63,150 nt of DNA from contig DASPQK010000307.1 in NCBI GenBank assembly GCA_035624985.1, positions 1-63,150 of the forward strand. The letters are read 5' to 3'. This document shows positions 1 to 63,150 of the stretch, in pieces. Made by a program: the position numbers and the translations under genes. Position 1 is the stretch's first letter; the number at the start of each line of letters is the position of its first letter. Origin of the DNA: Syntrophobacteraceae bacterium (GTDB lineage: Bacteria > Desulfobacterota > Syntrophobacteria > Syntrophobacterales > Syntrophobacteraceae). The notes beneath the pieces were generated by a model, which worked only from the letters and a program-made list of their open reading frames with translations, did not search any database and had not been told where the DNA came from.

Positions 1-170
1 ACCGCCTCTTTCGGTTGCTCCGACATCACAGTGGGGGTCTTCTTGATGAACTTGAAGTAGGCGCCCGCTCCTCCCGCGCCCAGCAGCACTATGAAAAGCA
101 GTGCGACGATCAGGGGCTTCTTCGACCTGGGTTTTTGCTGCACTGCCTTCTGCTCTTCCTCAGAAGCCAT
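1..170 (-). CDS. Partial CDS (N-terminus only, runs off the left edge): small membrane-anchored protein, FliL-like
   Basis: ATG at 170 on the minus strand, preceded by a GGAAGGA RBS. Reads MASEEEQKAVQQKPRSKKPLIVALLFIVLLGAGGAGAYFKFIKK... with no stop to the window edge. Charged N-terminus plus one TM helix, as in FliL, in a flagellar neighbourhood. Absent from the ORF track because it is truncated. Confidence 0.4.
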   Translation of the reverse strand, partial: MASEEEQKAVQQKPRSKKPLIVALLFIVLLGAGGAGAYFKFIKKTPTVMSEQPKEA

Positions 171-228
171 TTTTCAATTCCTTCCCATGATAGAGAACAC
201 AAATTTCATCTCTACTTGCTATACTGAA

Positions 229-276
229 CTGCGTTCAAGATTGGGCGGGGGTAAACCCTATAAACGCTTAAATAAG
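229..276 (+). repeat. Dispersed repeat family, copy A (ctgcgttcaagattgggcgggggtaaaccctataaacgcttaaataag)
   Basis: Near-identical to 2967-3015. Also matches, in reverse complement and with an internal insertion, 446-540. Confidence 0.75.
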
Positions 277-445
277 CTGCCAACAGGCAGGAGAGAGACT
301 ACCTCACCCCCCTTTCGTAAAGGGGGGCAGGGGAATCGCTAAGGCCTTAGATACTCTTTAAATCCCCCTAAATCCCCCTTTAAAAAATGGGGATTTGCTC
401 CTGTCCTCGGCGGCAGCCTGGCTTGTCAAGGGTGGTCGTTTCCCT

Positions 446-540
446 TTATTTAAGCGCTTATGGCGGTAAACCCCACCCCTCCGTAGGGGAGGAGGAGCGC
501 AGCGCTGTATGCCCTCCCGGTCACATCGATCTTGAACGCA
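446..540 (-). repeat. Dispersed repeat family, copy C (inverted, with ~55-bp internal insertion)
   Basis: The reverse complement reads ttgcgttcaagat...(insert)...ggggtttaccgccataagcgcttaaataa, so both arms of the copy A/B consensus are present. Confidence 0.65.
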
Positions 541-997
541 ACCTGGTATTAAGATCTCGGGAGACCGAATGAGCAATGAGTATGCCAGAACCGCGAAAAC
601 CGCATACGCCTTAAATTTGTGGCCGCGAGGGAGCGCTTCGGGGTCAGGCTTTTTGGCGCTCGGCACACGCCGCAACCCTTCACCCACCCCTGTATCGCCT
701 GCTTCCACTATTCTCATGGGTTTGCGCTAACCGATGCGGGTAAAACGCCTTGGGAGCCTAAACGGGCGGGCACTGCCGCCCTTATCGCCATAGCCCCGCT
801 CCCAAACCCTCCCCCCCACCGCCTCATATCAGCGGGATCCAACGCGGGTCAAGCTTTTGACATGCCTTGCTCTTAGAAGTAAGCAGGAAAAATATTCATC
901 GTCTGTGAGAAAAAATTTCCCGAACTTCCATATCAGACTAAACAAACACAAAAGCTAACCAGCCGGATTAACAACAATTTTAAAGAAGACCTTGGGC

Positions 998-1013
998 TGG
1001 TATCACTATTGCT
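998..1013 (+). promoter_or_regulatory. Candidate sigma54 (-24/-12) promoter for flgD-flgE
   Basis: TGGTATCACTATTGCT fits TGGCAC-N5-TTGCW with correct GG-N10-GC spacing. It lies 59 nt upstream of the flgD ATG. Flagellar hook and rod genes are commonly RpoN-dependent. Confidence 0.5.
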
Positions 1014-1071
1014 CATTCTGTTTGCGCCTGCTCCAACCAGGCCGTGAACCTATTCCTTTAAGGAGATCGTA

Positions 1072-1764
1072 ATGGCAACGACAACAACTGCCACCGCCAC
1101 TCAGTTGATGCCGGGCATCGGTTCCCTGTTTGTCCCTAGCACGAGTTCCAGTTCAACCGGCGCGAGCACCCTGAACGCAAATTCTTTTCTTACCTTGTTC
1201 CTTGCCCAGTTGCAGAACCAGGACCCGACCAACCCTATGCAGGACTACGAACTGGCTTCACAACTCGCGCAGTTCACCTCCGTGCAGGAGTTGACGCAGG
1301 CGACGACGCAATTGAACAACCTCCAGCAGTATGCCGCTGCCATAAACAATGCTCAGATAACGTCTCTTGTGGGGAAAAACGTTACTGCGCAAACGAGTCA
1401 AATCAGCGTCACTTCAGGCAAGCCGACGGCGCTCAACTACACGCTCGCCTCACCGGCTTCGGTCACTTACACGATACAGGACGCCAACGGTAATAATGTC
1501 TACACGGGAAACCTGGGCTCCCAGGACGCGGGCAGCTACAGCATCCCGTGGACGGGCGTAAATTCGAGTGGAAATACCGTGCCCGACGGCGCCTACACGT
1601 GCACGGTAACGGCGACTGCATCCAATGGAACCAGCACGACAGTGACTACCACGGTCCAGGGGTTGGTCAAGTCCTGTGGCCTTACAGGCAATCCTCCAAC
1701 ATACCTGCTTTCGACTGGAGTGACGGTTCCGGTGGACGATGTAAGCGTAGTGGGCGGCAGTTAG
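1072..1764 (+). CDS. flgD: Flagellar hook assembly (capping) protein FlgD
   Basis: AAGGAG RBS. FlgD signature FLTLFLAQLQNQDPTNPMQDYELASQLAQFTSVQEL. C-terminal Ig-like part (GAYTCTVTA). Followed by flgE. Confidence 0.93.
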   Translation: MATTTTATATQLMPGIGSLFVPSTSSSSTGASTLNANSFLTLFLAQLQNQDPTNPMQDYELASQLAQFTSVQELTQATTQLNNLQQYAAAINNAQITSLVGKNVTAQTSQISVTSGKPTALNYTLASPASVTYTIQDANGNNVYTGNLGSQDAGSYSIPWTGVNSSGNTVPDGAYTCTVTATASNGTSTTVTTTVQGLVKSCGLTGNPPTYLLSTGVTVPVDDVSVVGGS

Positions 1765-1934
1765 AGCGGAACACTGGAATTTGGAGACGCAGGTGAAATC
1801 CGCTGAGGATTATCAGGACATTAGAGGATCGTCACAACATTAACAAGCCATAAGAGGCGGAGGTCAGTCCCTGACTAGGTCTGGGGAAGCCTTTGCCGGA
1901 GTTCAACTCGGCCGATCAGAAAAGGAGAACGCAA

Positions 1935-2753
1935 ATGGCAGCCAACATGATGTACACGGCAATCGCAGGTCTTAACACCTTCAGCGACGCTTTGTCGATC
2001 GTAAGCGACAACATCGCCAACTCCAATACCACTGGATGGAAATCGAATACCGTGGACTTCGGCGATCTTGTGAGCGGTTTGATGCCGACCGCCGACGTCA
2101 ATATTACGGCGCAGGGCGTAGGCTCGCAAATTCTTGGAGTTACGTCGGACTGGTCGACCGGCAACGAAGTACAGACCGGCACCTGGTCGGATTTGATGAT
2201 CCAGGGCAATGGATTTTTCGCTGTCCAGGAAGGCCTTACCTCCGGCCCAGTCTATTATACCCGGGATGGATCGTTCCAGATAAATTCGGCTGGATATCTA
2301 ACCGACGAGAATGGCTACTATGTTCTTGACAACTCCTCGGGAACGGGAAAGCCGATACAGTGTTACGACACGTCTGGTGGTGGTGGCGGTGGTGTCCCAT
2401 ACGCCAGTTATGGTATCGACCAGTATGGAAATCTTACCGGGACCAATTCAAAGGGCGTCGTGGTTCCAATCAAGACCCTCCAGATTGCAACCTTCAACAA
2501 CCCCAACGGCCTCGTCCGGGAGGGAGCCAATGTGTACACTCCCGGCGCCAGCGCCGGGACAGCTGCAAACGGAACTGCGGGGTCCGGTCAGGCAGGCACG
2601 ATAATAGCCGGAGCGCTGGAAGGCTCAAATGTGGACCTGACTCAGCAGATGGTAAACTTGATTACCTACCAGGCCGACTACCAGGCGAACTCCAAATCCA
2701 TCGCCACCGGCAGCACCCTGCTCCAGACCGTGGTGGGCCTGATACCAGGGTAA
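1935..2753 (+). CDS. flgE: Flagellar hook protein FlgE, unusually short (272 aa)
   Basis: ATG at 1935 after an AAAAGGAG RBS. N-terminal rod/hook motif SDNIANSNTTGWK, central GNGFFAV...YTRDGSF, and C-terminal LEGSNVDLTQQMVNLITYQADYQANSKSI (FlgE-type QANSK). Sits directly after flgD. Confidence 0.8.
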   Translation: MAANMMYTAIAGLNTFSDALSIVSDNIANSNTTGWKSNTVDFGDLVSGLMPTADVNITAQGVGSQILGVTSDWSTGNEVQTGTWSDLMIQGNGFFAVQEGLTSGPVYYTRDGSFQINSAGYLTDENGYYVLDNSSGTGKPIQCYDTSGGGGGGVPYASYGIDQYGNLTGTNSKGVVVPIKTLQIATFNNPNGLVREGANVYTPGASAGTAANGTAGSGQAGTIIAGALEGSNVDLTQQMVNLITYQADYQANSKSIATGSTLLQTVVGLIPG

Positions 2754-2783
2754 ACATCGCAAAATAATATTAGGCTCCAGTGG

Positions 2784-2811
2784 GAAGGCGGCTTTGGCCG
2801 CCTTCTTTGTT
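2784..2811 (+). terminator. Rho-independent terminator after flgE
   Basis: gaaggcggc-tttg-gccgccttc: perfect 9-bp stem followed by tttgtt. Confidence 0.7.
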
Positions 2812-2966
2812 GATCGAAGGCAATCCCGGCGGCTAAGCTGGTGTTGCGTTTCACAAATTTATCGACATTTAGTTGAATCGGGTCACTACACTCCGTAACT
2901 CCAGCGCACCGCGCATCGTCACACCGGCGGCGGCCGGTGCGGAACCCAGAGGGCTCTCATACGGTG

Positions 2967-3015
2967 CTGCGTTCAAGATTGGGCTGGGGTAAACCCCCAT
3001 AAGCGCTTAAATAAG
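2967..3015 (+). repeat. Dispersed repeat family, copy B
   Basis: ctgcgttcaagattgggctggggtaaacccccataagcgcttaaataagg; differs from copy A by only a few substitutions or indels. Confidence 0.75.
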
Positions 3016-3110
3016 GACGAGGCTCCGCAAGGAAAAGGGACGGCATTCCCGCGAAGCCTGCCCCGGACCTGATCCGGAGGCGGGAATCCATAGTTCTTGA
3101 TTTTCGTTAT

Positions 3111-5237
3111 CTATGCAAAAATGCTTATTTGCGACCGGCGGGTCATATTAGTATTGTTGACACTGGGGGCAGGAGTCTGGACATTGAGGACTCCTGTTTC
3201 TTTGGGGGGTGGAGTGATTTTGCCGCCGCCATTGTTGGCTCCCGCGTAATTTCCGTTGCCCGATCTCCCGCTGTTCACGTCAACCGTGAATTTTTCAAGT
3301 ACGAGCCCCTGGTCCTGGAGATCCTGGCGAAGCTCGGATGCATTCCTCATAAGCGCCTCTCTTGCAGGTTCGCTTTGCGTGAGGGCCGCCACCGTAATCT
3401 CATCCTTTTTTGCCCCCACTTTTATGCTGATCTTTCCGAGTCCATCCGGGTCGATATCGAGCACCAGTTGGCTGCTTGCTGTGCCCGAGAGCCGCTCGCC
3501 CATATCCTGGCCAAGTTCTGCCGACTGGTATGCGTCGTAGTAATCAAATCCGCTCCGGACCAAATTATCCGGCTTCGGAGGACTTATTTGCTCACTATGG
3601 GGAGCGGAGGCCGAGTTCTGGAAAACCATGCTCTGCGCGACCGAATCCTTGTTTCCGACCGGCGTCTCGACCGGTTTTTCTCTCAGCGCCTCTCCAAACT
3701 GCGCCTGCAGAGCCTCTGAATCGAGTTTTACCGAGGGCGTCGGCGTCTCGGTTTGTCGAGTGGAATCGCCGGACTGATTCTCCGTATCGTCCGAAGGCGT
3801 TTGATTGGAAGGAAATTCAGCCGAAACCGTCCTTATTCGACCGGTCCCGGACTGTTCGGCGATCTCCTGTGATATGCCCGAACTCAAAGCCTCCCCGGGT
3901 TTGTCCGCCTGCTTTTCAGCTCCTTTGACCTGGAAAGCAAGACTCTGGGCCTGAGCGGCCAAGCTCTCATGAAGTCCGCCGGGCGCCGGGGCGCTATCCA
4001 CTGTCGTCTCCAACTGTTGCTGCGGGTCCGCGGACGCTAATGTCGCGTCGAAGTATTTCAAGACTGCGTAGAGGTCCTTGACAGACGTGCTTTCCTGCCG
4101 GGCCGGAGACGGTGCGAAGTCTGGACCTGAGGACGATGCAATCTTTTCGCCTTCTATTCGGGATCCCGTACCGGTTGGCGCGGCCTGAGAGCCCGCTTGC
4201 TCCGGCGGGATTTTATCGGCGCCCGGCAGCCTGTCCGGCTTCGAGTCGTTTGAAACGGGTTCAGAAGAATTTCCGCTTGCATCCGTCACTTTTGGGCTCT
4301 GCGTTTCAACCTTCGGATTGATGGCATTTGCGGCGAGGACCTTTTCAATCGAACCGCTTTCATAGCCTTCAAGAATAAAAGAGGGAAGGACAGTCGCCGC
4401 CAGCATCTCAGTCTGGCCCACTTTTGGAGCTTGAGCCGTTTCGATCGTTTGTGCCGGTTTGCTCGTTTGAGCCGTTCCCTGAGAACCTGGCTCAGAGCCA
4501 GGGCCTGCAGCCTGCCTCAGCCTCGAATGCGCCTCCTGCAAAACATTTTCGAGCAGTCCCCGCAATTCGTCAGGGCTGTATGATCCTTCCGGCTTGACCT
4601 GCACTGAGGGCTTGAACTCCCCTCCGGATGCCGGACCTTTTTGGTTTGTTCCGCTGTCCCCGGCAATTATGGATTCCACCAGCGCGCGAGCGTGTTCGGC
4701 GGGAACTTGGGCGCCGTTGCCGGGGTCAGAGGCAGGCTGAGAGGTCAGCAGTGATTTCAGGTCCTTGATGGAAATAAGGCCGTCTTTATTCTGTGCGTTT
4801 TTACACGCCTTTATGGTTTCCGCAGGATATTGAAGGTCGGCCAACACCGTTTCCGCTATGGCGGGATTTGTCACAAAGAGTCTTTTCTGCTCGTTGGCCT
4901 TTGCTTCTATCTCCTTTATCTTCGCCTTTGGATTCCCCGCGCATTTCTGTTGCCCTCCCGCAGAGCAAAGCGAGCTGTCCGTTCCATGAGTCGGGCCGGG
5001 CGCACCGGTCCCGGAGACCTCAGGCCCCGGCCCGGCCGCATTCCCCTTCATGGTCCCTGTCCCCGCATCCGCACTGGACGCAGTTGTCCCGCACTGCGCG
5101 CAATTAGCCGCTGGGGGCATCAGCTTCTTGAGTTCGCCGGTAAAGTCGCTCTGGACTATGCCCTGACTGATCTTTTCCTTTTCGCTTCCAAGAAACGATG
5201 CCATCAGCTGCATGGCGTTTACCTGTGCCAGTGCCAT
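3111..5237 (-). CDS. fliK: Flagellar hook-length control protein FliK
   Basis: C-terminal Flg_hook domain (QLVLDIDPDGLGKISIKVGAKKDEITVAALTQSEPAREALMRNASELRQDLQDQGLVLEKFTVDV). Long P/S/G/Q-rich linker. Start taken as the ATG at 5237 (MALAQVNAMQL); the ORF stays open to a TTG at 5345. Confidence 0.85.
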   Translation of the reverse strand: MALAQVNAMQLMASFLGSEKEKISQGIVQSDFTGELKKLMPPAANCAQCGTTASSADAGTGTMKGNAAGPGPEVSGTGAPGPTHGTDSSLCSAGGQQKCAGNPKAKIKEIEAKANEQKRLFVTNPAIAETVLADLQYPAETIKACKNAQNKDGLISIKDLKSLLTSQPASDPGNGAQVPAEHARALVESIIAGDSGTNQKGPASGGEFKPSVQVKPEGSYSPDELRGLLENVLQEAHSRLRQAAGPGSEPGSQGTAQTSKPAQTIETAQAPKVGQTEMLAATVLPSFILEGYESGSIEKVLAANAINPKVETQSPKVTDASGNSSEPVSNDSKPDRLPGADKIPPEQAGSQAAPTGTGSRIEGEKIASSSGPDFAPSPARQESTSVKDLYAVLKYFDATLASADPQQQLETTVDSAPAPGGLHESLAAQAQSLAFQVKGAEKQADKPGEALSSGISQEIAEQSGTGRIRTVSAEFPSNQTPSDDTENQSGDSTRQTETPTPSVKLDSEALQAQFGEALREKPVETPVGNKDSVAQSMVFQNSASAPHSEQISPPKPDNLVRSGFDYYDAYQSAELGQDMGERLSGTASSQLVLDIDPDGLGKISIKVGAKKDEITVAALTQSEPAREALMRNASELRQDLQDQGLVLEKFTVDVNSGRSGNGNYAGANNGGGKITPPPKETGVLNVQTPAPSVNNTNMTRRSQISIFA

Positions 5238-5465
5238 TTTCTTATCCGATGCTGTTTGGATACGGTTACCCCGGCGGCAATAAGGAATCTTCTTCCCGCC
5301 CGTCCATAGTCTTCCGAAGAGAGTGAAGAGCAAACTTGATACCAAACGGTGCGGTCACTAAAAAGGTCCTGGAACCAATGACTTACAACTCAACATTTTC
5401 TTTGGGCAGAATACTCTGGGCCTGGGCGGGAATTTTTTTCTCAGTGAGTGCGCAAGTATTTCCTC

Positions 5466-6548
5466 TTAAGCTCTCAAGTTCTCGGAATTGAGCACCGGAT
5501 TGAAAAGCATGGCAAGAGCCATTCTTCCCTCCTCATTGAAACGGCTTCGGACAGCCGCTCTCAGATCGGACCCCGACGATCCGAACTGGCCTGCTCTTAG
5601 ATCGTAGACTGAGCCGATCAAATGGGCCAATTTTGCTCCGTCGCTCTTGTCTTGTGCCCGCTTGATCGCTTTGGTGAAAATCTTCGCCGCATTGTTTGGG
5701 CCGTGCTGCACGGCTGTGCTCCAGAGCACCTCCTGGAGCGCCCTGGGGGCTTTTGAGACATCCAGGCCGGTTCGATCTGAAATTTCCTGAAGAGCCGGCA
5801 GATAATGACTCTTCTCAATAAAATCGTATTGCAGCTTCCCAAATCGGACAGAATCCTCAGCGGTTATCTTTTTCCAGACCTCGGGCATCCTTCCGGAACA
5901 ACTGCCTGTGTTTGACGGCCCGGCGGCTTTCAGTTTGGCGGCGATCTCCGGCGCCCGCTCAGACAGGTAATCGATAAAAAGCTTCATCGTGCCTGCCCTC
6001 GATGAAATCTGGTATGTCCCGTAGGAGGTCCCGCCGGCAACGTCATAGCCTATAGCGCCCGCGCCCGATTCGCCCGATTCGAAACGAGCGCAAAGTGTGC
6101 CGATTTCCTGCCCGGAACCCTGGCTGGAACCGAGCCCCGGCGCCGATCGGCCAACTCCGGCCATGCACGAACCTGCCCCCGGCACACCGCGGCCCCCGCC
6201 TCCATGGCAGTATAGACCGCCTATGCGGTTCGGACCTGAGGAAATGGCCGCCATGGCAATTAGAGCTGATGCCGCCAGATTATTGACGTTTTGCTCGTTC
6301 AGGTTCCGAATGGCTCCAAGGTTTTTCGAGGCCTTGTGACGGTTGTGATCCACATGCTCGGCGGAGGCAGGTTTATTTTTCGGACTGCCGGCAGTAGCGC
6401 TCTCGTTGGATTTAAACACATTAAGCAGCGCTTGAAACACATTGGAATTTACGGCCTTCTTATTATGGGTGGACTTAGTGGATTGAGCGGCCCTCCCGCT
6501 GGTTTCAACCCGTCCGCTGTTCCAAAAATTATCGACGCTGACTGCCAT
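5466..6548 (-). CDS. Hypothetical protein; C-terminal half resembles a lysozyme/chitosanase-like peptidoglycan hydrolase domain (VgrG3-C-like)
   Basis: Low-complexity G/S-rich N-terminal half. C-terminal GAIGYDVAGGTSYGTYQISSRAGTMKLFIDYL...LQYDFIEKSHYLPAL...VLWSTAVQHGP recalled as the T6SS VgrG3-type muramidase fold. Same strand as fliK, immediately upstream of it. Confidence 0.35.
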   Translation of the reverse strand: MAVSVDNFWNSGRVETSGRAAQSTKSTHNKKAVNSNVFQALLNVFKSNESATAGSPKNKPASAEHVDHNRHKASKNLGAIRNLNEQNVNNLAASALIAMAAISSGPNRIGGLYCHGGGGRGVPGAGSCMAGVGRSAPGLGSSQGSGQEIGTLCARFESGESGAGAIGYDVAGGTSYGTYQISSRAGTMKLFIDYLSERAPEIAAKLKAAGPSNTGSCSGRMPEVWKKITAEDSVRFGKLQYDFIEKSHYLPALQEISDRTGLDVSKAPRALQEVLWSTAVQHGPNNAAKIFTKAIKRAQDKSDGAKLAHLIGSVYDLRAGQFGSSGSDLRAAVRSRFNEEGRMALAMLFNPVLNSENLRA

Positions 6549-6832
6549 GACTCCAAGCCTCCGGTTGGTGTGTGGCTAAAATCTTATGCAAAAGGCGTGC
6601 TCCACTCAACGCTCGATTGTCGGTTTGCTGCCTTCTGTTCTATCCGGCTCCGAATGATTATAGTAAGGAAAATCGTGCCCGATGACGAAAAAGGGGATTT
6701 CGCAAACTTACGGGACTGCCATTGTTTGTCAATCCGCAATCGGGTTTGCAATTTTGCAATTTTTTCTCCACATTCCGGGAAAATTCTTGTAGTTTGCCCG
6801 TCGCCTTTGGTCGCCGGCTTGGAGGATCGTTT

Positions 6833-7429
6833 ATGGAAAGGTACTTCATGAAAATGCCCGAGGATTTGTTCTGCGAGATATGCTCCGAGAAAAGAGGCAT
6901 AAATCCCGACACCCTCAAGGAGGTCATCATTCTTGCCGTGGAGATCGCTCGTGAAGGCAGGGAAGGCAGAAGAATCGGGACAATGTTCGTGGTCGCCGAC
7001 TCGGAAAACGTCATGAAACATTCTCGCCCCCTGATTCTCGACCCCCTCCTGGGACACCCTGCTAAAGTCAAGCAAATCTTCGACCCCGACATGCGCGAAA
7101 CGGTCAAGGAACTTGCTCAACTCGACGGCGCCTTCGTCGTCTCAGATGATGGAACAGTAGTATCGGCCTGCCGCTACATTGACTCTTTCTCGGAAGGAAT
7201 CGACCTGCCGCTCGGCCTCGGAAGCAGGCACATGGCGGCGGCATCCATCACTAAACTGACCAACTCGGTCGCGGTGGTCGTCTCGGAGAGTTCGGTGGTC
7301 CGCATCATCGACAACGGGGATATAGTCTCCGAAATAATCCCCGAACTCTGGATGTTCAAAAGATACTCCGCACTTAGCAAAGGAAAAAAGGTCGAACAGG
7401 AAATAATAGTCAGCACGGTCGAGGATTAA
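6833..7429 (+). CDS. DisA_N/DAC-domain protein (putative diadenylate cyclase, soluble stand-alone form)
   Basis: GGAGGA RBS before the ATG at 6833. DAC motifs RIGTMFVV, DGAFVVSDDGTVVSACRYI, LGSRHMAAASIT, VAVVVSESSVVRII. No TM segments. Confidence 0.75.
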   Translation: MERYFMKMPEDLFCEICSEKRGINPDTLKEVIILAVEIAREGREGRRIGTMFVVADSENVMKHSRPLILDPLLGHPAKVKQIFDPDMRETVKELAQLDGAFVVSDDGTVVSACRYIDSFSEGIDLPLGLGSRHMAAASITKLTNSVAVVVSESSVVRIIDNGDIVSEIIPELWMFKRYSALSKGKKVEQEIIVSTVED

Positions 7430-7449
7430 CTGCGGAAGGGACGGATGAA

Positions 7450-8208
7450 ATGAGACAAATGAGCGGCATGTATCCCGTAATCTTGCTGGTCTGTTTCGTG
7501 TGCCTGATCGGATTGTCTGTCTCAGGGACTTATCTGATTATGCGTGTTAAGTATCAAAATCAGGCGGACAATAAAGACCGGGAGGTGCTGACCGTCCAGG
7601 AAAATAACAAAGCTTTGTCGGATCGCAACACTGAATTGCGCAATTCGCTCCAGAAGTTGGAAAATGAATACAGCGGGCTGGAGTCGCAGTATAAAGACCT
7701 TGCATCGAGGCTGGATTCCGCTGAACAGAAAAATATTAAAACGGCTTCCCAATTAGATGACGCTTTAAAAGATCTGCAAACAGCCAGAGCTGAGGTTTCC
7801 AAGCTTACGGGCAAACTGGATGCTAAATTGTCGGAAATAGAATCTTTGAATGTCGATCGGCAGACCTTGCAGGAAAAATATGACGAGTTCAAGGAAATGT
7901 TGGCTCCTGACCTGGTTCTTGAACCGACATGGGTCAGCTCCGGCGAAACGACTCTGGCCTTCGATGGCAGCCTTCTCATCGTTCTTTATGAAACCTCGGA
8001 AAAGGACAAGTGCCAAAAGGGCTCGGTGGCTGTCAGCTATCTCATCAGAGGGGCGGATAAAAAGAAACTGTGCCTCCGCGCAGGCAAGCCCGAGAACTTC
8101 ACATATCAAGGTAAAACATATCTGTTGAATTTGCTGGAATCAAAGCAAAGCGGAGAGACGCACCGTTTTTGTATTTATATAACCAGCCCTCGTCACTCTT
8201 CGCCATAG
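7450..8208 (+). CDS. Membrane-anchored coiled-coil protein, function unknown
   Basis: N-terminal TM (YPVILLVCFVCLIGLSVSGTYLI), then ~120 aa of heptad-like coiled coil, then a globular C-terminus. The 3' end overlaps the convergent pilT-like gene by 16 nt. Confidence 0.55.
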   Translation: MRQMSGMYPVILLVCFVCLIGLSVSGTYLIMRVKYQNQADNKDREVLTVQENNKALSDRNTELRNSLQKLENEYSGLESQYKDLASRLDSAEQKNIKTASQLDDALKDLQTARAEVSKLTGKLDAKLSEIESLNVDRQTLQEKYDEFKEMLAPDLVLEPTWVSSGETTLAFDGSLLIVLYETSEKDKCQKGSVAVSYLIRGADKKKLCLRAGKPENFTYQGKTYLLNLLESKQSGETHRFCIYITSPRHSSP

Positions 8209-9452
8209 TGGCCGGATTTTTTAATGTTATCTATAACTTCTTCCAGCCGAGGCTCACTGCCTATTACCATAATATCCCTTATGGGGGTCCCGGCGGGAGC
8301 TTCAACTGGCCCCGGTGAGGCTCCCTCCCTCATCTCCGGCCCCGAGGATTCCGATTTGGCCGGGTACGTGCAGCAAACACCCTCCGGGTCTAAAAGAGGA
8401 GATCGGTAGACTGATTCGTCAAGTTCAGGCGATGGCCTGAAGATTTCCGACGGCGACGAAAAAGAAGTCCGCTTCTCGATATAGTCTTTTGCATATGCTT
8501 CACTACTGAACATTCCTTCACCTTTTGAGGTTTGCATCGTACTCTCGATCTGGGCAAGCTTGTTTTCACGTATGATGTTTTTTATCGCGGAAGTGCCCCT
8601 CATTATGGAGAGGAAGGGGACGCGGAAGCCGGCCCTTTCAAGGTAACTCAGCCGCTGGACGATGAGCCATGTCAAGGTCGAAGCAACCTGGGTCCTCACA
8701 GCTCTCTGAACGTCGGGCGGAAAAGAATTGCATATCCGGTAGACAGCGTCCTCGGAGTTGGTCGCGTGCAGCGAGGCAATTATCAAGTGGCCGGCCTCGG
8801 CAGCGTTGAGGGCTAGTCTCATTGTCTCCGCATCCCTTAGCTCGCCGACCAGTATGACGTCCGGGTCTTCCCTGAGTACATCGACCAGACCCTGTTCGAA
8901 AGAGGGAATATGCTCACCCAGTTCCCGCTGTTCTATGAATGATCTTTTCGAGGCAAACCGATACTCGATAGGGTCCTCCAGGGTCACAACATGTGAACTC
9001 TTCACCTGGTTTATCTCGTTGATTATGGCCGCTATGGTCGTCGATTTTCCGGTCCCGGCTGCACCGCAAATAAGCACCAGCCCGCTGCGGGCGTCGGCGA
9101 TCTGCCGTAGCGAAGGGTGAAGATTGAGTGCGTCGATGCTTGGCACCACTCCCGGCAAAATCCTGATGGCAATGCTCAGGCCGCGAGTCGTGTTGAAAAC
9201 ATTTATCCTGAGGCGCACCTTGTTGGATGAAATTGCAAAATCGATAGACCGGCGCTTTCTCAGAACGGCCAGCTGCAAAGGGGCGATTAGCTGGCCCACC
9301 AGGCGGTCAACCTCACTGTGCGACCACCTGCCGCCTTTGTCGAAGTTAAGCAGCCCGTTTTTTCGGTAGATAACGGGATGGCCGCCGGTTATGTGCACAT
9401 CGGATAACCCCTCCCGCACACACCAGCTAATAAGCGTGTTAAATCGCTCCAT
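8193..9452 (-). CDS. pilT: PilT/PilU-family type IV pilus retraction ATPase with ~70-aa C-terminal extension
   Basis: SDVHITGGHPVIYRKNG, Walker A GAAGTGKSTT, Asp/His boxes (VILVGELRD, ASLHATN). P/S/E-rich tail. Confidence 0.85.
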   Translation of the reverse strand: MERFNTLISWCVREGLSDVHITGGHPVIYRKNGLLNFDKGGRWSHSEVDRLVGQLIAPLQLAVLRKRRSIDFAISSNKVRLRINVFNTTRGLSIAIRILPGVVPSIDALNLHPSLRQIADARSGLVLICGAAGTGKSTTIAAIINEINQVKSSHVVTLEDPIEYRFASKRSFIEQRELGEHIPSFEQGLVDVLREDPDVILVGELRDAETMRLALNAAEAGHLIIASLHATNSEDAVYRICNSFPPDVQRAVRTQVASTLTWLIVQRLSYLERAGFRVPFLSIMRGTSAIKNIIRENKLAQIESTMQTSKGEGMFSSEAYAKDYIEKRTSFSSPSEIFRPSPELDESVYRSPLLDPEGVCCTYPAKSESSGPEMREGASPGPVEAPAGTPIRDIMVIGSEPRLEEVIDNIKKSGHYGEE

Positions 9453-9674
9453 TGACTCCTCCGGTCCGGGGAAAATCAGTCTTCCTTTACGGGGTTTATA
9501 CCAGACAACGGCTGATCATTGCCACAGAGTAGTCCGTTTTTTTTCTACGGATTGGTTTTCAAATGTTGACCCTTCTCCCCTCGCCGCTCACCGTTCAAAT
9601 CGATGATCCGCAACGCCGGATTGCCAAAACGGAAACTCCTGTGTTAAATGAAACCCAACACGCCGGAGGTTGGG

Positions 9675-10754
9675 ATGTCTTTGCTGAAGAAGGCCTGCAT
9701 GGCTCTTTTCGGGTCTTTTCTGCTCCTTTGTTGTTTTGCGGCAATTGCCGCGACACTGGGCGCTTTCCAGTTCTGGCTCTTTTTGCGCCTCCCGGCAAAA
9801 CCCGCCCTCGACAAAAAGCAGTTTTTCATTCCCCCCAAAACCAGCGCCTATGAAGTCGCCAGGCTTCTCGAATCCGAAGGGGTCATCCGGGATGCGGCCG
9901 CCTTTTATCTCCTGGGCTGGTTAAAGAACTCGCTTCACCGCATGCAGGCCGGCGAATACGCTTTTTCGACGCTCTCCACCCCCGAACAGGTCCTTGACAA
10001 CATCGTCAATGGCAGAGTGGTGATCCATACTGTCACCCTTCCCGAAGGGTCCACCGTGTGGGATGTGGCCCGGATAATCGACCAGAAAGACCTGGCGCCC
10101 CAGGCTGAAATTATCGGGATCGCAGGCAGCGCCGAATTCGCCAGGTCGCTCGACGTAAAAGGAGCAAAGGGCCTGGAAGGCTACCTTTTCCCCGATACCT
10201 ACCAGTTCAGGAAACCCGTCTCAGGCGCCTCGATTGCTGCGACAATGGTCAGGCGATTCTGGCAGCAACTGCCCCGGGACTGGCGCGAGCGCTGCAAAGA
10301 ACTCGGGCTGTCCCTGCACGAAATCGTGACCCTGGCTTCCATTATAGAAAAGGAGGCGGCAGTCGATTCCGAGCGCCCGATCATTGCCGGGGTTTTCTAT
10401 AACCGGCTCAAGGTTAACATGCCTCTTCAAAGCGACCCCACAGCGGTCTATGACATGCCGGGGTTCTCAGGACCGGTTACCGCCGCTCATCTGACAAGAC
10501 AAAGTCCCTATAACACTTACCAAATCAGGGGCCTGCCTCCCGGACCGATTTGCAGCCCGGGGGCAAACTCCATCAGGGCGGCCCTTTATCCCGAAAAGGT
10601 CCCATACCTCTATTTTGTCAGCAACAATGACGGCACTCACCACTTTTCCACTACCGCCCAGGAGCACCGAAACGCCGTTTCACATTACTACGAGGCGAAG
10701 AAAAAACCGGCAGAAGACAAAACTAAAGACCTCGGACAGGATAATCACGATTAG
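9675..10754 (+). CDS. mltG: Endolytic murein transglycosylase MltG (YceG family)
   Basis: GGAGG RBS. N-terminal TM. LASIIEKEA, VFYNRLKVNMPLQSDPT, YNTYQIRGLPPGPICSPG, YLYFVSNNDGTHHFS. Confidence 0.9.
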   Translation: MSLLKKACMALFGSFLLLCCFAAIAATLGAFQFWLFLRLPAKPALDKKQFFIPPKTSAYEVARLLESEGVIRDAAAFYLLGWLKNSLHRMQAGEYAFSTLSTPEQVLDNIVNGRVVIHTVTLPEGSTVWDVARIIDQKDLAPQAEIIGIAGSAEFARSLDVKGAKGLEGYLFPDTYQFRKPVSGASIAATMVRRFWQQLPRDWRERCKELGLSLHEIVTLASIIEKEAAVDSERPIIAGVFYNRLKVNMPLQSDPTAVYDMPGFSGPVTAAHLTRQSPYNTYQIRGLPPGPICSPGANSIRAALYPEKVPYLYFVSNNDGTHHFSTTAQEHRNAVSHYYEAKKKPAEDKTKDLGQDNHD

Positions 10755-10767
10755 CGGGATTAAAGAA

Positions 10768-11622
10768 ATGAGCACGGTTACAAGCATCATATTTGCCGCC
10801 GGACGTGGAACCAGGATGAAAGGGTATGAGGGCAACAAAACACTTCTGCCGCTTATTCCCGGTGAATCACGCTACGACGGGTCCCGTCCCCTCATCATGG
10901 AAGTCCTTGACAATCTTCCAGCGGGCCAAAGAGCTATAGTGGTCAATTACCGCGCAGATGAGGTGCGCCGCGTGACCGGCAGCCGGGGAATATCTTTCAT
11001 CCGCCAGCCCGTTATGAATGGCACGGGAGGGGCCCTTCTTGCGGCGCGCCCCTTTCTGACCTCCACTGACGCCGACCGCGTCATAATTACCATGGGAGAT
11101 GTCCCTCTCATACGGACCGCCACCTATCGCAGACTTCTTGACCTGCTGGGGCGCTGTGAACTCGCCCTGCTCGGTTTCCAATGCAGACACAGGGCCCACT
11201 ACGGCATGATGGAGATGGAAGGCGAAAGAGTAACGCGAATAGTCGAATGGAAATACTGGAAAGATTTCTCCCAGGAAAGGCAAAACACTCTTAAATATTG
11301 CAACGCCGGTGTCTATGCCGCCGCCAGGAAGACTCTGCTCGCCTACATGGACCGGCTGGAGAAAAGGCCGCACGAAGTCAGCAAGCAGCAGGACGGCGCC
11401 TGGGTTGCCATCACCGAGTACTTCCTTCCGGACATGGCTGAAATGATGAATGAAGACGGCTTGCCGGTGGCAATGGCGCTCGCGCCCGAACACGAGGTGA
11501 TCGGAGTGGATACTCCCGAATCGCTGGAGGCGGTGCAAAAGCTATATGGAGCCATCAGTACCTTATCTCCGCCCGATGGGGCAGCAGGCAAACCTCCTGT
11601 GCCCGACGCCCTCATCCAATAA
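10768..11622 (+). CDS. Sugar-phosphate nucleotidyltransferase (GlmU N-terminal-like, no LbH domain)
   Basis: IIFAAGRGTRMKG...NKTLLPL, NGTGGALLAA, ITMGDVPLI. Start at the internal ATG 10768, just after the mltG stop. Confidence 0.75.
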   Translation: MSTVTSIIFAAGRGTRMKGYEGNKTLLPLIPGESRYDGSRPLIMEVLDNLPAGQRAIVVNYRADEVRRVTGSRGISFIRQPVMNGTGGALLAARPFLTSTDADRVIITMGDVPLIRTATYRRLLDLLGRCELALLGFQCRHRAHYGMMEMEGERVTRIVEWKYWKDFSQERQNTLKYCNAGVYAAARKTLLAYMDRLEKRPHEVSKQQDGAWVAITEYFLPDMAEMMNEDGLPVAMALAPEHEVIGVDTPESLEAVQKLYGAISTLSPPDGAAGKPPVPDALIQ

Positions 11623-11818
11623 TGCCTTAGACTCTTTGAACCCGGACCCATGCAGCTGCGCTGCCGGCAGATCGCGAAAATCGTCGTTTCTACTGTATGG
11701 CCGCAGCCAAAGTACTGCCTTCACCTCATTTCAAAAGAAAAGATGAATGCATAATTTCCTTCGCAGATATTCCCGCCTGTGTTTCCTCGTTCCTCGACCC
11801 CGTAAACTCTCTCTGAAA

Positions 11819-11851
11819 GCCGGGACGCCCCATCCCGGCTTTCTTCTTTTT
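11819..11851 (+). terminator. Rho-independent terminator with no annotated gene directly upstream
   Basis: gccggga-cgcccca-tcccggc followed by tttcttcttttt. Lies ~200 nt downstream of the nucleotidyltransferase stop. Confidence 0.6.
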
Positions 11852-12423
11852 CAGGCTCATCCGCAAATAAAAAGTTCCGGACGGGGAGCCTCGCCACAGT
11901 ATTCTTCCGCTACATACCCTTGATGGGATTTCTCTGCCGGGGGTGTTTGCTTCTTGTGCCCGGCGGTCGCTTCGGAGCGAGTCTGAAAAGTGGGTCGGAT
12001 TGATCTGTCGTGATACACTTCATTTTTTTCCTGACAATACTTCCCGGTTTGAAGCATAATATTGCCCGAAATTTGCGCGGACAGGCGCTCCAACAGATAG
12101 CGCGGGGCTTGTGGATTGGGGGTGCAAAAATGCTCCTTGAAAACCGAATATCCAAAAGCAATTTGGTTCTTCACTGCTCGTTGCGGGCCTGCATTTGGCC
12201 TGTATTACAGCAAAATACAGCGAGAGCCTCTCCCCGTTCCACCCACCGCCTCCGCCCCTCGATCCTTGTCCGGGGTTAAGGAAGTTGCCTCCTCACTGAT
12301 TGGACTAAAGAATTAAGTTTTAAGTACCGATGATCTTTTAGCGGCAAACTCGCACGGGTCTTTAATCCTGTCTTTTTTGGCCGCAGATCCGAACCATCGG
12401 AGACAGTATACGAGATATAGGAC

Positions 12424-13557
12424 GTGCAAAGCGCCATGGACAAAACCGGCGGCCGGTTCAGCGGGACGATAGAATATGTCCGATTGATCGATCTGGTTCA
12501 GGTTTCCTGCCTGGCTAAAATGAGCCACATAATCAAAGTTGATTCACTAAACGTGGCGGACGGGACCGGCAGCTTCTATCTGGACTCCGGAAATGTCGTC
12601 CACGCTGAATTGGGAGATAAAATAGGGGAGGAGGCTTTCTTTGAAATACTTCAGTGGGAAAGGGGCCGTTTTGAAACGCTGCCCCTCCCTGAAAATTTTC
12701 CTGCCACAATCAACCGCAATTGGGAATATCTTCTCATCCAGGCGGTTCGCATGCAGGCGGGAAAAGACGGCAGTGAAGACGGGGGCCCCACGACCCAAAG
12801 CCTCTCACGCGGCTTTAGGGGCAGCATAAATGACGTCGGCTTGACGGACATAGTTCAGTTGATCTGCCTGGACAGCATCGACCGCATCGTTGAAATCCGT
12901 TCGGAGACTCTTGCCGGGACAATTCACGTCCGGGGCGGACAGGTTTGTCATGCGCAAACGGGCGATTTGGCGGGACAGGAAGCTTTCTTCAAAATGTTGG
13001 CCGCCGCCAGCGGAAGCTTCGAGATACTTTCCCGTTCCATGAAGTGTGAGGTCACAATCCAGGCGGCGTGGGAGCACCTGCTCATCGAGGGCGTGCGCCT
13101 GCTCGATGAAGCATCGGGGGTGGTTGAAGAACAGGACAAACTCCGGGCCGAAAGCCTGTTCCAAAAAGTCCAGAAAAAAAATGTGGCTCAAAAAATTCGG
13201 CTTGCAATGACAGGGGATAAGGAAACCCGCGGCCTCCTTATACGGGACGGTAATCGAATAATTCAACTCGCAGTGGTCTCAAATCCCAGGATAAGCGAAA
13301 GTGAAGTCGCGGCCATAGCTTATTCCAGGCAGGTTGATGAAGAGGTCCTGCGCAGGATTGCCGCCGATAAGGAATGGGTCGCGCTCTACCCCGTGCGGCT
13401 CGCTCTTGCGGCCAACCCCAGGACCCCGCCCGCCATTTCCAAAAAGCTGGCCTCAACGCTTAACCGCCGGGACCTGCGAAACCTCTCTGTAAGCAAGGCC
13501 GTTCCAGCTTTAGTGGCCAACGAGGCGCGAAGGCTCCTTGGTAAGCAGCCCGGATAA
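12424..13557 (+). CDS. Tandem PATAN (DUF4388) domain protein with C-terminal LRV/HEAT-like repeats; putative pilus regulator
   Basis: Two copies of the DUF4388 pattern (GTIEYVRLIDLVQVSCL...GNVVHAELGDKIGEEAFFEIL and GSINDVGLTDIVQLICL...GQVCHAQTGDLAGQEAFFKML). Tail has NPRISESEV / NPRTPPAIS repeats. Start is GTG 12424 or ATG 12436. Confidence 0.7.
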   Translation: MQSAMDKTGGRFSGTIEYVRLIDLVQVSCLAKMSHIIKVDSLNVADGTGSFYLDSGNVVHAELGDKIGEEAFFEILQWERGRFETLPLPENFPATINRNWEYLLIQAVRMQAGKDGSEDGGPTTQSLSRGFRGSINDVGLTDIVQLICLDSIDRIVEIRSETLAGTIHVRGGQVCHAQTGDLAGQEAFFKMLAAASGSFEILSRSMKCEVTIQAAWEHLLIEGVRLLDEASGVVEEQDKLRAESLFQKVQKKNVAQKIRLAMTGDKETRGLLIRDGNRIIQLAVVSNPRISESEVAAIAYSRQVDEEVLRRIAADKEWVALYPVRLALAANPRTPPAISKKLASTLNRRDLRNLSVSKAVPALVANEARRLLGKQPG

Positions 13558-13598
13558 CCAGTCGGCATCTGCTCTGCGCCGTGCCTTTACGCCGGAGC

Positions 13599-15155
13599 TT
13601 ACCCCAGCCTGGCGGTCTGCGGCGGGGAATCCATGTGCCGGCTCTCTCTGCGTTCTTTTAGAATATGCGGGGTGATGAATATCAAAACGTCCTGAAACTG
13701 GTTTTGATTGTAATAGTTTTTGAACAATGCCCTGACCAAGGGGACGTCCATGAAGCCCGGCACGCCTTTCTCTGTCACCGTTTTTTGCTGTAGTGACAAC
13801 CCCGATATCACGACCGTCTCGCCATCGGCGCATATCATGGTGGTCCTGGTTTCCTTTTTCTGGATGAGGGGATTGCCTTGCACCATCTGGGAAAAATCGG
13901 GCTGATCCTTCTTGATGACTACGTTCAATTTCAAAATATCGCCTGAAATCACATGAGGAGTGATTTCGAGTCTTATGACGGCATCGACGTAGGTAACGCT
14001 TGCCTGGCCCGTGGTGGTCAACGACGCAACGGGCACGCTCTGGCCGTCCTGGGTATAGGCCGTTTGATTGTCGAGCGTGGTCAGTGACGGCGTTGACAGG
14101 ATGTTGACTTTTCCCTGCTGCGCGAGGGCCGACAACTGCAAGTCCAGGATAGTGTGGCCAAGGGTGCCGACCAGCACCCCGAGTGACCCGGCCGGGGTGT
14201 CCTGCGTCGGAAGGTTTACGGCAAAGCCCTGTCCGCCGATGCCGGCAGTCCCCGTGAGCGGTGCGTAGGTGAACTGCCCCGTTGTGGGATTGATCACCGG
14301 ATTGGTGCTGGTGCCCCCCGGCGTGATGTACGTGTTGCCGCTGTGGAATAAGCCTCCCCACTGGATGCCGAGTTCACGCGTCACGTCCTTGGTCGCTTCC
14401 ACGATATTGGAAACGATGTGAATCTGGGGCGTGGGTCTGTCTAGACTTTGGACGAGCCCCACCATCCCGGCGAGTTCGTCCGGGGTGGACTTTATGACAA
14501 GAGAACTGGTGTGTTCGTCGTAGGCAAGGTACCCGCGAACTTTTCCACTCTCATCTTTTGTAAGAGTTTCCTTGAGCTTTTCCTGCAGCTTGGCGGGGTC
14601 GGAGAAATGGATGGGAACGACCTTGATCTGCATGGGACGTATGCTCGCTATTTTAGCTTCGTTGGCCATGTCTTCGGCTGTCATTACGCGCAGCATATTC
14701 CCTTCCCACATGTAATCAAGCCCTTCGGAATGCAGGATTCCAAGGAATGCCTGGTCCCAGGGAACGTCTTCGAGTTCTACGCTCACAGTGCCTTTGACTT
14801 TCTCATTGAGCAAAATGTTCAGCCCCACGGAACGCGCAAGGGCTCGGAGCACCACGGCGGTGTCGGCGTTGTGCATCCGAAGGCTGACTTTGTGGGTGGG
14901 AAGAGACCTCTGCTCCTTCGCCAAAGGCTTCCCTGTTACGGCCTCACTTACGCCCTGGGCAGGTTGAGCGGCAGGCGGCTCAACGGCCGGGGGGGTCTGA
15001 GGTGAGAAGCCGGTGGAGCTTTCCGCAAGAGTTTGCCAATTTTCAATGGAGTTTTGCCCGACAGTGGGCTGTGGAGGCGGCTTTTGCGTCCCCGCGCAAC
15101 CCCAAACGGTCACCTGGAATATCAACGCAACTGCAGCCCAGCGCAACTTCCGCAT
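13599..15155 (-). CDS. pilQ: Type IV pilus secretin PilQ
   Basis: Lipoprotein-like signal (VWGCAG), Secretin_N repeats, C-terminal secretin motif GVPGFMDVPLVRALF...VLIFITPHIL. Confidence 0.9.
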   Translation of the reverse strand: MRKLRWAAVALIFQVTVWGCAGTQKPPPQPTVGQNSIENWQTLAESSTGFSPQTPPAVEPPAAQPAQGVSEAVTGKPLAKEQRSLPTHKVSLRMHNADTAVVLRALARSVGLNILLNEKVKGTVSVELEDVPWDQAFLGILHSEGLDYMWEGNMLRVMTAEDMANEAKIASIRPMQIKVVPIHFSDPAKLQEKLKETLTKDESGKVRGYLAYDEHTSSLVIKSTPDELAGMVGLVQSLDRPTPQIHIVSNIVEATKDVTRELGIQWGGLFHSGNTYITPGGTSTNPVINPTTGQFTYAPLTGTAGIGGQGFAVNLPTQDTPAGSLGVLVGTLGHTILDLQLSALAQQGKVNILSTPSLTTLDNQTAYTQDGQSVPVASLTTTGQASVTYVDAVIRLEITPHVISGDILKLNVVIKKDQPDFSQMVQGNPLIQKKETRTTMICADGETVVISGLSLQQKTVTEKGVPGFMDVPLVRALFKNYYNQNQFQDVLIFITPHILKERRESRHMDSPPQTARLG

Positions 15156-15194
15156 TTCTCTCCCCCGTTATCACCGCAGTCTGTTACGTCCCCA

Positions 15195-15689
15195 TTATCT
15201 CAACACTTCCCCCGTAAACGGGACGCTGAAGCTCTCCGGGCCATTGAGTTGTTTTACTACCACATTTTGGGGACTTATGGCCTGGACGACGAGTTCGCTT
15301 CCCAGCACCACCTCCCCGACTTGATACTCCATGCCGTTGATAACGGCCAATCTTGCCTGACCGGCGATAACGAAACCCGTGTAAGCAAGAGCGGTATGAG
15401 TTTCCCCTGCCTTGGGCGATGCGGGTTTTGCCGCCGTGAGTTTTTTGCCCAGGAAAGGATCGCTCGCCCATTCGGTCGAGGCTAGTTCCAAGATGCGAAC
15501 CTGCCCTTCCGACAGGAGCGCTTTTTTTTCCGCTTCCTCAGTGCGGCTTGCAAAATCCTGCAACGCCTTGAAATCGATCAGGGCAACACCGGTTGAGACT
15601 TCCGGTAAACGACCCGTGAGGAAATAGACTGCGCCGGCAACTACTGCGGCAGCCGTCGCCGCCAGGATGATTGTCTCACGTTTTGTCAT
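15195..15689 (-). CDS. PilP-like pilus assembly protein
   Basis: N-terminal TM. C-terminal beta domain YTGFVIAGQARLAVINGMEYQVGEVVL...VVVKQ. Located between pilO and pilQ. Confidence 0.5.
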   Translation of the reverse strand: MTKRETIILAATAAAVVAGAVYFLTGRLPEVSTGVALIDFKALQDFASRTEEAEKKALLSEGQVRILELASTEWASDPFLGKKLTAAKPASPKAGETHTALAYTGFVIAGQARLAVINGMEYQVGEVVLGSELVVQAISPQNVVVKQLNGPESFSVPFTGEVLR

Positions 15690-15718
15690 AGCTTCTCGCG
15701 GTCAACGTTTGCTTTCAC

Positions 15719-16279
15719 TCAGCCTGACGCCGGTTGGGATTTGTTTACCATCAGCCATAGCTTCAGAAAGTACTGCTTGCCGTCCGAACCTTCCTGGATA
15801 TCTAACTCTTCAATATTCCCCAGATACGGCAGTCCGGCCAGTTCAACCAGGAATTTCCGCAGATCGAAAAGATTACCTCTCAGCGCCAAACCAACCGACA
15901 GGAAATGTGAGTCCGGAGTCAACGATTTGACATACGGAGTAAACTCCACGGCCTCAAGGCCGCAATGCGCGGCCATCTCACTAAATATGGGAGATAAATT
16001 ATCCATCTGCCGTAAGGACAACCCGGACTTGGGCGGATTCCACTGAGCTTTCGAATTTTGCGGAGCGAGATTCTCGCGCAGTTTCTGATAGAGTGGGAAG
16101 AGCACCTTCTGTTCCTCGATTCGAGCCTTGAGGTCTGCGATCGACCCGTTCATGCGGACCATGTTCCTGTGAGAAGGGTAGATGCCCGCCAGCAGAAAAA
16201 CAACTATTCCAGCCCCGCATATCAGAAGATAGATAAGGCTTCGCCGGGGGAGATCGAAAAATAATTTCTTTTCCTGCAT
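15719..16279 (-). CDS. pilO: PilO-like pilus assembly protein
   Basis: TM helix, then coiled coil (IADLKARIEEQKVLFPLYQKL), then a ferredoxin-like C-terminus. Conserved position. Confidence 0.65.
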   Translation of the reverse strand: MQEKKLFFDLPRRSLIYLLICGAGIVVFLLAGIYPSHRNMVRMNGSIADLKARIEEQKVLFPLYQKLRENLAPQNSKAQWNPPKSGLSLRQMDNLSPIFSEMAAHCGLEAVEFTPYVKSLTPDSHFLSVGLALRGNLFDLRKFLVELAGLPYLGNIEELDIQEGSDGKQYFLKLWLMVNKSQPASG

Positions 16280-16288
16280 GATTGCAGC

Positions 16289-23531: not shown

Positions 23532-26468
23532 GTGAGAAGGAAAAAAGGTTTTACCCTGATCGAGCTTATCGCGGTGCTGGTTATTATGGGCGTTTTGGCA
23601 TCGTTAGCCAGCGTCATAATTCCAAGGTATGTCAATTGTTATTTATTGGCTCGTGACGGGCAGTCTATAAGCCAAAAAGCTCAGATAGCATTGACGCGCA
23701 TCGGCCTGGAACTAAGGTCAATACTGACAGTCAGCGCGACGGCTTCCTCTCCTGCAAGTATCACATATACCAGGTTATCGAACAGCGCGACAAACCCGTC
23801 TTTATTTAATCAAATACTCGCCCTGTCAGGTAATACAATAACGCTGAACAGTAATGGTACTACTAATACTCTTCTCGATAATGCAAATAATTTCACTTTG
23901 ACATTCTATAAAGCCGGTTCGCAACAATGGGTATGCGGAACCGACCCTATTACGTTACTCTGTTATATCGTCATCAATTTAGGAGTGACTTGCAGCAATG
24001 GCGCTGTGGCCAACTTTTCGACGGCTGTCAGTTTGCGGAACAATGGAAGTACGGGAGGAGTTACGCCGCCAACCACTACGAGTCCACCTCCTTACAATCC
24101 GTGTTTTGTGGCAACCGCCGCTTTCGGTCGGGAAGACCATCCGGTTGTAGTAACCCTGAGAGAATTTAGAGATCGTTGTCTTCGCAACTGGTCTATGGGA
24201 AGGAGCTTTATCAAGGTCTACAATCAGATCGGACCGTACTTGGCCAATGCTGTCATGAATCGGCCATGGGCTTGCATTATGGCGCAGTTTCTGCTCTTTC
24301 CCATCGCCGGAACGGTTTTCTTTTTAGTTTATCTGCCTGCGGGACTGCCGGTGATTTTCATTATTTCCTGGGGGTTATTCAAATTCATCTCCCGTATATT
24401 TGCAAAGCTAAGGGAAACCCGCATCGAGATATTACCGGATGACAGGGGTTCCATGCTCATCGCGGTCATCGTGACGATAACCATCCTTGCAGTGCTTATG
24501 GCGGCTATGTCCACGTTTGTGGCAACCTCTTCGTTTTCTCAACTGGAGGGATACGCGTCCAGACAAGCCTATTACCTGGCTGAATCGGGTTACAGGTATG
24601 CAGCTTCCCAGTTCCTCAACGCCGGAGCCGGCTCAACGGGAGGAGCAAAGCAAGCCGCCAAATTTCAGGAACTTTCCGCCTTGAGCCAAGTGAACGGGAC
24701 ATCATCCGTAAAGCTTGGCGCCAACGGCGTGGACGGCAGCTTCTCACTTTCAGTGACCCCATATTTTTTGGTCTACAGCGCGAACTATTCGGCTGGAGCC
24801 AAATCCGTCCAGTTGACCTATCCGGGAAACACGCCCTCTTCAGGGTACAGCCTCCCTTCAACCGGGTCCTTCGATGTGAGCCTGCCCCCCAGTACAAACA
24901 CACCGGTCATCGTCGGATATAGTCAGAGCGGGAATACGTATACGATAACCAGTGGAAGCATCCCTGCCGTGCAGCAATACAACAGCGTTCGTTTTGTTAC
25001 AAACCCGGCGAGTGCAGGATCCATTACTCAGGGTGGCAATCTTACATTGGCGAATGCAGGACCGTTCCCTCCATTTAATGGAACTTTCAGAGTAAACTCG
25101 AATCCCAACTGGTATCAATATCAATCAAAATCAAACAATACGCTTCAAAACATAACGAGTACAAATGCTGCCAGTCCCGGAGCAGGGCTGCCCCTGACGG
25201 TTGCGAGCACTGACAATATAGTGTGCAATGAATTTGTGGAAATACAATCCACCGGCACGTCCCCAACCGGACTGACTCAAAAGGCATCCCGGTCGGTGCT
25301 CTACTATGCGCAAATCGGCCCCGTAAATATGGGTGGATCGTCGGGTTCGTCGGTTATCACAACCGGCACCTCAGGCAGTGCGGGCGTAGACACAATGGGC
25401 GGCGCCAGCCTGGGTTCGGACGCAAACTTCTCTACCTCCGGGGGCCTCCCCGTGGGAACCTCATCTTATACTACATCAAACGGCAATACCTATCTACAGA
25501 TGACCACGAACAACAGCAACGGCGGCTGGGGCGGATGGTGGTGGGATAATCAAAACGGCTGGTGGGCGCTCTTGCCGATAAGTTCCACGGACAATAACAA
25601 TCTTTCTAATTCTTTTGCTAACGGCAGCACCCATTTTTATGAAGCACAAATAAAAGTTTATACCAATTTAAATAACACTGCTCCATCTGATTATTTGGCC
25701 GGCATAAGCTTTAGAACTGCGGCATACTGGTCCTCATATTATGGTTATGGATTGTCATTTGCATATTTCCCGGGCAATCAGGGGTCGTGGTGGGGAAATT
25801 GGTTTGGCAACTATGGTATACCCAGTGGGTTAGTGCCAACGAGTCCTCAAGGCAACAACGTGACGGGCCAGCCCATCATTTTGCTATGGGAAAATACGGC
25901 GTACTTTGGATATCAATGGCTTGCGTATAAAGTACTTCCGCAAAGCCTTGTCAACAGCTCAACCGGTATTCAAAATTGGGCCACGCTACTGGTCAGCCTG
26001 GAGGAAGCCACACACAGTTCCGGTGGGAAATATAACCAAATCAGGGCCTACTACGGCACTACGGGGCAACAGGGAACCGGGCCCAATACCATCCCAACCG
26101 ACAACAACAGCGGCGCTAACCCGCTGGGGACCGCGAACTGGACGCCCCTGGACGCCACGGCAAGCGACTGGACCGCATCCGTGGATGATTTCACGCTCGT
26201 AAAGTGGGACTATGTCAACCCAAGTGGAAGCTCCACCCTGGCCCCATCCTCCGACTTGCCGAGCGGAGACTCCGCGGAGGCCGGTTGCGTTATCGAGGAT
26301 TCTACATTTGTGACATCTTCCAACGAAGCGCTTTATACCCCTGAAATCCTGTTGCATGTCGCCGGAAGCGGCAGCAGTTATAATTCGATCAGCATTGGTT
26401 TTGACGATTTCGCTATCTACGGTCCCACGGGCGCCAGTATCGCATTTATGAACCCCATCCAGCAATAA
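23532..26468 (+). CDS. Giant chimeric minor pilin: PilW/GspJ-like pilin + CFI-box-like membrane cassette + PilX-N-like helix + ~580-aa S/T/G/N/W-rich domain
   Basis: GTG 23532 after a GGAG RBS (ORF open from TTG 23508). RRKKGFTLIELIAVLVIMGVLASLA. Mid-protein CFVATAAFGREDHPVVVTLREFRDRCL plus two TM helices. RGSMLIAVIVTITILAVLMAAMSTF...YYLAESGYRYA. No in-frame stop over 2.9 kb. Confidence 0.7.
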   Translation: MRRKKGFTLIELIAVLVIMGVLASLASVIIPRYVNCYLLARDGQSISQKAQIALTRIGLELRSILTVSATASSPASITYTRLSNSATNPSLFNQILALSGNTITLNSNGTTNTLLDNANNFTLTFYKAGSQQWVCGTDPITLLCYIVINLGVTCSNGAVANFSTAVSLRNNGSTGGVTPPTTTSPPPYNPCFVATAAFGREDHPVVVTLREFRDRCLRNWSMGRSFIKVYNQIGPYLANAVMNRPWACIMAQFLLFPIAGTVFFLVYLPAGLPVIFIISWGLFKFISRIFAKLRETRIEILPDDRGSMLIAVIVTITILAVLMAAMSTFVATSSFSQLEGYASRQAYYLAESGYRYAASQFLNAGAGSTGGAKQAAKFQELSALSQVNGTSSVKLGANGVDGSFSLSVTPYFLVYSANYSAGAKSVQLTYPGNTPSSGYSLPSTGSFDVSLPPSTNTPVIVGYSQSGNTYTITSGSIPAVQQYNSVRFVTNPASAGSITQGGNLTLANAGPFPPFNGTFRVNSNPNWYQYQSKSNNTLQNITSTNAASPGAGLPLTVASTDNIVCNEFVEIQSTGTSPTGLTQKASRSVLYYAQIGPVNMGGSSGSSVITTGTSGSAGVDTMGGASLGSDANFSTSGGLPVGTSSYTTSNGNTYLQMTTNNSNGGWGGWWWDNQNGWWALLPISSTDNNNLSNSFANGSTHFYEAQIKVYTNLNNTAPSDYLAGISFRTAAYWSSYYGYGLSFAYFPGNQGSWWGNWFGNYGIPSGLVPTSPQGNNVTGQPIILLWENTAYFGYQWLAYKVLPQSLVNSSTGIQNWATLLVSLEEATHSSGGKYNQIRAYYGTTGQQGTGPNTIPTDNNSGANPLGTANWTPLDATASDWTASVDDFTLVKWDYVNPSGSSTLAPSSDLPSGDSAEAGCVIEDSTFVTSSNEALYTPEILLHVAGSGSSYNSISIGFDDFAIYGPTGASIAFMNPIQQ

Positions 26469-26540
26469 CGATTCGATTCGCAAGGGTTGCAGCAGGGGCG
26501 AAGCTGCAGTGGGAGTAAATTTTCGTGCAGGCTCTTTACT

Positions 26541-27767
26541 TCAGTGCGCCATCTTCGTCAGGTCCCACATAGGCATAAAAATGGCCAGAGCGAAGAAACC
26601 AACCACAGCGGCAAGCCCGACGATCAAGACCGGCCCGAGCGCCTCAGAGAGTTTTCCTATCGCGTAGGCGACCTCATCGTCGTAATGGATGGACACTTCC
26701 TTAAGCATCTCATCGAGACTGCCCGATTCCTCGCCGACAGCAACCATGTTGATCACCATCGGAGTAAAGTACCTGGCGGAACTGAGAGGCCCTGCTATCC
26801 CTCGGCCTTCTTCGACGAGGGTTCTGATCTTTTCGAATTCCAGCGCGATGGCCCTGTTGCCCAAAGCGCCTGCCAGCACCTTCAAGGCATCGAGCACCGG
26901 TACGCCGCTGGCTTGGAGTATGGCAAAAATACTTGCAAACCGCGACATCGCGGCCTTGATGAAAAGAGGGCCGAAGACCGGAAGTCTCAGAATCAGGGCA
27001 TCCTTGAGATATCTCCCGCTCTCGGTCCTGAGGTAACGGGACAATCCGAAGAACAAGGCTGCGAAACCGATCAGCCCGAAGTACCAGTAATTGTGGATAA
27101 AAGCGTACAAGTCCATGCATATGACCGTGGGAAGCGGAAGCTTCAAATTCGCGGCCTTGAAGACACCGGCAAATTTGGGGATAACGAATGTGAGCAAAAC
27201 GAAAAACGCGACGGCCAAGGCGACGCAAACCATTATTGGATAGTGGAGGGCGGACATGATATCGGATTTTACCTTGTGTTCGTGCTGAATAATCCGAATG
27301 AGGCGATCGAGCACCTCCGGAACGGCCCCGCTGGTTTCGCCGGCGCGCACCATGCTGCAATACAGTGAAGAAAAGGTGTGGGGATGTTTCCTGAAGCAAT
27401 CGTAAAGCGTGGCGCCCTGCCTGATGTCCTCCCTCATGACCGCTGCGATTTTCTTGAGCTTGAGATTTTCAGTCTGATTTTCCAATACCTGGAGGATCGT
27501 GAGTATCGGGACGCCCGCCTTGAGCAGTGTCCTGAATTGCTTGGTGAAAAGGATCAGCTCCGGCGGCTTTACCTTGGTGAGCCGTTCCTGGAGATCATTC
27601 AGGGGCGAAGCCGAAGTGCCCCCATGCTCCTTGCCCGGCGCTACTTTCAAAGGTATAAGCCCTCGCGCCAGGAGCATATTCACGGTAGAATCCACCGAAT
27701 CGGCATCCAGCGATCCGGTAATGCTAGCCCCTGTTTCGGTTGTAGCTTCGTAACTGAATTTGGGCAT
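26541..27767 (-). CDS. pilC: Type IV pilus platform protein PilC (GspF family)
   Basis: Two T2SSF repeats. 408 aa. Typical three-TM layout. Adjacent to pilB. Confidence 0.92.
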   Translation of the reverse strand: MPKFSYEATTETGASITGSLDADSVDSTVNMLLARGLIPLKVAPGKEHGGTSASPLNDLQERLTKVKPPELILFTKQFRTLLKAGVPILTILQVLENQTENLKLKKIAAVMREDIRQGATLYDCFRKHPHTFSSLYCSMVRAGETSGAVPEVLDRLIRIIQHEHKVKSDIMSALHYPIMVCVALAVAFFVLLTFVIPKFAGVFKAANLKLPLPTVICMDLYAFIHNYWYFGLIGFAALFFGLSRYLRTESGRYLKDALILRLPVFGPLFIKAAMSRFASIFAILQASGVPVLDALKVLAGALGNRAIALEFEKIRTLVEEGRGIAGPLSSARYFTPMVINMVAVGEESGSLDEMLKEVSIHYDDEVAYAIGKLSEALGPVLIVGLAAVVGFFALAIFMPMWDLTKMAH

Positions 27768-27927
27768 TTTACACCTTCAGTCAAGACTGTCACCTGTGTG
27801 TTATCTTTTTGACGCAGAACCGCCTACCTCGAACGCAACCTTTCACCACGAAGAGCAGAAACGAAAACACTTGATCGTGTTCCCACTGTACGGACTGCCA
27901 AGTTTCCTTCGCAGTTAACGGTCACAC

Positions 27928-29640
27928 TCATACCAGGATCGCCGAGATGGCCTCCTCGAAGGTGGTCAATCCCTGTATGACCTTGCTTATAGCATCATCC
28001 CTCAAGGTCCGCAGCTTCCCCGCCTTTACGGCAGCCTTGGTAATCTCGGGCGCCGAGGCCCTCTTGAGGATCATATCCTGTATCGTATCGTCGTTTAAAA
28101 GTATTTCGAAAATGCCGATTCTTCCCTTGTAGCCGGTATTCATGCAATTGAAACAGCCCCTGCCGCGAAACCAGGTGATGTTTTCCGTATTTTCCAGGCC
28201 GAACCGCTTGATGAGGTCCCCGGGTGGATCGTAAGGGGCTTTGCAGTACTGACAAACGGTCCTGACAAGACGCTGCGCAAACGATATGAGAAGAACGGAG
28301 GCGACAAGAAAAGGTTCTATCCCCATATCTATGAACCTTGTGATCGCCCCGGCAGCATCGTTGGTGTGGACAGTGCTGAGCACCCGGTGACCGGTCATGG
28401 CGGCCTGAACCGCGATGCTGGCCGTCTCCGAATCACGGATTTCGCCCACCAGGATGATATCCGGGTCTTGACGCAGGATTGCCCTCAGTCCACTGGCAAA
28501 GGTCATTCCTGCTCTGCGGTTCAGTTGAATCTGGCGGATCCTTTCAACGCGGTACTCCACCGGGTCTTCCAGCGTTATGATGTTCACATCCGGGCTGTTG
28601 AGGTTTCGAAGGATTGCGTAAAGGCTCGTGCTCTTGCCGCTCCCCGTTGGACCGGTGCTCAGGATCATCCCGTAGGGCTTCCTAATTCCACTTTCAATGC
28701 GCTCCCTATCCTCTGCGGACATGCCAAGACGGTCTAGCGTGTAGTTGCCGGCGCTCATGTCAAGGAGGCGCAAGACCAGGTTCTCTCCATGAATGGTCGG
28801 TAAAGTGGAAACCCTTATGTTTATTTCCTTGTTCTCCATCCTGACGGTAAACCGTCCGTCCTGCGGGACCCTTAGCGTGGCAATATCCATCCCGGCAAGG
28901 ATTTTCACTCGCGAGACGATGGGCATCAGCATGGACTTGGGCGGGGCCGGCATCTCGTGCAACTTGCCGTCTATGCGGAACCGGACCGAGGAGGAAGCAT
29001 GTTCGGGACTGATGTGAATGTCGCTGGCCCCTTCCCGAACCGCCTGAGAGACGATGCTGTTGACCAGGCGGATGACCGGAGCTTCGTCAGCCATATCCTT
29101 GAGGGTGCTGACCTGGAGGTCCTGGCTTTCGCGCTCTTCCGGAGTTTCGGAGGTATCCTTGTCAATCTGCACTTCCTCGATGGTTTCCAATACATTGCCA
29201 AGCCCTGTCTGCATCCCGTACATGCTGTTCCGCAACTGGTTCAGCACCCTCTCGGTGCAGATCACGGGTTCCACCTCGAGATTAGTGGCCACCTCAATTG
29301 CATCCAGCGCCTCAACGTCCATCGGATCGGTCATACCGACGGTCAGTAGCCTGCCTTTTTTCCGCAAAGGAACGCTCTGGTGCCTCATCGCCAGATCGAA
29401 TGAAATTGTGTCGGCCAATTGTAAATCCACTGGGAAATCGCCGGGATGGTATTTCTCTATGTCGAGCTGACGGCTCAACATGTCTATAATCAGTCCCTCG
29501 CTGACAATCCCTTGCCGGATCAGGAACTGTCCTAGCTTCAAACCGGATTTCGCCTGCTCGGCCAAGGCCGCCTTCAGTTGCTCCTCACTCAAAAGCCCGG
29601 CTTCGAGGAGCATCTCTCCAAGTCTCTTCTTAATTTTCAA
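27928..29640 (-). CDS. pilB: Type IV pilus assembly ATPase PilB (GspE family)
   Basis: MshEN-type N-domain (LGEMLLEAGLLSEEQLKAALAEQ), Walker A GPTGSGKST, tetracysteine CQYC...CFNC motif. Confidence 0.93.
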   Translation of the reverse strand: MKIKKRLGEMLLEAGLLSEEQLKAALAEQAKSGLKLGQFLIRQGIVSEGLIIDMLSRQLDIEKYHPGDFPVDLQLADTISFDLAMRHQSVPLRKKGRLLTVGMTDPMDVEALDAIEVATNLEVEPVICTERVLNQLRNSMYGMQTGLGNVLETIEEVQIDKDTSETPEERESQDLQVSTLKDMADEAPVIRLVNSIVSQAVREGASDIHISPEHASSSVRFRIDGKLHEMPAPPKSMLMPIVSRVKILAGMDIATLRVPQDGRFTVRMENKEINIRVSTLPTIHGENLVLRLLDMSAGNYTLDRLGMSAEDRERIESGIRKPYGMILSTGPTGSGKSTSLYAILRNLNSPDVNIITLEDPVEYRVERIRQIQLNRRAGMTFASGLRAILRQDPDIILVGEIRDSETASIAVQAAMTGHRVLSTVHTNDAAGAITRFIDMGIEPFLVASVLLISFAQRLVRTVCQYCKAPYDPPGDLIKRFGLENTENITWFRGRGCFNCMNTGYKGRIGIFEILLNDDTIQDMILKRASAPEITKAAVKAGKLRTLRDDAISKVIQGLTTFEEAISAILV

Positions 29641-29675
29641 TTTCCACTCCCGGTTTTTGAATTTGTGCTCAGGCG

Positions 29676-30260
29676 CTACCCGATTCTCAATAGTGACGCA
29701 AGTAGCTCTTCAGAGATCCGTTCTCTAAAATTCGCACCAATTTCAGTAACACTGGAATGTCTTCTGACTCTGCGCGTTATGCACATTAGTTTGATCACAT
29801 TACCGAAAGAGGCATGCTTGGTTAAATAGAATTCTTGTGGAAACGATTCCATAATAACGGGTACGATACATCCAATTCCTTTTAACGATACATCCAAAAT
29901 GATACTGGGATATTCTACTATTCCAATCTCTCTTGCTATTCCAATCTGCATTATATTATAGACCAAATTCCTTGATGATTGCCTGTAATCTTTACCAGTG
30001 TGGTCGAGTGAAATATGGATAGAATCGTCTTCGTCGATTTCGTCAGTAGTGCAATAATCACACTCTGCCCCGAATACCGATAGACATGCTTCATGGAATC
30101 TTATGTAATCTGCGTTAGAACACAGAGCCATTCCTGGTGTCTTTTCAGATTCTCCCAAGAAAAACCGGCAGATGACACTACAGCACCGAGCGGAATGCGG
30201 ATCGCTGGCGGCGGTCTTCTCATCGCCACAGATCTCCCTTACCATTTTGTTGTAATCCAT
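29676..30260 (-). CDS. PilZ-domain protein with Cys-rich N-terminal region
   Basis: ATG 30260 after a GGGGAG RBS. RxxxR (YRQSSRN) and DxSxxG (DVSLKGIG) c-di-GMP motifs. N-terminal ~80 aa carries 8 Cys. Visibly more AT-rich than its neighbours. Confidence 0.6.
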   Translation of the reverse strand: MDYNKMVREICGDEKTAASDPHSARCCSVICRFFLGESEKTPGMALCSNADYIRFHEACLSVFGAECDYCTTDEIDEDDSIHISLDHTGKDYRQSSRNLVYNIMQIGIAREIGIVEYPSIILDVSLKGIGCIVPVIMESFPQEFYLTKHASFGNVIKLMCITRRVRRHSSVTEIGANFRERISEELLASLLRIG

Positions 30261-30694
30261 TCCGATTCGCTCCCCAGTTTGTCGGTCTAACTTCCATTCA
30301 TTGTGATGGAGCCAAACAATCATTACACACCGTGGTCCCACCGCCCCACAACCACTCGCCAATGCAAGGCAACGGGTTACGATGCAAAGATGAAGCCAAT
30401 GTGAAGACAAGCAAGAGCCGAGCAGACGAAATTTCCGCTCAGAACTCCTGAATATGCAATAACCCTAGATGTCTGAAAACTTCACCACCCGGCAGGCGAG
30501 GCTTCCAGTTAGACTGAAACATCAACGGTTACGGATCGGGCTTACGATCACCGTTGGCAACATGAACTATTTTTGTCTTTACCTCGGCTTCTCTGCGGCT
30601 CGGCGTGCGCCGTGGGCTGTATATTCACCTGTTGACCCCAAGAGATCGCAGATTGTTGATGTAATGTTTAGATTGTTGAAGGAGGTGACGTAAG

Positions 30695-31189
30695 ATGGCT
30701 GCTTCAACAGGAATTCAGTTGGCTGAAAGCATTCGGCATAAGAAGGAAGAATTGAAGAAAGTGTGTGAAGGGGTCGATGAAAGCACGGCTACTCGCGCCC
30801 CATCGGGGCGATGGTCGCCGAAAGAAATCCTCTCACACCTTTGGGGGCCGGAAGGATTGGGCCATCTGCCTATCCTTCAAGCTTACCTGGACAAGGATAC
30901 GCCCAGAATTGACATCTATCCCGGAAACTCGTTTTTCTCTAAGAGCCGCGCCCGGATGAGCTTTGTCCAACTCCTCTCGGAAGTCGAAAGAGAATACGAC
31001 GGAATATGCAAGTTCGCGGAGGGTTTATCCGTGGAGCAGCTGGACCGTAAGGCGCATATTCCCCAGCTCAGAGATTCACCCATTGGAGAATATCCGACGC
31101 TGGAAAGCCTGCTCAGCGCCCTGGGAAGTTTCCACCTTCAATTTCACATCGAGCATATGCGCGAAATTTTGCAGGCCCTCTCAGGCTGA
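30695..31189 (+). CDS. DinB-superfamily (DinB_2-like) metalloenzyme
   Basis: Strong [21 protein letters not shown] and HIEHMREIL histidine motifs of the four-helix DinB fold. Confidence 0.6.
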
Positions 31190-31238
31190 GGGAAACTATT
31201 GCCGGCAGTCCCAGAGGGTTGGCCGTTTTTCAAACATA

Positions 31239-32081
31239 TCAATCGCCTATAAAACGATGGGCCGGCAAAGTATCCTCCCTGTCCAGGTCTGATGGTTTCC
31301 ACTCTTTGGCCAAGCGTTGGGCCTCTGCAATCTGGGGTGGTGTCATTTGCGGGGCGATTACATCTATGCGGCTTTTTGCGTCGGAATCGTCCTTGGCGGC
31401 GGCCAGTTGAAACCACATGTAAGCCGACTCGAAGTCCTTGGGTACGCCGTCACCTTTTTCGTAAGCTACTCCAAGATTATATTGTGCTTTGACATATCCT
31501 TTCGCCGCCGCTTTGCGGAACCATTTGACAGCCTCTGCAAAGTCCTGGGGCACGCCATCCCCTCTGGCATACATTAATCCCAAATTACATTGCCCCATGG
31601 CATAACCCTGTTCAGCCGCCCTGCGGTACCATTTTACAGCTTCGGCTTTGTCCTGTGTAACGCCTTTACCTAGGCTATACAGCAATCCCAAGTCGCATTG
31701 GGCCTCGGCAATTCCGTGTTCAGCCGCCCTGCGGTACCATTTCACAGCCTTAAGATAGTCAGGCGGTATGCCGATGCCACCGGCATACTTGAGGCCCAAA
31801 GCGAGTTCGGCCCTGTCAAAATCCTGCTCAGCCGCCTTGAGATACCACTTCATAGCTTCCGTCTGGCTGGGGGGGACACCCTGGCCAAGGTCGTACATAA
31901 CCCCCAAATGAAGTTGGGCCTGAGCATTGCCTTGATCGGCCAAGACCTTGAACTCTTTAAAAGCTTCCGAATAAGCCCCTTTTTCGTAAGCCGCCACAGC
32001 TTCATCAAGACCGGCACGAGCCTGGCAAACCAGCCACAGGGACAAAAAAACCGTCAACAAAAACATATGCCCTACGCGCAT
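31239..32081 (-). CDS. Secreted Sel1-repeat (TPR-like) protein
   Basis: Signal peptide, then about 6 repeats of G.A.AQ..LG.MY..G.GV..D...A.KWY.KAA. Confidence 0.85.
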   Translation of the reverse strand: MRVGHMFLLTVFLSLWLVCQARAGLDEAVAAYEKGAYSEAFKEFKVLADQGNAQAQLHLGVMYDLGQGVPPSQTEAMKWYLKAAEQDFDRAELALGLKYAGGIGIPPDYLKAVKWYRRAAEHGIAEAQCDLGLLYSLGKGVTQDKAEAVKWYRRAAEQGYAMGQCNLGLMYARGDGVPQDFAEAVKWFRKAAAKGYVKAQYNLGVAYEKGDGVPKDFESAYMWFQLAAAKDDSDAKSRIDVIAPQMTPPQIAEAQRLAKEWKPSDLDREDTLPAHRFIGD

Positions 32082-32144
32082 TGATTACTCCTTAAGCCGG
32101 AATACGAAGTTTGGAAGGCGGTTTGTCGCATAAATCAGGTGGGA

Positions 32145-32175
32145 TGCCGAAGGCCGGACTCGAACCGGCACGGGT
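32145..32175 (-). repeat. 31-bp duplicate of the 3' end (T-arm + acceptor 3' strand) of tRNA-Leu(GAG): putative distal att site
   Basis: tgccgaaggccggactcgaaccggcacgggt is identical to 36494-36524. No D-arm, anticodon arm or 5' acceptor strand follows. Confidence 0.85.
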
Positions 32176-32422
32176 TCGGCCACATAAGGCTTTGCCGGAG
32201 TAACGGACCAAAATCGGACCAAGAGAGTGCTTTTGAGGGCGGAGTTGGACGCGCGAAGCGTGAACAGTATGTAGGATTAGAATCGCCGGTACTGAAGCGG
32301 AACTTCGTAAATCGAAGCGACAGGAGCGGCTCTCCGACATCACCGGCAAGAGCGCTACCGGAGAAAGGGCATTTTGAAGCTGCACCAAGTTTGCACCCCA
32401 TGAGATTGGCGCACCCTTGTGT

Positions 32423-32743
32423 TCAGGGGTGTAATTCATCCTGGACAGGCGGGCGCGTCCGGAAGGTCACATGTACTTCAACATCCTCATTGAGTTTTCC
32501 GAGTATTGTGATCATGCGGTCGAGCGTAAAGCGCCCCAGTTTAGCATTGCGGATACGCGAAAACTCCGAATGAGAAACACCCGTTAGTCTTTCAGCTTCA
32601 CGTGTTGACAGATGGCGCTCGTCAAGGGTGCGTATGATCTTGGCGGCAAGAATGGCGCGGGCCTGTTCAATATCGGCATTCACGCGGCCAAAGTCACGAA
32701 AAGCATTGCCGCTGCCGCGAATGATTTCAAAATCGTCGTTCAT
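32423..32743 (-). CDS. XRE-family HTH antitoxin (partner of Gp49/HigB-type toxin)
   Basis: LSTREAERLTGVSHSEFSRIRNAKLGRFTLDRMITIL HTH. ATGA overlap with the upstream toxin reading frame. Confidence 0.75.
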   Translation of the reverse strand: MNDDFEIIRGSGNAFRDFGRVNADIEQARAILAAKIIRTLDERHLSTREAERLTGVSHSEFSRIRNAKLGRFTLDRMITILGKLNEDVEVHVTFRTRPPVQDELHP

Positions 32744-33086
32744 TGCAGGACCTCCTTCAAACGTTTCAGCCGGTCGCGGATAAGGTCAACCTCCATCTTC
32801 GGCGTTTTAATTCCGGCCTTGGATTTCTTTTGAAAGGCGTGAATAACCCAAAGATCATTACCGATCTTAACGGTGTAGATCACCCTGAATGCATCACCTC
32901 GATGCTCAATCGCGATTTCGAACACGCCGCCGTCAACGCCCTTGACAAGGGCTTGGCATTGTCCGATTTGTCGCCCTCGGCGGCTATTGTGAGGGCGCTT
33001 AGCATGTAGCCTTGCACATCTGCGGGAAATTCTTCGAAATCCCGTCGTGCCGCTTTGATCCATGAAATAGGCCGCGTGTTTCTCAT
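32740..33086 (-). pseudogene. Gp49-like (PF05973-type, HigB/RelE-fold) toxin, disrupted by a 1-nt frameshift
   Basis: N-terminal half MRNTRPISWIKAARRDFEEFPADVQGYML...NAKPL is in one frame. C-terminal half VKGVDGGVFEIAIEHRGDAFRVIYTVKIGNDLWVIHAFQKKSKAGIKTP is in another. The frames switch around 32945-32955. Confidence 0.7.
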
Positions 33087-33206
33087 GCGCTTAATGTTGG
33101 CATATTTGCCACCGCTTTGCAATCCCTCTTTTCATAACAAGTGACTCCACAAGATCGGTGGCATCAGAGGCGGATCGGATACCATAATCCTGTGGAGAGA
33201 AGCATC

Positions 33207-34937
33207 TTAGATCACCCGAAGAGCTTTGACGATGTCCGAACCGGAGGCGACGCTCTTTACCTCCCTCCGGAATGCATGATGCCGGGGAAATTTCACGAAA
33301 ACGAATTCATGCAGGAGAGACCTTGCTTTTTCGATGCCGCCTGAAATGATGTAGTACTCAGCCAGAGATCCCAGCACGCCGGCGGCCCGATCATACGCGC
33401 CCCGATGCTGGCCGGATACGATCGCCTCAATGCGTGATCGACCAATCTTATCAACCCATGCCCGGTATTCACGCGTCTCCGGTTCACCGGTCTTAACCAA
33501 CTTCAGACCAGTGAGAATCTCCTTATAGGCCTCTTCCGGCTTGGAGCCGTCGTCATCCTCGTCATAATAACCACGACTTTCGGCATACTGTTTCAGCAAG
33601 GTCCTGACAGTGACCGCTTTTGAGGAGTTATCAGTGAGGACTGACAAAATAGAGGCAAAAACGACCCCCGCGTTTCCGGAGGACCAACCAAGATTCTTTT
33701 CGCCCTTAGCTTCACGGAAGGCTTCCTGAAGCCTCCCGGCCATCAGCAGCGCCTTTACATAGAGGTTTCCCCGTCCGTATTTGTCATCCTCTTTTTTCCG
33801 TTCCAGAGAGGAGAGAACCGTCTCTAATTCTTGAAAACGCACGTTCTGTTTCCGGGCTTCGCCAAGCAATTCGAGCAGGTTTCTTTCGTTAGGCACCGAG
33901 AGGAATCGCTCCCGTTTTCCCATCAGTACATATTCGGCTATTTCAAGTCGCTCAGCGGCCATCGTAAAATACTCGGCCGCCTGCTCACGGAATGTCCCAT
34001 TGGGCAGTGCGTCCAAGGCTTCCCTGCATACATCGATCATTTCTTGCCGGTTACCTTCATTTTCCAGGCACTGAATCCAGAATAGATAGCCGCGGGGCTG
34101 CTCGGATTTCCATTTCCTCGCAAGTACTGATATACCATCGACTCCCTTCAGTTTTTGAACGGCTTCCATTCTAAGAACGGACGCCCTGTCACCGGAATAG
34201 CGCGCCAACCTCTTTTCCCAGGCCAGCAGGAAGGTTTCCAAGTCTGTTAACTCGCCAAATCGAGCGTCTATCAAATCCTGCAACATCGGAAATCTCTCGG
34301 ATGGCAGGTCCAGGCGGTAATCGTTAAGCGAAGCGTCGATATTGATGCAGGCCAAAACGGATTCAACCCGCCGCTTCGGATCGACAGTTTCATAGACGCA
34401 ACGGCAATATCTTGCCCTTTCTTCCCGGATGTCCAGTGACTCTGGAGAGGGGTAACCGGCGACCTGACTGTTTTCATCCATGAAATCAAAGAGTGCTCGA
34501 TATAATCGGCTTGCAGTTTCCAACCGGCCATCCAGGAAAATGCCACCCGTTTCCAGAAACAAGTCCTGCAGTTCCTCAACTTGCTCTGAGGTTACGTAAT
34601 CCGGCTCCTCATCATCGTAGCCGACATCTTCCCACTGATCGGGATCATCCCAATAGTCACCGCTTTCAATGGATTCAACTCTTTGCCGGATCTCCTCCCC
34701 AAGAACGGCAATTCTTTCGAGCAAGGCTTCTTCGGGATCTTTACCTGTTTTCTTCTCTCCGGGATCCGGAGCGAGGACCCGGATTTTATCCAAAAAATTT
34801 ACACGCCCCCTTACCGGCGCCTCTTGAGCCAAGTTCAACAATGTTTCAACCAGTTGCTCTTTTGAGAGCCCCTGGCAATGCTCTCTCACAGCTTCAAGAT
34901 ATTGTTTCAGAGGAATTTTGCGCGGGGAATTTTCCAT
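33207..34937 (-). CDS. Uncharacterised 576-aa all-alpha protein with acidic insertions
   Basis: Long clean ORF with no TM or signal peptide. No catalytic motif recognised. Acidic stretches SGDYWDDPDQWEDVGYDDEEPDY and YYDEDDDGSKPEE. Lies inside the tRNA-Leu islet. Confidence 0.6.
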   Translation of the reverse strand: MENSPRKIPLKQYLEAVREHCQGLSKEQLVETLLNLAQEAPVRGRVNFLDKIRVLAPDPGEKKTGKDPEEALLERIAVLGEEIRQRVESIESGDYWDDPDQWEDVGYDDEEPDYVTSEQVEELQDLFLETGGIFLDGRLETASRLYRALFDFMDENSQVAGYPSPESLDIREERARYCRCVYETVDPKRRVESVLACINIDASLNDYRLDLPSERFPMLQDLIDARFGELTDLETFLLAWEKRLARYSGDRASVLRMEAVQKLKGVDGISVLARKWKSEQPRGYLFWIQCLENEGNRQEMIDVCREALDALPNGTFREQAAEYFTMAAERLEIAEYVLMGKRERFLSVPNERNLLELLGEARKQNVRFQELETVLSSLERKKEDDKYGRGNLYVKALLMAGRLQEAFREAKGEKNLGWSSGNAGVVFASILSVLTDNSSKAVTVRTLLKQYAESRGYYDEDDDGSKPEEAYKEILTGLKLVKTGEPETREYRAWVDKIGRSRIEAIVSGQHRGAYDRAAGVLGSLAEYYIISGGIEKARSLLHEFVFVKFPRHHAFRREVKSVASGSDIVKALRVI

Positions 34938-34988
34938 GATCCAGTTACCTCTGGGATTGACGGTTTACACCAGCCAGGATCCCGGCAA

Positions 34989-36056
34989 CTATTCCTGCTC
35001 GGAAGACGGTCTGGCCATCCATGAAGCAGCACTCTGCCGGTTGGAGCCGGCGACCGCTCGTACCGCGATGTCCTGCACTTTGCCGTAGGCGCTTTCCAGT
35101 TGTTCGGTCAGTTTCTCGATCTGTTTCTTCTGCGTTGCCAACGCCTGCTCGAAAGCATCGATCCGTGCTTGAAGGACATTTTTCTCCCCTTCAAACCCTT
35201 TCAACAGCAGTTGTTCATTCTTGGCCGCCTCAGAAGTGAGCTTCATTGTCACTTCATTGACCGCTTTGCTCACAGCGCTTTCGATCTCCTTCGGGAAGGC
35301 GTCCACCTTAGTCTGCAAATCGTTCATCGACTTCTCGCGCTCGCCAACCGCCTGCTCCCGCTCCTTGAGTTCGACTTCCTTGGCCTTCGTCTGTTTATCA
35401 AATTCTTCCTTCTTTTCCCGGAGGTCCTTCTCAAGCTTGCTGATTTCGTCATTGAGCGCGTTTATCTTCTGCTCCTTTTCACGTGCCGTCTTATATTCGT
35501 ACTCCTCTTTTTCGCGCCGCCGCCGCTTATCTTCCTGCTCTCTCTGGTCTTTCAACTCTTCGGTATATTGTTTCTTTTGACTCTCCCACCCGGCCTTCAC
35601 CTGGCTTATCTCCTGTTCAAGAGATTGCTTTCGCTTCGCCATTTCGTCTTCGAACCATATCTTTTGCTGCTTTTGCGCTTCGAGGAGAGCGGCCAGAGTG
35701 AAGGCGGATTTTTCAATCTCAAAAAGCTCGCGCAGTTCAGCTTCCTTGAGATCAATCGCTTTTTTGAGCTTAGTGTAACGTTCCGTTTCTCCCTCGAGTT
35801 TGATGGCAATGTCAGTCAATGCCTTGCCGGTTTCGCCTATCAGTTCGTTTACCGTCTTGATCACCGCGTGCGTCGTGAGCGCGTCGGCGGTTTGTAATAC
35901 CTCTTGCTTTTCTCGTTCCGCTTTTGCTTTCTCCGGCTTTAGCTCGGTTTGAGCCTTGGTTTCAAGCGATTTGAGAAGATCGTTGTATGCATCGAGTATT
36001 TCTTTTTTGGTGCTGGTGGCGGTGATGCCTGGAACGCCTTCTGATTTCGTGGGCAT
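34989..36056 (-). CDS. Uncharacterised 355-aa K/E-rich coiled-coil protein
   Basis: ATG 36056 after a GGAGA RBS (ORF open to 36128). Almost entirely heptad-like. 51 nt upstream of the 576-aa gene on the same strand. Confidence 0.6.
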   Translation of the reverse strand: MPTKSEGVPGITATSTKKEILDAYNDLLKSLETKAQTELKPEKAKAEREKQEVLQTADALTTHAVIKTVNELIGETGKALTDIAIKLEGETERYTKLKKAIDLKEAELRELFEIEKSAFTLAALLEAQKQQKIWFEDEMAKRKQSLEQEISQVKAGWESQKKQYTEELKDQREQEDKRRRREKEEYEYKTAREKEQKINALNDEISKLEKDLREKKEEFDKQTKAKEVELKEREQAVGEREKSMNDLQTKVDAFPKEIESAVSKAVNEVTMKLTSEAAKNEQLLLKGFEGEKNVLQARIDAFEQALATQKKQIEKLTEQLESAYGKVQDIAVRAVAGSNRQSAASWMARPSSEQE

Positions 36057-36493
36057 GGCTGTCTCCATGAATGGTTGATGATAAAACCAGACTCTGTTCC
36101 TAACGAACTGTCCTTCCGTCCCCGGCAAAGCTCAGGCCTCTTAATATAGCGGAAAGCAGCTCGAAAGCAAGACAAGGCTTTCTTGATTCCACCCTGTTGC
36201 GTCATCGTAGACCAGATAAGGTGCATTTCCTCCTTGTTTGACTCTTAGAGCTTGCGTGGGGGGCTCAGCGGCCTCCTTTCTCTTTCTGTCCGGGTAAAAA
36301 AAGCCATTTAGGTGCTGTTTTCTTGAGTGCTAACCGTCGGCCGGCAGATCTCCTCACAAATTGTTCCTTATAACCGATGCCGAAGTCCTTCCTCGGCAGA
36401 TGGACCGTAAGTAGTTGATTCTGCTAGGCATGAGTTGGATTGGCGAAGTGGCGGTACGCGATAATCTATTGAGTTTAGTGAGAATTTTGGCAG

Positions 36494-36576
36494 TGCCGAA
36501 GGCCGGACTCGAACCGGCACGGGTCTCCCCACCACCCCCTCAAGATGGCGTGTCTACCAACTTCCACCACTTCGGC
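36494..36576 (-). tRNA. tRNA-Leu (anticodon GAG), class II with long variable arm; CCA not encoded
   Basis: Hand-folded: acceptor GCCGAAG/CTTCGGC, D-arm GTG/CAC, anticodon stem CCATC/GGTGG with loop TTGAGGG, variable arm TGGGGAGACCCGT, T-arm GCCGG-TTCGAGT-CCGGC, discriminator A. 83 nt. Confidence 0.9.
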
Positions 36577-36733
36577 AGCGTGCAGCATTATAGAGGAACA
36601 GCACGACTTTTGCAACCCCTTCTTGCGACATCTTGTTGAAACGCCCGATGCAAGTCGTTACCTGTTGCTATTGTTCGGTTTTGGTTCTATATTTGATGAA
36701 AGTGCCAACTGACTGGAGACTTAAAAGAGCTGC

Positions 36734-37618
36734 ATGTCACATTTCGATTACTATGAAACACTTGGCGTCTCGCAGGACGCATCGGCCGAAGAGATCAAGA
36801 AGGCGTACCGCAGGCTGGCCCTTGAAACTCATCCGGACCGAAATCCCGGTGATGCCCGTGCAGAAGAACGCTTCAAGAAAATTAATGAAGCCTACGGAGT
36901 GCTTTCCGATTCCATTAAGCGATCCCAGTATGACCAGCACCTGCGCTCGGGATCTGAGCCGGGAAGGACTTGGGGAAGCGGCTTCGGATATTCGCAGGAT
37001 GAAATTTTCAGGGATTTTTTCATGGGCGGCCATTCCCGGGACATCTTTGAGGACTTGGAAAAAGAGTTTGCGCGCATGGGAGTGAGGTTCGATTCCGCCT
37101 TTATTGACAACCTGTTTTTCGGCGGGAGAAACATTTTCTATCAGGGTTTTGTTTTCGGCCCAAGCAGGATTCGAGTGGTTCGCATCGGCAGGCCATTCAT
37201 GCTGAGACAACGAGCATCCCGCCCTGCTGCCGCTCGGTCCCCGGGACTTTTCAAACCGGCAAAGCCAAAGGGTGAGTCGGGATCTTCTTTGCTTGGAAGG
37301 ATGGTGAAGAAGGCCTGGCAATATGTGCTGAAGAATTTTTCAGGCAGCGAGCCAAATATCGGGCGGGAAGAAAGGCCGGCTCGGGGATCCCTTGGGCATG
37401 AATTGACATACAATTTGCGGATTACTCAAGGACAGGCGCAGTTTGGCGATGTCGTGCAAATCAATCTGCCCCATTATGGAAGCGGCAAACTGATTTCGGT
37501 GCGAATTCCCCCGGGGGTAAAGACGGGGACAAGGCTACGGCTAAAGGACATGGGAAATCTCCTTCCCGGCAGTCGCCTGCGCAGAGGCGACGTCTACATC
37601 GTTTTGCAAGTCACCTGA
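36734..37618 (+). CDS. J-domain co-chaperone (CbpA/DnaJ-like, no zinc finger)
   Basis: [36 protein letters not shown] (HPD motif). DnaJ_C-like end ([16 protein letters not shown]...GDVYIVLQV). Confidence 0.85.
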
Positions 37619-37635
37619 ACGAGGCTGCCAGGTTC

Positions 37636-37656
37636 AAAATTCCGATTCCGAATTTT
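37636..37656. promoter_or_regulatory. Perfect 7-bp inverted repeat upstream of copZ (candidate operator)
   Basis: aaaattc-cgattcc-gaatttt, ~45 nt upstream of the copZ ATG. Confidence 0.25.
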
Positions 37657-37698
37657 CGATTTTTTGTCAAAGACAATATCTTCGAAAGGGTAAAGCGC

Positions 37699-37896
37699 AT
37701 GAGAACTGTAAAAATCAAAGGGATGTCTTGCCAGCATTGCGTTAGGACGGTGAAGAAGACCCTGGAGGAAATTGAGGGAATACAAAACGTCGCCGTGGAT
37801 ATGGAGACGGGGGAGGCTACTTTCGAAGAGGTCCGCCCGGTGGACGGCGACCTTATCAGGGAGAGGATCAAGAAAGCCGGTTATGAGCTTGGCTAA
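37699..37896 (+). CDS. copZ: Copper chaperone CopZ (HMA domain)
   Basis: VKIKGMSCQHCVRTVKKTLEEIEG: MxCxxC heavy-metal-associated fold. 65 aa. Confidence 0.88.
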   Translation: MRTVKIKGMSCQHCVRTVKKTLEEIEGIQNVAVDMETGEATFEEVRPVDGDLIRERIKKAGYELG

Positions 37897-40183
37897 GCAA
37901 GGAGTGCAAGAAATCGAGAAAGTAGATAAGGACCGCAGGAAGACTGCCGTTCTTGTGGGAGGAATGAGCTGCGCGGCATGTATCAGGCGGGTGGAAAATG
38001 CCCTCAGCACTGTCCCCGGTGTTGAGAACGCAGCGGTAAACCTTGCCACGTCCAGGGCTACCATAGACTATTCACACCGGCTTACCGACTGGTCGGCCAT
38101 AAGGAGGGCAATAGAACAGGCGGGATACGAATACCTCGGGGTCTACCGGGAAGAGGCCGGAGATCCAGCCGAGGCTGCACGGTTAAAAGAGATTGCCGAG
38201 ATGAAACATAAGGTGGCGGTGGGCGCTGTGCTGAGTGTCCTGGTAATGGCAGGCACAATGCAGCATTTTTTCCCGGTTCTGTACGCCGTTCCCCGCCGGG
38301 TGATGCTTTATATTCTTCTGGTTCTCAGCACGCCAGCGGTTTTCTGGGTGGGGGACCGGTTTCTTAAAGGAGCGCTCAAAGCCACACTCGTCAAAACTGC
38401 GGACATGAACACCCTGGTCGCCATCGGCTCTCTTTCCTCATATATCTATTCAGTTTTTGCAACTATTTTCCCGCACTTCTTTTCAGCCCCAGGCGGCGAA
38501 CCGCCTGTCTACTTCGACGGCGCGGCCATGATCGTAACGCTTGTGCTGCTGGGCAGGTTTCTCGAGCTTAAGGCCAGGGGCAGGACTTCGGAAGCCATAA
38601 AAAGGCTGATGAGACTCACGCCCAAAATGGCGCGGGTTATACGGGACGGCGCCGAGATGGACATTGCTGTCGAGGAAGTGCTGCGCGGCGATTCTATCGT
38701 GGTCAGGCCCGGTGACCGGATACCCACTGACGGAAGCGTGGTATCCGGAGAATCTTCCGTAAATGAGTCAATGCTCACGGGCGAGAGTATGCCGGTTTCT
38801 AAGAAGCATTCCGATGAGGTGTTTGCCGGGACCATCAACCAGAGTGGGAGTTTCGTTTTCAAAGCCACCAGGATTGGGGCTGAAACGGCCCTGGCGCGAA
38901 TCATCCACCTAGTCGAGGAGGCTCAGGGGTCCAAAGCCCCTATAGAAAGATTCGCCGACAAAGTCGCATCCGTTTTCGCCCCGGTGGTTATCTCCATTGC
39001 GCTCTTTACATTCATCATCTGGTATTTCGCAGTGCCGGGGCACATTCTTAGCCGCGCACTTCTCAATTTCGTGTCGGTTCTCATAATTTCATGTCCTTGC
39101 GCAATGGGGCTGGCTACGCCGACTGCCGTGATGGTGGGCGCCGGTCTAGGTGCGGAAAACGGAATACTCATAAAGGGTGGAGAAAGCCTCGAAGGCGCGT
39201 GCCACCTCACTACGACAGTATTCGACAAGACCGGCACCATAACCAGGGGAGAACCTGAAGTAACCGATATCGTCCCGGCCGGAGGGTTTTGCGAGGCTGA
39301 TGTTCTTAGCATGGCCGCTTCAGTGGAGTGTCTGTCGGAACACCCGCTGGCAAAGGCGATAGTCAAGAGCGCGCTCGATAGAAATGGTGGACCGGGCAGG
39401 AGTTGGGATATGGTCCTCGGTTTTGAATCTGTCTCCGGGCTGGGTTCGCGGGCCAGGCTGGGCGGCAGCAAAATCATCATCGGAAGCCGTAAGTTTATCG
39501 AGTCGGAAGGGGTAAGCACCGGCGCACTCGACCGGGACGTCGCGACGCTGGAGGAAGCCGGGAAAACATGTGTCTTTGTGGCAAAAGACGAAAAGCCTGC
39601 CGGGGTCATCGCCCTTGCCGATGCGATCAGGCCTACGGCGAAGGAAGCCGTATCCCTCCTAAGGAGCATGGGTCTTGAGGTAATGATGATGACCGGCGAC
39701 AGGCGGCAGACAGCGCAGGCAATTGCTCGCCAGGCAGGAATCGAGCGGGTGCTCTCCGAGGTCCTTCCTGGGGACAAGGCCGGCGAAATCCGGCGGCTTC
39801 AATCGGAGGGCAGGGTCACGGCCATGGTGGGAGACGGCATCAATGACGCTCCGGCCCTTGCATCGGCAGACATTGGAATTGCAATGGGCGCAGGCGCGGA
39901 CATCGCTATCGAGGCTAGCGATATCACTCTGATGCGGGACGATCTCCTGCTGGTCCCTTCAGCTATAAAGCTTTCTTCGCTGACCATGCGGATCGTTAAG
40001 CAGAACCTTTTCTGGGCCTTTTTTTACAACTCGGCAGGCATTCCGATTGCTGCCGGGGCGCTCTTTCCCTTTTTCGGCATTTTGCTCAATCCTATGTTCG
40101 CTGCCGCAGCAATGGCCATGAGCTCGGTTTCGGTGGTCTCGAACGCACTGCGCCTGCGGCGAATCTGGGGGAAGCGCTCTTGA
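37883..40183 (+). CDS. copA: Copper-translocating P1B-type ATPase CopA
   Basis: One HMA domain (GMSCAACIRRVENAL), TGES, CPC (SCPCAMGLATP), DKTGT, GDGINDAP. Start ATG 37883 overlaps the copZ end. Confidence 0.93.
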   Translation: MSLAKQGVQEIEKVDKDRRKTAVLVGGMSCAACIRRVENALSTVPGVENAAVNLATSRATIDYSHRLTDWSAIRRAIEQAGYEYLGVYREEAGDPAEAARLKEIAEMKHKVAVGAVLSVLVMAGTMQHFFPVLYAVPRRVMLYILLVLSTPAVFWVGDRFLKGALKATLVKTADMNTLVAIGSLSSYIYSVFATIFPHFFSAPGGEPPVYFDGAAMIVTLVLLGRFLELKARGRTSEAIKRLMRLTPKMARVIRDGAEMDIAVEEVLRGDSIVVRPGDRIPTDGSVVSGESSVNESMLTGESMPVSKKHSDEVFAGTINQSGSFVFKATRIGAETALARIIHLVEEAQGSKAPIERFADKVASVFAPVVISIALFTFIIWYFAVPGHILSRALLNFVSVLIISCPCAMGLATPTAVMVGAGLGAENGILIKGGESLEGACHLTTTVFDKTGTITRGEPEVTDIVPAGGFCEADVLSMAASVECLSEHPLAKAIVKSALDRNGGPGRSWDMVLGFESVSGLGSRARLGGSKIIIGSRKFIESEGVSTGALDRDVATLEEAGKTCVFVAKDEKPAGVIALADAIRPTAKEAVSLLRSMGLEVMMMTGDRRQTAQAIARQAGIERVLSEVLPGDKAGEIRRLQSEGRVTAMVGDGINDAPALASADIGIAMGAGADIAIEASDITLMRDDLLLVPSAIKLSSLTMRIVKQNLFWAFFYNSAGIPIAAGALFPFFGILLNPMFAAAAMAMSSVSVVSNALRLRRIWGKRS

Positions 40184-40260
40184 TTGCGTGCTGACGGCCT
40201 TTTATATTATGGCCCTTGCTGTTCCAGTAATGACGATACTCATACTTATAAGGAGGAGAA

Positions 40261-40422
40261 ATGGATCGATACGTATGTACGGTGTGCGGCTACGTCTATG
40301 ATCCGGCTGTCGGCGATCCTGACAACGGGATACCCGCCGGCACTAAGTTCGATGAGCTGCCCGATGATTGGGTTTGCCCCGTCTGCGGCGCACCCAAGCA
40401 AGACTTCGAAAAAGAAAAATGA
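40261..40422 (+). CDS. Rubredoxin (53 aa; below the ORF-track length cut-off)
   Basis: [64 protein letters not shown], with two CxxCG knuckles. Confidence 0.9.
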
Positions 40423-40961
40423 TGCGGGAACTATCTTATGGGGAGGTCTGCAAGGTGGGCTACGGTTTCAATGCGGCAGAGGTTTTTAGAGTTGCCATTC
40501 AGGTAGAAGAAAACGGCAGGAGATTCTATGAAGAAAGCCGCAAGAACATAGAAAGCGCTGAAATCAAGGAGCTTTTATACGACCTGTCCCAGCAGGAGAT
40601 CGCTCACAAAACGAAGTTCGAAACCCTTCTTGCCGAGCTTCCTTGCGAGTCTAAGATTGCCACCGTCTGGGACCCTCAAAATGAAATAGATCAGTACATC
40701 GGGATGATGGCGGCCGATCATGTTTTCGTATCGAGCCAAGAGGTTGAAGATCGGGTCAGCCGACTCAGGGACGCCGCTGACGCCCTCAAGCTGGCGATAG
40801 AATTTGAAAAGGACTCGATAATTTTCTTCCTCAGCTTTGAGGATGCCATGTCACGCGAAAGTGACCGGCAACTCATAAAAAGTCTGATTAAAGAAGAGCA
40901 AGAGCACCTTAGACGGCTTACATTAGAGTTGAGGAAAATCACGAATAAACGGATTGAGTAA
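40419..40961 (+). CDS. Ferritin-like/rubrerythrin-family di-iron protein (no rubredoxin domain)
   Basis: ATGATG overlaps the rubredoxin stop. ExxH-type helices [47 protein letters not shown]. Confidence 0.7.
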
Positions 40962-41048
40962 ATAAGGATTTGATTCGCAGGTCTGCAATGAGGTCTCCTC
41001 GGGAGGCTGCTCAAGATCGGCGATGAAGTTGATGGTATAGCAGGCAGG

Positions 41049-41278
41049 ATCAAGATCTTCTCGACTCCGGGGTGCGGTCTTTGCAACCAGGCTAAGAAGT
41101 AGTTTACCGGGAAGGGTGTCGAAGTCGACCTGTGGATGTGACCAGGGACAGCGAAGCATTGCTGGAGATGAGAAAACTTGCGGGAGGCGTTCGGAGCACG
41201 CCAGTGATCTCCGTTTGCGATAAAGTGTTTATCGGGTTGACCCGGAAAGAACTGGAGGAAGCCTCAAGCTGCCTCTGA
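41049..41278 (+). pseudogene. Glutaredoxin-like (YruB/NrdH-type) gene remnant with in-frame TAG and a frameshift
   Basis: IKIFSTPGCGLCNQAKK-TAG(41100)-FTGKGVEVDLW, then a frame switch to DVTRDSEALLEMRKLAGGVRSTPVISVCDKVFIGLTRKELEEA. No usable start codon. Confidence 0.55.
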
Positions 41279-41485
41279 AACGCAAGATGGAGGACGGAGA
41301 TCGGGCAATCTTACGAGTTAACATAACGCGTAGGACTTATAGTATATACAGGCCGCCCTCTCTTCGGTCCTCTGCTCTCCGTCCTCTGTCTTTACATTTG
41401 ACCTCGTTTCAGTTGTATGCTAGACTGCATGTTTGGGGAATCGAGCACAGCATTTGAACATCAGGGTCCTAAGGGATGAAGGTCC

Positions 41486-41695
41486 ATGTCTGGAGCGGGC
41501 GAGATTTTATGCGAAGGCCTTAAGCGAAGTTTAAGCAGTATGCTGCCATGGGACATACCCTGGTATGATCCAAGTCATTTAATATTTTTTGCAGCCCTTT
41601 ACGGGGCTCTTTCTGCAATTGTGATAGGCGTGATTTCCGCCCTTATTCTGACCGTTAAGCGTCTTAAGTCAGGGGAAGATGGTTCGCATCATTGA
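41486..41695 (+). CDS. Small single-TM hypothetical protein
   Basis: 69 aa with one helix (LIFFAALYGALSAIVIGVISALILTV). Weak RBS. No homology recognised. Confidence 0.3.
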   Translation: MSGAGEILCEGLKRSLSSMLPWDIPWYDPSHLIFFAALYGALSAIVIGVISALILTVKRLKSGEDGSHH

Positions 41696-41835
41696 GGCGG
41701 GCACGGGTAAACTTAGCATTGTCTTTTTCGAGCGAGGGTCTTTGTGGATGAGATTGCCGGGCCTTCGCTTTTATTTTCCTGCTCCTTATCTGTTGCGGAA
41801 ATGTGAAGGTAATTTCGAGATCGAGTGAGAAATTC

Positions 41836-43206
41836 ATGCTTCAAAAGATTTTCAGAGAATATGACTTACGTGGAGTTGCCGGGTCTGAAATTACCGACTC
41901 GGATGTGTCTACCCTTGGCAGGGCATTTGGAACATACATGGAGCGCCAGGGTAAAAGGCGAATCGTAGTAGGCAGAGACTGCCGTCTTACGTCCGAGAGG
42001 TTTCGCGATCTTCTGGTCGGCGGGTTGCTTCAATCAGGAATGGACGTTGTCGATATAGGCGTTTGCCCCACGCCGCTTTTCTATTTTGCGATCAGGCATC
42101 TGGAGCGCGAGGGCGGAATGATGATTACCGCCAGTCATAATCCTGCCGAGTATAACGGCTTTAAGATCTGCAACGGATTTGACACCATCGCCGGGGCTGA
42201 GATTCAGAAGTTCGCTCACATAGCGCATTCCGGAGACTTCATAGCAAAAGAAGGAAGGCTGGATCGGTTTGACATACTGACCCCGTACATAGATTTTGTT
42301 ACTGCCACCATTCGGCTCGACAACAAACTCAGAGTCGGGGTCGACGCCGGCAATGGGACGGGCGGTCCCGTGGCCACCGTCATTTTGGAGAAGTTGGGCT
42401 GCCAAATATACCCGATTTACTGTGATATGGACGGCACTTTTCCTAATCATGATCCGGACCCCACGGTAATGGAAAACCTGGCTGACCTGCGTAACCTGGT
42501 GCTCAGGGAGCGGCTCGATGTCGGCCTCACTTACGACGGTGACAGCGACAGGCTGGGCGTGCTCGATCATCGAGGCGAGGTAGTCTTCGGCGACAAACTT
42601 ATGATCATCTTCGCAAGGGATATTTTATCCAGGCGGCCCGGGTCGGTTTTCATCTCCGAGGTCAAGTGTTCCAAGACCCTTTATGATGATATCGAGAGGC
42701 ATGGGGGCCAGGCCATTATGTGGAAAACCGGCCATTCGCTCATAAAAGCCAAAATGAAAGAAGTGGACGCTCAACTTGCCGGTGAGATGAGCGGCCACTT
42801 TTTTTTCAAGGACGGATATTTCGGCTATGATGATGGGATATTCGCATCGTGCAGACTACTCGATGTACTCTCCAGGACTGCGAAAAGAATTCCCGAACTT
42901 CTTGATGGGGTCCCATCCATGCACACCACGCCCGAGATACGGATCGAGTGTCCGGATGAGATAAAGTTCGAAGTCGTCGAAAGGGCAAAAAAGCAATTTA
43001 AGGAGAAAAACTTCAAAGTAATAGATATAGATGGCGCCAGGATCACTTTCCCTGACGGTTGGGGCCTTGTGCGAGCGTCCAATACGCAGCCCGTTCTCGT
43101 CTTGCGCTATGAGGCCGAGACCATGGAAAGGCTGGGAGAGATCGGTGATCTGATCGAGTCAACGATCCGGGGAATAAGAGGAGAGTATTCAGAAAGAAAT
43201 GAATGA
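41836..43206 (+). CDS. Phosphomannomutase/phosphoglucomutase
   Basis: Active-site ITASHNPAEYNGFK, Mg loop DGDSDR, sugar-binding GEMSGH. Start at MLQKIFREYDLRGV. Confidence 0.9.
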   Translation: MLQKIFREYDLRGVAGSEITDSDVSTLGRAFGTYMERQGKRRIVVGRDCRLTSERFRDLLVGGLLQSGMDVVDIGVCPTPLFYFAIRHLEREGGMMITASHNPAEYNGFKICNGFDTIAGAEIQKFAHIAHSGDFIAKEGRLDRFDILTPYIDFVTATIRLDNKLRVGVDAGNGTGGPVATVILEKLGCQIYPIYCDMDGTFPNHDPDPTVMENLADLRNLVLRERLDVGLTYDGDSDRLGVLDHRGEVVFGDKLMIIFARDILSRRPGSVFISEVKCSKTLYDDIERHGGQAIMWKTGHSLIKAKMKEVDAQLAGEMSGHFFFKDGYFGYDDGIFASCRLLDVLSRTAKRIPELLDGVPSMHTTPEIRIECPDEIKFEVVERAKKQFKEKNFKVIDIDGARITFPDGWGLVRASNTQPVLVLRYEAETMERLGEIGDLIESTIRGIRGEYSERNE

Positions 43207-44374
43207 TGAGGATCGGAAAAAGTTTGAAGATGAGCTGCTCGATGCCAAGAAGCTAGAGGCAATAGGAGTTCTTGCGGGTGGGATCGCTCATGATTTCAAT
43301 AACCTGCTATTCGTCATAATGGGCAATATCAACATGGCGCAGCTCAAGATCGAGGAGAACCATCAGGCGCAAATACATTTGGTTGAAGCCGAGAGGGCAT
43401 GCCTGCGCGCAAAGGACCTCACCCAGAAGTTCATAACATTTTCTTCAGGCAGCAGTCCGGTCAAAAGACTTGTCTCGCTGCGGGAGCTGATCTCCAACGT
43501 TGCCAGCCTGGTGCTGAGCGGCTCGATTACGAGCAGTGAGATTAAAGCGCCCGGGGACCTGTGGGAAGTGGAAGTGGATGAGAACCAGATACGTCAGGTT
43601 TTCATAAGTCTGCTGGAAAATGCCAGGGAAGCCATGTCCAGGGGCGGCCTAATTTCGATCAGCGCTGAAAACGTGAAAATCGGCGACATTGGCCTTGAAG
43701 GGATCTCTTCAGGTGTGGAACATTATGTGAAGGTGGTCATTTCGGATGAAGGAATTGGGATTGAGGAAGAAAACCTGCCCAACATATTCGATCCATACTT
43801 TTCCACTAAATATCGGGGCAACAGGAAAGGAATGGGGTTCGGACTTGCCATCGCCCGTTCGGTAGTGGAGAAACACAAAGGCCGCATAGAGGTGGAGTCC
43901 ACTCTCGGCAAGGGGACAACCATTACCATCCTCATTCCCGCGACGGTGCCGCGTGCGGGAGTGCTGCCCACGGGCCGGCGCCATATCTCCAGAGCCAGGA
44001 AACGGATACTGGTGATGGAGGACGAAGAGCAGCTGCGCGATCTCATCCAAACGATGCTCGAGCACCTGGGCTACGAGGTCAATACCGCCCACGATGGCGA
44101 GGAGGCAGTCCGAGTTTACTCGGAGGCGCTCGAAGCAGGCAGGCATTACGACACGGTAATCCTGGACCTGACGGTAAAGGTTGGAATGGACGGAAGAGAA
44201 GCAATCGGAAAGCTAAGGTATCTCGATCCGGAAGTGCGTGCAATCTTATCGAGCGGAAACCTCAGCGCTCCGATAATGCACGATTACAGAAGCTACGGTT
44301 TTTGCGACGTCTTGAAGAAACCCTACGATCTTGAGGACCTAAGAGCGGTGCTGGACAGGGTGCTGGGTCGATAA
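43199..44374 (+). CDS. Hybrid sensor histidine kinase/response regulator lacking an input domain
   Basis: H-box GGIAHDFNNLL, N/G boxes (ENAREAM; GMGFGLA), C-terminal REC (ILVMEDEE...VILDLTV...KKPY). ATGAATGA overlap with the PMM stop. Confidence 0.85.
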   Translation: MNDEDRKKFEDELLDAKKLEAIGVLAGGIAHDFNNLLFVIMGNINMAQLKIEENHQAQIHLVEAERACLRAKDLTQKFITFSSGSSPVKRLVSLRELISNVASLVLSGSITSSEIKAPGDLWEVEVDENQIRQVFISLLENAREAMSRGGLISISAENVKIGDIGLEGISSGVEHYVKVVISDEGIGIEEENLPNIFDPYFSTKYRGNRKGMGFGLAIARSVVEKHKGRIEVESTLGKGTTITILIPATVPRAGVLPTGRRHISRARKRILVMEDEEQLRDLIQTMLEHLGYEVNTAHDGEEAVRVYSEALEAGRHYDTVILDLTVKVGMDGREAIGKLRYLDPEVRAILSSGNLSAPIMHDYRSYGFCDVLKKPYDLEDLRAVLDRVLGR

Positions 44375-44549
44375 CGGGCAGACATGGGGCATCGGCTGTC
44401 GGATGCCCGAAAGATTCCGACCTTCTGTCCGGCACCCGATCTCCGTATATAAGCGTGTGCCTGCATCCCGGATCTGTATTTCATGTCATAACATAATCCG
44501 GCAGATTTTGCTCTGCTTGGGATAATCTTGAGCCAAAGGAAACCACGGC

Positions 44550-45050
44550 CTATTTTTCCCAGCCCGCCAGTCTTTCCATCAGCTTCTTTACAACGTTATC
44601 CGGGACCAGGCCCGATAAGTCTCCACCCGCCATGGCCGCGTCCTTTATGATCCTGGAGCTGATATAAATCCAACGCAGTCCGGTCATTATGAAGGCGGTT
44701 TCGATGTCGCTGTTGAGTTTTCGGTTCATAAGCGCCATTTGGAATTCATATTCAAAGTCGCTGACTGCCCGAAGGCCTCTTACTATTGTTTTGGCCGGGA
44801 TCGATTTCACGTAGTCAACCAGCAGTCCCTCAAAAAGGTCGACCTTCATCCGATCTTTCAGGGGATGTTGCGCCAGGGAGTGCTCTATCATCTCGAGGCG
44901 CTCCTCCGGCGTGAACATGGGTTGCTTCGCGGGGTTTACCGCGATGGCGATGATGACTTTGTCGAAGATCTTTAGGGCGCGTTCAAGCAAGTCGATGTGT
45001 CCGTTCGTGATAGGGTCGAATGAGCCTGGGTAAACCGCTATGCTGGCCAT
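44550..45050 (-). CDS. coaD: Phosphopantetheine adenylyltransferase
   Basis: IAVYPGSFDPITNGHIDLLERA; 166 aa. Confidence 0.93.
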   Translation of the reverse strand: MASIAVYPGSFDPITNGHIDLLERALKIFDKVIIAIAVNPAKQPMFTPEERLEMIEHSLAQHPLKDRMKVDLFEGLLVDYVKSIPAKTIVRGLRAVSDFEYEFQMALMNRKLNSDIETAFIMTGLRWIYISSRIIKDAAMAGGDLSGLVPDNVVKKLMERLAGWEK

Positions 45051-45070
45051 CTTTCCTCCTGTCGGGTTGC

Positions 45071-45634
45071 TTAAAGGATTGTGAGCCTGGAGTATATAGA
45101 GATCAACGTATCACCGTATCTTCGATCGAGTTTCTTTTGCCACCCTGGAACCGGAACCATCGGCGGTTCACCTTTTATATGTCTTTCGGCGATGACCAGT
45201 GAGTCTTCGTTTGCAACCGGGCTGATAATTTGCAGCGTTTTCTCGATGTATCCTTTCCGGTACGGGGGGTCCATAAAGATGAGGTCGAACAACTCGCCTT
45301 CCGAGCGCAGGCGAAAGATCGCCGATGAGACCTTGGCCTGGATAATCCGTGACCTGTGCTGCACTTCGCACAATTGGACGTTTTCCCGTATAATGCGCAC
45401 GGCCTTGGCGCCATTGTCCACAAAGAGACAAGACTGCGCCCCCCGGCTGAGTGCTTCCATGCCCATGGCCCCGGTTCCGGCGAACAGGTCCAGCACCCTC
45501 GCCCCCTGGACTCTGTCGGCAATAATGTTAAAGACCGATTCCCGGACCATGTCGGTAGTCGGGCGAATCTGGAAGTTCTTTGGGCGAGGGGAATGGAGCC
45601 GCCTTCCCCTGAATTCGCCCGCAATGATACGCAT
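45071..45634 (-). CDS. rsmD: 16S rRNA (guanine966-N2)-methyltransferase RsmD
   Basis: MRIIAGEFRGRRL, RPTTDMVRESVFNI, LDLFAGTGAMGMEALSRGA, DPPY. Confidence 0.9.
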   Translation of the reverse strand: MRIIAGEFRGRRLHSPRPKNFQIRPTTDMVRESVFNIIADRVQGARVLDLFAGTGAMGMEALSRGAQSCLFVDNGAKAVRIIRENVQLCEVQHRSRIIQAKVSSAIFRLRSEGELFDLIFMDPPYRKGYIEKTLQIISPVANEDSLVIAERHIKGEPPMVPVPGWQKKLDRRYGDTLISIYSRLTIL

Positions 45635-45640
45635 GTTCAG

Positions 45641-46660
45641 TTACAACCGTCCGCTTTTGAGCAGGATTTCCGCAATTTGAACGGCATTCGTTGCGGCTCC
45701 TTTTCGGACATTGTCTGCAACCACCCACATGGCGAGTCCGTTTTCAACCGAAGGGTCCGTGCGAATTCTGCCAACAAAAGTGTCGTCCGTGCCGGCGGCA
45801 TTCAAAGGGACGGGATAGGCCGCGTTGGAAGGATCGTCTATGACTATGACCCCGGGGGCGGTTTTGAGCAGTTCGCGCGCTTCTTCGGGAGAAATTTTTC
45901 TATCAGTTTCTATGTTTATGGACTCGGAATGGCCATAGATGACCGGAATCCGGACGGTGGTAGCACAAACCCTGATTTGAGCATCATCGAATATCTTCCG
46001 GGTCTCGTTGGCCATTTTCATCTCTTCTTCGCAGAAGCCGTTGTCCAGAAAAGAGCCGATATGCGGAAAGCAGTTGAACGCGATCTGGTGCGGATATATC
46101 TGCCGAGCGATCTCACGACCGCACATGATATCGGAGACCTGAGAGCGCAGTTCCTCGATGGCTCTTTTCCCGGTGCCGGAAACCGCCTGAAAAGTAGTCA
46201 CGACGATCCGCCTGATCCCCACCGCGTCGTATATGGGCTTCAACGCCACAACCATCTGAATCGTGGAACAGTTCGGGTTGGCAATGATGCCGCTATGGGA
46301 CAGGGCAGCGCGCGGATTTACTTCGGGCACGACCAGCGGGACCTGAGGGTCCATGCGCCAGGCGCTGGAGTTGTCGACGACGACAGTGCCCGCCTGGGCT
46401 GCTATGGGAGCAAATATCCTGCTGATTGCGCCTCCAGCGGAAAAGAGGGCCAACTGAATTCCCTCAAATGAATTTTCCGCCAGCTCCTCAACGGCGAACT
46501 GCCTGCCGCGAAAAGGAAGCGTTTTTCCTATAGAGCGGGCCGAAGCCAGGAGTTTGATCCCACTTACCGGGAAGTTCCTTTCCTCGAGGACCTTGACCAT
46601 CAGGTTACCAACTGCTCCAGTAGCCCCCACTACAGCCACTCTGAATCCATTGTTGGTCAT
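45641..46660 (-). CDS. asd: Aspartate-semialdehyde dehydrogenase
   Basis: VAVVGATGAVG NAD motif. Active-site IANPNCSTIQMV. Confidence 0.92.
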   Translation of the reverse strand: MTNNGFRVAVVGATGAVGNLMVKVLEERNFPVSGIKLLASARSIGKTLPFRGRQFAVEELAENSFEGIQLALFSAGGAISRIFAPIAAQAGTVVVDNSSAWRMDPQVPLVVPEVNPRAALSHSGIIANPNCSTIQMVVALKPIYDAVGIRRIVVTTFQAVSGTGKRAIEELRSQVSDIMCGREIARQIYPHQIAFNCFPHIGSFLDNGFCEEEMKMANETRKIFDDAQIRVCATTVRIPVIYGHSESINIETDRKISPEEARELLKTAPGVIVIDDPSNAAYPVPLNAAGTDDTFVGRIRTDPSVENGLAMWVVADNVRKGAATNAVQIAEILLKSGRL

Positions 46661-46685
46661 AGTTGATCGGTATCCTTAATTAGTT

Positions 46686-47750
46686 TTATCGAGATATATG
46701 TTTTACCACCAAATCGCCAACCTGTGTTGTGGAATAACCCATGCGGCCCGCTGCAAGACTTTTGAGATCGCTTGAGATCACTTTTCTTATAGCATTTTCG
46801 ATAAGGGCGGCAGCACCGGTTTCGCCCAGGTGCTCCAGCATCATCTGAGCAGCCGCGATCGCTGCAATCGGATTGATGATGTCAAGACCGGTGTATTTCG
46901 GGGCGGAGCCGCCTATAGGCTCGAACATGGAAACCCCGTTCGGATTTATATTGCCCCCGGCAGCGACTCCCATTCCGCCCTGAATCATGGCGCCGAGATC
47001 GGTTATTATGTCCCCGAACATGTTGTCGGTTACGATGACATCGAACCATTCGGGGTTTTTGACCATCCACATGCAGATGGCGTCAACATGGGCGTAGTCG
47101 GTCCGTACGTCCGGGTATTCTTTGGCCACATCGTCAAAGGCGCGCTGCCAGAGGTCAAAGGCATAGGTAAGCACGTTGGTCTTGCCGCACAGGGTAAGCT
47201 TTTTGCGCAAATTTCGTTTGCGGCAGAACTCAAATGCGAACCGTATACAGCGTTCAGCGCCGAGGCGGGTGTTGACCGATTCCTGGACGGCGATCTCGTA
47301 AGGGGTGCCCTTGCGCAGGAATCCGCCCGCTCCGGCGTAAAGGCCCTCGGTGTTTTCCCTGACGACAACGAAATTTATCTCATCGGGTCCCTTGTCCTTT
47401 AGAGGAGTATCCACGCCGGGGTATAGAATAACGGGCCTGAGATTGACGTACTGGTCAAGTTGGAAGCGCAGTTCGAGCAAAAGGCCCTTTTCCAGTATCC
47501 CCGGTTTAACATCAGGGTGTCCTATTGCCCCAAGAAGGATAGCGTCGAACTTGCGCAGATACTCAACTGTTCCTTCGGGCAGAATCTCCCCGGTCCGAAG
47601 GTATCGCTCGCCCCCCAGGTCGAACTGGACCTTCCGGGTTGAGAACCCGGCTTTTTGCGATGCGGCATCGAGCGCCTTAAGGGCTTCACGCACCACCTCA
47701 GGGCCCGTCCCGTCCCCTGGAATAACTGCTATACGGTATTCTTTGCCCAT
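46686..47750 (-). CDS. leuB: 3-isopropylmalate dehydrogenase (isocitrate/isopropylmalate/tartrate DH family)
   Basis: [31 protein letters not shown]. Follows leuCD. Confidence 0.82.
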
Positions 47751-47823
47751 ACAATACCAACCCTATTTGCCTTGAGAATCAGTCGTGTGTCAGATTCGGG
47801 ACCCTCCTTCTCAAGAAGACTGC

Positions 47824-48333
47824 TCAGCGCTCAGTGTTCTCCTCGGCCATCTGTTCCCGCACATATTCCATCAGTCCTCCTGCCCGGATCAGTTTCTGCA
47901 TGAAAGGCGGGATGGCCTGAGCCCGGTATGTTTCGTTCCTGGTGAGGTTCTCTATGAGGCCTGAATCGAGGTCGATCTCCAGCTCATCGTCTTTCCGGAT
48001 ACGCTGGGCGCCTTCGGGACACTCCAGGATCGGCAGACCCATATTGAAGGCATTTCGATAGAAGATTCTGGCAAAGCTTTGCGCGATAACGCAGCTGACA
48101 CCGGCTGCCTTTATTGCAATCGGGGCATGTTCCCTCGAGGAGCCGCATCCGAAATTTTTTCCGGCTGCGATAATATCTCCCGGTCCGACCCGGGGGGCGA
48201 ACTCAGGATCGGCATCTTCCATGCAGTGAGCGGCAAGCTCTTTTGGATCGGTCGTGTTCAGGTATCGCGCCGGTATGATGGCGTCCGTATCGATATCATC
48301 TCCAAACTTCCAGGTCTTTCCCCTGATTTTCAT
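47824..48333 (-). CDS. leuD: 3-isopropylmalate dehydratase small subunit (short, archaeal-type)
   Basis: [14 protein letters not shown]. 169 aa. 4-nt overlap with leuC. Confidence 0.9.
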
Positions 48334-49598
48334 CGGGTCAACACCTCCCGGGGATGCGCGATGCGCCCGAGGATGGCGGAAGCGGCGGCAACCGCCGGAT
48401 TGCTCAGATAGACCTTGCTTTCCACATGGCCCATCCGGCCTACGAAGTTGCGGTTGGTAGTGGCCACAGCCGTTTCGCCAGGCGCAAGAATTCCCATGTG
48501 CCCGCCGAGGCAGGGACCACAGGTCGGGGTGCTCACAGCGGCTTCAGCCTCGATGAAAATTTCGAGCAGCCCCTCTTCCATGGCTTCAAGGTACACCCTT
48601 TGGGTTGCGGGGATCACTATGCAGCGGACCTGCCGCGCAACCTTTTTCCCCTTCATCACCTGGGCGGCCAGCCTCAAATCTTCAAGGCGGCCGTTTGTGC
48701 ATGAGCCTATGACCACCTGATCGACGGGGGTTTGAGGTATTTCGGTGACCTGTCTGACGTTCTGAGGGGAATGAGGCAGGGCGACGACCGGTTCGAGGCC
48801 GGACAAGTCCCATTTATACACAGCTTCGTAAGAAGCTTCCGGGTCACTGTGGTAGAATTTGTAAGGCCGTTTTGCGCGAGAGCTTACGTACTGTTCGGTA
48901 ATGGAGTCAGGGTTTATGATTCCGACCTTGGCGCCCGCTTCAACGGCCATGTTGCACATCGAAAACCGATCCGCCATTGGAAGAGAATCGATCGACTCGC
49001 CTGTGAACTCCATTGCGCGGTACCTGGCGCCTTCCACGCCTATCTGCCCTATAGTGTGGAGGATGAGGTCTTTTCCCCCGACCCAGGGCCGAAGTTTTCC
49101 TCTAAAGATAAACTTAATGGAGGGCGGCACCTTGAACCAAATTCGCCCCGTTATCATAGCCGCTGCCAGATCGGTGCTGCCCACCCCTGTTGCGAAGGCA
49201 CCGAGCGCGCCGTAAGTGCACGTGTGACTGTCAGCCCCGATTACTACATCTCCCGGCAGAACAAGTCCCATTTCGGGAAGGAGCGCATGTTCAACCCCCA
49301 TGCGTCCCACTTCGAAATAGTAAGGCAGATCGAACTGCCTGGCAAATTCACTCAGCATCCGGGCCTGGACGGCCGAGGCAATGTCTTTGTTGGGGACGAA
49401 GTGGTCGGGTATAAGGCTGATGCGTTCGCGGTCGAATACTTTTTTGGCCCCCGAGCGTCTGAATGCTTCAATTGCAAGCGGGGCCGTTATATCGTTTCCG
49501 AAGGCGAAATCGATGCGCACTTCCACGAGTTCTTCGGGGAAGACCTCACGCTTGCCGGCGTGATCGGCCAAGATTTTCTCACTGATAGTTTTGGGCAT
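48330..49598 (-). CDS. leuC: 3-isopropylmalate dehydratase large subunit
   Basis: Aconitase-family motifs [18 protein letters not shown]. 422 aa. Confidence 0.9.
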
Positions 49599-49602
49599 TT
49601 AA

Positions 49603-50499
49603 CTAGACCTTTGCCTCCAATTTTTCGCCCGGCTTTTCCAGCAGCGCGGGCTGCTCTTCAGTCGGGACAGTCTCCGGCGTGGGAGATGCAGGGGCCTGCT
49701 GGACAAGGCCGCCGGCTTCCTGGAATCCTTTCTTCCCCTGGACTTTCCAGGCGGTCCATCTGACCGGACCCGAAGCGGTGTATGCGGCCAGGGTCAAAAA
49801 GAGCATAAATGCGGGAGAAAACGCTATTATAACGACAAGAACGATTACGCCGAACACGACGAATGAAGGCCGCGCCTTTATGAATTCAACGTCTTTGAAG
49901 CTGTTATAGGGCATGGTGCTGACCATGAAAAAGCCCAGTACATACGTCATGACCAGCAGGACAAGTCCCACAAAGGAACCGTGGACGGCAAAGTCCCAAT
50001 GGTTGACAAACAGGACGGTGGTTGCTATCAGGGCGGCTCCTCCCGGAATCGGCAGTCCCACGAAATATTTCTTGCCGGTCGTTTCAACCTGAACGTTGAA
50101 ACGAGCAAGCCGGAGGGCGCCGCATGCCATGAATACGAAGGCGGCAAGCCAGCCGACGCGCCCGTAGGGTTTGAGGGCCATCAGGTACATCAATAGACCG
50201 GGTCCCACACCGAATGCCACCACGTCGGCCAGCGAATCGTATTCGACCCCGAAACGGCTCGTCGCTCCGGTCAACCGGGCGACCTTGCCATCCAGGATGT
50301 CGAACAAGCAGGAAGCAAGGACAGCAATAGCGGCCACCTCAAAATTGCCGTTGATGGAATTGACGATGCCGAAAAACCCGCTGAAAAGGTTCGCCGTAGT
50401 CAAGAGGTTGGGCCAGATATATGTCCCGCGGCGCAGCTCGCCTTCCCTGCGCCATCTTTTTCTGCGGGCGCGCCGTTTTCTTAGGGGTTCAATCTGCAT
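49603..50499 (-). CDS. pssA: CDP-diacylglycerol--serine O-phosphatidyltransferase
   Basis: CDP-alcohol motif DGKVARLTGATSRFGVEYDSLADVV. Start at MQIEPLRKRR (ATG 50499), overlapping the psd end. Confidence 0.88.
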   Translation of the reverse strand: MQIEPLRKRRARRKRWRREGELRRGTYIWPNLLTTANLFSGFFGIVNSINGNFEVAAIAVLASCLFDILDGKVARLTGATSRFGVEYDSLADVVAFGVGPGLLMYLMALKPYGRVGWLAAFVFMACGALRLARFNVQVETTGKKYFVGLPIPGGAALIATTVLFVNHWDFAVHGSFVGLVLLVMTYVLGFFMVSTMPYNSFKDVEFIKARPSFVVFGVIVLVVIIAFSPAFMLFLTLAAYTASGPVRWTAWKVQGKKGFQEAGGLVQQAPASPTPETVPTEEQPALLEKPGEKLEAKV

Positions 50500-51149
50500 A
50501 GGAGGGTTTCTCCCCCATAAACATGGTTGCCCTGGCACACAAAGATCTCGCTATTTTCGGGCACATAAAGGTCCACACGGGAGCCGAACCGGATCATTCC
50601 GAAGCGTTCCCCCCTGAGCACGCGGTCTCCAGTTTCGGGCCAGCACACAATCCGGCGGGCAATAAGGCCGGCGACCTGGGTGATGATTATGTCGGCACCC
50701 AAGTCGGACCTGATCCAGAGCCAGTTCTGCTCGTTTTCATCGCTTGCCTGGACGAGGTTTGCGGCCAGGAACCGGCCCTTCCTGTAATAAGCGCCCTGGA
50801 TCGTGCCCGAGACGGGTATCCGGTTGACGTGCACGTCCAGGATCGACATGAAGATACTAATCTTCATTGCCGGCTTGTCGGTAAACCTGGCTGAGCGAAC
50901 ATTTGTGACGGCGATAACACGTCCGTCGGCCGGAGATATTATATCAGCTTCGCCAGCGGTCGAAATCCGTTCGGGGTCCCGGAAAAAGTGGCCGATCAGA
51001 AAAGTGACGGCCAGCAGCAGGAGGGCAATAATGGCCCACCCAAGCACCGCCGCAATCAGGGTGGCAAACATGGCGGCAAGAATGTAAGGAACTCCCTCCC
51101 CAGCGATGGGGACATGAGCCTGTTTTTTCCTGAAATCCCCGGCCGGCAC
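50481..51149 (-). CDS. psd: Phosphatidylserine decarboxylase proenzyme (short type)
   Basis: N-terminal TM pair. Self-cleavage region GERFGMIRFGSRVDLYVP. Confidence 0.88.
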   Translation of the reverse strand: MPAGDFRKKQAHVPIAGEGVPYILAAMFATLIAAVLGWAIIALLLLAVTFLIGHFFRDPERISTAGEADIISPADGRVIAVTNVRSARFTDKPAMKISIFMSILDVHVNRIPVSGTIQGAYYRKGRFLAANLVQASDENEQNWLWIRSDLGADIIITQVAGLIARRIVCWPETGDRVLRGERFGMIRFGSRVDLYVPENSEIFVCQGNHVYGGETLLCRLNP

Positions 51150-51164
51150 GTGCGATCCTTGCTC

Positions 51165-52169
51165 TCAGACCATTTTTACCGCATCGAGAAAAGACATCAT
51201 AGAGCGCAGCTTTGCTCCCACCTGCTCGACGAGCAGCCGCTTTTCCCGGTTTCTGACTGTTTGAAACATGGGGCGCCCGGCCTGATTTTCGAGAATCCAT
51301 TCACGGGCGAACTGCCCGGACTGGACCTCTTCGAGGATCTTTTTCATCTCGGCACGAGTTTGCTCATTAATGATCCGTTTTCCGCGCGTCAAATCGCCAT
51401 ATTCCGCCGTGTCGCTCACCGAGTATCTCATAAAAGCGAGTCCGCCCCTGTATATGAGGTCTACGATCAGCTTGAGTTCGTGCATGCACTCAAAGAAAGC
51501 GATTTCAGGCTGATAGCCTGCTTCGACAAGGGTATCGAAGCCGGCTTTTATCAGTTCGGATACTCCGCCGCAAAGCACGGTCTGCTCGCCGAAAAGGTCT
51601 GTTTCGGTTTCTTCCTTGAAGGTGGTTTCAATGACACCCGCCCGTGTCGCGCCGATTCCCGAGGCGTATGCCAGGGCGGTCTCAAGGGCATGGCCGGAGG
51701 GGTCCTGCTGAACGGCCACCAAAGCCGGCACGCCCGCGCCGCGCACGTATTCGCTCCTCACCAGATGCCCCGGACCTTTAGGTGCAATCATCACCACGTC
51801 CACTTCCCTGGGGGGCAGAATCTGGCCGTAGTGAATATTGAACCCGTGAGAGAAAAGGAGCGTTCTGCCGGCTTTCATCGCGGGAGCGATGTCGTTTCGA
51901 TAAAGAGCCGCCTGAGCGTGATCTTCGGTAAGGATCTGGATGATATCGGAGTTTTGGGCGGCTTCCCGGGCTTGAACAGGAGTGAACCCGTCTTCGATCG
52001 CCTTTTCGTAATTGGGCGTACCCGGCAGGTCGGCCACGGTCACCTGAAAACCCGAGTCACGCAGGTTTTGAGCCTGCGCGTGCCCCTGGCTCCCATAGCC
52101 GATGATACCGATTTTTTTGCCGCGCAAAACATCCGGATTGGCATCAGTGTCATAAAAAATTCGCATCAT
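51165..52169 (-). CDS. ilvC: Ketol-acid reductoisomerase (class I)
   Basis: [21 protein letters not shown]. 334 aa. Confidence 0.95.
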
Positions 52170-52209
52170 TGCCTCCTGGAAGAGTTTTTAGAAACCAACA
52201 AGCGTCCTT

Positions 52210-52713
52210 CTAACTGCTCTTCTTGCTGCGAGCCAGAGCGGCCTTGCCGGTACGTGCGATCTCCGCTATTCCGATCTGGTCAAGGAGTTCCACTATAGCG
52301 GCGATCTTTCCTTCGTTTCCGGTGACCTCAAGCGTATAGAAATGAGGGGATACGTCCACCACTTTGGCACGGAAGATATCGACAATTCTGAGCACCTCGG
52401 CCCGTGTTTGCTGTTCGGCCCGAACCTTTATGAGGGCCATTTCGCGGTCAACGAATTCACCTTCCGCAAAATCGAACACCTTGATCACATTGATGAGCTT
52501 GTTTAGCTGTTTAACTATCTGGGAAAGCACCCTTTCATCGCCTGTTGTGACAAGGGTAATCCGCGTCAGTCCCTTCTCGTTGGTTTCCGCAGCCGTGACG
52601 GTTTCAATGTTATAGCCGCGTCCGCTGAAAAGCCCCACGATTCTTGCCAGGACACCCGGAACATTCTGAACCAGAATGCCTATGGTATGGCGTGTATCGC
52701 CGGTGACTATCAT
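52210..52713 (-). CDS. ilvN: Acetolactate synthase small (regulatory) subunit
   Basis: ACT domain HTIGILVQNVPGVLARIVGLFSGRGYNIE. Confidence 0.92.
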   Translation of the reverse strand: MIVTGDTRHTIGILVQNVPGVLARIVGLFSGRGYNIETVTAAETNEKGLTRITLVTTGDERVLSQIVKQLNKLINVIKVFDFAEGEFVDREMALIKVRAEQQTRAEVLRIVDIFRAKVVDVSPHFYTLEVTGNEGKIAAIVELLDQIGIAEIARTGKAALARSKKSS

Positions 52714-52816
52714 GCAAACAAACTCCTGTTCAAATCCAGTGAGCAGTGAGTCGCGAGCAGTGAGGGCGCCCTTCCTTTTTCCACTCAGCGCTCAGTCCTC
52801 CAGGCCGCGGGCGGAA

Positions 52817-54541
52817 CTACAGCTGCGTAAGGAGCATTTCGGTAATGCTCTTTCCGGGCGGAACAATCGGATAGACGTTTTCTTCGGCAACCACATGGAA
52901 ATCCATGAGGACCGGGCTTTTAACGGAGAAACCCTTTCGCAGGACCGGTTCGACTTCCTCAGGCCGCTGGGCCCTCAGTCCCACGGCCCCATAGGCTTCG
53001 GCCAGCTTGACGAAATCGGGGGAGCCCTCCAGGCAGGACCCCGTATATTCCTTCTCATAGAAAAGCTCCTGCCATTGGCGCGGCAGACCGAGATAGGTGT
53101 TGTTGATGATGACGACTTTGACCGGGATATTGTTACAAACCGCGGTGCACAGTTCCTGAATGTTCATCTGAATGCTTCCGTCACCTGCGATGTCTATCAC
53201 GAGCTTATCGGGAAAAGCCACCTGGGCGCCGATCGCCGCCGGAAAACCATACCCCATTGTGCCAAGGCCGCCCGAGGTGAGCAGGGTGCGCGGGCGGTTG
53301 AACTTGAAGAATTGAGCGGTCCACATCTGGTGCTGGCCCACTTCGGTTGTAATTATGGCATCGTAGCCCGCGACCTCCTGAATCTTTTCGATAACGTACT
53401 GCGGCTTTATCAGATCGGATTCCGGGCAGTAGGAAAGGGGGTGTTCCTTTTCCCACTTTGCTATCTGGTCAAACCATGGAGCGCGCACTTCGGCAAGACC
53501 CTCGATCGGCTCGTTTTCAGCGAGTCTTATGATCTGCTGGAGCGCATTTTTGCAGTCGCCCACAACAGGAATATCGGCGACAACGTTTTTGCCGATACTG
53601 GTCGGGTCGATGTCCACATGGACTATTTTGGCTCTTGGGGCAAATGTGCTGATCTTTCCCGTTACACGATCGTCGAAACGCACGCCTACCGCAAAGATAA
53701 GGTCCGCATGAGACAGGGCCATGTTGGCCTGGTAGGTGCCGTGCATGCCGGGCATACCGAGCCAGAGCGGGTCAGGCCTCCTGAGGCCTTTATCGTCAAT
53801 GGTGGTAGCAGGAAAGCAGCCCAGCCCCATCAGGGAGCAGGTAACCGGCGCCTGGATGAGCCTGGCAAACCTGGCCAGTTCATCCGCAGACTCCGATATA
53901 ATGATGCCCCCCCCGGCGAAAATGACCGGCGACCTGGCTTTGGAGATAAGCTGGTAAGCCTTCGCGATCTGCCCGGCATGCGCTTCGATCGTCGGGCGGT
54001 AGCCCGGCAGGTCCACTTTCCTGGGGTATTTAAAATCTGCAAAGGATTGAACCACGTCTTTAGGTATATCAACAACCACCGGCCCGGGGCGGCCGGAACG
54101 CGCCAGGTAAAACGCTTCTTTTATCGTCACAGCCAGATCGTCGACGTGCCGCACAAGGTAGCTGTGCTTGGTGCAGGGCCGAGTGATGCCGATGATATCC
54201 ACCTCCTGGAAGGCGTCGTCTCCAATGAGGGGGGTCGGGACCTGGCCCGTGAATACGACTATCGGGACAGAATCCATATTTGCAGTGGCAATGCCCGTTA
54301 CCGTGTTCGTTGCTCCAGGGCCGGAGGTCACCAGGCAGACCCCCACGCGGCCCGATGCCCTTGCGTATCCATCCGCCATATGGGTTGCGCCCTGCTCGTG
54401 GCGAACCAGGATGTGCCTGATGTTATGCCTAGCCATCTCATGATAGATGTCCAAAACCGCGCCGCCCGGAAACCCGAATATGACCTCGACACCCTCTTTT
54501 TTCAAAGACTCGAAAAATATTTGTGAACCCTTCAATTTCAT
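52817..54541 (-). CDS. ilvB: Acetolactate synthase large subunit
   Basis: ThDP-enzyme motifs (GGLGTMGYGFPAAIGA, GDGSIQMNIQEL). Start at MKLKGSQIFFESL (ATG 54541). Confidence 0.93.
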   Translation of the reverse strand: MKLKGSQIFFESLKKEGVEVIFGFPGGAVLDIYHEMARHNIRHILVRHEQGATHMADGYARASGRVGVCLVTSGPGATNTVTGIATANMDSVPIVVFTGQVPTPLIGDDAFQEVDIIGITRPCTKHSYLVRHVDDLAVTIKEAFYLARSGRPGPVVVDIPKDVVQSFADFKYPRKVDLPGYRPTIEAHAGQIAKAYQLISKARSPVIFAGGGIIISESADELARFARLIQAPVTCSLMGLGCFPATTIDDKGLRRPDPLWLGMPGMHGTYQANMALSHADLIFAVGVRFDDRVTGKISTFAPRAKIVHVDIDPTSIGKNVVADIPVVGDCKNALQQIIRLAENEPIEGLAEVRAPWFDQIAKWEKEHPLSYCPESDLIKPQYVIEKIQEVAGYDAIITTEVGQHQMWTAQFFKFNRPRTLLTSGGLGTMGYGFPAAIGAQVAFPDKLVIDIAGDGSIQMNIQELCTAVCNNIPVKVVIINNTYLGLPRQWQELFYEKEYTGSCLEGSPDFVKLAEAYGAVGLRAQRPEEVEPVLRKGFSVKSPVLMDFHVVAEENVYPIVPPGKSITEMLLTQL

Positions 54542-54840
54542 GGAAACCCTTGATTTGCCCCCTTTTATGCCTTGACTGTCAAAGCGCATATTGTGGATAC
54601 CAGCAGGTGAAACCCCGAACCCGAGAGGGCCGATTGTTACGTGCTGTCCGGATAGTTAAATTAAAATTCTAACAGCAAGCAAGTCCGCGTGTCAATTGGC
54701 TTCATAGCCTCGCAGCGGGGCAAAGATCATTAAGTTCACAAAAACCCTTTCCGTTTTCACGGCAATACCGGTGAATAACCGCCGCGCTTTGCGAGTGAAC
54801 AGCGGACATAGAGAACGAAAATTCGGCCACATACGCTAGG

Positions 54841-54958
54841 CTTCCCGCTGCATTCGCTGTTAATACAGGGAAATTCGCTCCTCCTGCCGGACAACATGTT
54901 GATTTTGTTGTAGATTTTGGATTTTGCCGTCTGAAATAACAGCGAATAACAGCGGGAG
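54841..54958. repeat. 118-bp MITE-like element or long hairpin bounded by ~27-bp imperfect inverted repeats
   Basis: Left arm cttcccgctgcattcgctgttaatacag. Right arm ctgaaataacagcgaataacagcgggag, whose reverse complement is ctcccgctgttattcgctgttatttcag. Confidence 0.55.
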
Positions 54959-55371
54959 TTATTGAAAATCTGTCATAAAAACAAGAGGATATGAGTTTTT
55001 TATTCATCTGCGGGCCCCTCGTTCGGTCGCCTGATGAGAGATTTGCCGAGTTTGTGAAGATTGTGGCCGTAAATTCCGGGCTGCATTGTACTTCATTGTA
55101 AGAAGTGATGTCAAGAAATAAATGAAGTAAAAAAGACTTTTTTCCTGTTGGACGCGTGCTACCGGGTTGGGACGAAGGAATCAAGGTTCATCCGGCAAAA
55201 GAGCATGTGCGGTGATCAACGAAAAGCCGCTGAGATCCCCTTTCGCGGCCTTCGTGCCCGCTTCGTGGAAGTCTTAGCCAAACTCTTTGCGAAAATGGAA
55301 TTAGGACGTAATGGATCTGCTTTATTACTCTTTTGAAGCAAAAAGGTTCCATGTTGATTCTTGACTTTTTA

Positions 55372-55850
55372 TCTTCTTCGTGGCTCTTCGTGATCTTCGT
55401 GGTGAGTCCTTCCGCCCGCCGATTTTGTTGAACCACGAAGGGCACCACGGGCATTTTTCTCACCACGAAGGGCACGAAGATCACGAAGCAAAGCGCTTGG
55501 GCGGGAAAAGTTCAGGGTACAAGAGAACGCCGGATAATGGAGCATAGAACATTTCGTTTTTCGGTCTTCGGTTTCACAATGTACACTTGTCTTTCTTCGA
55601 GCTCTTCGTGTCGTGGTGACCCCTTCCGCCCGCAGTTTTTGTTCAACCACGAAGGGCGCGAAGGGCATTTTTCTCACCACGAAGAGCACGAAGATCACGA
55701 AGCAAAGCGCTCGGCGGGAAAAGTTCAGGGTACAAGAGAACGCCGGATAATGGAGCATAGAACATTTCGTTTTTCGGTCTTCGGTTTCACAATGTACACT
55801 TGTCTTTCTTCGAGCTCTTCGTGTCCTTCGTGGTGAAAGAAGCATCGTCG
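55372..55850. repeat. Tandem repeat, ~2.2 copies of a 213-218-bp unit containing CTTCGTG/CACGAAG heptamer hairpin arms
   Basis: atggagcatagaacatttcg recurs at 55537 and 55750. cttcgagctcttcgtg recurs at 55595 and 55808 (213-bp period). Track ORFs here translate as internally repeated peptide. Confidence 0.9.
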
Positions 55851-56192
55851 CGAAGAGCGCTAAGACAGCAAGGCATTGCAGCCGGAGCGCCATGCCAACA
55901 GAATTGCCGTGTACAGGAGAGTCAAACACCAAAACCAGCTTGAAGCCCCTCGGGGCGGCCCAGCCGGGACAGGGCAGCGTGGCCACGAAGCAAAAGATGA
56001 AGACCACGAAGAAAGCTCGGGGGTGCTCGGTTCCCGGAAGACCCTAAGAATATAGGAGAAAGGCTCGCGGCCTGGACAGGCGCCACAAGGAGATCGGACG
56101 TCAAGAAGGCACGGCATGATCTGCGGCAAGAATCTCAGCTTGGGATGTTTTATCAATTCCTTTTTCTCAATCCTTGTAATGCGTAACATAAC

Positions 56193-56492
56193 ATGTTACA
56201 ACCCGCCATCATGATAAAGAGATTTGCGCAGGCCTGGCTCGAAGATTTTTGGAACGAAGGGAAGCACGGACATGTGCCCGCAGAGCTCACTCAGAGGCTC
56301 CTCCGGAAGCTTGATATGGTTAACCGCTCAAAAGAACTAAGGGACTTGGCTGCGCCACCTTCAAACCGCCTCCACCCTTTGCGCGGAAATCGCCGGGGGC
56401 AATGGGCTGTTTCGGTAAGCGGTCCCTGGCGCCTGTGTTTTCGCTTTCAAGGTGGACATGTCTTTGACCTGGAGCTTGTCCAGTACCACTGA
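56193..56492 (+). CDS. higB: HigB-family toxin (plasmid maintenance killer protein, RelE fold)
   Basis: MIKRFAQAWLEDFW...LRKLDMVNRSKELRDL..PPSNRLHPLRGNRRGQWAVSVSGPWRLCFRFQGGHVFDLELVQYH. The probable start is ATG 56211. Confidence 0.88.
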   Translation: MLQPAIMIKRFAQAWLEDFWNEGKHGHVPAELTQRLLRKLDMVNRSKELRDLAAPPSNRLHPLRGNRRGQWAVSVSGPWRLCFRFQGGHVFDLELVQYH

Positions 56493-56506
56493 ACAGGAGG
56501 TAAACC

Positions 56507-56815
56507 ATGATTCCCAAGAGCCGACGACCCACGCCCCCTGGAGAGATACTCCTGCACGAGTTTATCGAACCCCTGGGACTCACTCAGAAGGAACTGGCCG
56601 AAGCGTTGGGGATAACAAGGATCCGAGTTAACGAGATTATCCGTGGAAGGCGGGGCGTCACTCCCGATACCGCCTTTCGCCTTTCGAAATTCTTTGGAAC
56701 GACGGTTGATTTCTGGATCGGACTTCAGGCGGATGTCGACATGTGGGACACCTTGCGGACACACGGAAGCGAATACGAGCGGATCAAGCCAATAGCTCAA
56801 GCGGCGAACGAGTAA
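56507..56815 (+). CDS. higA: HigA-family antitoxin (XRE HTH)
   Basis: PGEILLHEFIEPLGLTQKELAEALGITRIRVNEIIRGRRGVTPDTAFRLSKFFGTTVDFWIGLQ. Confidence 0.9.
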   Translation: MIPKSRRPTPPGEILLHEFIEPLGLTQKELAEALGITRIRVNEIIRGRRGVTPDTAFRLSKFFGTTVDFWIGLQADVDMWDTLRTHGSEYERIKPIAQAANE

Positions 56816-56824
56816 CATATCATT

Positions 56825-57028
56825 TCAAAGACAAATACGATCAAGCGCACTTACAACTCCCGCCGATATTCCGATCAAATAGTCGAGCGTTGTCACAGTT
56901 GATGCACACAACCAACCTTCAATCTCACCGGACTCAACCATCGAAAGGCATCCGGCGGCGTCCTGTGAGAAAGGCCCCTTGTCAAGCAGGAGGTCCAAGA
57001 TCACATTTGTCTCGAAGAGCACTTTCAA
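56825..57028 (-). pseudogene. vapC: PIN-domain VapC toxin, C-terminally truncated (N-terminal ~60 aa only)
   Basis: MKVLFETNVILDLLLDKGPFSQDAA...GEIEGWLCASTVTTLDYLI matches the first half of a PIN domain. The distal acidic residues are missing. The ORF ends 10 nt from the higA stop. Confidence 0.6.
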
Positions 57029-57267
57029 AGGTGTTTCTCCTCAAGATATCCATGGTGGTCTTCCGCCCTGGCGCCAGTCCCCTTGAGCAGGCCTTTGAGT
57101 GATGCAATCTTTGGGGTGATCTCTTCGATCTCGTCAGGTGGAGGCGCATCGAGTTTTTCAAAGTAATCAGCCACTATTTTTGAGACCGATTTCCCGGTCT
57201 TCTTTGAAAACCTCTTCGCTTTCCTGATAAGCCCTTCGTCCAGGCGCAACGTCAGCTTACTCTGCAC
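57025..57267 (-). CDS. vapB: VapB-type antitoxin (DUF6364/RHH-like)
   Basis: GTG start after a GGAGA RBS. KLTLRLDEGLIRKAKRFSKKTGKSVSKIVADYFEKL. 4-nt overlap with vapC. Confidence 0.6.
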   Translation of the reverse strand: MQSKLTLRLDEGLIRKAKRFSKKTGKSVSKIVADYFEKLDAPPPDEIEEITPKIASLKGLLKGTGARAEDHHGYLEEKHL

Positions 57268-57286
57268 TGGTCATCTCCATAATTAT

Positions 57287-57313
57287 GACGTATAAGTATT
57301 ACAAATTATACGT
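57287..57313. promoter_or_regulatory. Perfect 9-bp inverted repeat upstream of vapB (candidate autoregulatory operator)
   Basis: gacgtataa-gtattacaa-ttatacgtc, 20-46 nt upstream of the vapB start. Confidence 0.45.
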
Positions 57314-57563
57314 CTTCGGCAAATGGATGTCAAATTTCGAAAACGCCAGCTTTGGAGTGAATGTTATTGAAATGATAGTCCCTTGCGGGATTCGTGGTCA
57401 AGGTGGATATGCATAGACTCACTTTCCCCGACCTTTCGCTAAACTTTCGCCAAACGAGACGAATTTTGGCGAAAGTTGACGGATTTTAACGGACTCAAAA
57501 CAATGACAAGGTGAGACTATGTTGTCGTACATCTTGAGTTTTACTGGATTTGACGAGTCAACC

Positions 57564-59060
57564 GGCTAACCCAAAAACCGGGTTTTAAGCCCGTCTCCCG
57601 CTCCACATCTAAGAAAATCGCGAAATTCTGATTGCGGCCCATGGTTGCGGTTTTGCTTTTGGTTCATCCGGCTAACGAGTACCTCTGTGTATGAAGGTGG
57701 TAGAGCCTGAGTTTAAAGTACTCAGCATCTCGGAACCTGTAGGCCTGCCTTTTGAGAGTCTTGATTTTATTGATCAGGCCTTCGACAGCGCCGCTTGTGA
57801 TGCGATGATCGAAGTAGTTGAGAAGACCCGTGCGATAGGCGGCAAGGGTCTTTCCAACTCGCTTGAGGGCCTTAATCCCTGAGTTCATGGCATCCCGGCA
57901 CCAGATGACGAGAAATTGCTCGGCCTCTTTGCGGTCCGTCTTTTCCCAGAAGAGTCTCAACTGTTCTTTCATGGAATGGATCTCAAAGAGAGGGCGGTTG
58001 ACACTGAGCAGGGCATCGAGCCTGGCTTTGTGGTCAGGTTCAAGAGAATCGTAGTTACGCAGCAGCAAGAAACGGCTACCTTTAAGGGTTTGACGACCCA
58101 GGGAATCGAGTTCTGCCTGGTGATCGCGCCTGAGCTCATCGATGGCTTGGTTCATGAGCGAGACGACATGAAAGCGATCAAAGACAACCTTTACGCCGGG
58201 CAGCGTTTCACGGACCGCCCAGAAGTAAGAACTGCTCATGTCCATCGCCACGGCTTCCAGCTTCTTCCCTCTCCTGGCCAGACTTTTCAGGAAGGGCAGG
58301 ATGTCCTCTTTGCCCTTTCCTTTGACAGCGTGAAGGACTCTGCCGGAATGCAGATCGGTAACTACGGTCATATAATGGTAGCCCTCTTTAAAGCTGAACT
58401 CGTCAATGCCGATCACCTTCACTTTATGAAGAGGGATTTTCCGATAAAGGAATCGCAACCTCTCTTTGTGGATGTTTTTGACCAGGTCCCAACCCGCGCC
58501 AAGGAATTCTGCGACCGAGCGGATCGTCCCGAATTTGAGCAGGTCCAGCACAGTCAGGGCAAAAGACCGAACAAAGCGGTGGGTCCCGACCATAAATGGA
58601 AGTGCAGGCCACCACAGAGTCGAACACTCACAGCACTGTGCACGGTGGAGGACAAGATCCAGGAGACACTTCTTGCGTCCAATGGGCCCCATCTGGAACC
58701 ACCTTCGCTTCTGCCCCTTAAAGATTGTTCGTCGGGAGCCGCAATGAGGACACCGGATAACCTGTTTGTTCATTTCGGCTCTGAAAATCATCGTGTCTGC
58801 CAGAAAACTGATTCCTCGGTACTCAATACCCTTCAGCCCAAAAGCATGGTACAGTATCGACGTGGACATGGTTTGGACCTCCTCCGTAGTGTTCGATTGC
58901 CGTCAAACAACACGGACGGAACTTGCCATGTCCATTTTTTGTTTTCAAAGACTATTCAGGTACGCGTTTCTCGGAAGACCCTTGCTTTTTTGGGCTTCTG
59001 AAAGGATGCAGAGGCCCGTTTTCTTTTGGACGCTGGACTTAAACGCACGATAGTATAGCC
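57564..59060 (-). mobile_element. ISL3-family insertion sequence (boundaries tentative)
   Basis: Contains the ISL3 transposase. Candidate ends GGCTAACCC...GTTTTAAGCCC (57564) and, in reverse complement, GGCTATACT...GTTTAAGTCC (59060) match only loosely. No target-site duplication seen. Confidence 0.4.
57664..58869 (-). CDS. ISL3-family transposase
   Basis: N-terminal zinc ribbon (CPHCGS...CCEC), then a DDE_Tnp_ISL3 layout (IGIDEFSFKEGYHYMTVVTDL..., AMDMSSSY, NSGIKALKRV, SGAVEGLINKIK). 401 aa, intact. Confidence 0.9.
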   Translation of the reverse strand: MSTSILYHAFGLKGIEYRGISFLADTMIFRAEMNKQVIRCPHCGSRRTIFKGQKRRWFQMGPIGRKKCLLDLVLHRAQCCECSTLWWPALPFMVGTHRFVRSFALTVLDLLKFGTIRSVAEFLGAGWDLVKNIHKERLRFLYRKIPLHKVKVIGIDEFSFKEGYHYMTVVTDLHSGRVLHAVKGKGKEDILPFLKSLARRGKKLEAVAMDMSSSYFWAVRETLPGVKVVFDRFHVVSLMNQAIDELRRDHQAELDSLGRQTLKGSRFLLLRNYDSLEPDHKARLDALLSVNRPLFEIHSMKEQLRLFWEKTDRKEAEQFLVIWCRDAMNSGIKALKRVGKTLAAYRTGLLNYFDHRITSGAVEGLINKIKTLKRQAYRFRDAEYFKLRLYHLHTQRYSLAG

Positions 59061-59470
59061 GCTGTTGGGTGGACATCTGGCACAAAGCTTGGAAACTATT
59101 GTTCCGAAACGCACTCCTAGCGTATCATGGATTTGGGATACTCCCTGAACGATTACTCGTGGTCCAGTTGAGATTACCGAGTGACGGGGCTTGCGACGAG
59201 AGCGAAAGCGCGGAGGATTTCCGGCGCGGATGAAGGAGCCGCCCTGGGGAGAGGCCCGATGCTTAGAGCCTCAATTTGGGGCCGAAGTGGGCTTCTAAGG
59301 GCTGTTAAGCCATGCGCTTTTGACATTTTCCCTGAGGGATTGGGCTGTTATCTTGGTTCGACACTCCGGACATTTGATGGATTGCCTCTGATAAGGGCTT
59401 TTTGCAAACAAAATGAAGGAAAGATGTGGTAAGAAGGTGGCAACAATAACAACAAGGGCAAGGATTCAAC

Positions 59471-60352
59471 GTGTCGAACAATCCACTTGCTGAAGTTTTT
59501 GGTTTTCCCATAGACAACATGTCCGAAGAAGCGAAACGCTACCGAAAAGGGAAGCTATGCCCGTTCAACAACAGGGTCCCCAACTGCACGAAGGACAAGG
59601 CTTTAGACCCTTTAGGAGTTTGCTCGATCTTCGATGAGGCTGGTGACCCAACTGTAACTTGCCCGATTCGCTTCCGCCAAAATTGGACAATTGCGGAGGA
59701 TGCCGCTGCCTTTTTCTTCGCACCGAACTCTCTCTGGACCTCACTGACAGAGGTACGCTTAAAAGACGGTAACGGCCTGTCAGCCGGCAACATCGACGTT
59801 GTTCTTGTATCTTATGATGAATGGGGGAAGATTCTTGATTTTGGCTCTCTGGAAGTGCAGGCGGTTTACATCTCTGGGAATATCAGAAACCCCTTCGCTA
59901 GCTATATGAAAGATCCGGATGGCTATTCAAAAAAGGGATGGGATGGCCCAAATTACCCGCGCGCCGATTACTTGTCATCATCCCGTAAGAGGTTGGCTCC
60001 GCAAATATTTTACAAGGGTGGAATATTCAGGCAATGGAACAAAAAGCAAGCTGTTGCTTTGCATAAGTCCTTTTACGCAACTCTGCCTGCATTGCCGGAG
60101 GTAAAGCCTGAAAAGGCGGATATAGCCTGGTTTCTTTACGATTTGAAGTTGAGCAAGGGAGAAAACCGTTTCACCTTGAGCGAACACCAAACAATCTACA
60201 CGGCTTATGAGCCTGCCTTGGAACTCATCACAAAAGCCCCGGCCGGCCCGATAGAGGAATTCATGGAACATCTTCAGTTGAAACTGCATGGGCGGCTTAG
60301 CGCGCCGGACGCCCCTACACTACAAGATATCTTTAACGAGAATGAGGAGTGA
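59471..60352 (+). CDS. NotI-family type II restriction endonuclease
   Basis: GTG start. N-terminal Cys4 pattern FGFP...CPFNNRVPNCTK...GVCSI...TCPIRF, as in the NotI iron-binding domain. LEVQAVYISGN core. GPNYPRADYL. Confidence 0.7.
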   Translation: MSNNPLAEVFGFPIDNMSEEAKRYRKGKLCPFNNRVPNCTKDKALDPLGVCSIFDEAGDPTVTCPIRFRQNWTIAEDAAAFFFAPNSLWTSLTEVRLKDGNGLSAGNIDVVLVSYDEWGKILDFGSLEVQAVYISGNIRNPFASYMKDPDGYSKKGWDGPNYPRADYLSSSRKRLAPQIFYKGGIFRQWNKKQAVALHKSFYATLPALPEVKPEKADIAWFLYDLKLSKGENRFTLSEHQTIYTAYEPALELITKAPAGPIEEFMEHLQLKLHGRLSAPDAPTLQDIFNENEE

Positions 60353-61229
60353 TTAAAAGCTCCTCGACCTCGTTGTGGTGGGTTCCTTTCATGGGAACAG
60401 TCGAGATGTGGAAATTTCGCCTCTCGGCCATGTTCCGCACTGATTCGGCGTCGTCATAGGTCATCATGAAATCGCCCCGGACTGTTTTTGCTATGTCGAA
60501 AAGCTGCTCATGGTCGATTTCAAAGAAAGTGTAAAGGCGGCTACCAGCGCGCTTTCCCGGTGCGGTATAGGGCGGGTCAATGAGATAGACAACATCCGGC
60601 CTGTCCGCCGTCTTACGCATGTATTGCATGCCATCGCCCTCAACAAAGGTAATCCGCTCACGAAATTTCATGATGTAGCGGATTCGTTTGGCCAGGGTCC
60701 GGGGGTACCACCTCGAAGCTATTCCTTTGCCGTTCTCGCCATTCTTGAGAAACCCGCTTCCCGCTGCAAGAATACCGCCATGAAACGTTCGATTTTTCAG
60801 AATAGTCTGAAATGCTTTCTCTCTCGTGGTAGTGGCGGATTCTTCTATAGCCTTCCTCGCATTAGCAAGGCTAAGGTCAAAGGCCAAAATCTTTTGGGCC
60901 AACCATTCCGCGTCACCACTCAAGATCGTATGCCAAACTGCTGAAATTTCAGGGTCTAGCTCAATCATCGTCACATGATCCGCTAGGTATTCATGCGCGA
61001 CAGTCAATCCGATGATCCCTCCACCGGCGAAGGTCTCGATAAAGTCGGCCGGTTTTTGCTGCCGTCTCTTAAGCCACTCGCGAACTGTTGGCACAAGCCA
61101 GGTTTTTCCACCCGGATACCTGAAGGGGCTAAGCTGTCTCACAGAAGCAACGTTGACGATCCTCTTTTTTGCCGGCTCTACTCCGACGAAGGATGTCTGC
61201 CGCAATGGCGCTTCTGATCTATGGAGCAT
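60333..61229 (-). CDS. D12-class (Dam-like) N6-adenine DNA methyltransferase
   Basis: FRYPGGKTWL, ETFAGGGIIG (SAM motif), IDPPYTA catalytic motif. Convergent with the endonuclease, with a 20-bp 3' overlap. Confidence 0.85.
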   Translation of the reverse strand: MLHRSEAPLRQTSFVGVEPAKKRIVNVASVRQLSPFRYPGGKTWLVPTVREWLKRRQQKPADFIETFAGGGIIGLTVAHEYLADHVTMIELDPEISAVWHTILSGDAEWLAQKILAFDLSLANARKAIEESATTTREKAFQTILKNRTFHGGILAAGSGFLKNGENGKGIASRWYPRTLAKRIRYIMKFRERITFVEGDGMQYMRKTADRPDVVYLIDPPYTAPGKRAGSRLYTFFEIDHEQLFDIAKTVRGDFMMTYDDAESVRNMAERRNFHISTVPMKGTHHNEVEELLITPHSR

Positions 61230-61232
61230 TGT

Positions 61233-61616
61233 TCACCTTTTCTCTTCGCAGCTCGCAAAAAAATTATGAGTGATAGATTTCATTTTCGCACGTTCTGCCG
61301 GCGATGTCTTGATAATTATAAACTTGGCCGTTTCTGAAAGGACGCTATCTGGTATTCTTTTTGGGGTACCAATGGAATCGAGGTCCGATCTTTTCCACGA
61401 TAATTGTAACATCCAAATTCCAGGCCGCAATGCAACATCGATGAAGCACCGAGACCTAGAGTGAGTAAGGAGCCCGGTGAATCGCAGTCCGGGGTCGGGC
61501 CATGCAGAATCGGCCACAGGCAAAGATTGTTCCGAACACTGCACATGATCCCACCAGGATGCCCCACAATTGACGATCTTCCCCCGGCCTTTGTCATCCA
61601 TCGTCTGCCTTTTCAT
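61233..61616 (-). CDS. Hypothetical protein coupled to the methyltransferase (stop 3 nt before the M start)
   Basis: 127-aa ORF (TGA-aca-ATG junction). W/C-containing with no recognised domain. Weak RBS. Could be a gene remnant. Confidence 0.3.
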   Translation of the reverse strand: MKRQTMDDKGRGKIVNCGASWWDHVQCSEQSLPVADSAWPDPGLRFTGLLTHSRSRCFIDVALRPGIWMLQLSWKRSDLDSIGTPKRIPDSVLSETAKFIIIKTSPAERAKMKSITHNFFASCEEKR

Positions 61617-61911
61617 GGCCTTTGCCGCTCAGGGGAATAAGTTAGCTGCCCCTAGCTTGTCTCCGATTTCATCCGACCCCCCGGTGGCCGGACCCCCGAC
61701 CAGGCCCTTTCTGGGTCACGGTCCTGACCCAGCTGTTCCACCTGGGCAAAATTCGGGAAAGGGGAAGTGACGGCCGGGGATGACCGGGCTGGTGAGGGAA
61801 TAGCCAGAGCGAGCGGCGATGCCGCCTCCTCCTCTTGACGGTCTGATCCTGAGAGCCCTGCGCTGCGCGGGTTTCCGCCTTCTCCGCTCTACGTCCTCAA
61901 GGCTTCCACTT

Positions 61912-63150
61912 TTAAGAATACTTAAAGGGAACGCCCAACCTTATCATACGGTTTCTGAGCGTGTTGGGATTGATTCCAAGGAGCCGGGCCGCTCCAGTCG
62001 GGCCGCTTATTCTTCCATGTGAAATTTGCAGCGCCCGGCGTATGTGCCGCGACTCGACCTGATCGAGCGTAAGCAATTTAGCGCCATCATGGTCCTCCAT
62101 GACCGCTTCTTCCGTCTTGCCCGGTATTTCGAGATGTTCGAATTGCAGCCGTCCACCGCTTCCCCTGCCTCGATTATGGATGAGCTCACGTTCAATCAGG
62201 TTCTCCAGCTCCCGTACATTGCCGGGCCAGTGATAAGTTTTGAGGCGCTCGACCTCTTGGTTGGAAACCGAAGGCGGCGGATGAATTTTGAGCTCTTTTG
62301 ATTTCTTCTCGATAAAGTGATGGACCAGGACCGGAATGTCCTCTTTGCGGTCCCTCAAAGGAGGGATCGCTATCGGGAATACATTGATGCGAAACCACAA
62401 ATCCTCCCGGAATGCACCTGTTTTAACCAGTTCTTCCAGGTCCCTGTTGGTTGCGGTAATGATGCGGACGTCCACTGCGACGGTTTTTGTCCCGCCCACC
62501 CGCTCGATCTTTTTGTGCTGAAGAACACGCAGCAATCTGACCTGGGCCTGGGGGGGCAGTTCGCCGATTTCATCAAGAAAAATGGTCCCTCCATCGGCCC
62601 GCTCGAAACGCCCTCTTTTTTGGGCGATGGCCCCGGTAAAAGCGCCCCTCTCATGGCCGAAGAGTTCACTATCCAGCAGATTCTCCGGGATAGCGCCGCA
62701 GTTCACCGTAACTAAGGGACCCTCATTCCTCAATGAGGTGGCATGAATCGCGTTGGCAATAACTTCCTTGCCAACGCCGGTCTCCCCAAGCAGAATTACC
62801 GGGCTGTCGAGCGGGGCTACCTGCCGGACCATCTCCATTGTCTTTCTCAGGCCGTACTCGGCGCCAACTATTTCGTCGCCTGAAAAGCGCCGCAACGCCC
62901 GGCTGAGCTCCCGGTTTTCAGCATCCACGATGTCTTTGAGCCTTACAACTTCTGCGTAGCGCAGAGCATTGGACATCGCGATCGAAAAGGGTTCCCTCAG
63001 AAGCGAGACAAGGTTGACATGCGTTTGAGTGAACCTGGCCTCTCCTTCCGCCAGTACGGTGAATGCTCCCAAGAGCTTGCCTTCGACGACCAGATCCATG
63101 GAAAGAGCAGAATAGTTGGAGAGGTCAATATAGGGACGCAGGATTTTCGG
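61912..63150 (-). CDS. Sigma54-dependent transcriptional activator (GAF + AAA+ + Fis-type HTH), 5' end outside the window
   Basis: GETGVGKEVIANAIH, GAFTGA loop (ELFGHERGAFTGA), RVGG, C-terminal AARLLGINPNTLRNRMIRLGV. The frame stays open past the track's ATG (63099) to the window edge, inside a GAF-like segment. Confidence 0.9.
   Translation of the reverse strand, partial: PKILRPYIDLSNYSALSMDLVVEGKLLGAFTVLAEGEARFTQTHVNLVSLLREPFSIAMSNALRYAEVVRLKDIVDAENRELSRALRRFSGDEIVGAEYGLRKTMEMVRQVAPLDSPVILLGETGVGKEVIANAIHATSLRNEGPLVTVNCGAIPENLLDSELFGHERGAFTGAIAQKRGRFERADGGTIFLDEIGELPPQAQVRLLRVLQHKKIERVGGTKTVAVDVRIITATNRDLEELVKTGAFREDLWFRINVFPIAIPPLRDRKEDIPVLVHHFIEKKSKELKIHPPPSVSNQEVERLKTYHWPGNVRELENLIERELIHNRGRGSGGRLQFEHLEIPGKTEEAVMEDHDGAKLLTLDQVESRHIRRALQISHGRISGPTGAARLLGINPNTLRNRMIRLGVPFKYS

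Follow-up and report, generated by a model that had tools for sequence, protein, structure and literature searches.

Type IV pili and the pseudopili of type II secretion systems are primed and capped by minor pilins, whose order and stoichiometry at the tip are the subject of continuing work. The locus described here raises the question of how a single polypeptide with two pilin-type helices, separated by a membrane-anchor cassette of a kind that normally ends a protein, might be accommodated in such a system. The gene lies in a window of 63,150 nucleotides (the whole stretch of DNA that was analysed) from a Syntrophobacteraceae bacterium, and all coordinates given below refer to the + strand of this window. 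As an earlier note on this DNA had claimed, positions 23532 to 26468 hold a single unbroken ORF, stop codon included, which encodes 978 aa from a GTG at 23532; an alternative TTG start at 23508 would give a product of 986 aa, and the 978-aa version is the form on record in the protein collection, where P0001 is the identical protein. From the N- to the C-terminus the product comprises a prepilin signal, a mid-protein CFI-box-CTERM cassette, a 59-residue pilin-type helix and about 600 aa of beta-rich sequence. The AF2 model renders these, in order, as a 54-residue helix with a beta sheet, a disordered linker, the helices of the cassette, a disordered junction (aa 295-306), the 59-residue helix and the beta domains, and every sequence feature quoted in the earlier note is present where it had been placed.

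An ORF of this kind could arise if a missed stop codon or a frameshift in the assembly had merged two genes, and relatives do exist in which the halves are separate genes. The same in-frame fusion is found, however, in more than 100 homologous protein clusters (28-77% identical) from independent Thermodesulfobacteriota assemblies at NCBI, ENA, JGI and Logan, in which N_methyl, CFVATAA, the hydrophobic stretch, the second helix and the long C-terminal part always follow one another in this order; it also occurs in a complete isolate genome (CP133659), and a fused close relative (P0005) is present on 20 contigs. The cassette itself forms a coherent domain that scores above threshold and shares its reading frame with the sequence on either side, and in the unfused relatives it is wholly missing, not interrupted. 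Judged by the recurrence of one architecture in so many independent assemblies the ORF is not a sequencing error, and a merged-gene artefact can be given practically no weight. Family members carry generic database names, and no fusion of two pilins was present among the matches listed in the literature searched, which agrees with the initial impression that no described protein has this architecture; the fused arrangement is previously undescribed yet widespread in sulfate-reducing and syntrophic bacteria.

What was joined can be read from the unfused relatives, in which the halves are adjacent genes without a cassette (L006-L009, L003 and P0011). There the first pilin stops just before the position of the cassette, and the second gene opens with a leader that is short and basic and has as its last residue the same Gly as in the fused forms (…Q-[KR]-G|[SAF]-x-L-I…). 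In Desulfobacula (L009) a 180-aa pilin ending in …PRNLP is followed by a 463-aa gene that starts with MNQLKNNAGQYFNNNKG|FMLIGLI and has the same jelly roll as the fused protein; the second genes of L008, L007 and L006 begin with …MDLQRG|FALLTII, …FLPEG|SMIMALV and …VRSGRG|AMLISL, respectively, and P0011 begins with MLKDQKG|SVLIAAIV. A Phe follows the Gly in L008 and L009, as at classical prepilin sites. Another 132 representative clusters include 42 standalone forms, whose leaders measure 5-39 aa (median 15). CF[IV] was found in no unfused pair, and in L003 a stop codon in the linker accompanies a cassette deletion of ~250 nt; the presence of the cassette appears tied to the fusion, and CF[IV] seems to be kept only where the anchor is present. 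With these relatives as comparators the gene shows itself to be a fusion of two adjacent minor-pilin genes, and the central reading of the earlier note, two ancestral minor-pilin genes joined via a C-terminal-type anchor cassette, is borne out by the conserved fused forms together with the unfused ones. Domain order and the conservation of the junction were established directly.

The genomic setting is that of a minor-pilin operon. An upstream gene at 22603 to 23076 encodes a 157-aa GspH/FimU-like minor pilin with an N_methyl match and matches to Pfam GspH (E 1e-4) and TIGR01708 gspH (E 1.3e-7), and a second one at 23073 to 23501, the start of which overlaps the stop of the first (ATGA), encodes a 142-aa minor pilin at the GspI/PilV position, with an N_methyl match and other pilin-family matches that are weak and sub-threshold. 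The same three-gene unit, with exactly two small pilins and then the fused gene, is found in the window and in L001, L084, L085 and L086, and its three genes are predicted to encode four pilin modules.

The first half of the fused protein has the features of an ordinary prepilin. Its class III (prepilin) signal at aa 1-26 (23532 to 23609) contains RRKKG|FTLIELI, has a Glu at +5 and passes both prepilin models (PF07963, 32.2 bits against a cutoff of 21.2, E 7e-8; TIGR02532, 31.4 bits against 16.3, E 1e-7), in line with its initial description as a textbook signal, and G6, F7, T8, L9 and E11 are invariant in 75 sequences. The first pilin module (23556 to 24056; AF2 pLDDT about 80-90) consists of an alpha-1 helix at aa 9-62 and a beta-sheet body at aa 63-175, and it ends in a conserved PRNN-x-N-x-GG with R169, N170, G175 and G176 invariant; matches of the family profile to solved pilins are limited to the N-terminal helix. 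The body had been called PilW/GspJ-like, a tentative description that draws on operon position and on weak T2SSJ matches in two of 17 relatives (best E 6.2e-4) and not on the window protein itself, which matches neither of the GspJ family HMMs tested (PF11612, TIGR01711). Beyond the body, the Pro/Thr-rich linker GVTPPTTTSPPPYNP (aa 176-190; 24057 to 24101) is disordered in the model (pLDDT <50) and lies at about the point where the first pilin gene stops in unfused relatives.

The connector opens with a domain at aa 191-258 (24102 to 24305) in which CFVATAAFG is followed by short helices with LREFRD and Y..GP..A motifs. The earlier note had likened it to a cassette of the CFI-box type, and NCBIfam NF041770 (CFI_box_CTERM) does indeed match it over positions 1-68 of the 69 in the model, scoring 65.6 bits where the cutoff is 40 (E 2.5e-18), a sequence match that is far above chance. 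C191, F192, V193 and T195 are invariant in 75 sequences, and the cassette can be aligned with ordinary C-terminal CFI cassettes. Its mid-protein placement is abnormal for a CFI-box domain: in ordinary CFI-box sequences (n=110) the Cys lies a median of 95 aa from the C-terminus (range 52-121), whereas 788 aa follow Cys191 in the window protein, far from the terminal location typical of the family. The membrane helix and basic tail typical of CFI-box-CTERM are present, the tail with a median of 5 Lys+Arg compared with 4 in ordinary cassettes. The two hydrophobic helices first noted behind the box are both seen in the AF2 model, as helix A (aa 245-267; 24264 to 24332) and helix B (aa 269-294; 24336 to 24413), the latter being the proposed membrane-return (stop-transfer) helix. 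In ordinary cassettes a single strong helix and a basic tail close the protein, behind a signal-peptide-bearing passenger (L017). The median hydropathy of helix B is about 2.6 in the fused family and 2.57 in ordinary cassettes, in which it serves as the anchor at the end of the protein; that of helix A is 2.2 in the fused family as opposed to 1.6. The CFI-box-CTERM cassette is distributed across numerous phyla of bacteria and archaea.

All fused forms share three elements between their halves, namely Cys-Phe-[Ile/Val], one or more membrane helices and a basic loop, and the length of the cassette from Cys to Gly is remarkably fixed (median 116 aa). Helix A is missing in the short-cassette relatives; in about 36 representative clusters, and in L005, P0068, P0092 and P0116, CF[IV] is followed by a single membrane helix and a basic loop. 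No cassette type departs from Cys-Phe-[Ile/Val], not even the minimal ones, in which the remainder of the CFI domain is missing.

Helix B leads into a basic loop and junction, AKLRETRIEILPDDRG (aa 291-306; 24402 to 24449), which ends in Gly306 and provides a proposed internal prepilin-peptidase site, G306|S307. The family medians for the loop are 5 for Lys+Arg and 0 for Asp+Glu, all of 75 sequences have G306, and the 174 fused and 43 standalone proteins compared share one junction logo, Q-[RK]-G|[SA]-[VI]-L-[IV]-G-L-I. The second pilin-type alpha-1 helix (aa 307-363; 24450 to 24620) has no Glu at +5, carries a conserved AYYLAESGYRYA motif at aa 345-356 in which A350, E351 and G353 are invariant, and appears in both models as a 59-residue helix spanning aa 305-363. 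The canonical class III signature is absent from this second site (aa ~297-330), which has no TIGR02532 match and reaches only 6.9 bits (E 6.6) with PF07963; it offers Gly306 at -1 and a hydrophobic helix, with Ser at +1 and Ala at +5 (Gly in most relatives). What matters most to prepilin peptidase is Gly at -1, and GspK of the type II secretion tip complex and PilX of the Pseudomonas type IVa minor pilins are themselves Glu5-less minor (pseudo)pilins; by its residues the second site is compatible with this GspK/PilX subclass and not with the canonical prepilin model. Traits shared with GspK and PilX are the Gly at the leader end, the lack of Glu5 and the place of the second half as the last pilin gene of a minor-pilin operon. 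Sub-threshold matches were obtained to GspK (NF037980, 13.7 bits against a cutoff of 130, E 0.033, model positions 2-60 only) and to tapirin (NF051896, 18.9 bits against a cutoff of 600, E 3.8e-4, model positions 17-66 on aa 304-353), and Pfam PilX_N and T2SSK gave no match to the window protein even at E up to 10. Of the uncleaved, PilX-type helix that the earlier note had proposed, the type draws on the sub-threshold GspK and tapirin matches at the N-terminus and on the junction logo, and goes without a PilX_N match or a PDB fold match. An uncleaved state is not the better description: the invariant Gly and a Q-[KR]-G|[SA]-x-L-I junction identical to standalone leader ends are kept, which makes cleavage the likelier outcome, and on this pattern of conservation prepilin peptidase probably cuts internally at G306|S307.

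The reading that we favour, and consider reasonably likely, is that a GspJ/PilW-position pilin has been fused via the cassette to a GspK/PilX-position modular pilin-adhesin and is cut internally, in a locus that is type IV pilus- or type II secretion-like. Half 1 (aa 1-~175) would be an ordinary prepilin at the GspJ/PilW position and half 2 (aa 307-978) a large modular pilin at the GspK/PilX position, presumably a tip adhesin, with a connector (aa 191-306) that may have been borrowed from the CFI-box-CTERM anchor family, bringing with it Cys-Phe-Val, a small helical domain, a membrane helix and a basic tail. The first signal would insert N-in and the first pilin body would be exported to the periplasm, after which helix B would act as a stop-transfer element that returns the chain to the cytoplasm. 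It is because of this return that the internal signal could insert: the basic loop would remain cytoplasmic, and the second helix would insert N-in/C-out like a normal prepilin, exporting the adhesin domains. Prepilin peptidase would cut at both G6|F7 and G306|S307, releasing two subunits in fixed 1:1 stoichiometry that, with the two small pilins encoded upstream, would prime and cap the pilus. In Nitratidesulfovibrio liaohensis (L001) a gene for prepilin peptidase is located close to the fused-gene homologue, and none was found among the window ORFs scanned.

This proposed topology depends on helix A, which is hydrophobic enough (at the median of 2.2) to span the membrane; if both A and B crossed, the junction would be periplasmic and the cleavage model would fail. 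Such a protein would cross the membrane four times, with the second helix running out-to-in and the 670-aa C-terminal part in the cytoplasm, and a simple hydropathy count does give four membrane-competent segments, which is what had suggested a topology problem at the outset. The A-B turn is nevertheless only ~3 residues long and uncharged, and it is the loop after B that carries the Lys and Arg; some homologues of the C-terminal part have simply a basic leader and a helix at the N-terminus, which export them, and others lie behind cassettes with a single membrane helix; and Ser/Thr/Asn-rich beta and jelly-roll modules are typical of surface proteins. Four crossings are thereby made very improbable, and the topology problem dissolves given the many relatives that have one cassette membrane helix, as ordinary cassettes do. 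The proposed topology is thus strongly indicated, more so than the cleavage itself.

A genuine fusion could also persist uncleaved, as a polytopic protein with three inner-membrane spans and both domains in the periplasm, serving as a tethered primer, a platform or a periplasmic adhesin and not as filament subunits. Internal prepilin-peptidase sites have no precedent among the matches listed in the literature searched, we know of no prepilin peptidase substrate with a 'leader' of ~300 residues containing membrane helices, and the second site lacks Phe+1, Glu+5 and a TIGR02532 match. The second half falls below every pilin-family threshold, the invariant Gly could be kept for structural reasons, and the fixed cassette length could reflect a structural role in the membrane. 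Permanent retention is all the same unlikely, in that the junction keeps the exact leader-end logo of standalone homologues, invariant Gly included, and those homologues are ordinary short-leader pilin-like proteins; moreover, going by known filament structures, a helix whose N-terminus is tied to a membrane hairpin should not be able to pack in a filament core, and a tip complex stuck in the membrane would block extension.

Cleavage at G306 would itself leave helix B tethering half 1, so that an extra step is needed to bring half 1 into the filament. This difficulty is solved if the product is a three-piece polyprotein, cut at both the CF[IV] box and G306 with the cassette discarded, so that the pilins of both halves are set free, that of half 1 perhaps bearing a modified C-terminal Cys; the box would then be an active processing or lipidation signal, by analogy with other Cys-containing C-terminal sorting signals. 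The motif's constancy in all cassette types and its absence from every unfused pair fit such a role, as do the lack of a conserved partner Cys for C191 in the family and the tripartite look of the cassette, with motif, membrane helix and basic tail. On the other hand, the literature searched yielded no paper on the CFI box and no enzyme or chemistry for it, no protease or transferase is conserved beside the fused gene at the loci examined, and some CFI-box proteins (P0211, P0222 and P0227) have neither signal peptide nor membrane helix and fit a sorting signal poorly. Excision of the cassette is at best a tentative possibility. Doubtful, too, is the formulation of the product as a membrane-embedded polyprotein in which prepilin peptidase cuts G306|S307 and the first pilin is set free at the CF[IV] box, as a second site of processing or lipid modification; if true, it would be the first natural substrate of prepilin peptidase to have a complete pilin and an anchor as its 'leader', and the CFI-box-CTERM signal would gain its first functional context and a tractable assay. 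For the favoured reading, the suggestion that CF[IV] marks a further processing or modification step freeing half 1 from helix B is speculative.

The domains that the second helix would export are beta-rich, as had been suggested for the final ~580 aa, which are confidently modelled and end in a jelly roll. The first of them (aa 393-598; 24708 to 25325) has a confident AF2 model and no Pfam or NCBIfam match. For the model of aa 300-625 (pLDDT 85.5) no fold match in the PDB was better than E 0.036, a weak negative given that solved GspK and PilX lack the N-terminal helix, and the second-half profile found no solved relative. The C-terminal beta jelly-roll domain (aa 643-972; 25458 to 26447) has as its best, weak Foldseek matches 3gne (E 0.011, prob 0.96), 6d2c (prob 0.93) and 4awd (prob 0.82), which are jelly-roll polysaccharide lyases and GH16 enzymes, and to judge from its modelled fold it is a probable carbohydrate-binding or lectin-like module. 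The Trp clusters that had been singled out here are present (aa 666-678 and 753-757) but belong to two private loop insertions, absent even in relatives that are 70-77% identical, and are not a family feature. Nothing was found of a suggested PilY1-like part: aa 434-978 have no Pfam or NCBIfam match, the Neisseria_PilC beta-propeller and vWA included, and the best fold matches are jelly rolls and not propellers.

A natural J-K (or W-X) fusion would indicate that the two subunits act as an obligatory 1:1 neighbour pair, and the unfused, short-cassette and full-cassette forms in related bacteria are ready-made comparisons. The fusion raises the question of whether prepilin peptidase can process an internal class III signal that is preceded by membrane helices, and it may give the CFI-box-CTERM cassette its first interpretable context, with the membrane helix and basic tail as a stop-transfer element. 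The hosts are syntrophs and sulfate reducers, for which pili matter in aggregation and interspecies contact, and at least one carrier, N. liaohensis with its family member P0099, has a complete isolate genome.

Among the closest known systems are the pairs GspJ and GspK of type II secretion and PilW and PilX of the type IVa pilus. The pair follows a GspH-like pilin and a small pilin at the GspI/PilV position, its first member is canonical (G|F…E5), its second has a basic leader running to Gly, no Glu5 and a bulkier body, and the pair and two upstream genes make four pilin modules. The window protein differs in being one polypeptide joined by a membrane-return cassette and in scoring below the family HMM thresholds, and, compared with GspK and PilX, in having a fold after its second helix without a PDB match. 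With CFI-box-CTERM (NF041770) it shares CF[IV]ATAA, the LR-FRD helix, YY..(S/G)P..A, hydrophobic helices and a basic tail, whereas that domain normally ends a protein, such as the 800-aa secreted protein of L017, and helix A is more hydrophobic in the window protein. Tapirins are cellulose-binding proteins encoded beside the Caldicellulosiruptor type IV pilus locus (bioRxiv 10.1101/359786); they too are large, pilus-locus-associated putative carbohydrate binders and give the best sub-threshold match to the N-terminal helix region, but the match is confined to that region and no similarity to the tapirin body was found. Modular type IV pilins, which include Streptococcus sanguinis PilB (vWA) and PilC (concanavalin-A-like lectin/glucanase module), CofB and GspK, have been described with a single N-terminal pilin module (PMC8179133). 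The whole window protein departs from these proteins in its two pilin-type helices, in an internal class-III-like junction that three other helices precede, and in domains without a Pfam signature. It resembles them in a pilin-type helix that carries beta and lectin-like modules, presumably exposed at the tip, and it ends in a jelly roll, just as S. sanguinis PilC carries a ConA-like module; half 2 alone, like its standalone homologues, has the long N-terminal helix, beta domain and jelly roll of a modular pilin.

The pilus locus in the window closes with the fused gene (23532-26468, +), which is a single 978-codon open reading frame starting with GTG at 23532 (an alternative TTG at 23508 would lengthen the product by 8 residues), contains all of the motifs quoted in the earlier note, and encodes a 978-aa protein identical to P0001 of the protein collection. 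Half 1 of this protein is the first pilin module and half 2 (aa 307-978) begins at the second helix; the cassette between them comprises a CFI-box domain, hydrophobic helices A and B, and a basic loop ending at Gly306. A search of a 5.8-billion-protein collection with the fused protein returned 126 clusters, nearly all of 970-1380 aa, at 28-77% identity and with alignments extending up to full length. These come from NCBI, ENA, JGI and Logan assemblies and from the complete genome of Nitratidesulfovibrio liaohensis, carry generic database names, and belong to Syntrophobacteraceae, Syntrophus, Smithella, other 'Deltaproteobacteria' and N. liaohensis. The fused arrangement is widespread and not a one-off. 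A simple scan of the matches listed recovered the same motif order in 101 of 120 proteins, namely G-F-T-L-I-E close to the N-terminus, CF[VI]ATAA at about residues 190-230, a hydrophobic stretch of about 45 residues and a strongly hydrophobic helix, with CFVATAA exact in all but one of the 101. Invariant across a 75-sequence alignment are G6, F7, T8, L9 and E11 of the first signal, C191, F192, V193 and T195 of the CFI box, G306 and L309 at the junction, and A350, E351 and G353 of the second helix. The sequences show that two minor-pilin genes have been fused, always with a CFI-derived cassette between them. A sequencing error as the source of the fusion is rejected, since more than 100 independent clusters and one complete genome keep the architecture. 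One close relative, cluster P0005, is present on 20 different contigs.

Pfam recognizes only the N-terminal methylation motif in the fused protein (aa 1-26, E 7e-8). From 75 homologues AlphaFold2 gave a model of mean pLDDT 78.9, which places in half 1 a helix (aa 9-62) and a beta sheet (aa 66-167), followed by a disordered linker (aa 175-195), the short helices of the cassette (aa 193-241), hydrophobic helices A (aa 245-267) and B (aa 269-294), a disordered loop (aa 295-306), the second long helix of 59 residues (aa 305-363), a further helix (aa 370-385), a beta-rich domain (aa 393-598), a low-confidence linker (aa 600-617) and a beta jelly roll (aa 643-972). The GspJ/PilW label of half 1 comes mainly from gene order, because its profile matched PDB sequences only at the generic pilin N-terminal helix and Pfam T2SSJ matched weakly in 2 of 17 relatives. 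NCBIfam searches of the segments gave GspK (E 0.033, model positions 2-60) and the tapirin N-terminus (E 3.8e-4), both far below cutoff, and nothing beyond these two, and the Pfam models for PilX_N, T2SSK, PilW, PilY1 and lectins matched no segment at E up to 10; of the PilY1-like tip part proposed in the earlier note no trace was found. The beta domain after the second helix is modelled with confidence (pLDDT 85.5), and Foldseek with aa 300-625 found no significant fold match in the PDB, nor did the second-half profile match any PDB sequence. With the whole model, Foldseek returned weak jelly-roll matches only, the best being polysaccharide lyases and GH16 glycosidases (3gne prob 0.96). The striking Trp clusters described earlier are present, as GGWGGWWWDNQNGWW and SWWGNWF (aa 666-678 and 753-757; window 25527-25565 and 25788-25802), but they are not a family feature, being absent from 70-77%-identical relatives; they are small private insertions in jelly-roll loops, and the model has low confidence over aa 663-673, a stretch that takes in most of the first run.

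The CFI-box-type cassette suggested in the earlier note proved to be a curated domain: aa 191-258 cover 68 of the 69 positions of the NCBIfam model NF041770 'CFI_box_CTERM', with 65.6 bits against a curated cutoff of 40 (E 2.5e-18). In 56 ordinary CFI-box cassettes that continue for 95 residues or more past the Cys, a weakly hydrophobic helix (median hydropathy 1.6) is joined by a strong one (2.57) and by a basic tail with which the protein ends (median 4 Lys+Arg, 0 Asp+Glu), and in the Desulfobulbus MAG locus L017 such a cassette lies C-terminal to a 700-aa passenger bearing a signal peptide. Because that passenger is exported and ordinary cassettes have one strong helix and a basic tail, the cassette would normally cross the membrane once, from outside to inside. 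Hydropathy alone gives the fused protein four membrane-competent segments, and a naive count had put the large C-terminal domain in the cytoplasm; the helices of ordinary cassettes, the distribution of charge and the half-2 homologues together resolve this problem. The turn between helices A and B in the fused family is of about 3 residues and uncharged, and past helix B the loop is basic (median 5 Lys+Arg, 0 Asp+Glu), an excess which under the positive-inside rule argues for a cytoplasmic loop. Homologues of half 2 stand behind a plain N-terminal leader or a single-helix cassette, and either arrangement puts them outside. We infer that the N-terminus is in, the pilin body out, helix B back in, the basic loop in, and the second helix and adhesin domains out, an arrangement held short of certainty by helix A, whose hydropathy (median 2.2 in the fused family) is higher than in ordinary cassettes. 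A true two-pilin fusion with this topology is very probable.

A search with a consensus CFI sequence gave short or partial matches only, and the single full-length ordinary example seen is that of L017 (3919-6321 (+) / 6340-8735 (+)), a canonical 800-aa secreted protein with a repeat-rich body and a CFI-box-CTERM end. Its gene lies directly 5' of a GspG/H/I/J-like pseudopilin operon, which may hint that CFI-box proteins are linked more widely with type IV filament systems, or the adjacency may be coincidental. Clusters P0211, P0222, P0227, P0140 and P0152 are CFI-box proteins of about 100-120 aa that lack a signal peptide as called, and several such short proteins lack any membrane helix, so a CFI domain need not mean that its protein is exported and anchored. 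A literature search for the CFI box or CFIATAA found no publication.

Relatives with the two halves as separate adjacent genes exist, as the synteny check suggested earlier brought out; the scan of the genome collection was dominated by the generic GFTLIE pattern, and its informative loci were seven (L004-L009 and L017). In L009 (Desulfobacula MAG) the first gene is a 180-aa pilin ending '…PRNLP*', and the second starts 'MNQLKNNAGQYFNNNKG|FMLIGLIAAITII…AYYLAESG' and has the same C-terminal jelly-roll motifs; the second genes of L008 (Syntrophales MAG), L007 (Smithellaceae) and L006 (Syntrophobacterales) start 'MKRIFPGQKAEIRMDLQRG|FALLTII', 'MLLPKKEFRLRPFLPEG|SMIMALV' and 'MIKGYCPVESHLVRSGRG|AMLISL', respectively, and cluster P0011, preceded by an in-frame stop, starts 'MLKDQKG|SVLIAAIV'. 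When 1.84 billion representative proteins were searched with a profile covering the second helix and 200 further residues, 1,481 clusters matched at E ≤ 1e-3, and 225 did so at E ≤ 1e-30. The top 150 matches include 132 new proteins, in which half 2 is standalone in 42 (leaders of 5-39 residues, median 15), fused via the full CFI cassette in about 20, and fused in about 36 via a short cassette made up of Cys-Phe-[Ile/Val], a single membrane helix and a basic loop. Every cassette type retains the invariant CF[IV] motif, which is missing wherever the anchor is missing, with none found in the unfused pairs. One further locus, L003, would seem to represent a secondary fission of the fused gene, seen on one Logan contig: compared with window 24030-24470, the Pro/Thr linker of this 62%-identical relative (7985-8175) is interrupted by a TAG stop, and about 250 nt of cassette are deleted (the CFI domain and both hydrophobic helices), with the Cys codon kept and both flanks alignable.

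A Gly lies 41-42 residues upstream of the AYYLAESG anchor in 225 of 230 sequences, and the logo around it, Q-[RK]-G | [SA]-[VI]-L-[IV]-G-L-I, is common to 174 fused and 43 standalone proteins. In the standalone proteins it is the last residue of a short, basic leader at the N-terminus, and in two of them Phe comes next, as in classical prepilin sites; by its sequence, then, the junction retains a leader-end signature. Position +5 after the Gly is Gly, Ala or Ser and never Glu, the hallmark of GspK/PilX-class minor (pseudo)pilins. The PilX-type assignment of the second helix stands on this position, the leader-end logo and the weak GspK and tapirin matches, and does not extend to Pfam PilX_N. 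A conserved internal start codon for half 2 is rejected, position +2 after the Gly being mostly Val, Ile or Ala, with Met in 5 of 174. Among the literature hits listed for minor-pilin fusions and for class III signals inside a protein, none dealt with a fusion of this kind.

Upstream of the fused gene lie the secretin gene (13599-15155, -), two small assembly genes (15195-16279, -), a gene for a 597-aa PilM/PilN-like fusion with a partial PilM_2 match and a membrane helix (16289-18082, -), the major pilin gene (18541-18942), and genes for a GspH-like minor pilin (22603-23076) and a 142-aa minor pilin (23073-23501); PilC (26541-27767, -) and PilB (27928-29640, -) are encoded on its other side. 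Equivalents of the PilM-PilN-type fusion (602-640 aa) hold the same position in L001 (N. liaohensis), L003, L085 and L086, and the locus in the window thus carries more than one gene fusion. Between the major and minor pilin genes (19080-22590, +) are genes for a 521-aa polytopic membrane protein that neither Pfam nor NCBIfam matches, for a family-2 glycosyltransferase whose C-terminal part has membrane helices and for a SAM methyltransferase, a set that looks like a periplasmic, perhaps pilin, glycosylation module. L003 has a 497-aa gene without a Pfam match 3' of its pilin, and glycosyltransferase and methyltransferase genes flank the pilus locus of L084. A gene for a DUF4388 protein (12424-13557) adjoins the secretin gene, and farther upstream (1072-6548 and 8193-9452) are the flagellar hook genes FlgD, an FlgE/F/G-type rod/hook protein and FliK, together with a VgrG3-like C-terminal-domain protein and a PilT-like ATPase. 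Among five fused loci and the window, no processing enzyme conservedly adjoins the fused gene. In L085 only, a UbiA-family prenyltransferase gene (13110-13961, -) lies directly 3' of it, noted for the CAAX-like look of Cys-Phe-Ile-Ala; it is not kept in the other loci examined.

Whenever two N-in/C-out pilins are fused, a stop-transfer element is needed between them, and the cassette probably serves as one. Prepilin peptidase would cut at G6|F7 and G306|S307, and both products would join the two upstream pilins in a tip or priming complex, half 2 presumably sitting on top and displaying a putative carbohydrate-binding module. Known filaments bury the N-terminus of the alpha-1 helix in their core, so it could not stay tied to a membrane hairpin, which supports cleavage; we lean, by a little, towards cutting at G306|S307. 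No partner Cys for C191 of the CF[IV] motif is conserved. More speculatively, this motif may be the mark of an additional step, processing or modification, by which half 1 is freed from helix B. The fused, short-cassette and unfused forms are natural comparators.

N. liaohensis and three further loci have the same unit, two small pilin genes and then the fused gene, so that four pilin-type modules are held in three genes. The known operons run gspH-I-J-K and fimU-pilV-W-X, and the order of pilin modules at the window locus is the same. None of the literature hits listed describes the combination seen here, in which a single chain holds two pilin modules, has a class-III-type junction in its interior and uses a 'C-terminal' anchor as an internal membrane-return element. 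Its components are already known, namely prepilins, modular pilins and a catalogued C-terminal anchor domain. The most fitting term for half 2 is modular pilin, as PMC8179133 uses it; a concanavalin-A-like module is likewise carried by Streptococcus sanguinis PilC in the same paper.

Follow-up and report, generated by a model that had tools for sequence, protein, structure and literature searches.

We propose that the segment between positions 32145 and 36524 of the 63,150-nucleotide stretch of DNA analysed here (the window) is probably the decayed, integrase-less and CIME-like remnant of an element at a tRNA-Leu(GAG) integration hotspot, with a cargo consisting of a toxin-antitoxin (TA) module and a pair of large proteins, CC and B576. 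The islet is 4.3 kb long and contains four minus-strand genes between two 31-nt copies of the tRNA 3' end, the genes being co-oriented and separated by short spacers. This is a common, textbook-type structure, a decayed tRNA island, with an uncharacterised cargo and in a little-studied anaerobic lineage. The reading frame coordinates agree with the arrangement given in a preliminary description of this DNA, in which four minus-strand genes were placed inside the bracket. The features are as follows.

32145..32175, minus strand: distal 31-nt direct repeat, a perfect match to the tRNA 3' end, which it would represent in displaced form; far boundary of the islet
32423..32743, minus strand: intact XRE-type (HTH_37) antitoxin gene (Pfam PF13744, E = 9e-18)
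32740..33122, minus strand: Gp49/HigB-like toxin pseudogene (Pfam PF05973, E = 2e-14, C-terminal frame only)
33207..34937, minus strand: B576, a 576-aa protein predicted to be an all-alpha, TPR-like solenoid; starts 51 nt after the CC stop
34989..36056, minus strand: CC, a 355-aa, motif-rich coiled coil with an ATG start at 36056; first gene of an apparent two-gene unit
36494..36524, minus strand: proximal 31-nt direct repeat (discriminator base, 3' acceptor strand and T arm, plus 6 nt)
36494..36576, minus strand: intact tRNA-Leu(GAG) gene (ARAGORN, Rfam RF00005), the 3' terminal 31 nt of which are the tRNA-proximal att copy

The tRNA-Leu(GAG) gene and its displaced 3' end

ARAGORN finds a single tRNA in the whole window, a tRNA-Leu(GAG) on the minus strand at 36493-36576, and Rfam reports it at 36494-36576 (RF00005, 44.6 bits) with no other RNA between 31 and 38 kb. 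The 31-nt repeat, TGCCGAAGGCCGGACTCGAACCGGCACGGGT, has exactly two copies in the window, at 32145-32175 and 36494-36524 and in the same orientation, and no further copy is present in the window when up to three mismatches are allowed; the expectation by chance is 0.00 matches from 100 shuffles of the window. In the orientation of the tRNA, the repeat takes in the entire T arm, the 3' acceptor strand with the discriminator base, and 6 nt more, and similarity between the copies ends at both edges of the 31 nt. The bracketed segment is situated 3' of the tRNA gene, as expected for integration at a tRNA 3' end. The intact tRNA, the perfect and similarly oriented copy of its 3' end, and the reading of the bracket as an integration footprint had all been put forward from the sequence at the outset, and each of them is borne out; the repeat does not recur at unrelated places in the window. 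The D loop of this tRNA has a private G, and the full tRNA has no exact match in a scan of metagenome contigs, but 11 related loci contain a tRNA-Leu with one different D-loop base adjoining the same DnaJ gene. Within the islet, at 36376-36395, there is also a third and degenerate copy of this tRNA 3' end, with 16 of 20 nt matching.

The islet contains no integrase, excisionase or transfer genes, as the preliminary description had noted for the first two. A Pfam scan finds no integrase domain in the four islet reading frames, or in ten others from the region between 23.5 and 46.5 kb, and both spacers, when read in all six frames, are free of any remnant. A tblastn search of the window with the integrase encoded at a related locus (L057, below) gives nothing better than E = 6.4, and the HTH_17 protein from the same locus has no tblastn match in the window. 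The GC content inside the islet is 0.50-0.53, near the flank values, and there is no compositional anomaly. An empty site joining the left flank of the window (Sel1, DinB, and pilus genes) to the tRNA was not found among the relatives, so that the position of the distal boundary is taken from the repeat alone. When the Sel1 left-flank protein was used as the empty-site query, matches to repeat proteins swamped the output, and the best candidate (P0242, locus L076) was rejected because it is not syntenic.

The retention of both att copies with loss of the integrase and transfer genes is what leads us to describe the islet as CIME-like. In the favoured scenario, a site-specific integrative element would have inserted into the 3' end of tRNA-Leu(GAG), and would then have lost its integrase and any transfer genes while keeping both att copies. 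Such an islet would be movable only if a related integrase acted on it, either in trans or in cis.

Occupants of the tRNA-Leu site in related loci

Relatives were identified in metagenome contigs through the DnaJ protein of the flank, and 16 related loci retain the flanking order of tRNA-Leu, DnaJ, HMA, CuATPase and rubrerythrin, with DnaJ identities of 63-80%. Seven of the 16 include sequence 3' of the tRNA, and that DNA is different in each of the seven, which indicates that the tRNA-Leu(GAG) gene is a hotspot for integration within this Syntrophobacteraceae lineage. Two of the loci (L057 and L059) contain a tyrosine integrase, an HTH_17 excisionase-like gene, a TraG-like ATPase, AbiTii and PIN genes, another (L065) encodes a BREX-like BrxC/D ATPase, and a fourth (L058) encodes a Shedu SduA_C protein, such that the hotspot carries defence-type cargo (AbiTii, BrxC/D and Shedu-like genes) in relatives of the window. 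The comparison of empty and occupied sites suggested earlier thus gave alternative occupants, including an integrase-bearing element, but yielded no empty site.

Only one of these seven relatives (L056) shares the islet cargo, and only in part. This closest relative matches the window on both sides with 92-94% nucleotide identity, but contains 390 nt in place of window positions 33135-36485; the B576 gene and most of the CC gene are deleted, leaving of CC only about 74 nt near its start. This CC remnant is only about 75% identical to the CC gene of the window, and the spacer upstream of CC cannot be aligned. The TA module is retained beside this remnant of a divergent CC allele, and the four genes therefore need not have arrived as one unit; the conserved flanks and divergent CC remnant further suggest that the CC cassette has been exchanged between its flanks.

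These observations raise a second, possible although less probable, explanation, in which the distal repeat is a scar of an earlier integration (for example, by an L057-like element that was later deleted), and CC, B576 and the TA genes were gathered or exchanged separately without ever constituting one mobile unit. It is consistent with the contrast in L056 between the well-conserved TA module and tRNA flank and the divergent CC remnant, and with the different cargo at tRNA-Leu in every relative examined. The degenerate copy at 36376-36395 could be a further such trace, although it could also be a chance match, and the single perfect repeat pair and the co-orientation of four closely spaced genes argue for arrival of a single unit. 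A mosaic history is compatible with, and not opposed to, an origin as a decayed island.

A third explanation, that these are ordinary vertically inherited genes next to tRNA-Leu and that the repeat is a coincidence, is effectively refuted. It would accommodate the unremarkable GC content and the syntenic position of CC in two Desulfacinum species (below), but it does not account for a repeat with no expectation by chance, and the cargo does not behave as a set of core neighbours of tRNA-Leu: L056 alone of the seven relatives shares any of it, and a tRNA scan of 36 loci with CC or B576 homologues shows no nearby tRNA-Leu in any of them. We retain the decayed, CIME-like islet as the preferred reading.

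The cargo genes and their products

The first part of the cargo would be a HigB/Gp49-XRE module with a toxin that was inactivated by an old frameshift. The Gp49 gene is split over two frames by a +2 frameshift between the segments ending SDNAKPL and beginning KGVDGG, and L056 has the same frameshift; the antitoxin gene is intact and its start overlaps the Gp49 stop by 4 nt. Because the toxin frame is broken, the module consists of an orphan antitoxin and a pseudogene, in agreement with its initial description as a decayed Gp49/XRE pair. In its upstream toxin gene, 4-nt overlap and two recognisable domains it resembles HigB/Gp49-HigA/XRE type II modules, from which it differs in the broken toxin frame, in L056 as in the window; the domains and gene order of a type II module are present, but the intact Gp49 toxin reading frame upstream of the HTH antitoxin is not.

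The second part of the cargo is composed of CC and B576, and the reading frame coordinates and the CC start site confirm a 355-aa coiled-coil gene followed 51 nt downstream by a 576-aa gene. The 36056 ATG of CC is preceded by a GGAG ribosome-binding site and homologues begin at the same point; a 379-aa reading frame with a TTG start is an over-extension. CC has a pI of 5.5 and no globular domain. The AF2 model predicts one helix over residues 63-335 (about 270 helical residues; pTM 0.26), which would correspond to a coiled-coil rod roughly 40 nm long. More than 650 homologues (clusters at 90% identity) have a constant length and conserved motifs, among them an invariant R-x3-E-x2-Y-x3-R, and dN/dS values of 0.10-0.13 indicate purifying selection. 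CC matches phrog_29668 (E = 3e-37), although it has no Pfam or NCBIfam family beyond coiled-coil noise, and comparison of its profile with PDB sequences gives nothing meaningful. Matches to SMC and ASRP have E values of about 0.008, in families with cut-offs of 300-567 bits, and those in PADLOC-DB v2 are limited to the coiled coils of LmuB, JetC and ZorA (E = 2e-4 to 0.1). An SMC/Rad50-type ATPase was considered and rejected, as CC is 355 aa long, nearly all one helix, and lacks a globular head. CC was not found in IMG/VR either singly or as a profile; its only match in the phage collection is Bacillus phage G gp268 (31% identity), and plasmid matches are weak. In two Desulfacinum species CC is a stable chromosomal and syntenic gene. 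An ancestral proximity of CC and DnaJ was not upheld, as the J-protein of Desulfacinum is of the zinc-finger type in its architecture, with only the J domain in common.

B576 is likely to have a TPR-like helical repeat fold, judging from an all-alpha AF2 model with a pLDDT of 86 and a pTM of 0.76. Foldseek searches with the model return only TPR superhelices, including IFIT1 and IFIT5, with a probability of 1.0 but TM scores of about 0.2, and a Pfam TPR_14 match scores 19.9 bits against a cut-off of 23.5 bits. The sequence family is nonetheless distinct from the TPR and Sel1 repeat families. It contains at least 1,655 representative clusters (50% identity) at E <= 0.001, nearly all with lengths of about 575 aa, and dN/dS values of 0.15-0.18 indicate purifying selection; B576 is also frameshifted or truncated in six or seven of 45 loci. 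The profile has no sequence relative in the PDB and no homology by hhalign to the TPR463 or c44 families (about 1% probability). B576 has no match in phage and plasmid collections, was not found in IMG/VR singly or as a profile, and, like Gp49 and the XRE protein, has no match in PADLOC-DB v2. The sequence GEKKTGKD was considered as a P-loop and rejected, because it lies in a variable linker of low model confidence, which agrees with its earlier dismissal as a linker segment. Residues 91-120 form a conserved acidic and aromatic loop with a net charge of -13.

The absence of any assignable motif in either large protein, proposed at the start, is upheld in that Pfam, NCBIfam, PADLOC and the PDB provide no assignment, with only generic TPR matches for B576 in structure searches and coiled-coil noise for CC in sequence-family searches. 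No catalytic motif is present in either protein according to Pfam, NCBIfam, PADLOC and the structure models, and neither matches a housekeeping family.

Linkage of CC and B576, and relationship to known systems

The pairing of CC and B576 recurs, but is facultative. CC is followed by B576 with the same 51-nt spacer as in the window at L053-55, where the genes lie between unrelated genes, and with a 200-nt spacer at L052; the order is reversed at L049, with remnants of B576 beside CC, and is B576-c44-CC at L034/35. CC is usually next to an all-alpha repeat gene, often a decayed one, and in nine of 12 independent CC loci it adjoins B576, TPR463, c44 or a remnant of one of these. Elsewhere, the neighbours of B576 or CC include HsdR, Cas3 with a WYL regulator, SNF2 helicases, a DUF3427/PLD protein, Wadjet, TIR, HNH, Fic, ParE and MazEF, while B576 is also found with ABC permeases and housekeeping genes. 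An upstream SNF2+c4 arrangement at four B576 loci is not independent evidence, as these loci are one closely related clade (83-90% identity). On the question, posed at the outset, of whether the pair co-occurs and sits in defence islands, recurrent adjacency and defence neighbours are observed, but about 42 of 47 B576 loci have no CC gene, and housekeeping neighbours also occur.

It is conceivable, if somewhat doubtful, that CC and B576 are functionally unrelated and share only a preference for variable regions, their adjacency being incidental. The many B576 loci without CC, the genome in which the two are on different contigs, and the other neighbours of CC (TPR463, c44 and PRiA4_ORF3) are what this would predict. 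However, adjacency occurs in at least five independent contexts and involves B576 proteins from two clades that are distant from each other (39% and 61-76% identity), a recurrence far above expectation for two sparse families, and the spacer has the same length in the window and in L053.

A defence role for CC and B576 is plausible but unproven, and the link is one of guilt by association only. We consider it unlikely that the two genes constitute a self-sufficient anti-phage or anti-plasmid system of a new type. Recurrence of the pair in different contexts and gene orders, its location together with TA genes on a tRNA islet, the homologues beside restriction-modification, Cas3/WYL, SNF2, Wadjet, TIR and TA genes, and the frequent disruption of B576 would all fit such a system, but no effector domain, whether nuclease, NTPase, TIR, pore-forming or other, is present in either protein, no PADLOC system model is matched, most members of the families occur singly, and CC is stably chromosomal in Desulfacinum. 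Of the initial suggestion that the pair is a candidate undescribed system, the lack of annotation and the recurrent adjacency stand, whereas a system is not established, given the B576 loci without CC and the lack of an enzymatic domain.

Returning to the islet as a decayed tRNA island, its second cargo component may be viewed as a co-oriented, probably co-transcribed and non-enzymatic pair forming a structural or adaptor complex, in which the CC rod would be a scaffold and the B576 solenoid a sensor that binds proteins or ligands. Such a complex could belong to a loosely modular set, composed of CC and an interchangeable all-alpha partner (B576, TPR463 or c44), that circulates among Desulfobacterota in variable genomic regions rich in defence and TA genes. 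The set would most likely act in conflict with, or in the maintenance of, mobile elements, with effectors encoded elsewhere. A more ambitious extension, to which we give little credence at present, is that CC and a swappable partner are a widespread, undescribed and non-enzymatic Desulfobacterota conflict module, for defence or for addiction and maintenance, in which the CC rod is kept as the core while the solenoid is a costly component with fast turnover; retention of the core while partners turn over would explain why CC is often beside decayed partner genes. In this view, B576 might sense a nucleic acid or a phage protein through an arginine-lined solenoid together with its conserved acidic loop. 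CC and B576 represent large families without any annotation, linked recurrently but facultatively to each other and to other repeat proteins, often where defence and TA genes are abundant. Should the two prove to work as a functional module, the system would be purely structural and lack effectors, which is unusual among known conflict systems, and would provide a handle on several thousand unannotated proteins.

Among known defence components, CC shares a long coiled coil with the ZorA tail and with the SMC-like coiled coils of LmuB and JetC, and the predicted B576 solenoid is reminiscent of the TPR sensor arms of Avs/STAND proteins and of eukaryotic IFIT proteins, two of which are among the Foldseek matches; some CC and B576 neighbourhoods are also rich in defence genes. 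However, CC and B576 contain no ATPase head or motor and no nuclease or any other effector domain, the PADLOC and NCBIfam matches of CC are coiled-coil noise (E = 1e-4 to 1e-2), and the low TM scores of B576 reflect generic repeat similarity only. As an integration site, the tRNA-Leu(GAG) gene resembles those of the pheV or asn tDNA islands of Enterobacteriaceae, where integration is also at a tRNA 3' end and leaves direct repeats of it, and where the hotspot cargo likewise varies between strains, although the islet described here is only 4.3 kb, has neither an integrase nor a GC deviation, and is in an uncultured Syntrophobacteraceae lineage. A close parallel is with CIMEs, as defined previously (PMC5704250). 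The described CIMEs are in Firmicutes and their mobilisation has been shown experimentally, whereas this islet is a CIME-like candidate. It is nevertheless similarly small, retains both att copies with one inside the 3' end of the target gene, and has no integrase, excisionase or transfer gene. Moreover, in two relatives (L057 and L059) this target is taken by an element with an integrase, and it is under such circumstances that accretion and cis-mobilisation occur.

The tRNA-Leu(GAG) site and its occupants

The 63-kb window has a single tRNA gene, a tRNA-Leu(GAG) that ARAGORN places at 36493-36576 on the minus strand and Rfam at 36494-36576 (44.6 bits); it is also the sole RNA family that Rfam reports from 31 to 38 kb. 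The islet and its boundaries consist of the following features.

32145-32175, distal copy of the 31-nt repeat
32423-32743, minus strand, XRE-type antitoxin gene
32740-33122, minus strand, Gp49/HigB-like toxin pseudogene
33207-34937, minus strand, B576, gene for a 576-aa all-alpha TPR-like protein
34989-36056, minus strand, CC, gene for a 355-aa coiled-coil protein
36376-36395, degenerate copy of the tRNA 3' end
36494-36524, repeat copy within the tRNA gene

The repeat is direct and perfect according to a repeat finder, its two copies are the only ones in the window at up to three mismatches (pattern search; 0.00 expected from 100 shuffles), and pairwise alignment of the copies shows no similarity beyond either edge. 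On the tRNA strand, 17 of its nucleotides form the T arm and 7 the 3' acceptor strand, the others being the discriminator base and 6 nt more. The preliminary description had proposed that the tRNA and a copy of its 3' end bracket the islet, and both RNA searches, the repeat finder and the shuffles bear this out. The DNA between the repeats follows the 3' end of the tRNA, and an element so placed and bounded by tRNA 3'-end repeats shows the arrangement that is canonical for integration into the 3' end of a tRNA gene. We also note the degenerate copy inside the islet, some 100 nt from the tRNA on its 3' side (16/20 nt, GATGCCGAAGTCCTTCCTCG), which has the same GA dinucleotide as precedes the distal repeat and may be an older integration scar or a product of chance.

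Related loci were collected by a metagenome scan with the tRNA-adjacent DnaJ-like protein (n=16, 63-80% identity). The gene order DnaJ-HMA-CuATPase(-rubrerythrin) is kept in all 16, and 11 have the same tRNA-Leu(GAG) one D-loop base apart, with C (GGAACTTGG) in 11/11 such loci among L056-L068 where the window has G (GGAAGTTGG); because of this private G, an exact-match metagenome scan with the window tRNA came back empty. In seven related loci the sequence extends beyond the 3' end of the tRNA, with different content in every case. In two (L057 and L059) a tyrosine integrase directly adjoins the tRNA, accompanied by an HTH_17 excisionase-like gene and by AbiTii, a PIN protein and a TraG-like ATPase; others have a BrxC/D-family ATPase and its unannotated 287-aa partner (L065 1-2400), an alpha/beta hydrolase with a Shedu SduA_C protein (L058, the latter at 2982-4358), or a PAS histidine kinase (L061). 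Because cargo differs across relatives, integrase elements included, the tRNA-Leu site is a synteny breakpoint and hotspot that takes integrase-borne, defence-rich cargo. The integrative element spans L057 1-9600 and L059 1-3650 with its far end beyond the contig; its 401-aa integrase faces the tRNA, its ATPase is TraG/TrwB-like and its PIN protein is a toxin. In the sequence available for the seven loci (up to 9.8 kb), the tRNA 3' end has no second copy, and none of the window genes of the opposite flank lies 3' of their tRNA. The proposed comparison of this locus among relatives thus yielded alternative occupants, but no empty site that would connect the left flank of the window with the tRNA; the Sel1 search was dominated by repeat proteins, the top match being non-syntenic.

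Decay and probable replacement within the islet

The open reading frames are as previously described, with 51 nt between the CC stop and the B576 start; CC begins with an ATG at 36056 behind a GGAG ribosome-binding site, and its homologues begin at the same position. The reported lack of an integrase also holds: Pfam finds no integrase domain in the four islet ORFs or in ten more between 23.5 and 46.5 kb, and the best tblastn match of the window to the integrase from the same tRNA in relatives has only E = 6.4. Among the ten flank ORFs are type IV pilus genes, rubrerythrin and others that look chromosomal; DinB-like, Sel1, DnaJ-like and copper-ATPase genes make up the rest of the immediate flanks. 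A low-GC patch at 29300-30500 (0.42-0.48 against about 0.53 around it) contains a 244-aa ORF (29676-30410, minus strand) with no Pfam match, between pilB/pilC-type genes and the DinB-like gene.

The toxin-antitoxin pair is decayed, as had been claimed. The antitoxin is recognised as HTH_37 (E = 9e-18), and Gp49 (PF05973, E = 2e-14) matches only the C-terminal frame of the toxin, in which ...SDNAKPL and KGVDGG... are separated by a +2 shift that breaks the reading frame. The identical break is present in L056, the closest relative, despite an in-frame 3-nt indel difference, and since it is common to both, the inactivation is old and no assembly error.

L056 is 92% identical to the window over 36486-42068 and 94% over 32823-33134 (Gp49), with 390 unrelated nt in place of 33135-36485, the segment containing CC and B576. 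Within these 390 nt, 74 nt that are about 75% identical to the window represent the CC ribosome-binding site and first ~15 codons, and because of this remnant we conclude that L056 formerly had a CC gene at this position, most of which it lost together with what followed. Divergence is far greater in the remnant and its upstream spacer than in the flanks, which suggests that the CC cassette was swapped between conserved flanks. The comparison favours a mosaic history over one unchanging four-gene element, and the islet probably has such a history. Taken as a whole, the islet is very likely the remnant of an element that decayed at a tRNA-Leu hotspot and has no integrase left, a reading that is well supported.

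Two protein families and their facultative linkage

A word-indexed search returns 122 B576 homologues, nearly all 570-590 aa long, all named 'hypothetical' and all from Desulfobacterota MAGs, and an exhaustive profile search gives 1,655 representative clusters at E <= 0.001, 491 of them at E <= 1e-30. B576 falls in no Pfam family, TPR_14 alone matching below threshold; NCBIfam gives nothing meaningful (a single match at E = 0.08), and there is no PHROG or PADLOC match and no sequence relative in the PDB. Its AlphaFold model is all-helical and confident (pLDDT 86, pTM 0.76), with Foldseek matches only to generic TPR superhelices (TTC7B, OGT, IFT-A, IFIT; TM ~0.2) and nothing significant among viral structures. 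The invariant residues are mainly Arg, Tyr, Glu, Trp and Gly, among which no catalytic-looking motif stands out on reading the alignment, and residues 91-120 form a conserved acidic/aromatic loop of net charge -13. Purifying selection is evident (dN/dS 0.15-0.18), and the gene is frameshifted or truncated in 6-7 of 45 genome loci.

CC homologues number more than 650 and are constant in length; identity is 77-83% within Syntrophobacteraceae, against about 50% in Desulfacinum and Desulfobulbaceae. The motifs NTKKEMLDAY, FEIEKSAFSLAALLEAQKQKK, REKEEYEY, KGFEGEKNVL and AYGKVQDIAVKAV are sharply conserved in the family, and dN/dS of 0.10-0.13 again indicates purifying selection. Almost the whole of CC aligns with phrog_29668 (E = 3e-37), and its sole phage match in INPHARED is gp268 of the jumbo Bacillus phage G (JN638751.1, 197039-198025; 31% identity, near full-length). 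AlphaFold models residues 63-335 as a single continuous helix; our reading is that CC would oligomerise as an extended coiled coil. Matches to SMC, LmuB and JetC were rejected as coiled-coil noise; CC has no ATPase head. The earlier remark that neither protein has an assignable motif stands, and neither protein is enzymatic.

CC is followed by B576 in L053-55, with the 51-nt spacer of the window and between a subtilase and a PEP-CTERM gene, and in L052, with a 200-nt spacer and another repeat protein, TPR463, upstream of CC. Internally deleted B576 remnants (6384-7260) lie just upstream of CC in L049, beside an HTH_17/DnaB element. In L034 and L035 the order is WYL-B576-c44(TPR)-CC, and Cas3 lies further along; in L035 (8969-18139) this comprises a WYL/WCX regulator, B576, c44, CC, a four-helix-bundle (23S rRNA IVP) protein and Cas3, and the cluster is partly conserved, with shuffled gene order, across L033-L035, L033 being without CC and the four-helix-bundle gene. 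Elsewhere CC adjoins a split TPR463 (L048, 6612-7917), a TPR463 remnant (L075, 9824-10063) or a C-terminal fragment of c44 (L078, 9394-9711). Nine of 12 independent CC loci adjoin an all-alpha repeat gene or its remnant, and no homology is detectable among B576, TPR463 and c44. We note that CC is intact in all four loci where the flanking repeat gene is decayed (L048, L049, L075 and L078). CC is without a partner in two syntenic Desulfacinum species (L050 and L077, with PRiA4_ORF3 upstream in the latter) and in L073, within a Wadjet/TIR/HNH/Fic/ParE/MazEF island; this dense defence and TA island (L073 1-12400) includes the Wadjet components MukB-like JetC and JetD.

The pair recurs, but about 42 of 47 B576 loci are without CC, and in one genome the two are on separate contigs. 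The integrase-less islet of the preliminary description stands, and its interpretation is supported in part: the pair is real, conserved and recurrently linked, but the linkage is facultative. That the two are together only incidentally would suit the many B576 loci without CC; given the recurrence of the pair, we consider this rather unlikely.

Neighbourhoods, possible function and relation to known elements

Neighbours of B576 vary strongly across 45 genome loci. The nearest 148 genes include ResIII/helicase (8), SNF2 (5), AAA_21 (3), WYL (3), methylase (2) and PIN (2) genes, but also ABC permeases (7) and housekeeping enzymes. Homologues have hsdR directly upstream (L002), a DUF3427/PLD/NgoFVII helicase-nuclease downstream (L001), or a WYL regulator upstream and Cas3 downstream (L033-35). 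A conserved divergent SNF2+c4 pair lies immediately upstream in L010, L014, L039 and L045 (e.g. L039 2170-5554), and since the four copies are 83-90% identical, these loci are one clade. The SNF2 helicase (777 aa) has DrmD/ZorD/DpdE-like PADLOC matches, its 368-aa partner c4 is unannotated with cysteine-rich C-terminal motifs, and the two may be a candidate system in their own right.

The suggested defence-island setting is seen at some loci, in the hsdR, Cas3/WYL and Wadjet/TIR neighbours, and permeases and housekeeping enzymes also occur. These defence neighbours could be read as marking CC-B576 as a self-sufficient new defence system; with neither protein enzymatic, this is possible but rather unlikely. 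We tentatively prefer a model, possible rather than probable, in which CC would be a coiled-coil scaffold binding B576 as a solenoid sensor or adaptor, the complex would act in mobile-element conflict or maintenance, and it would depend on effectors encoded elsewhere.

The cargo comprises two large families without annotation that merit experimental follow-up. The islet itself is of a kind already known, a decayed tRNA island with a broken HigB/Gp49-XRE module that resembles a cis-mobilizable element (CIME), the published definition of which fits a decayed element that has kept attL and attR and lost its recombination genes (PMC5704250).
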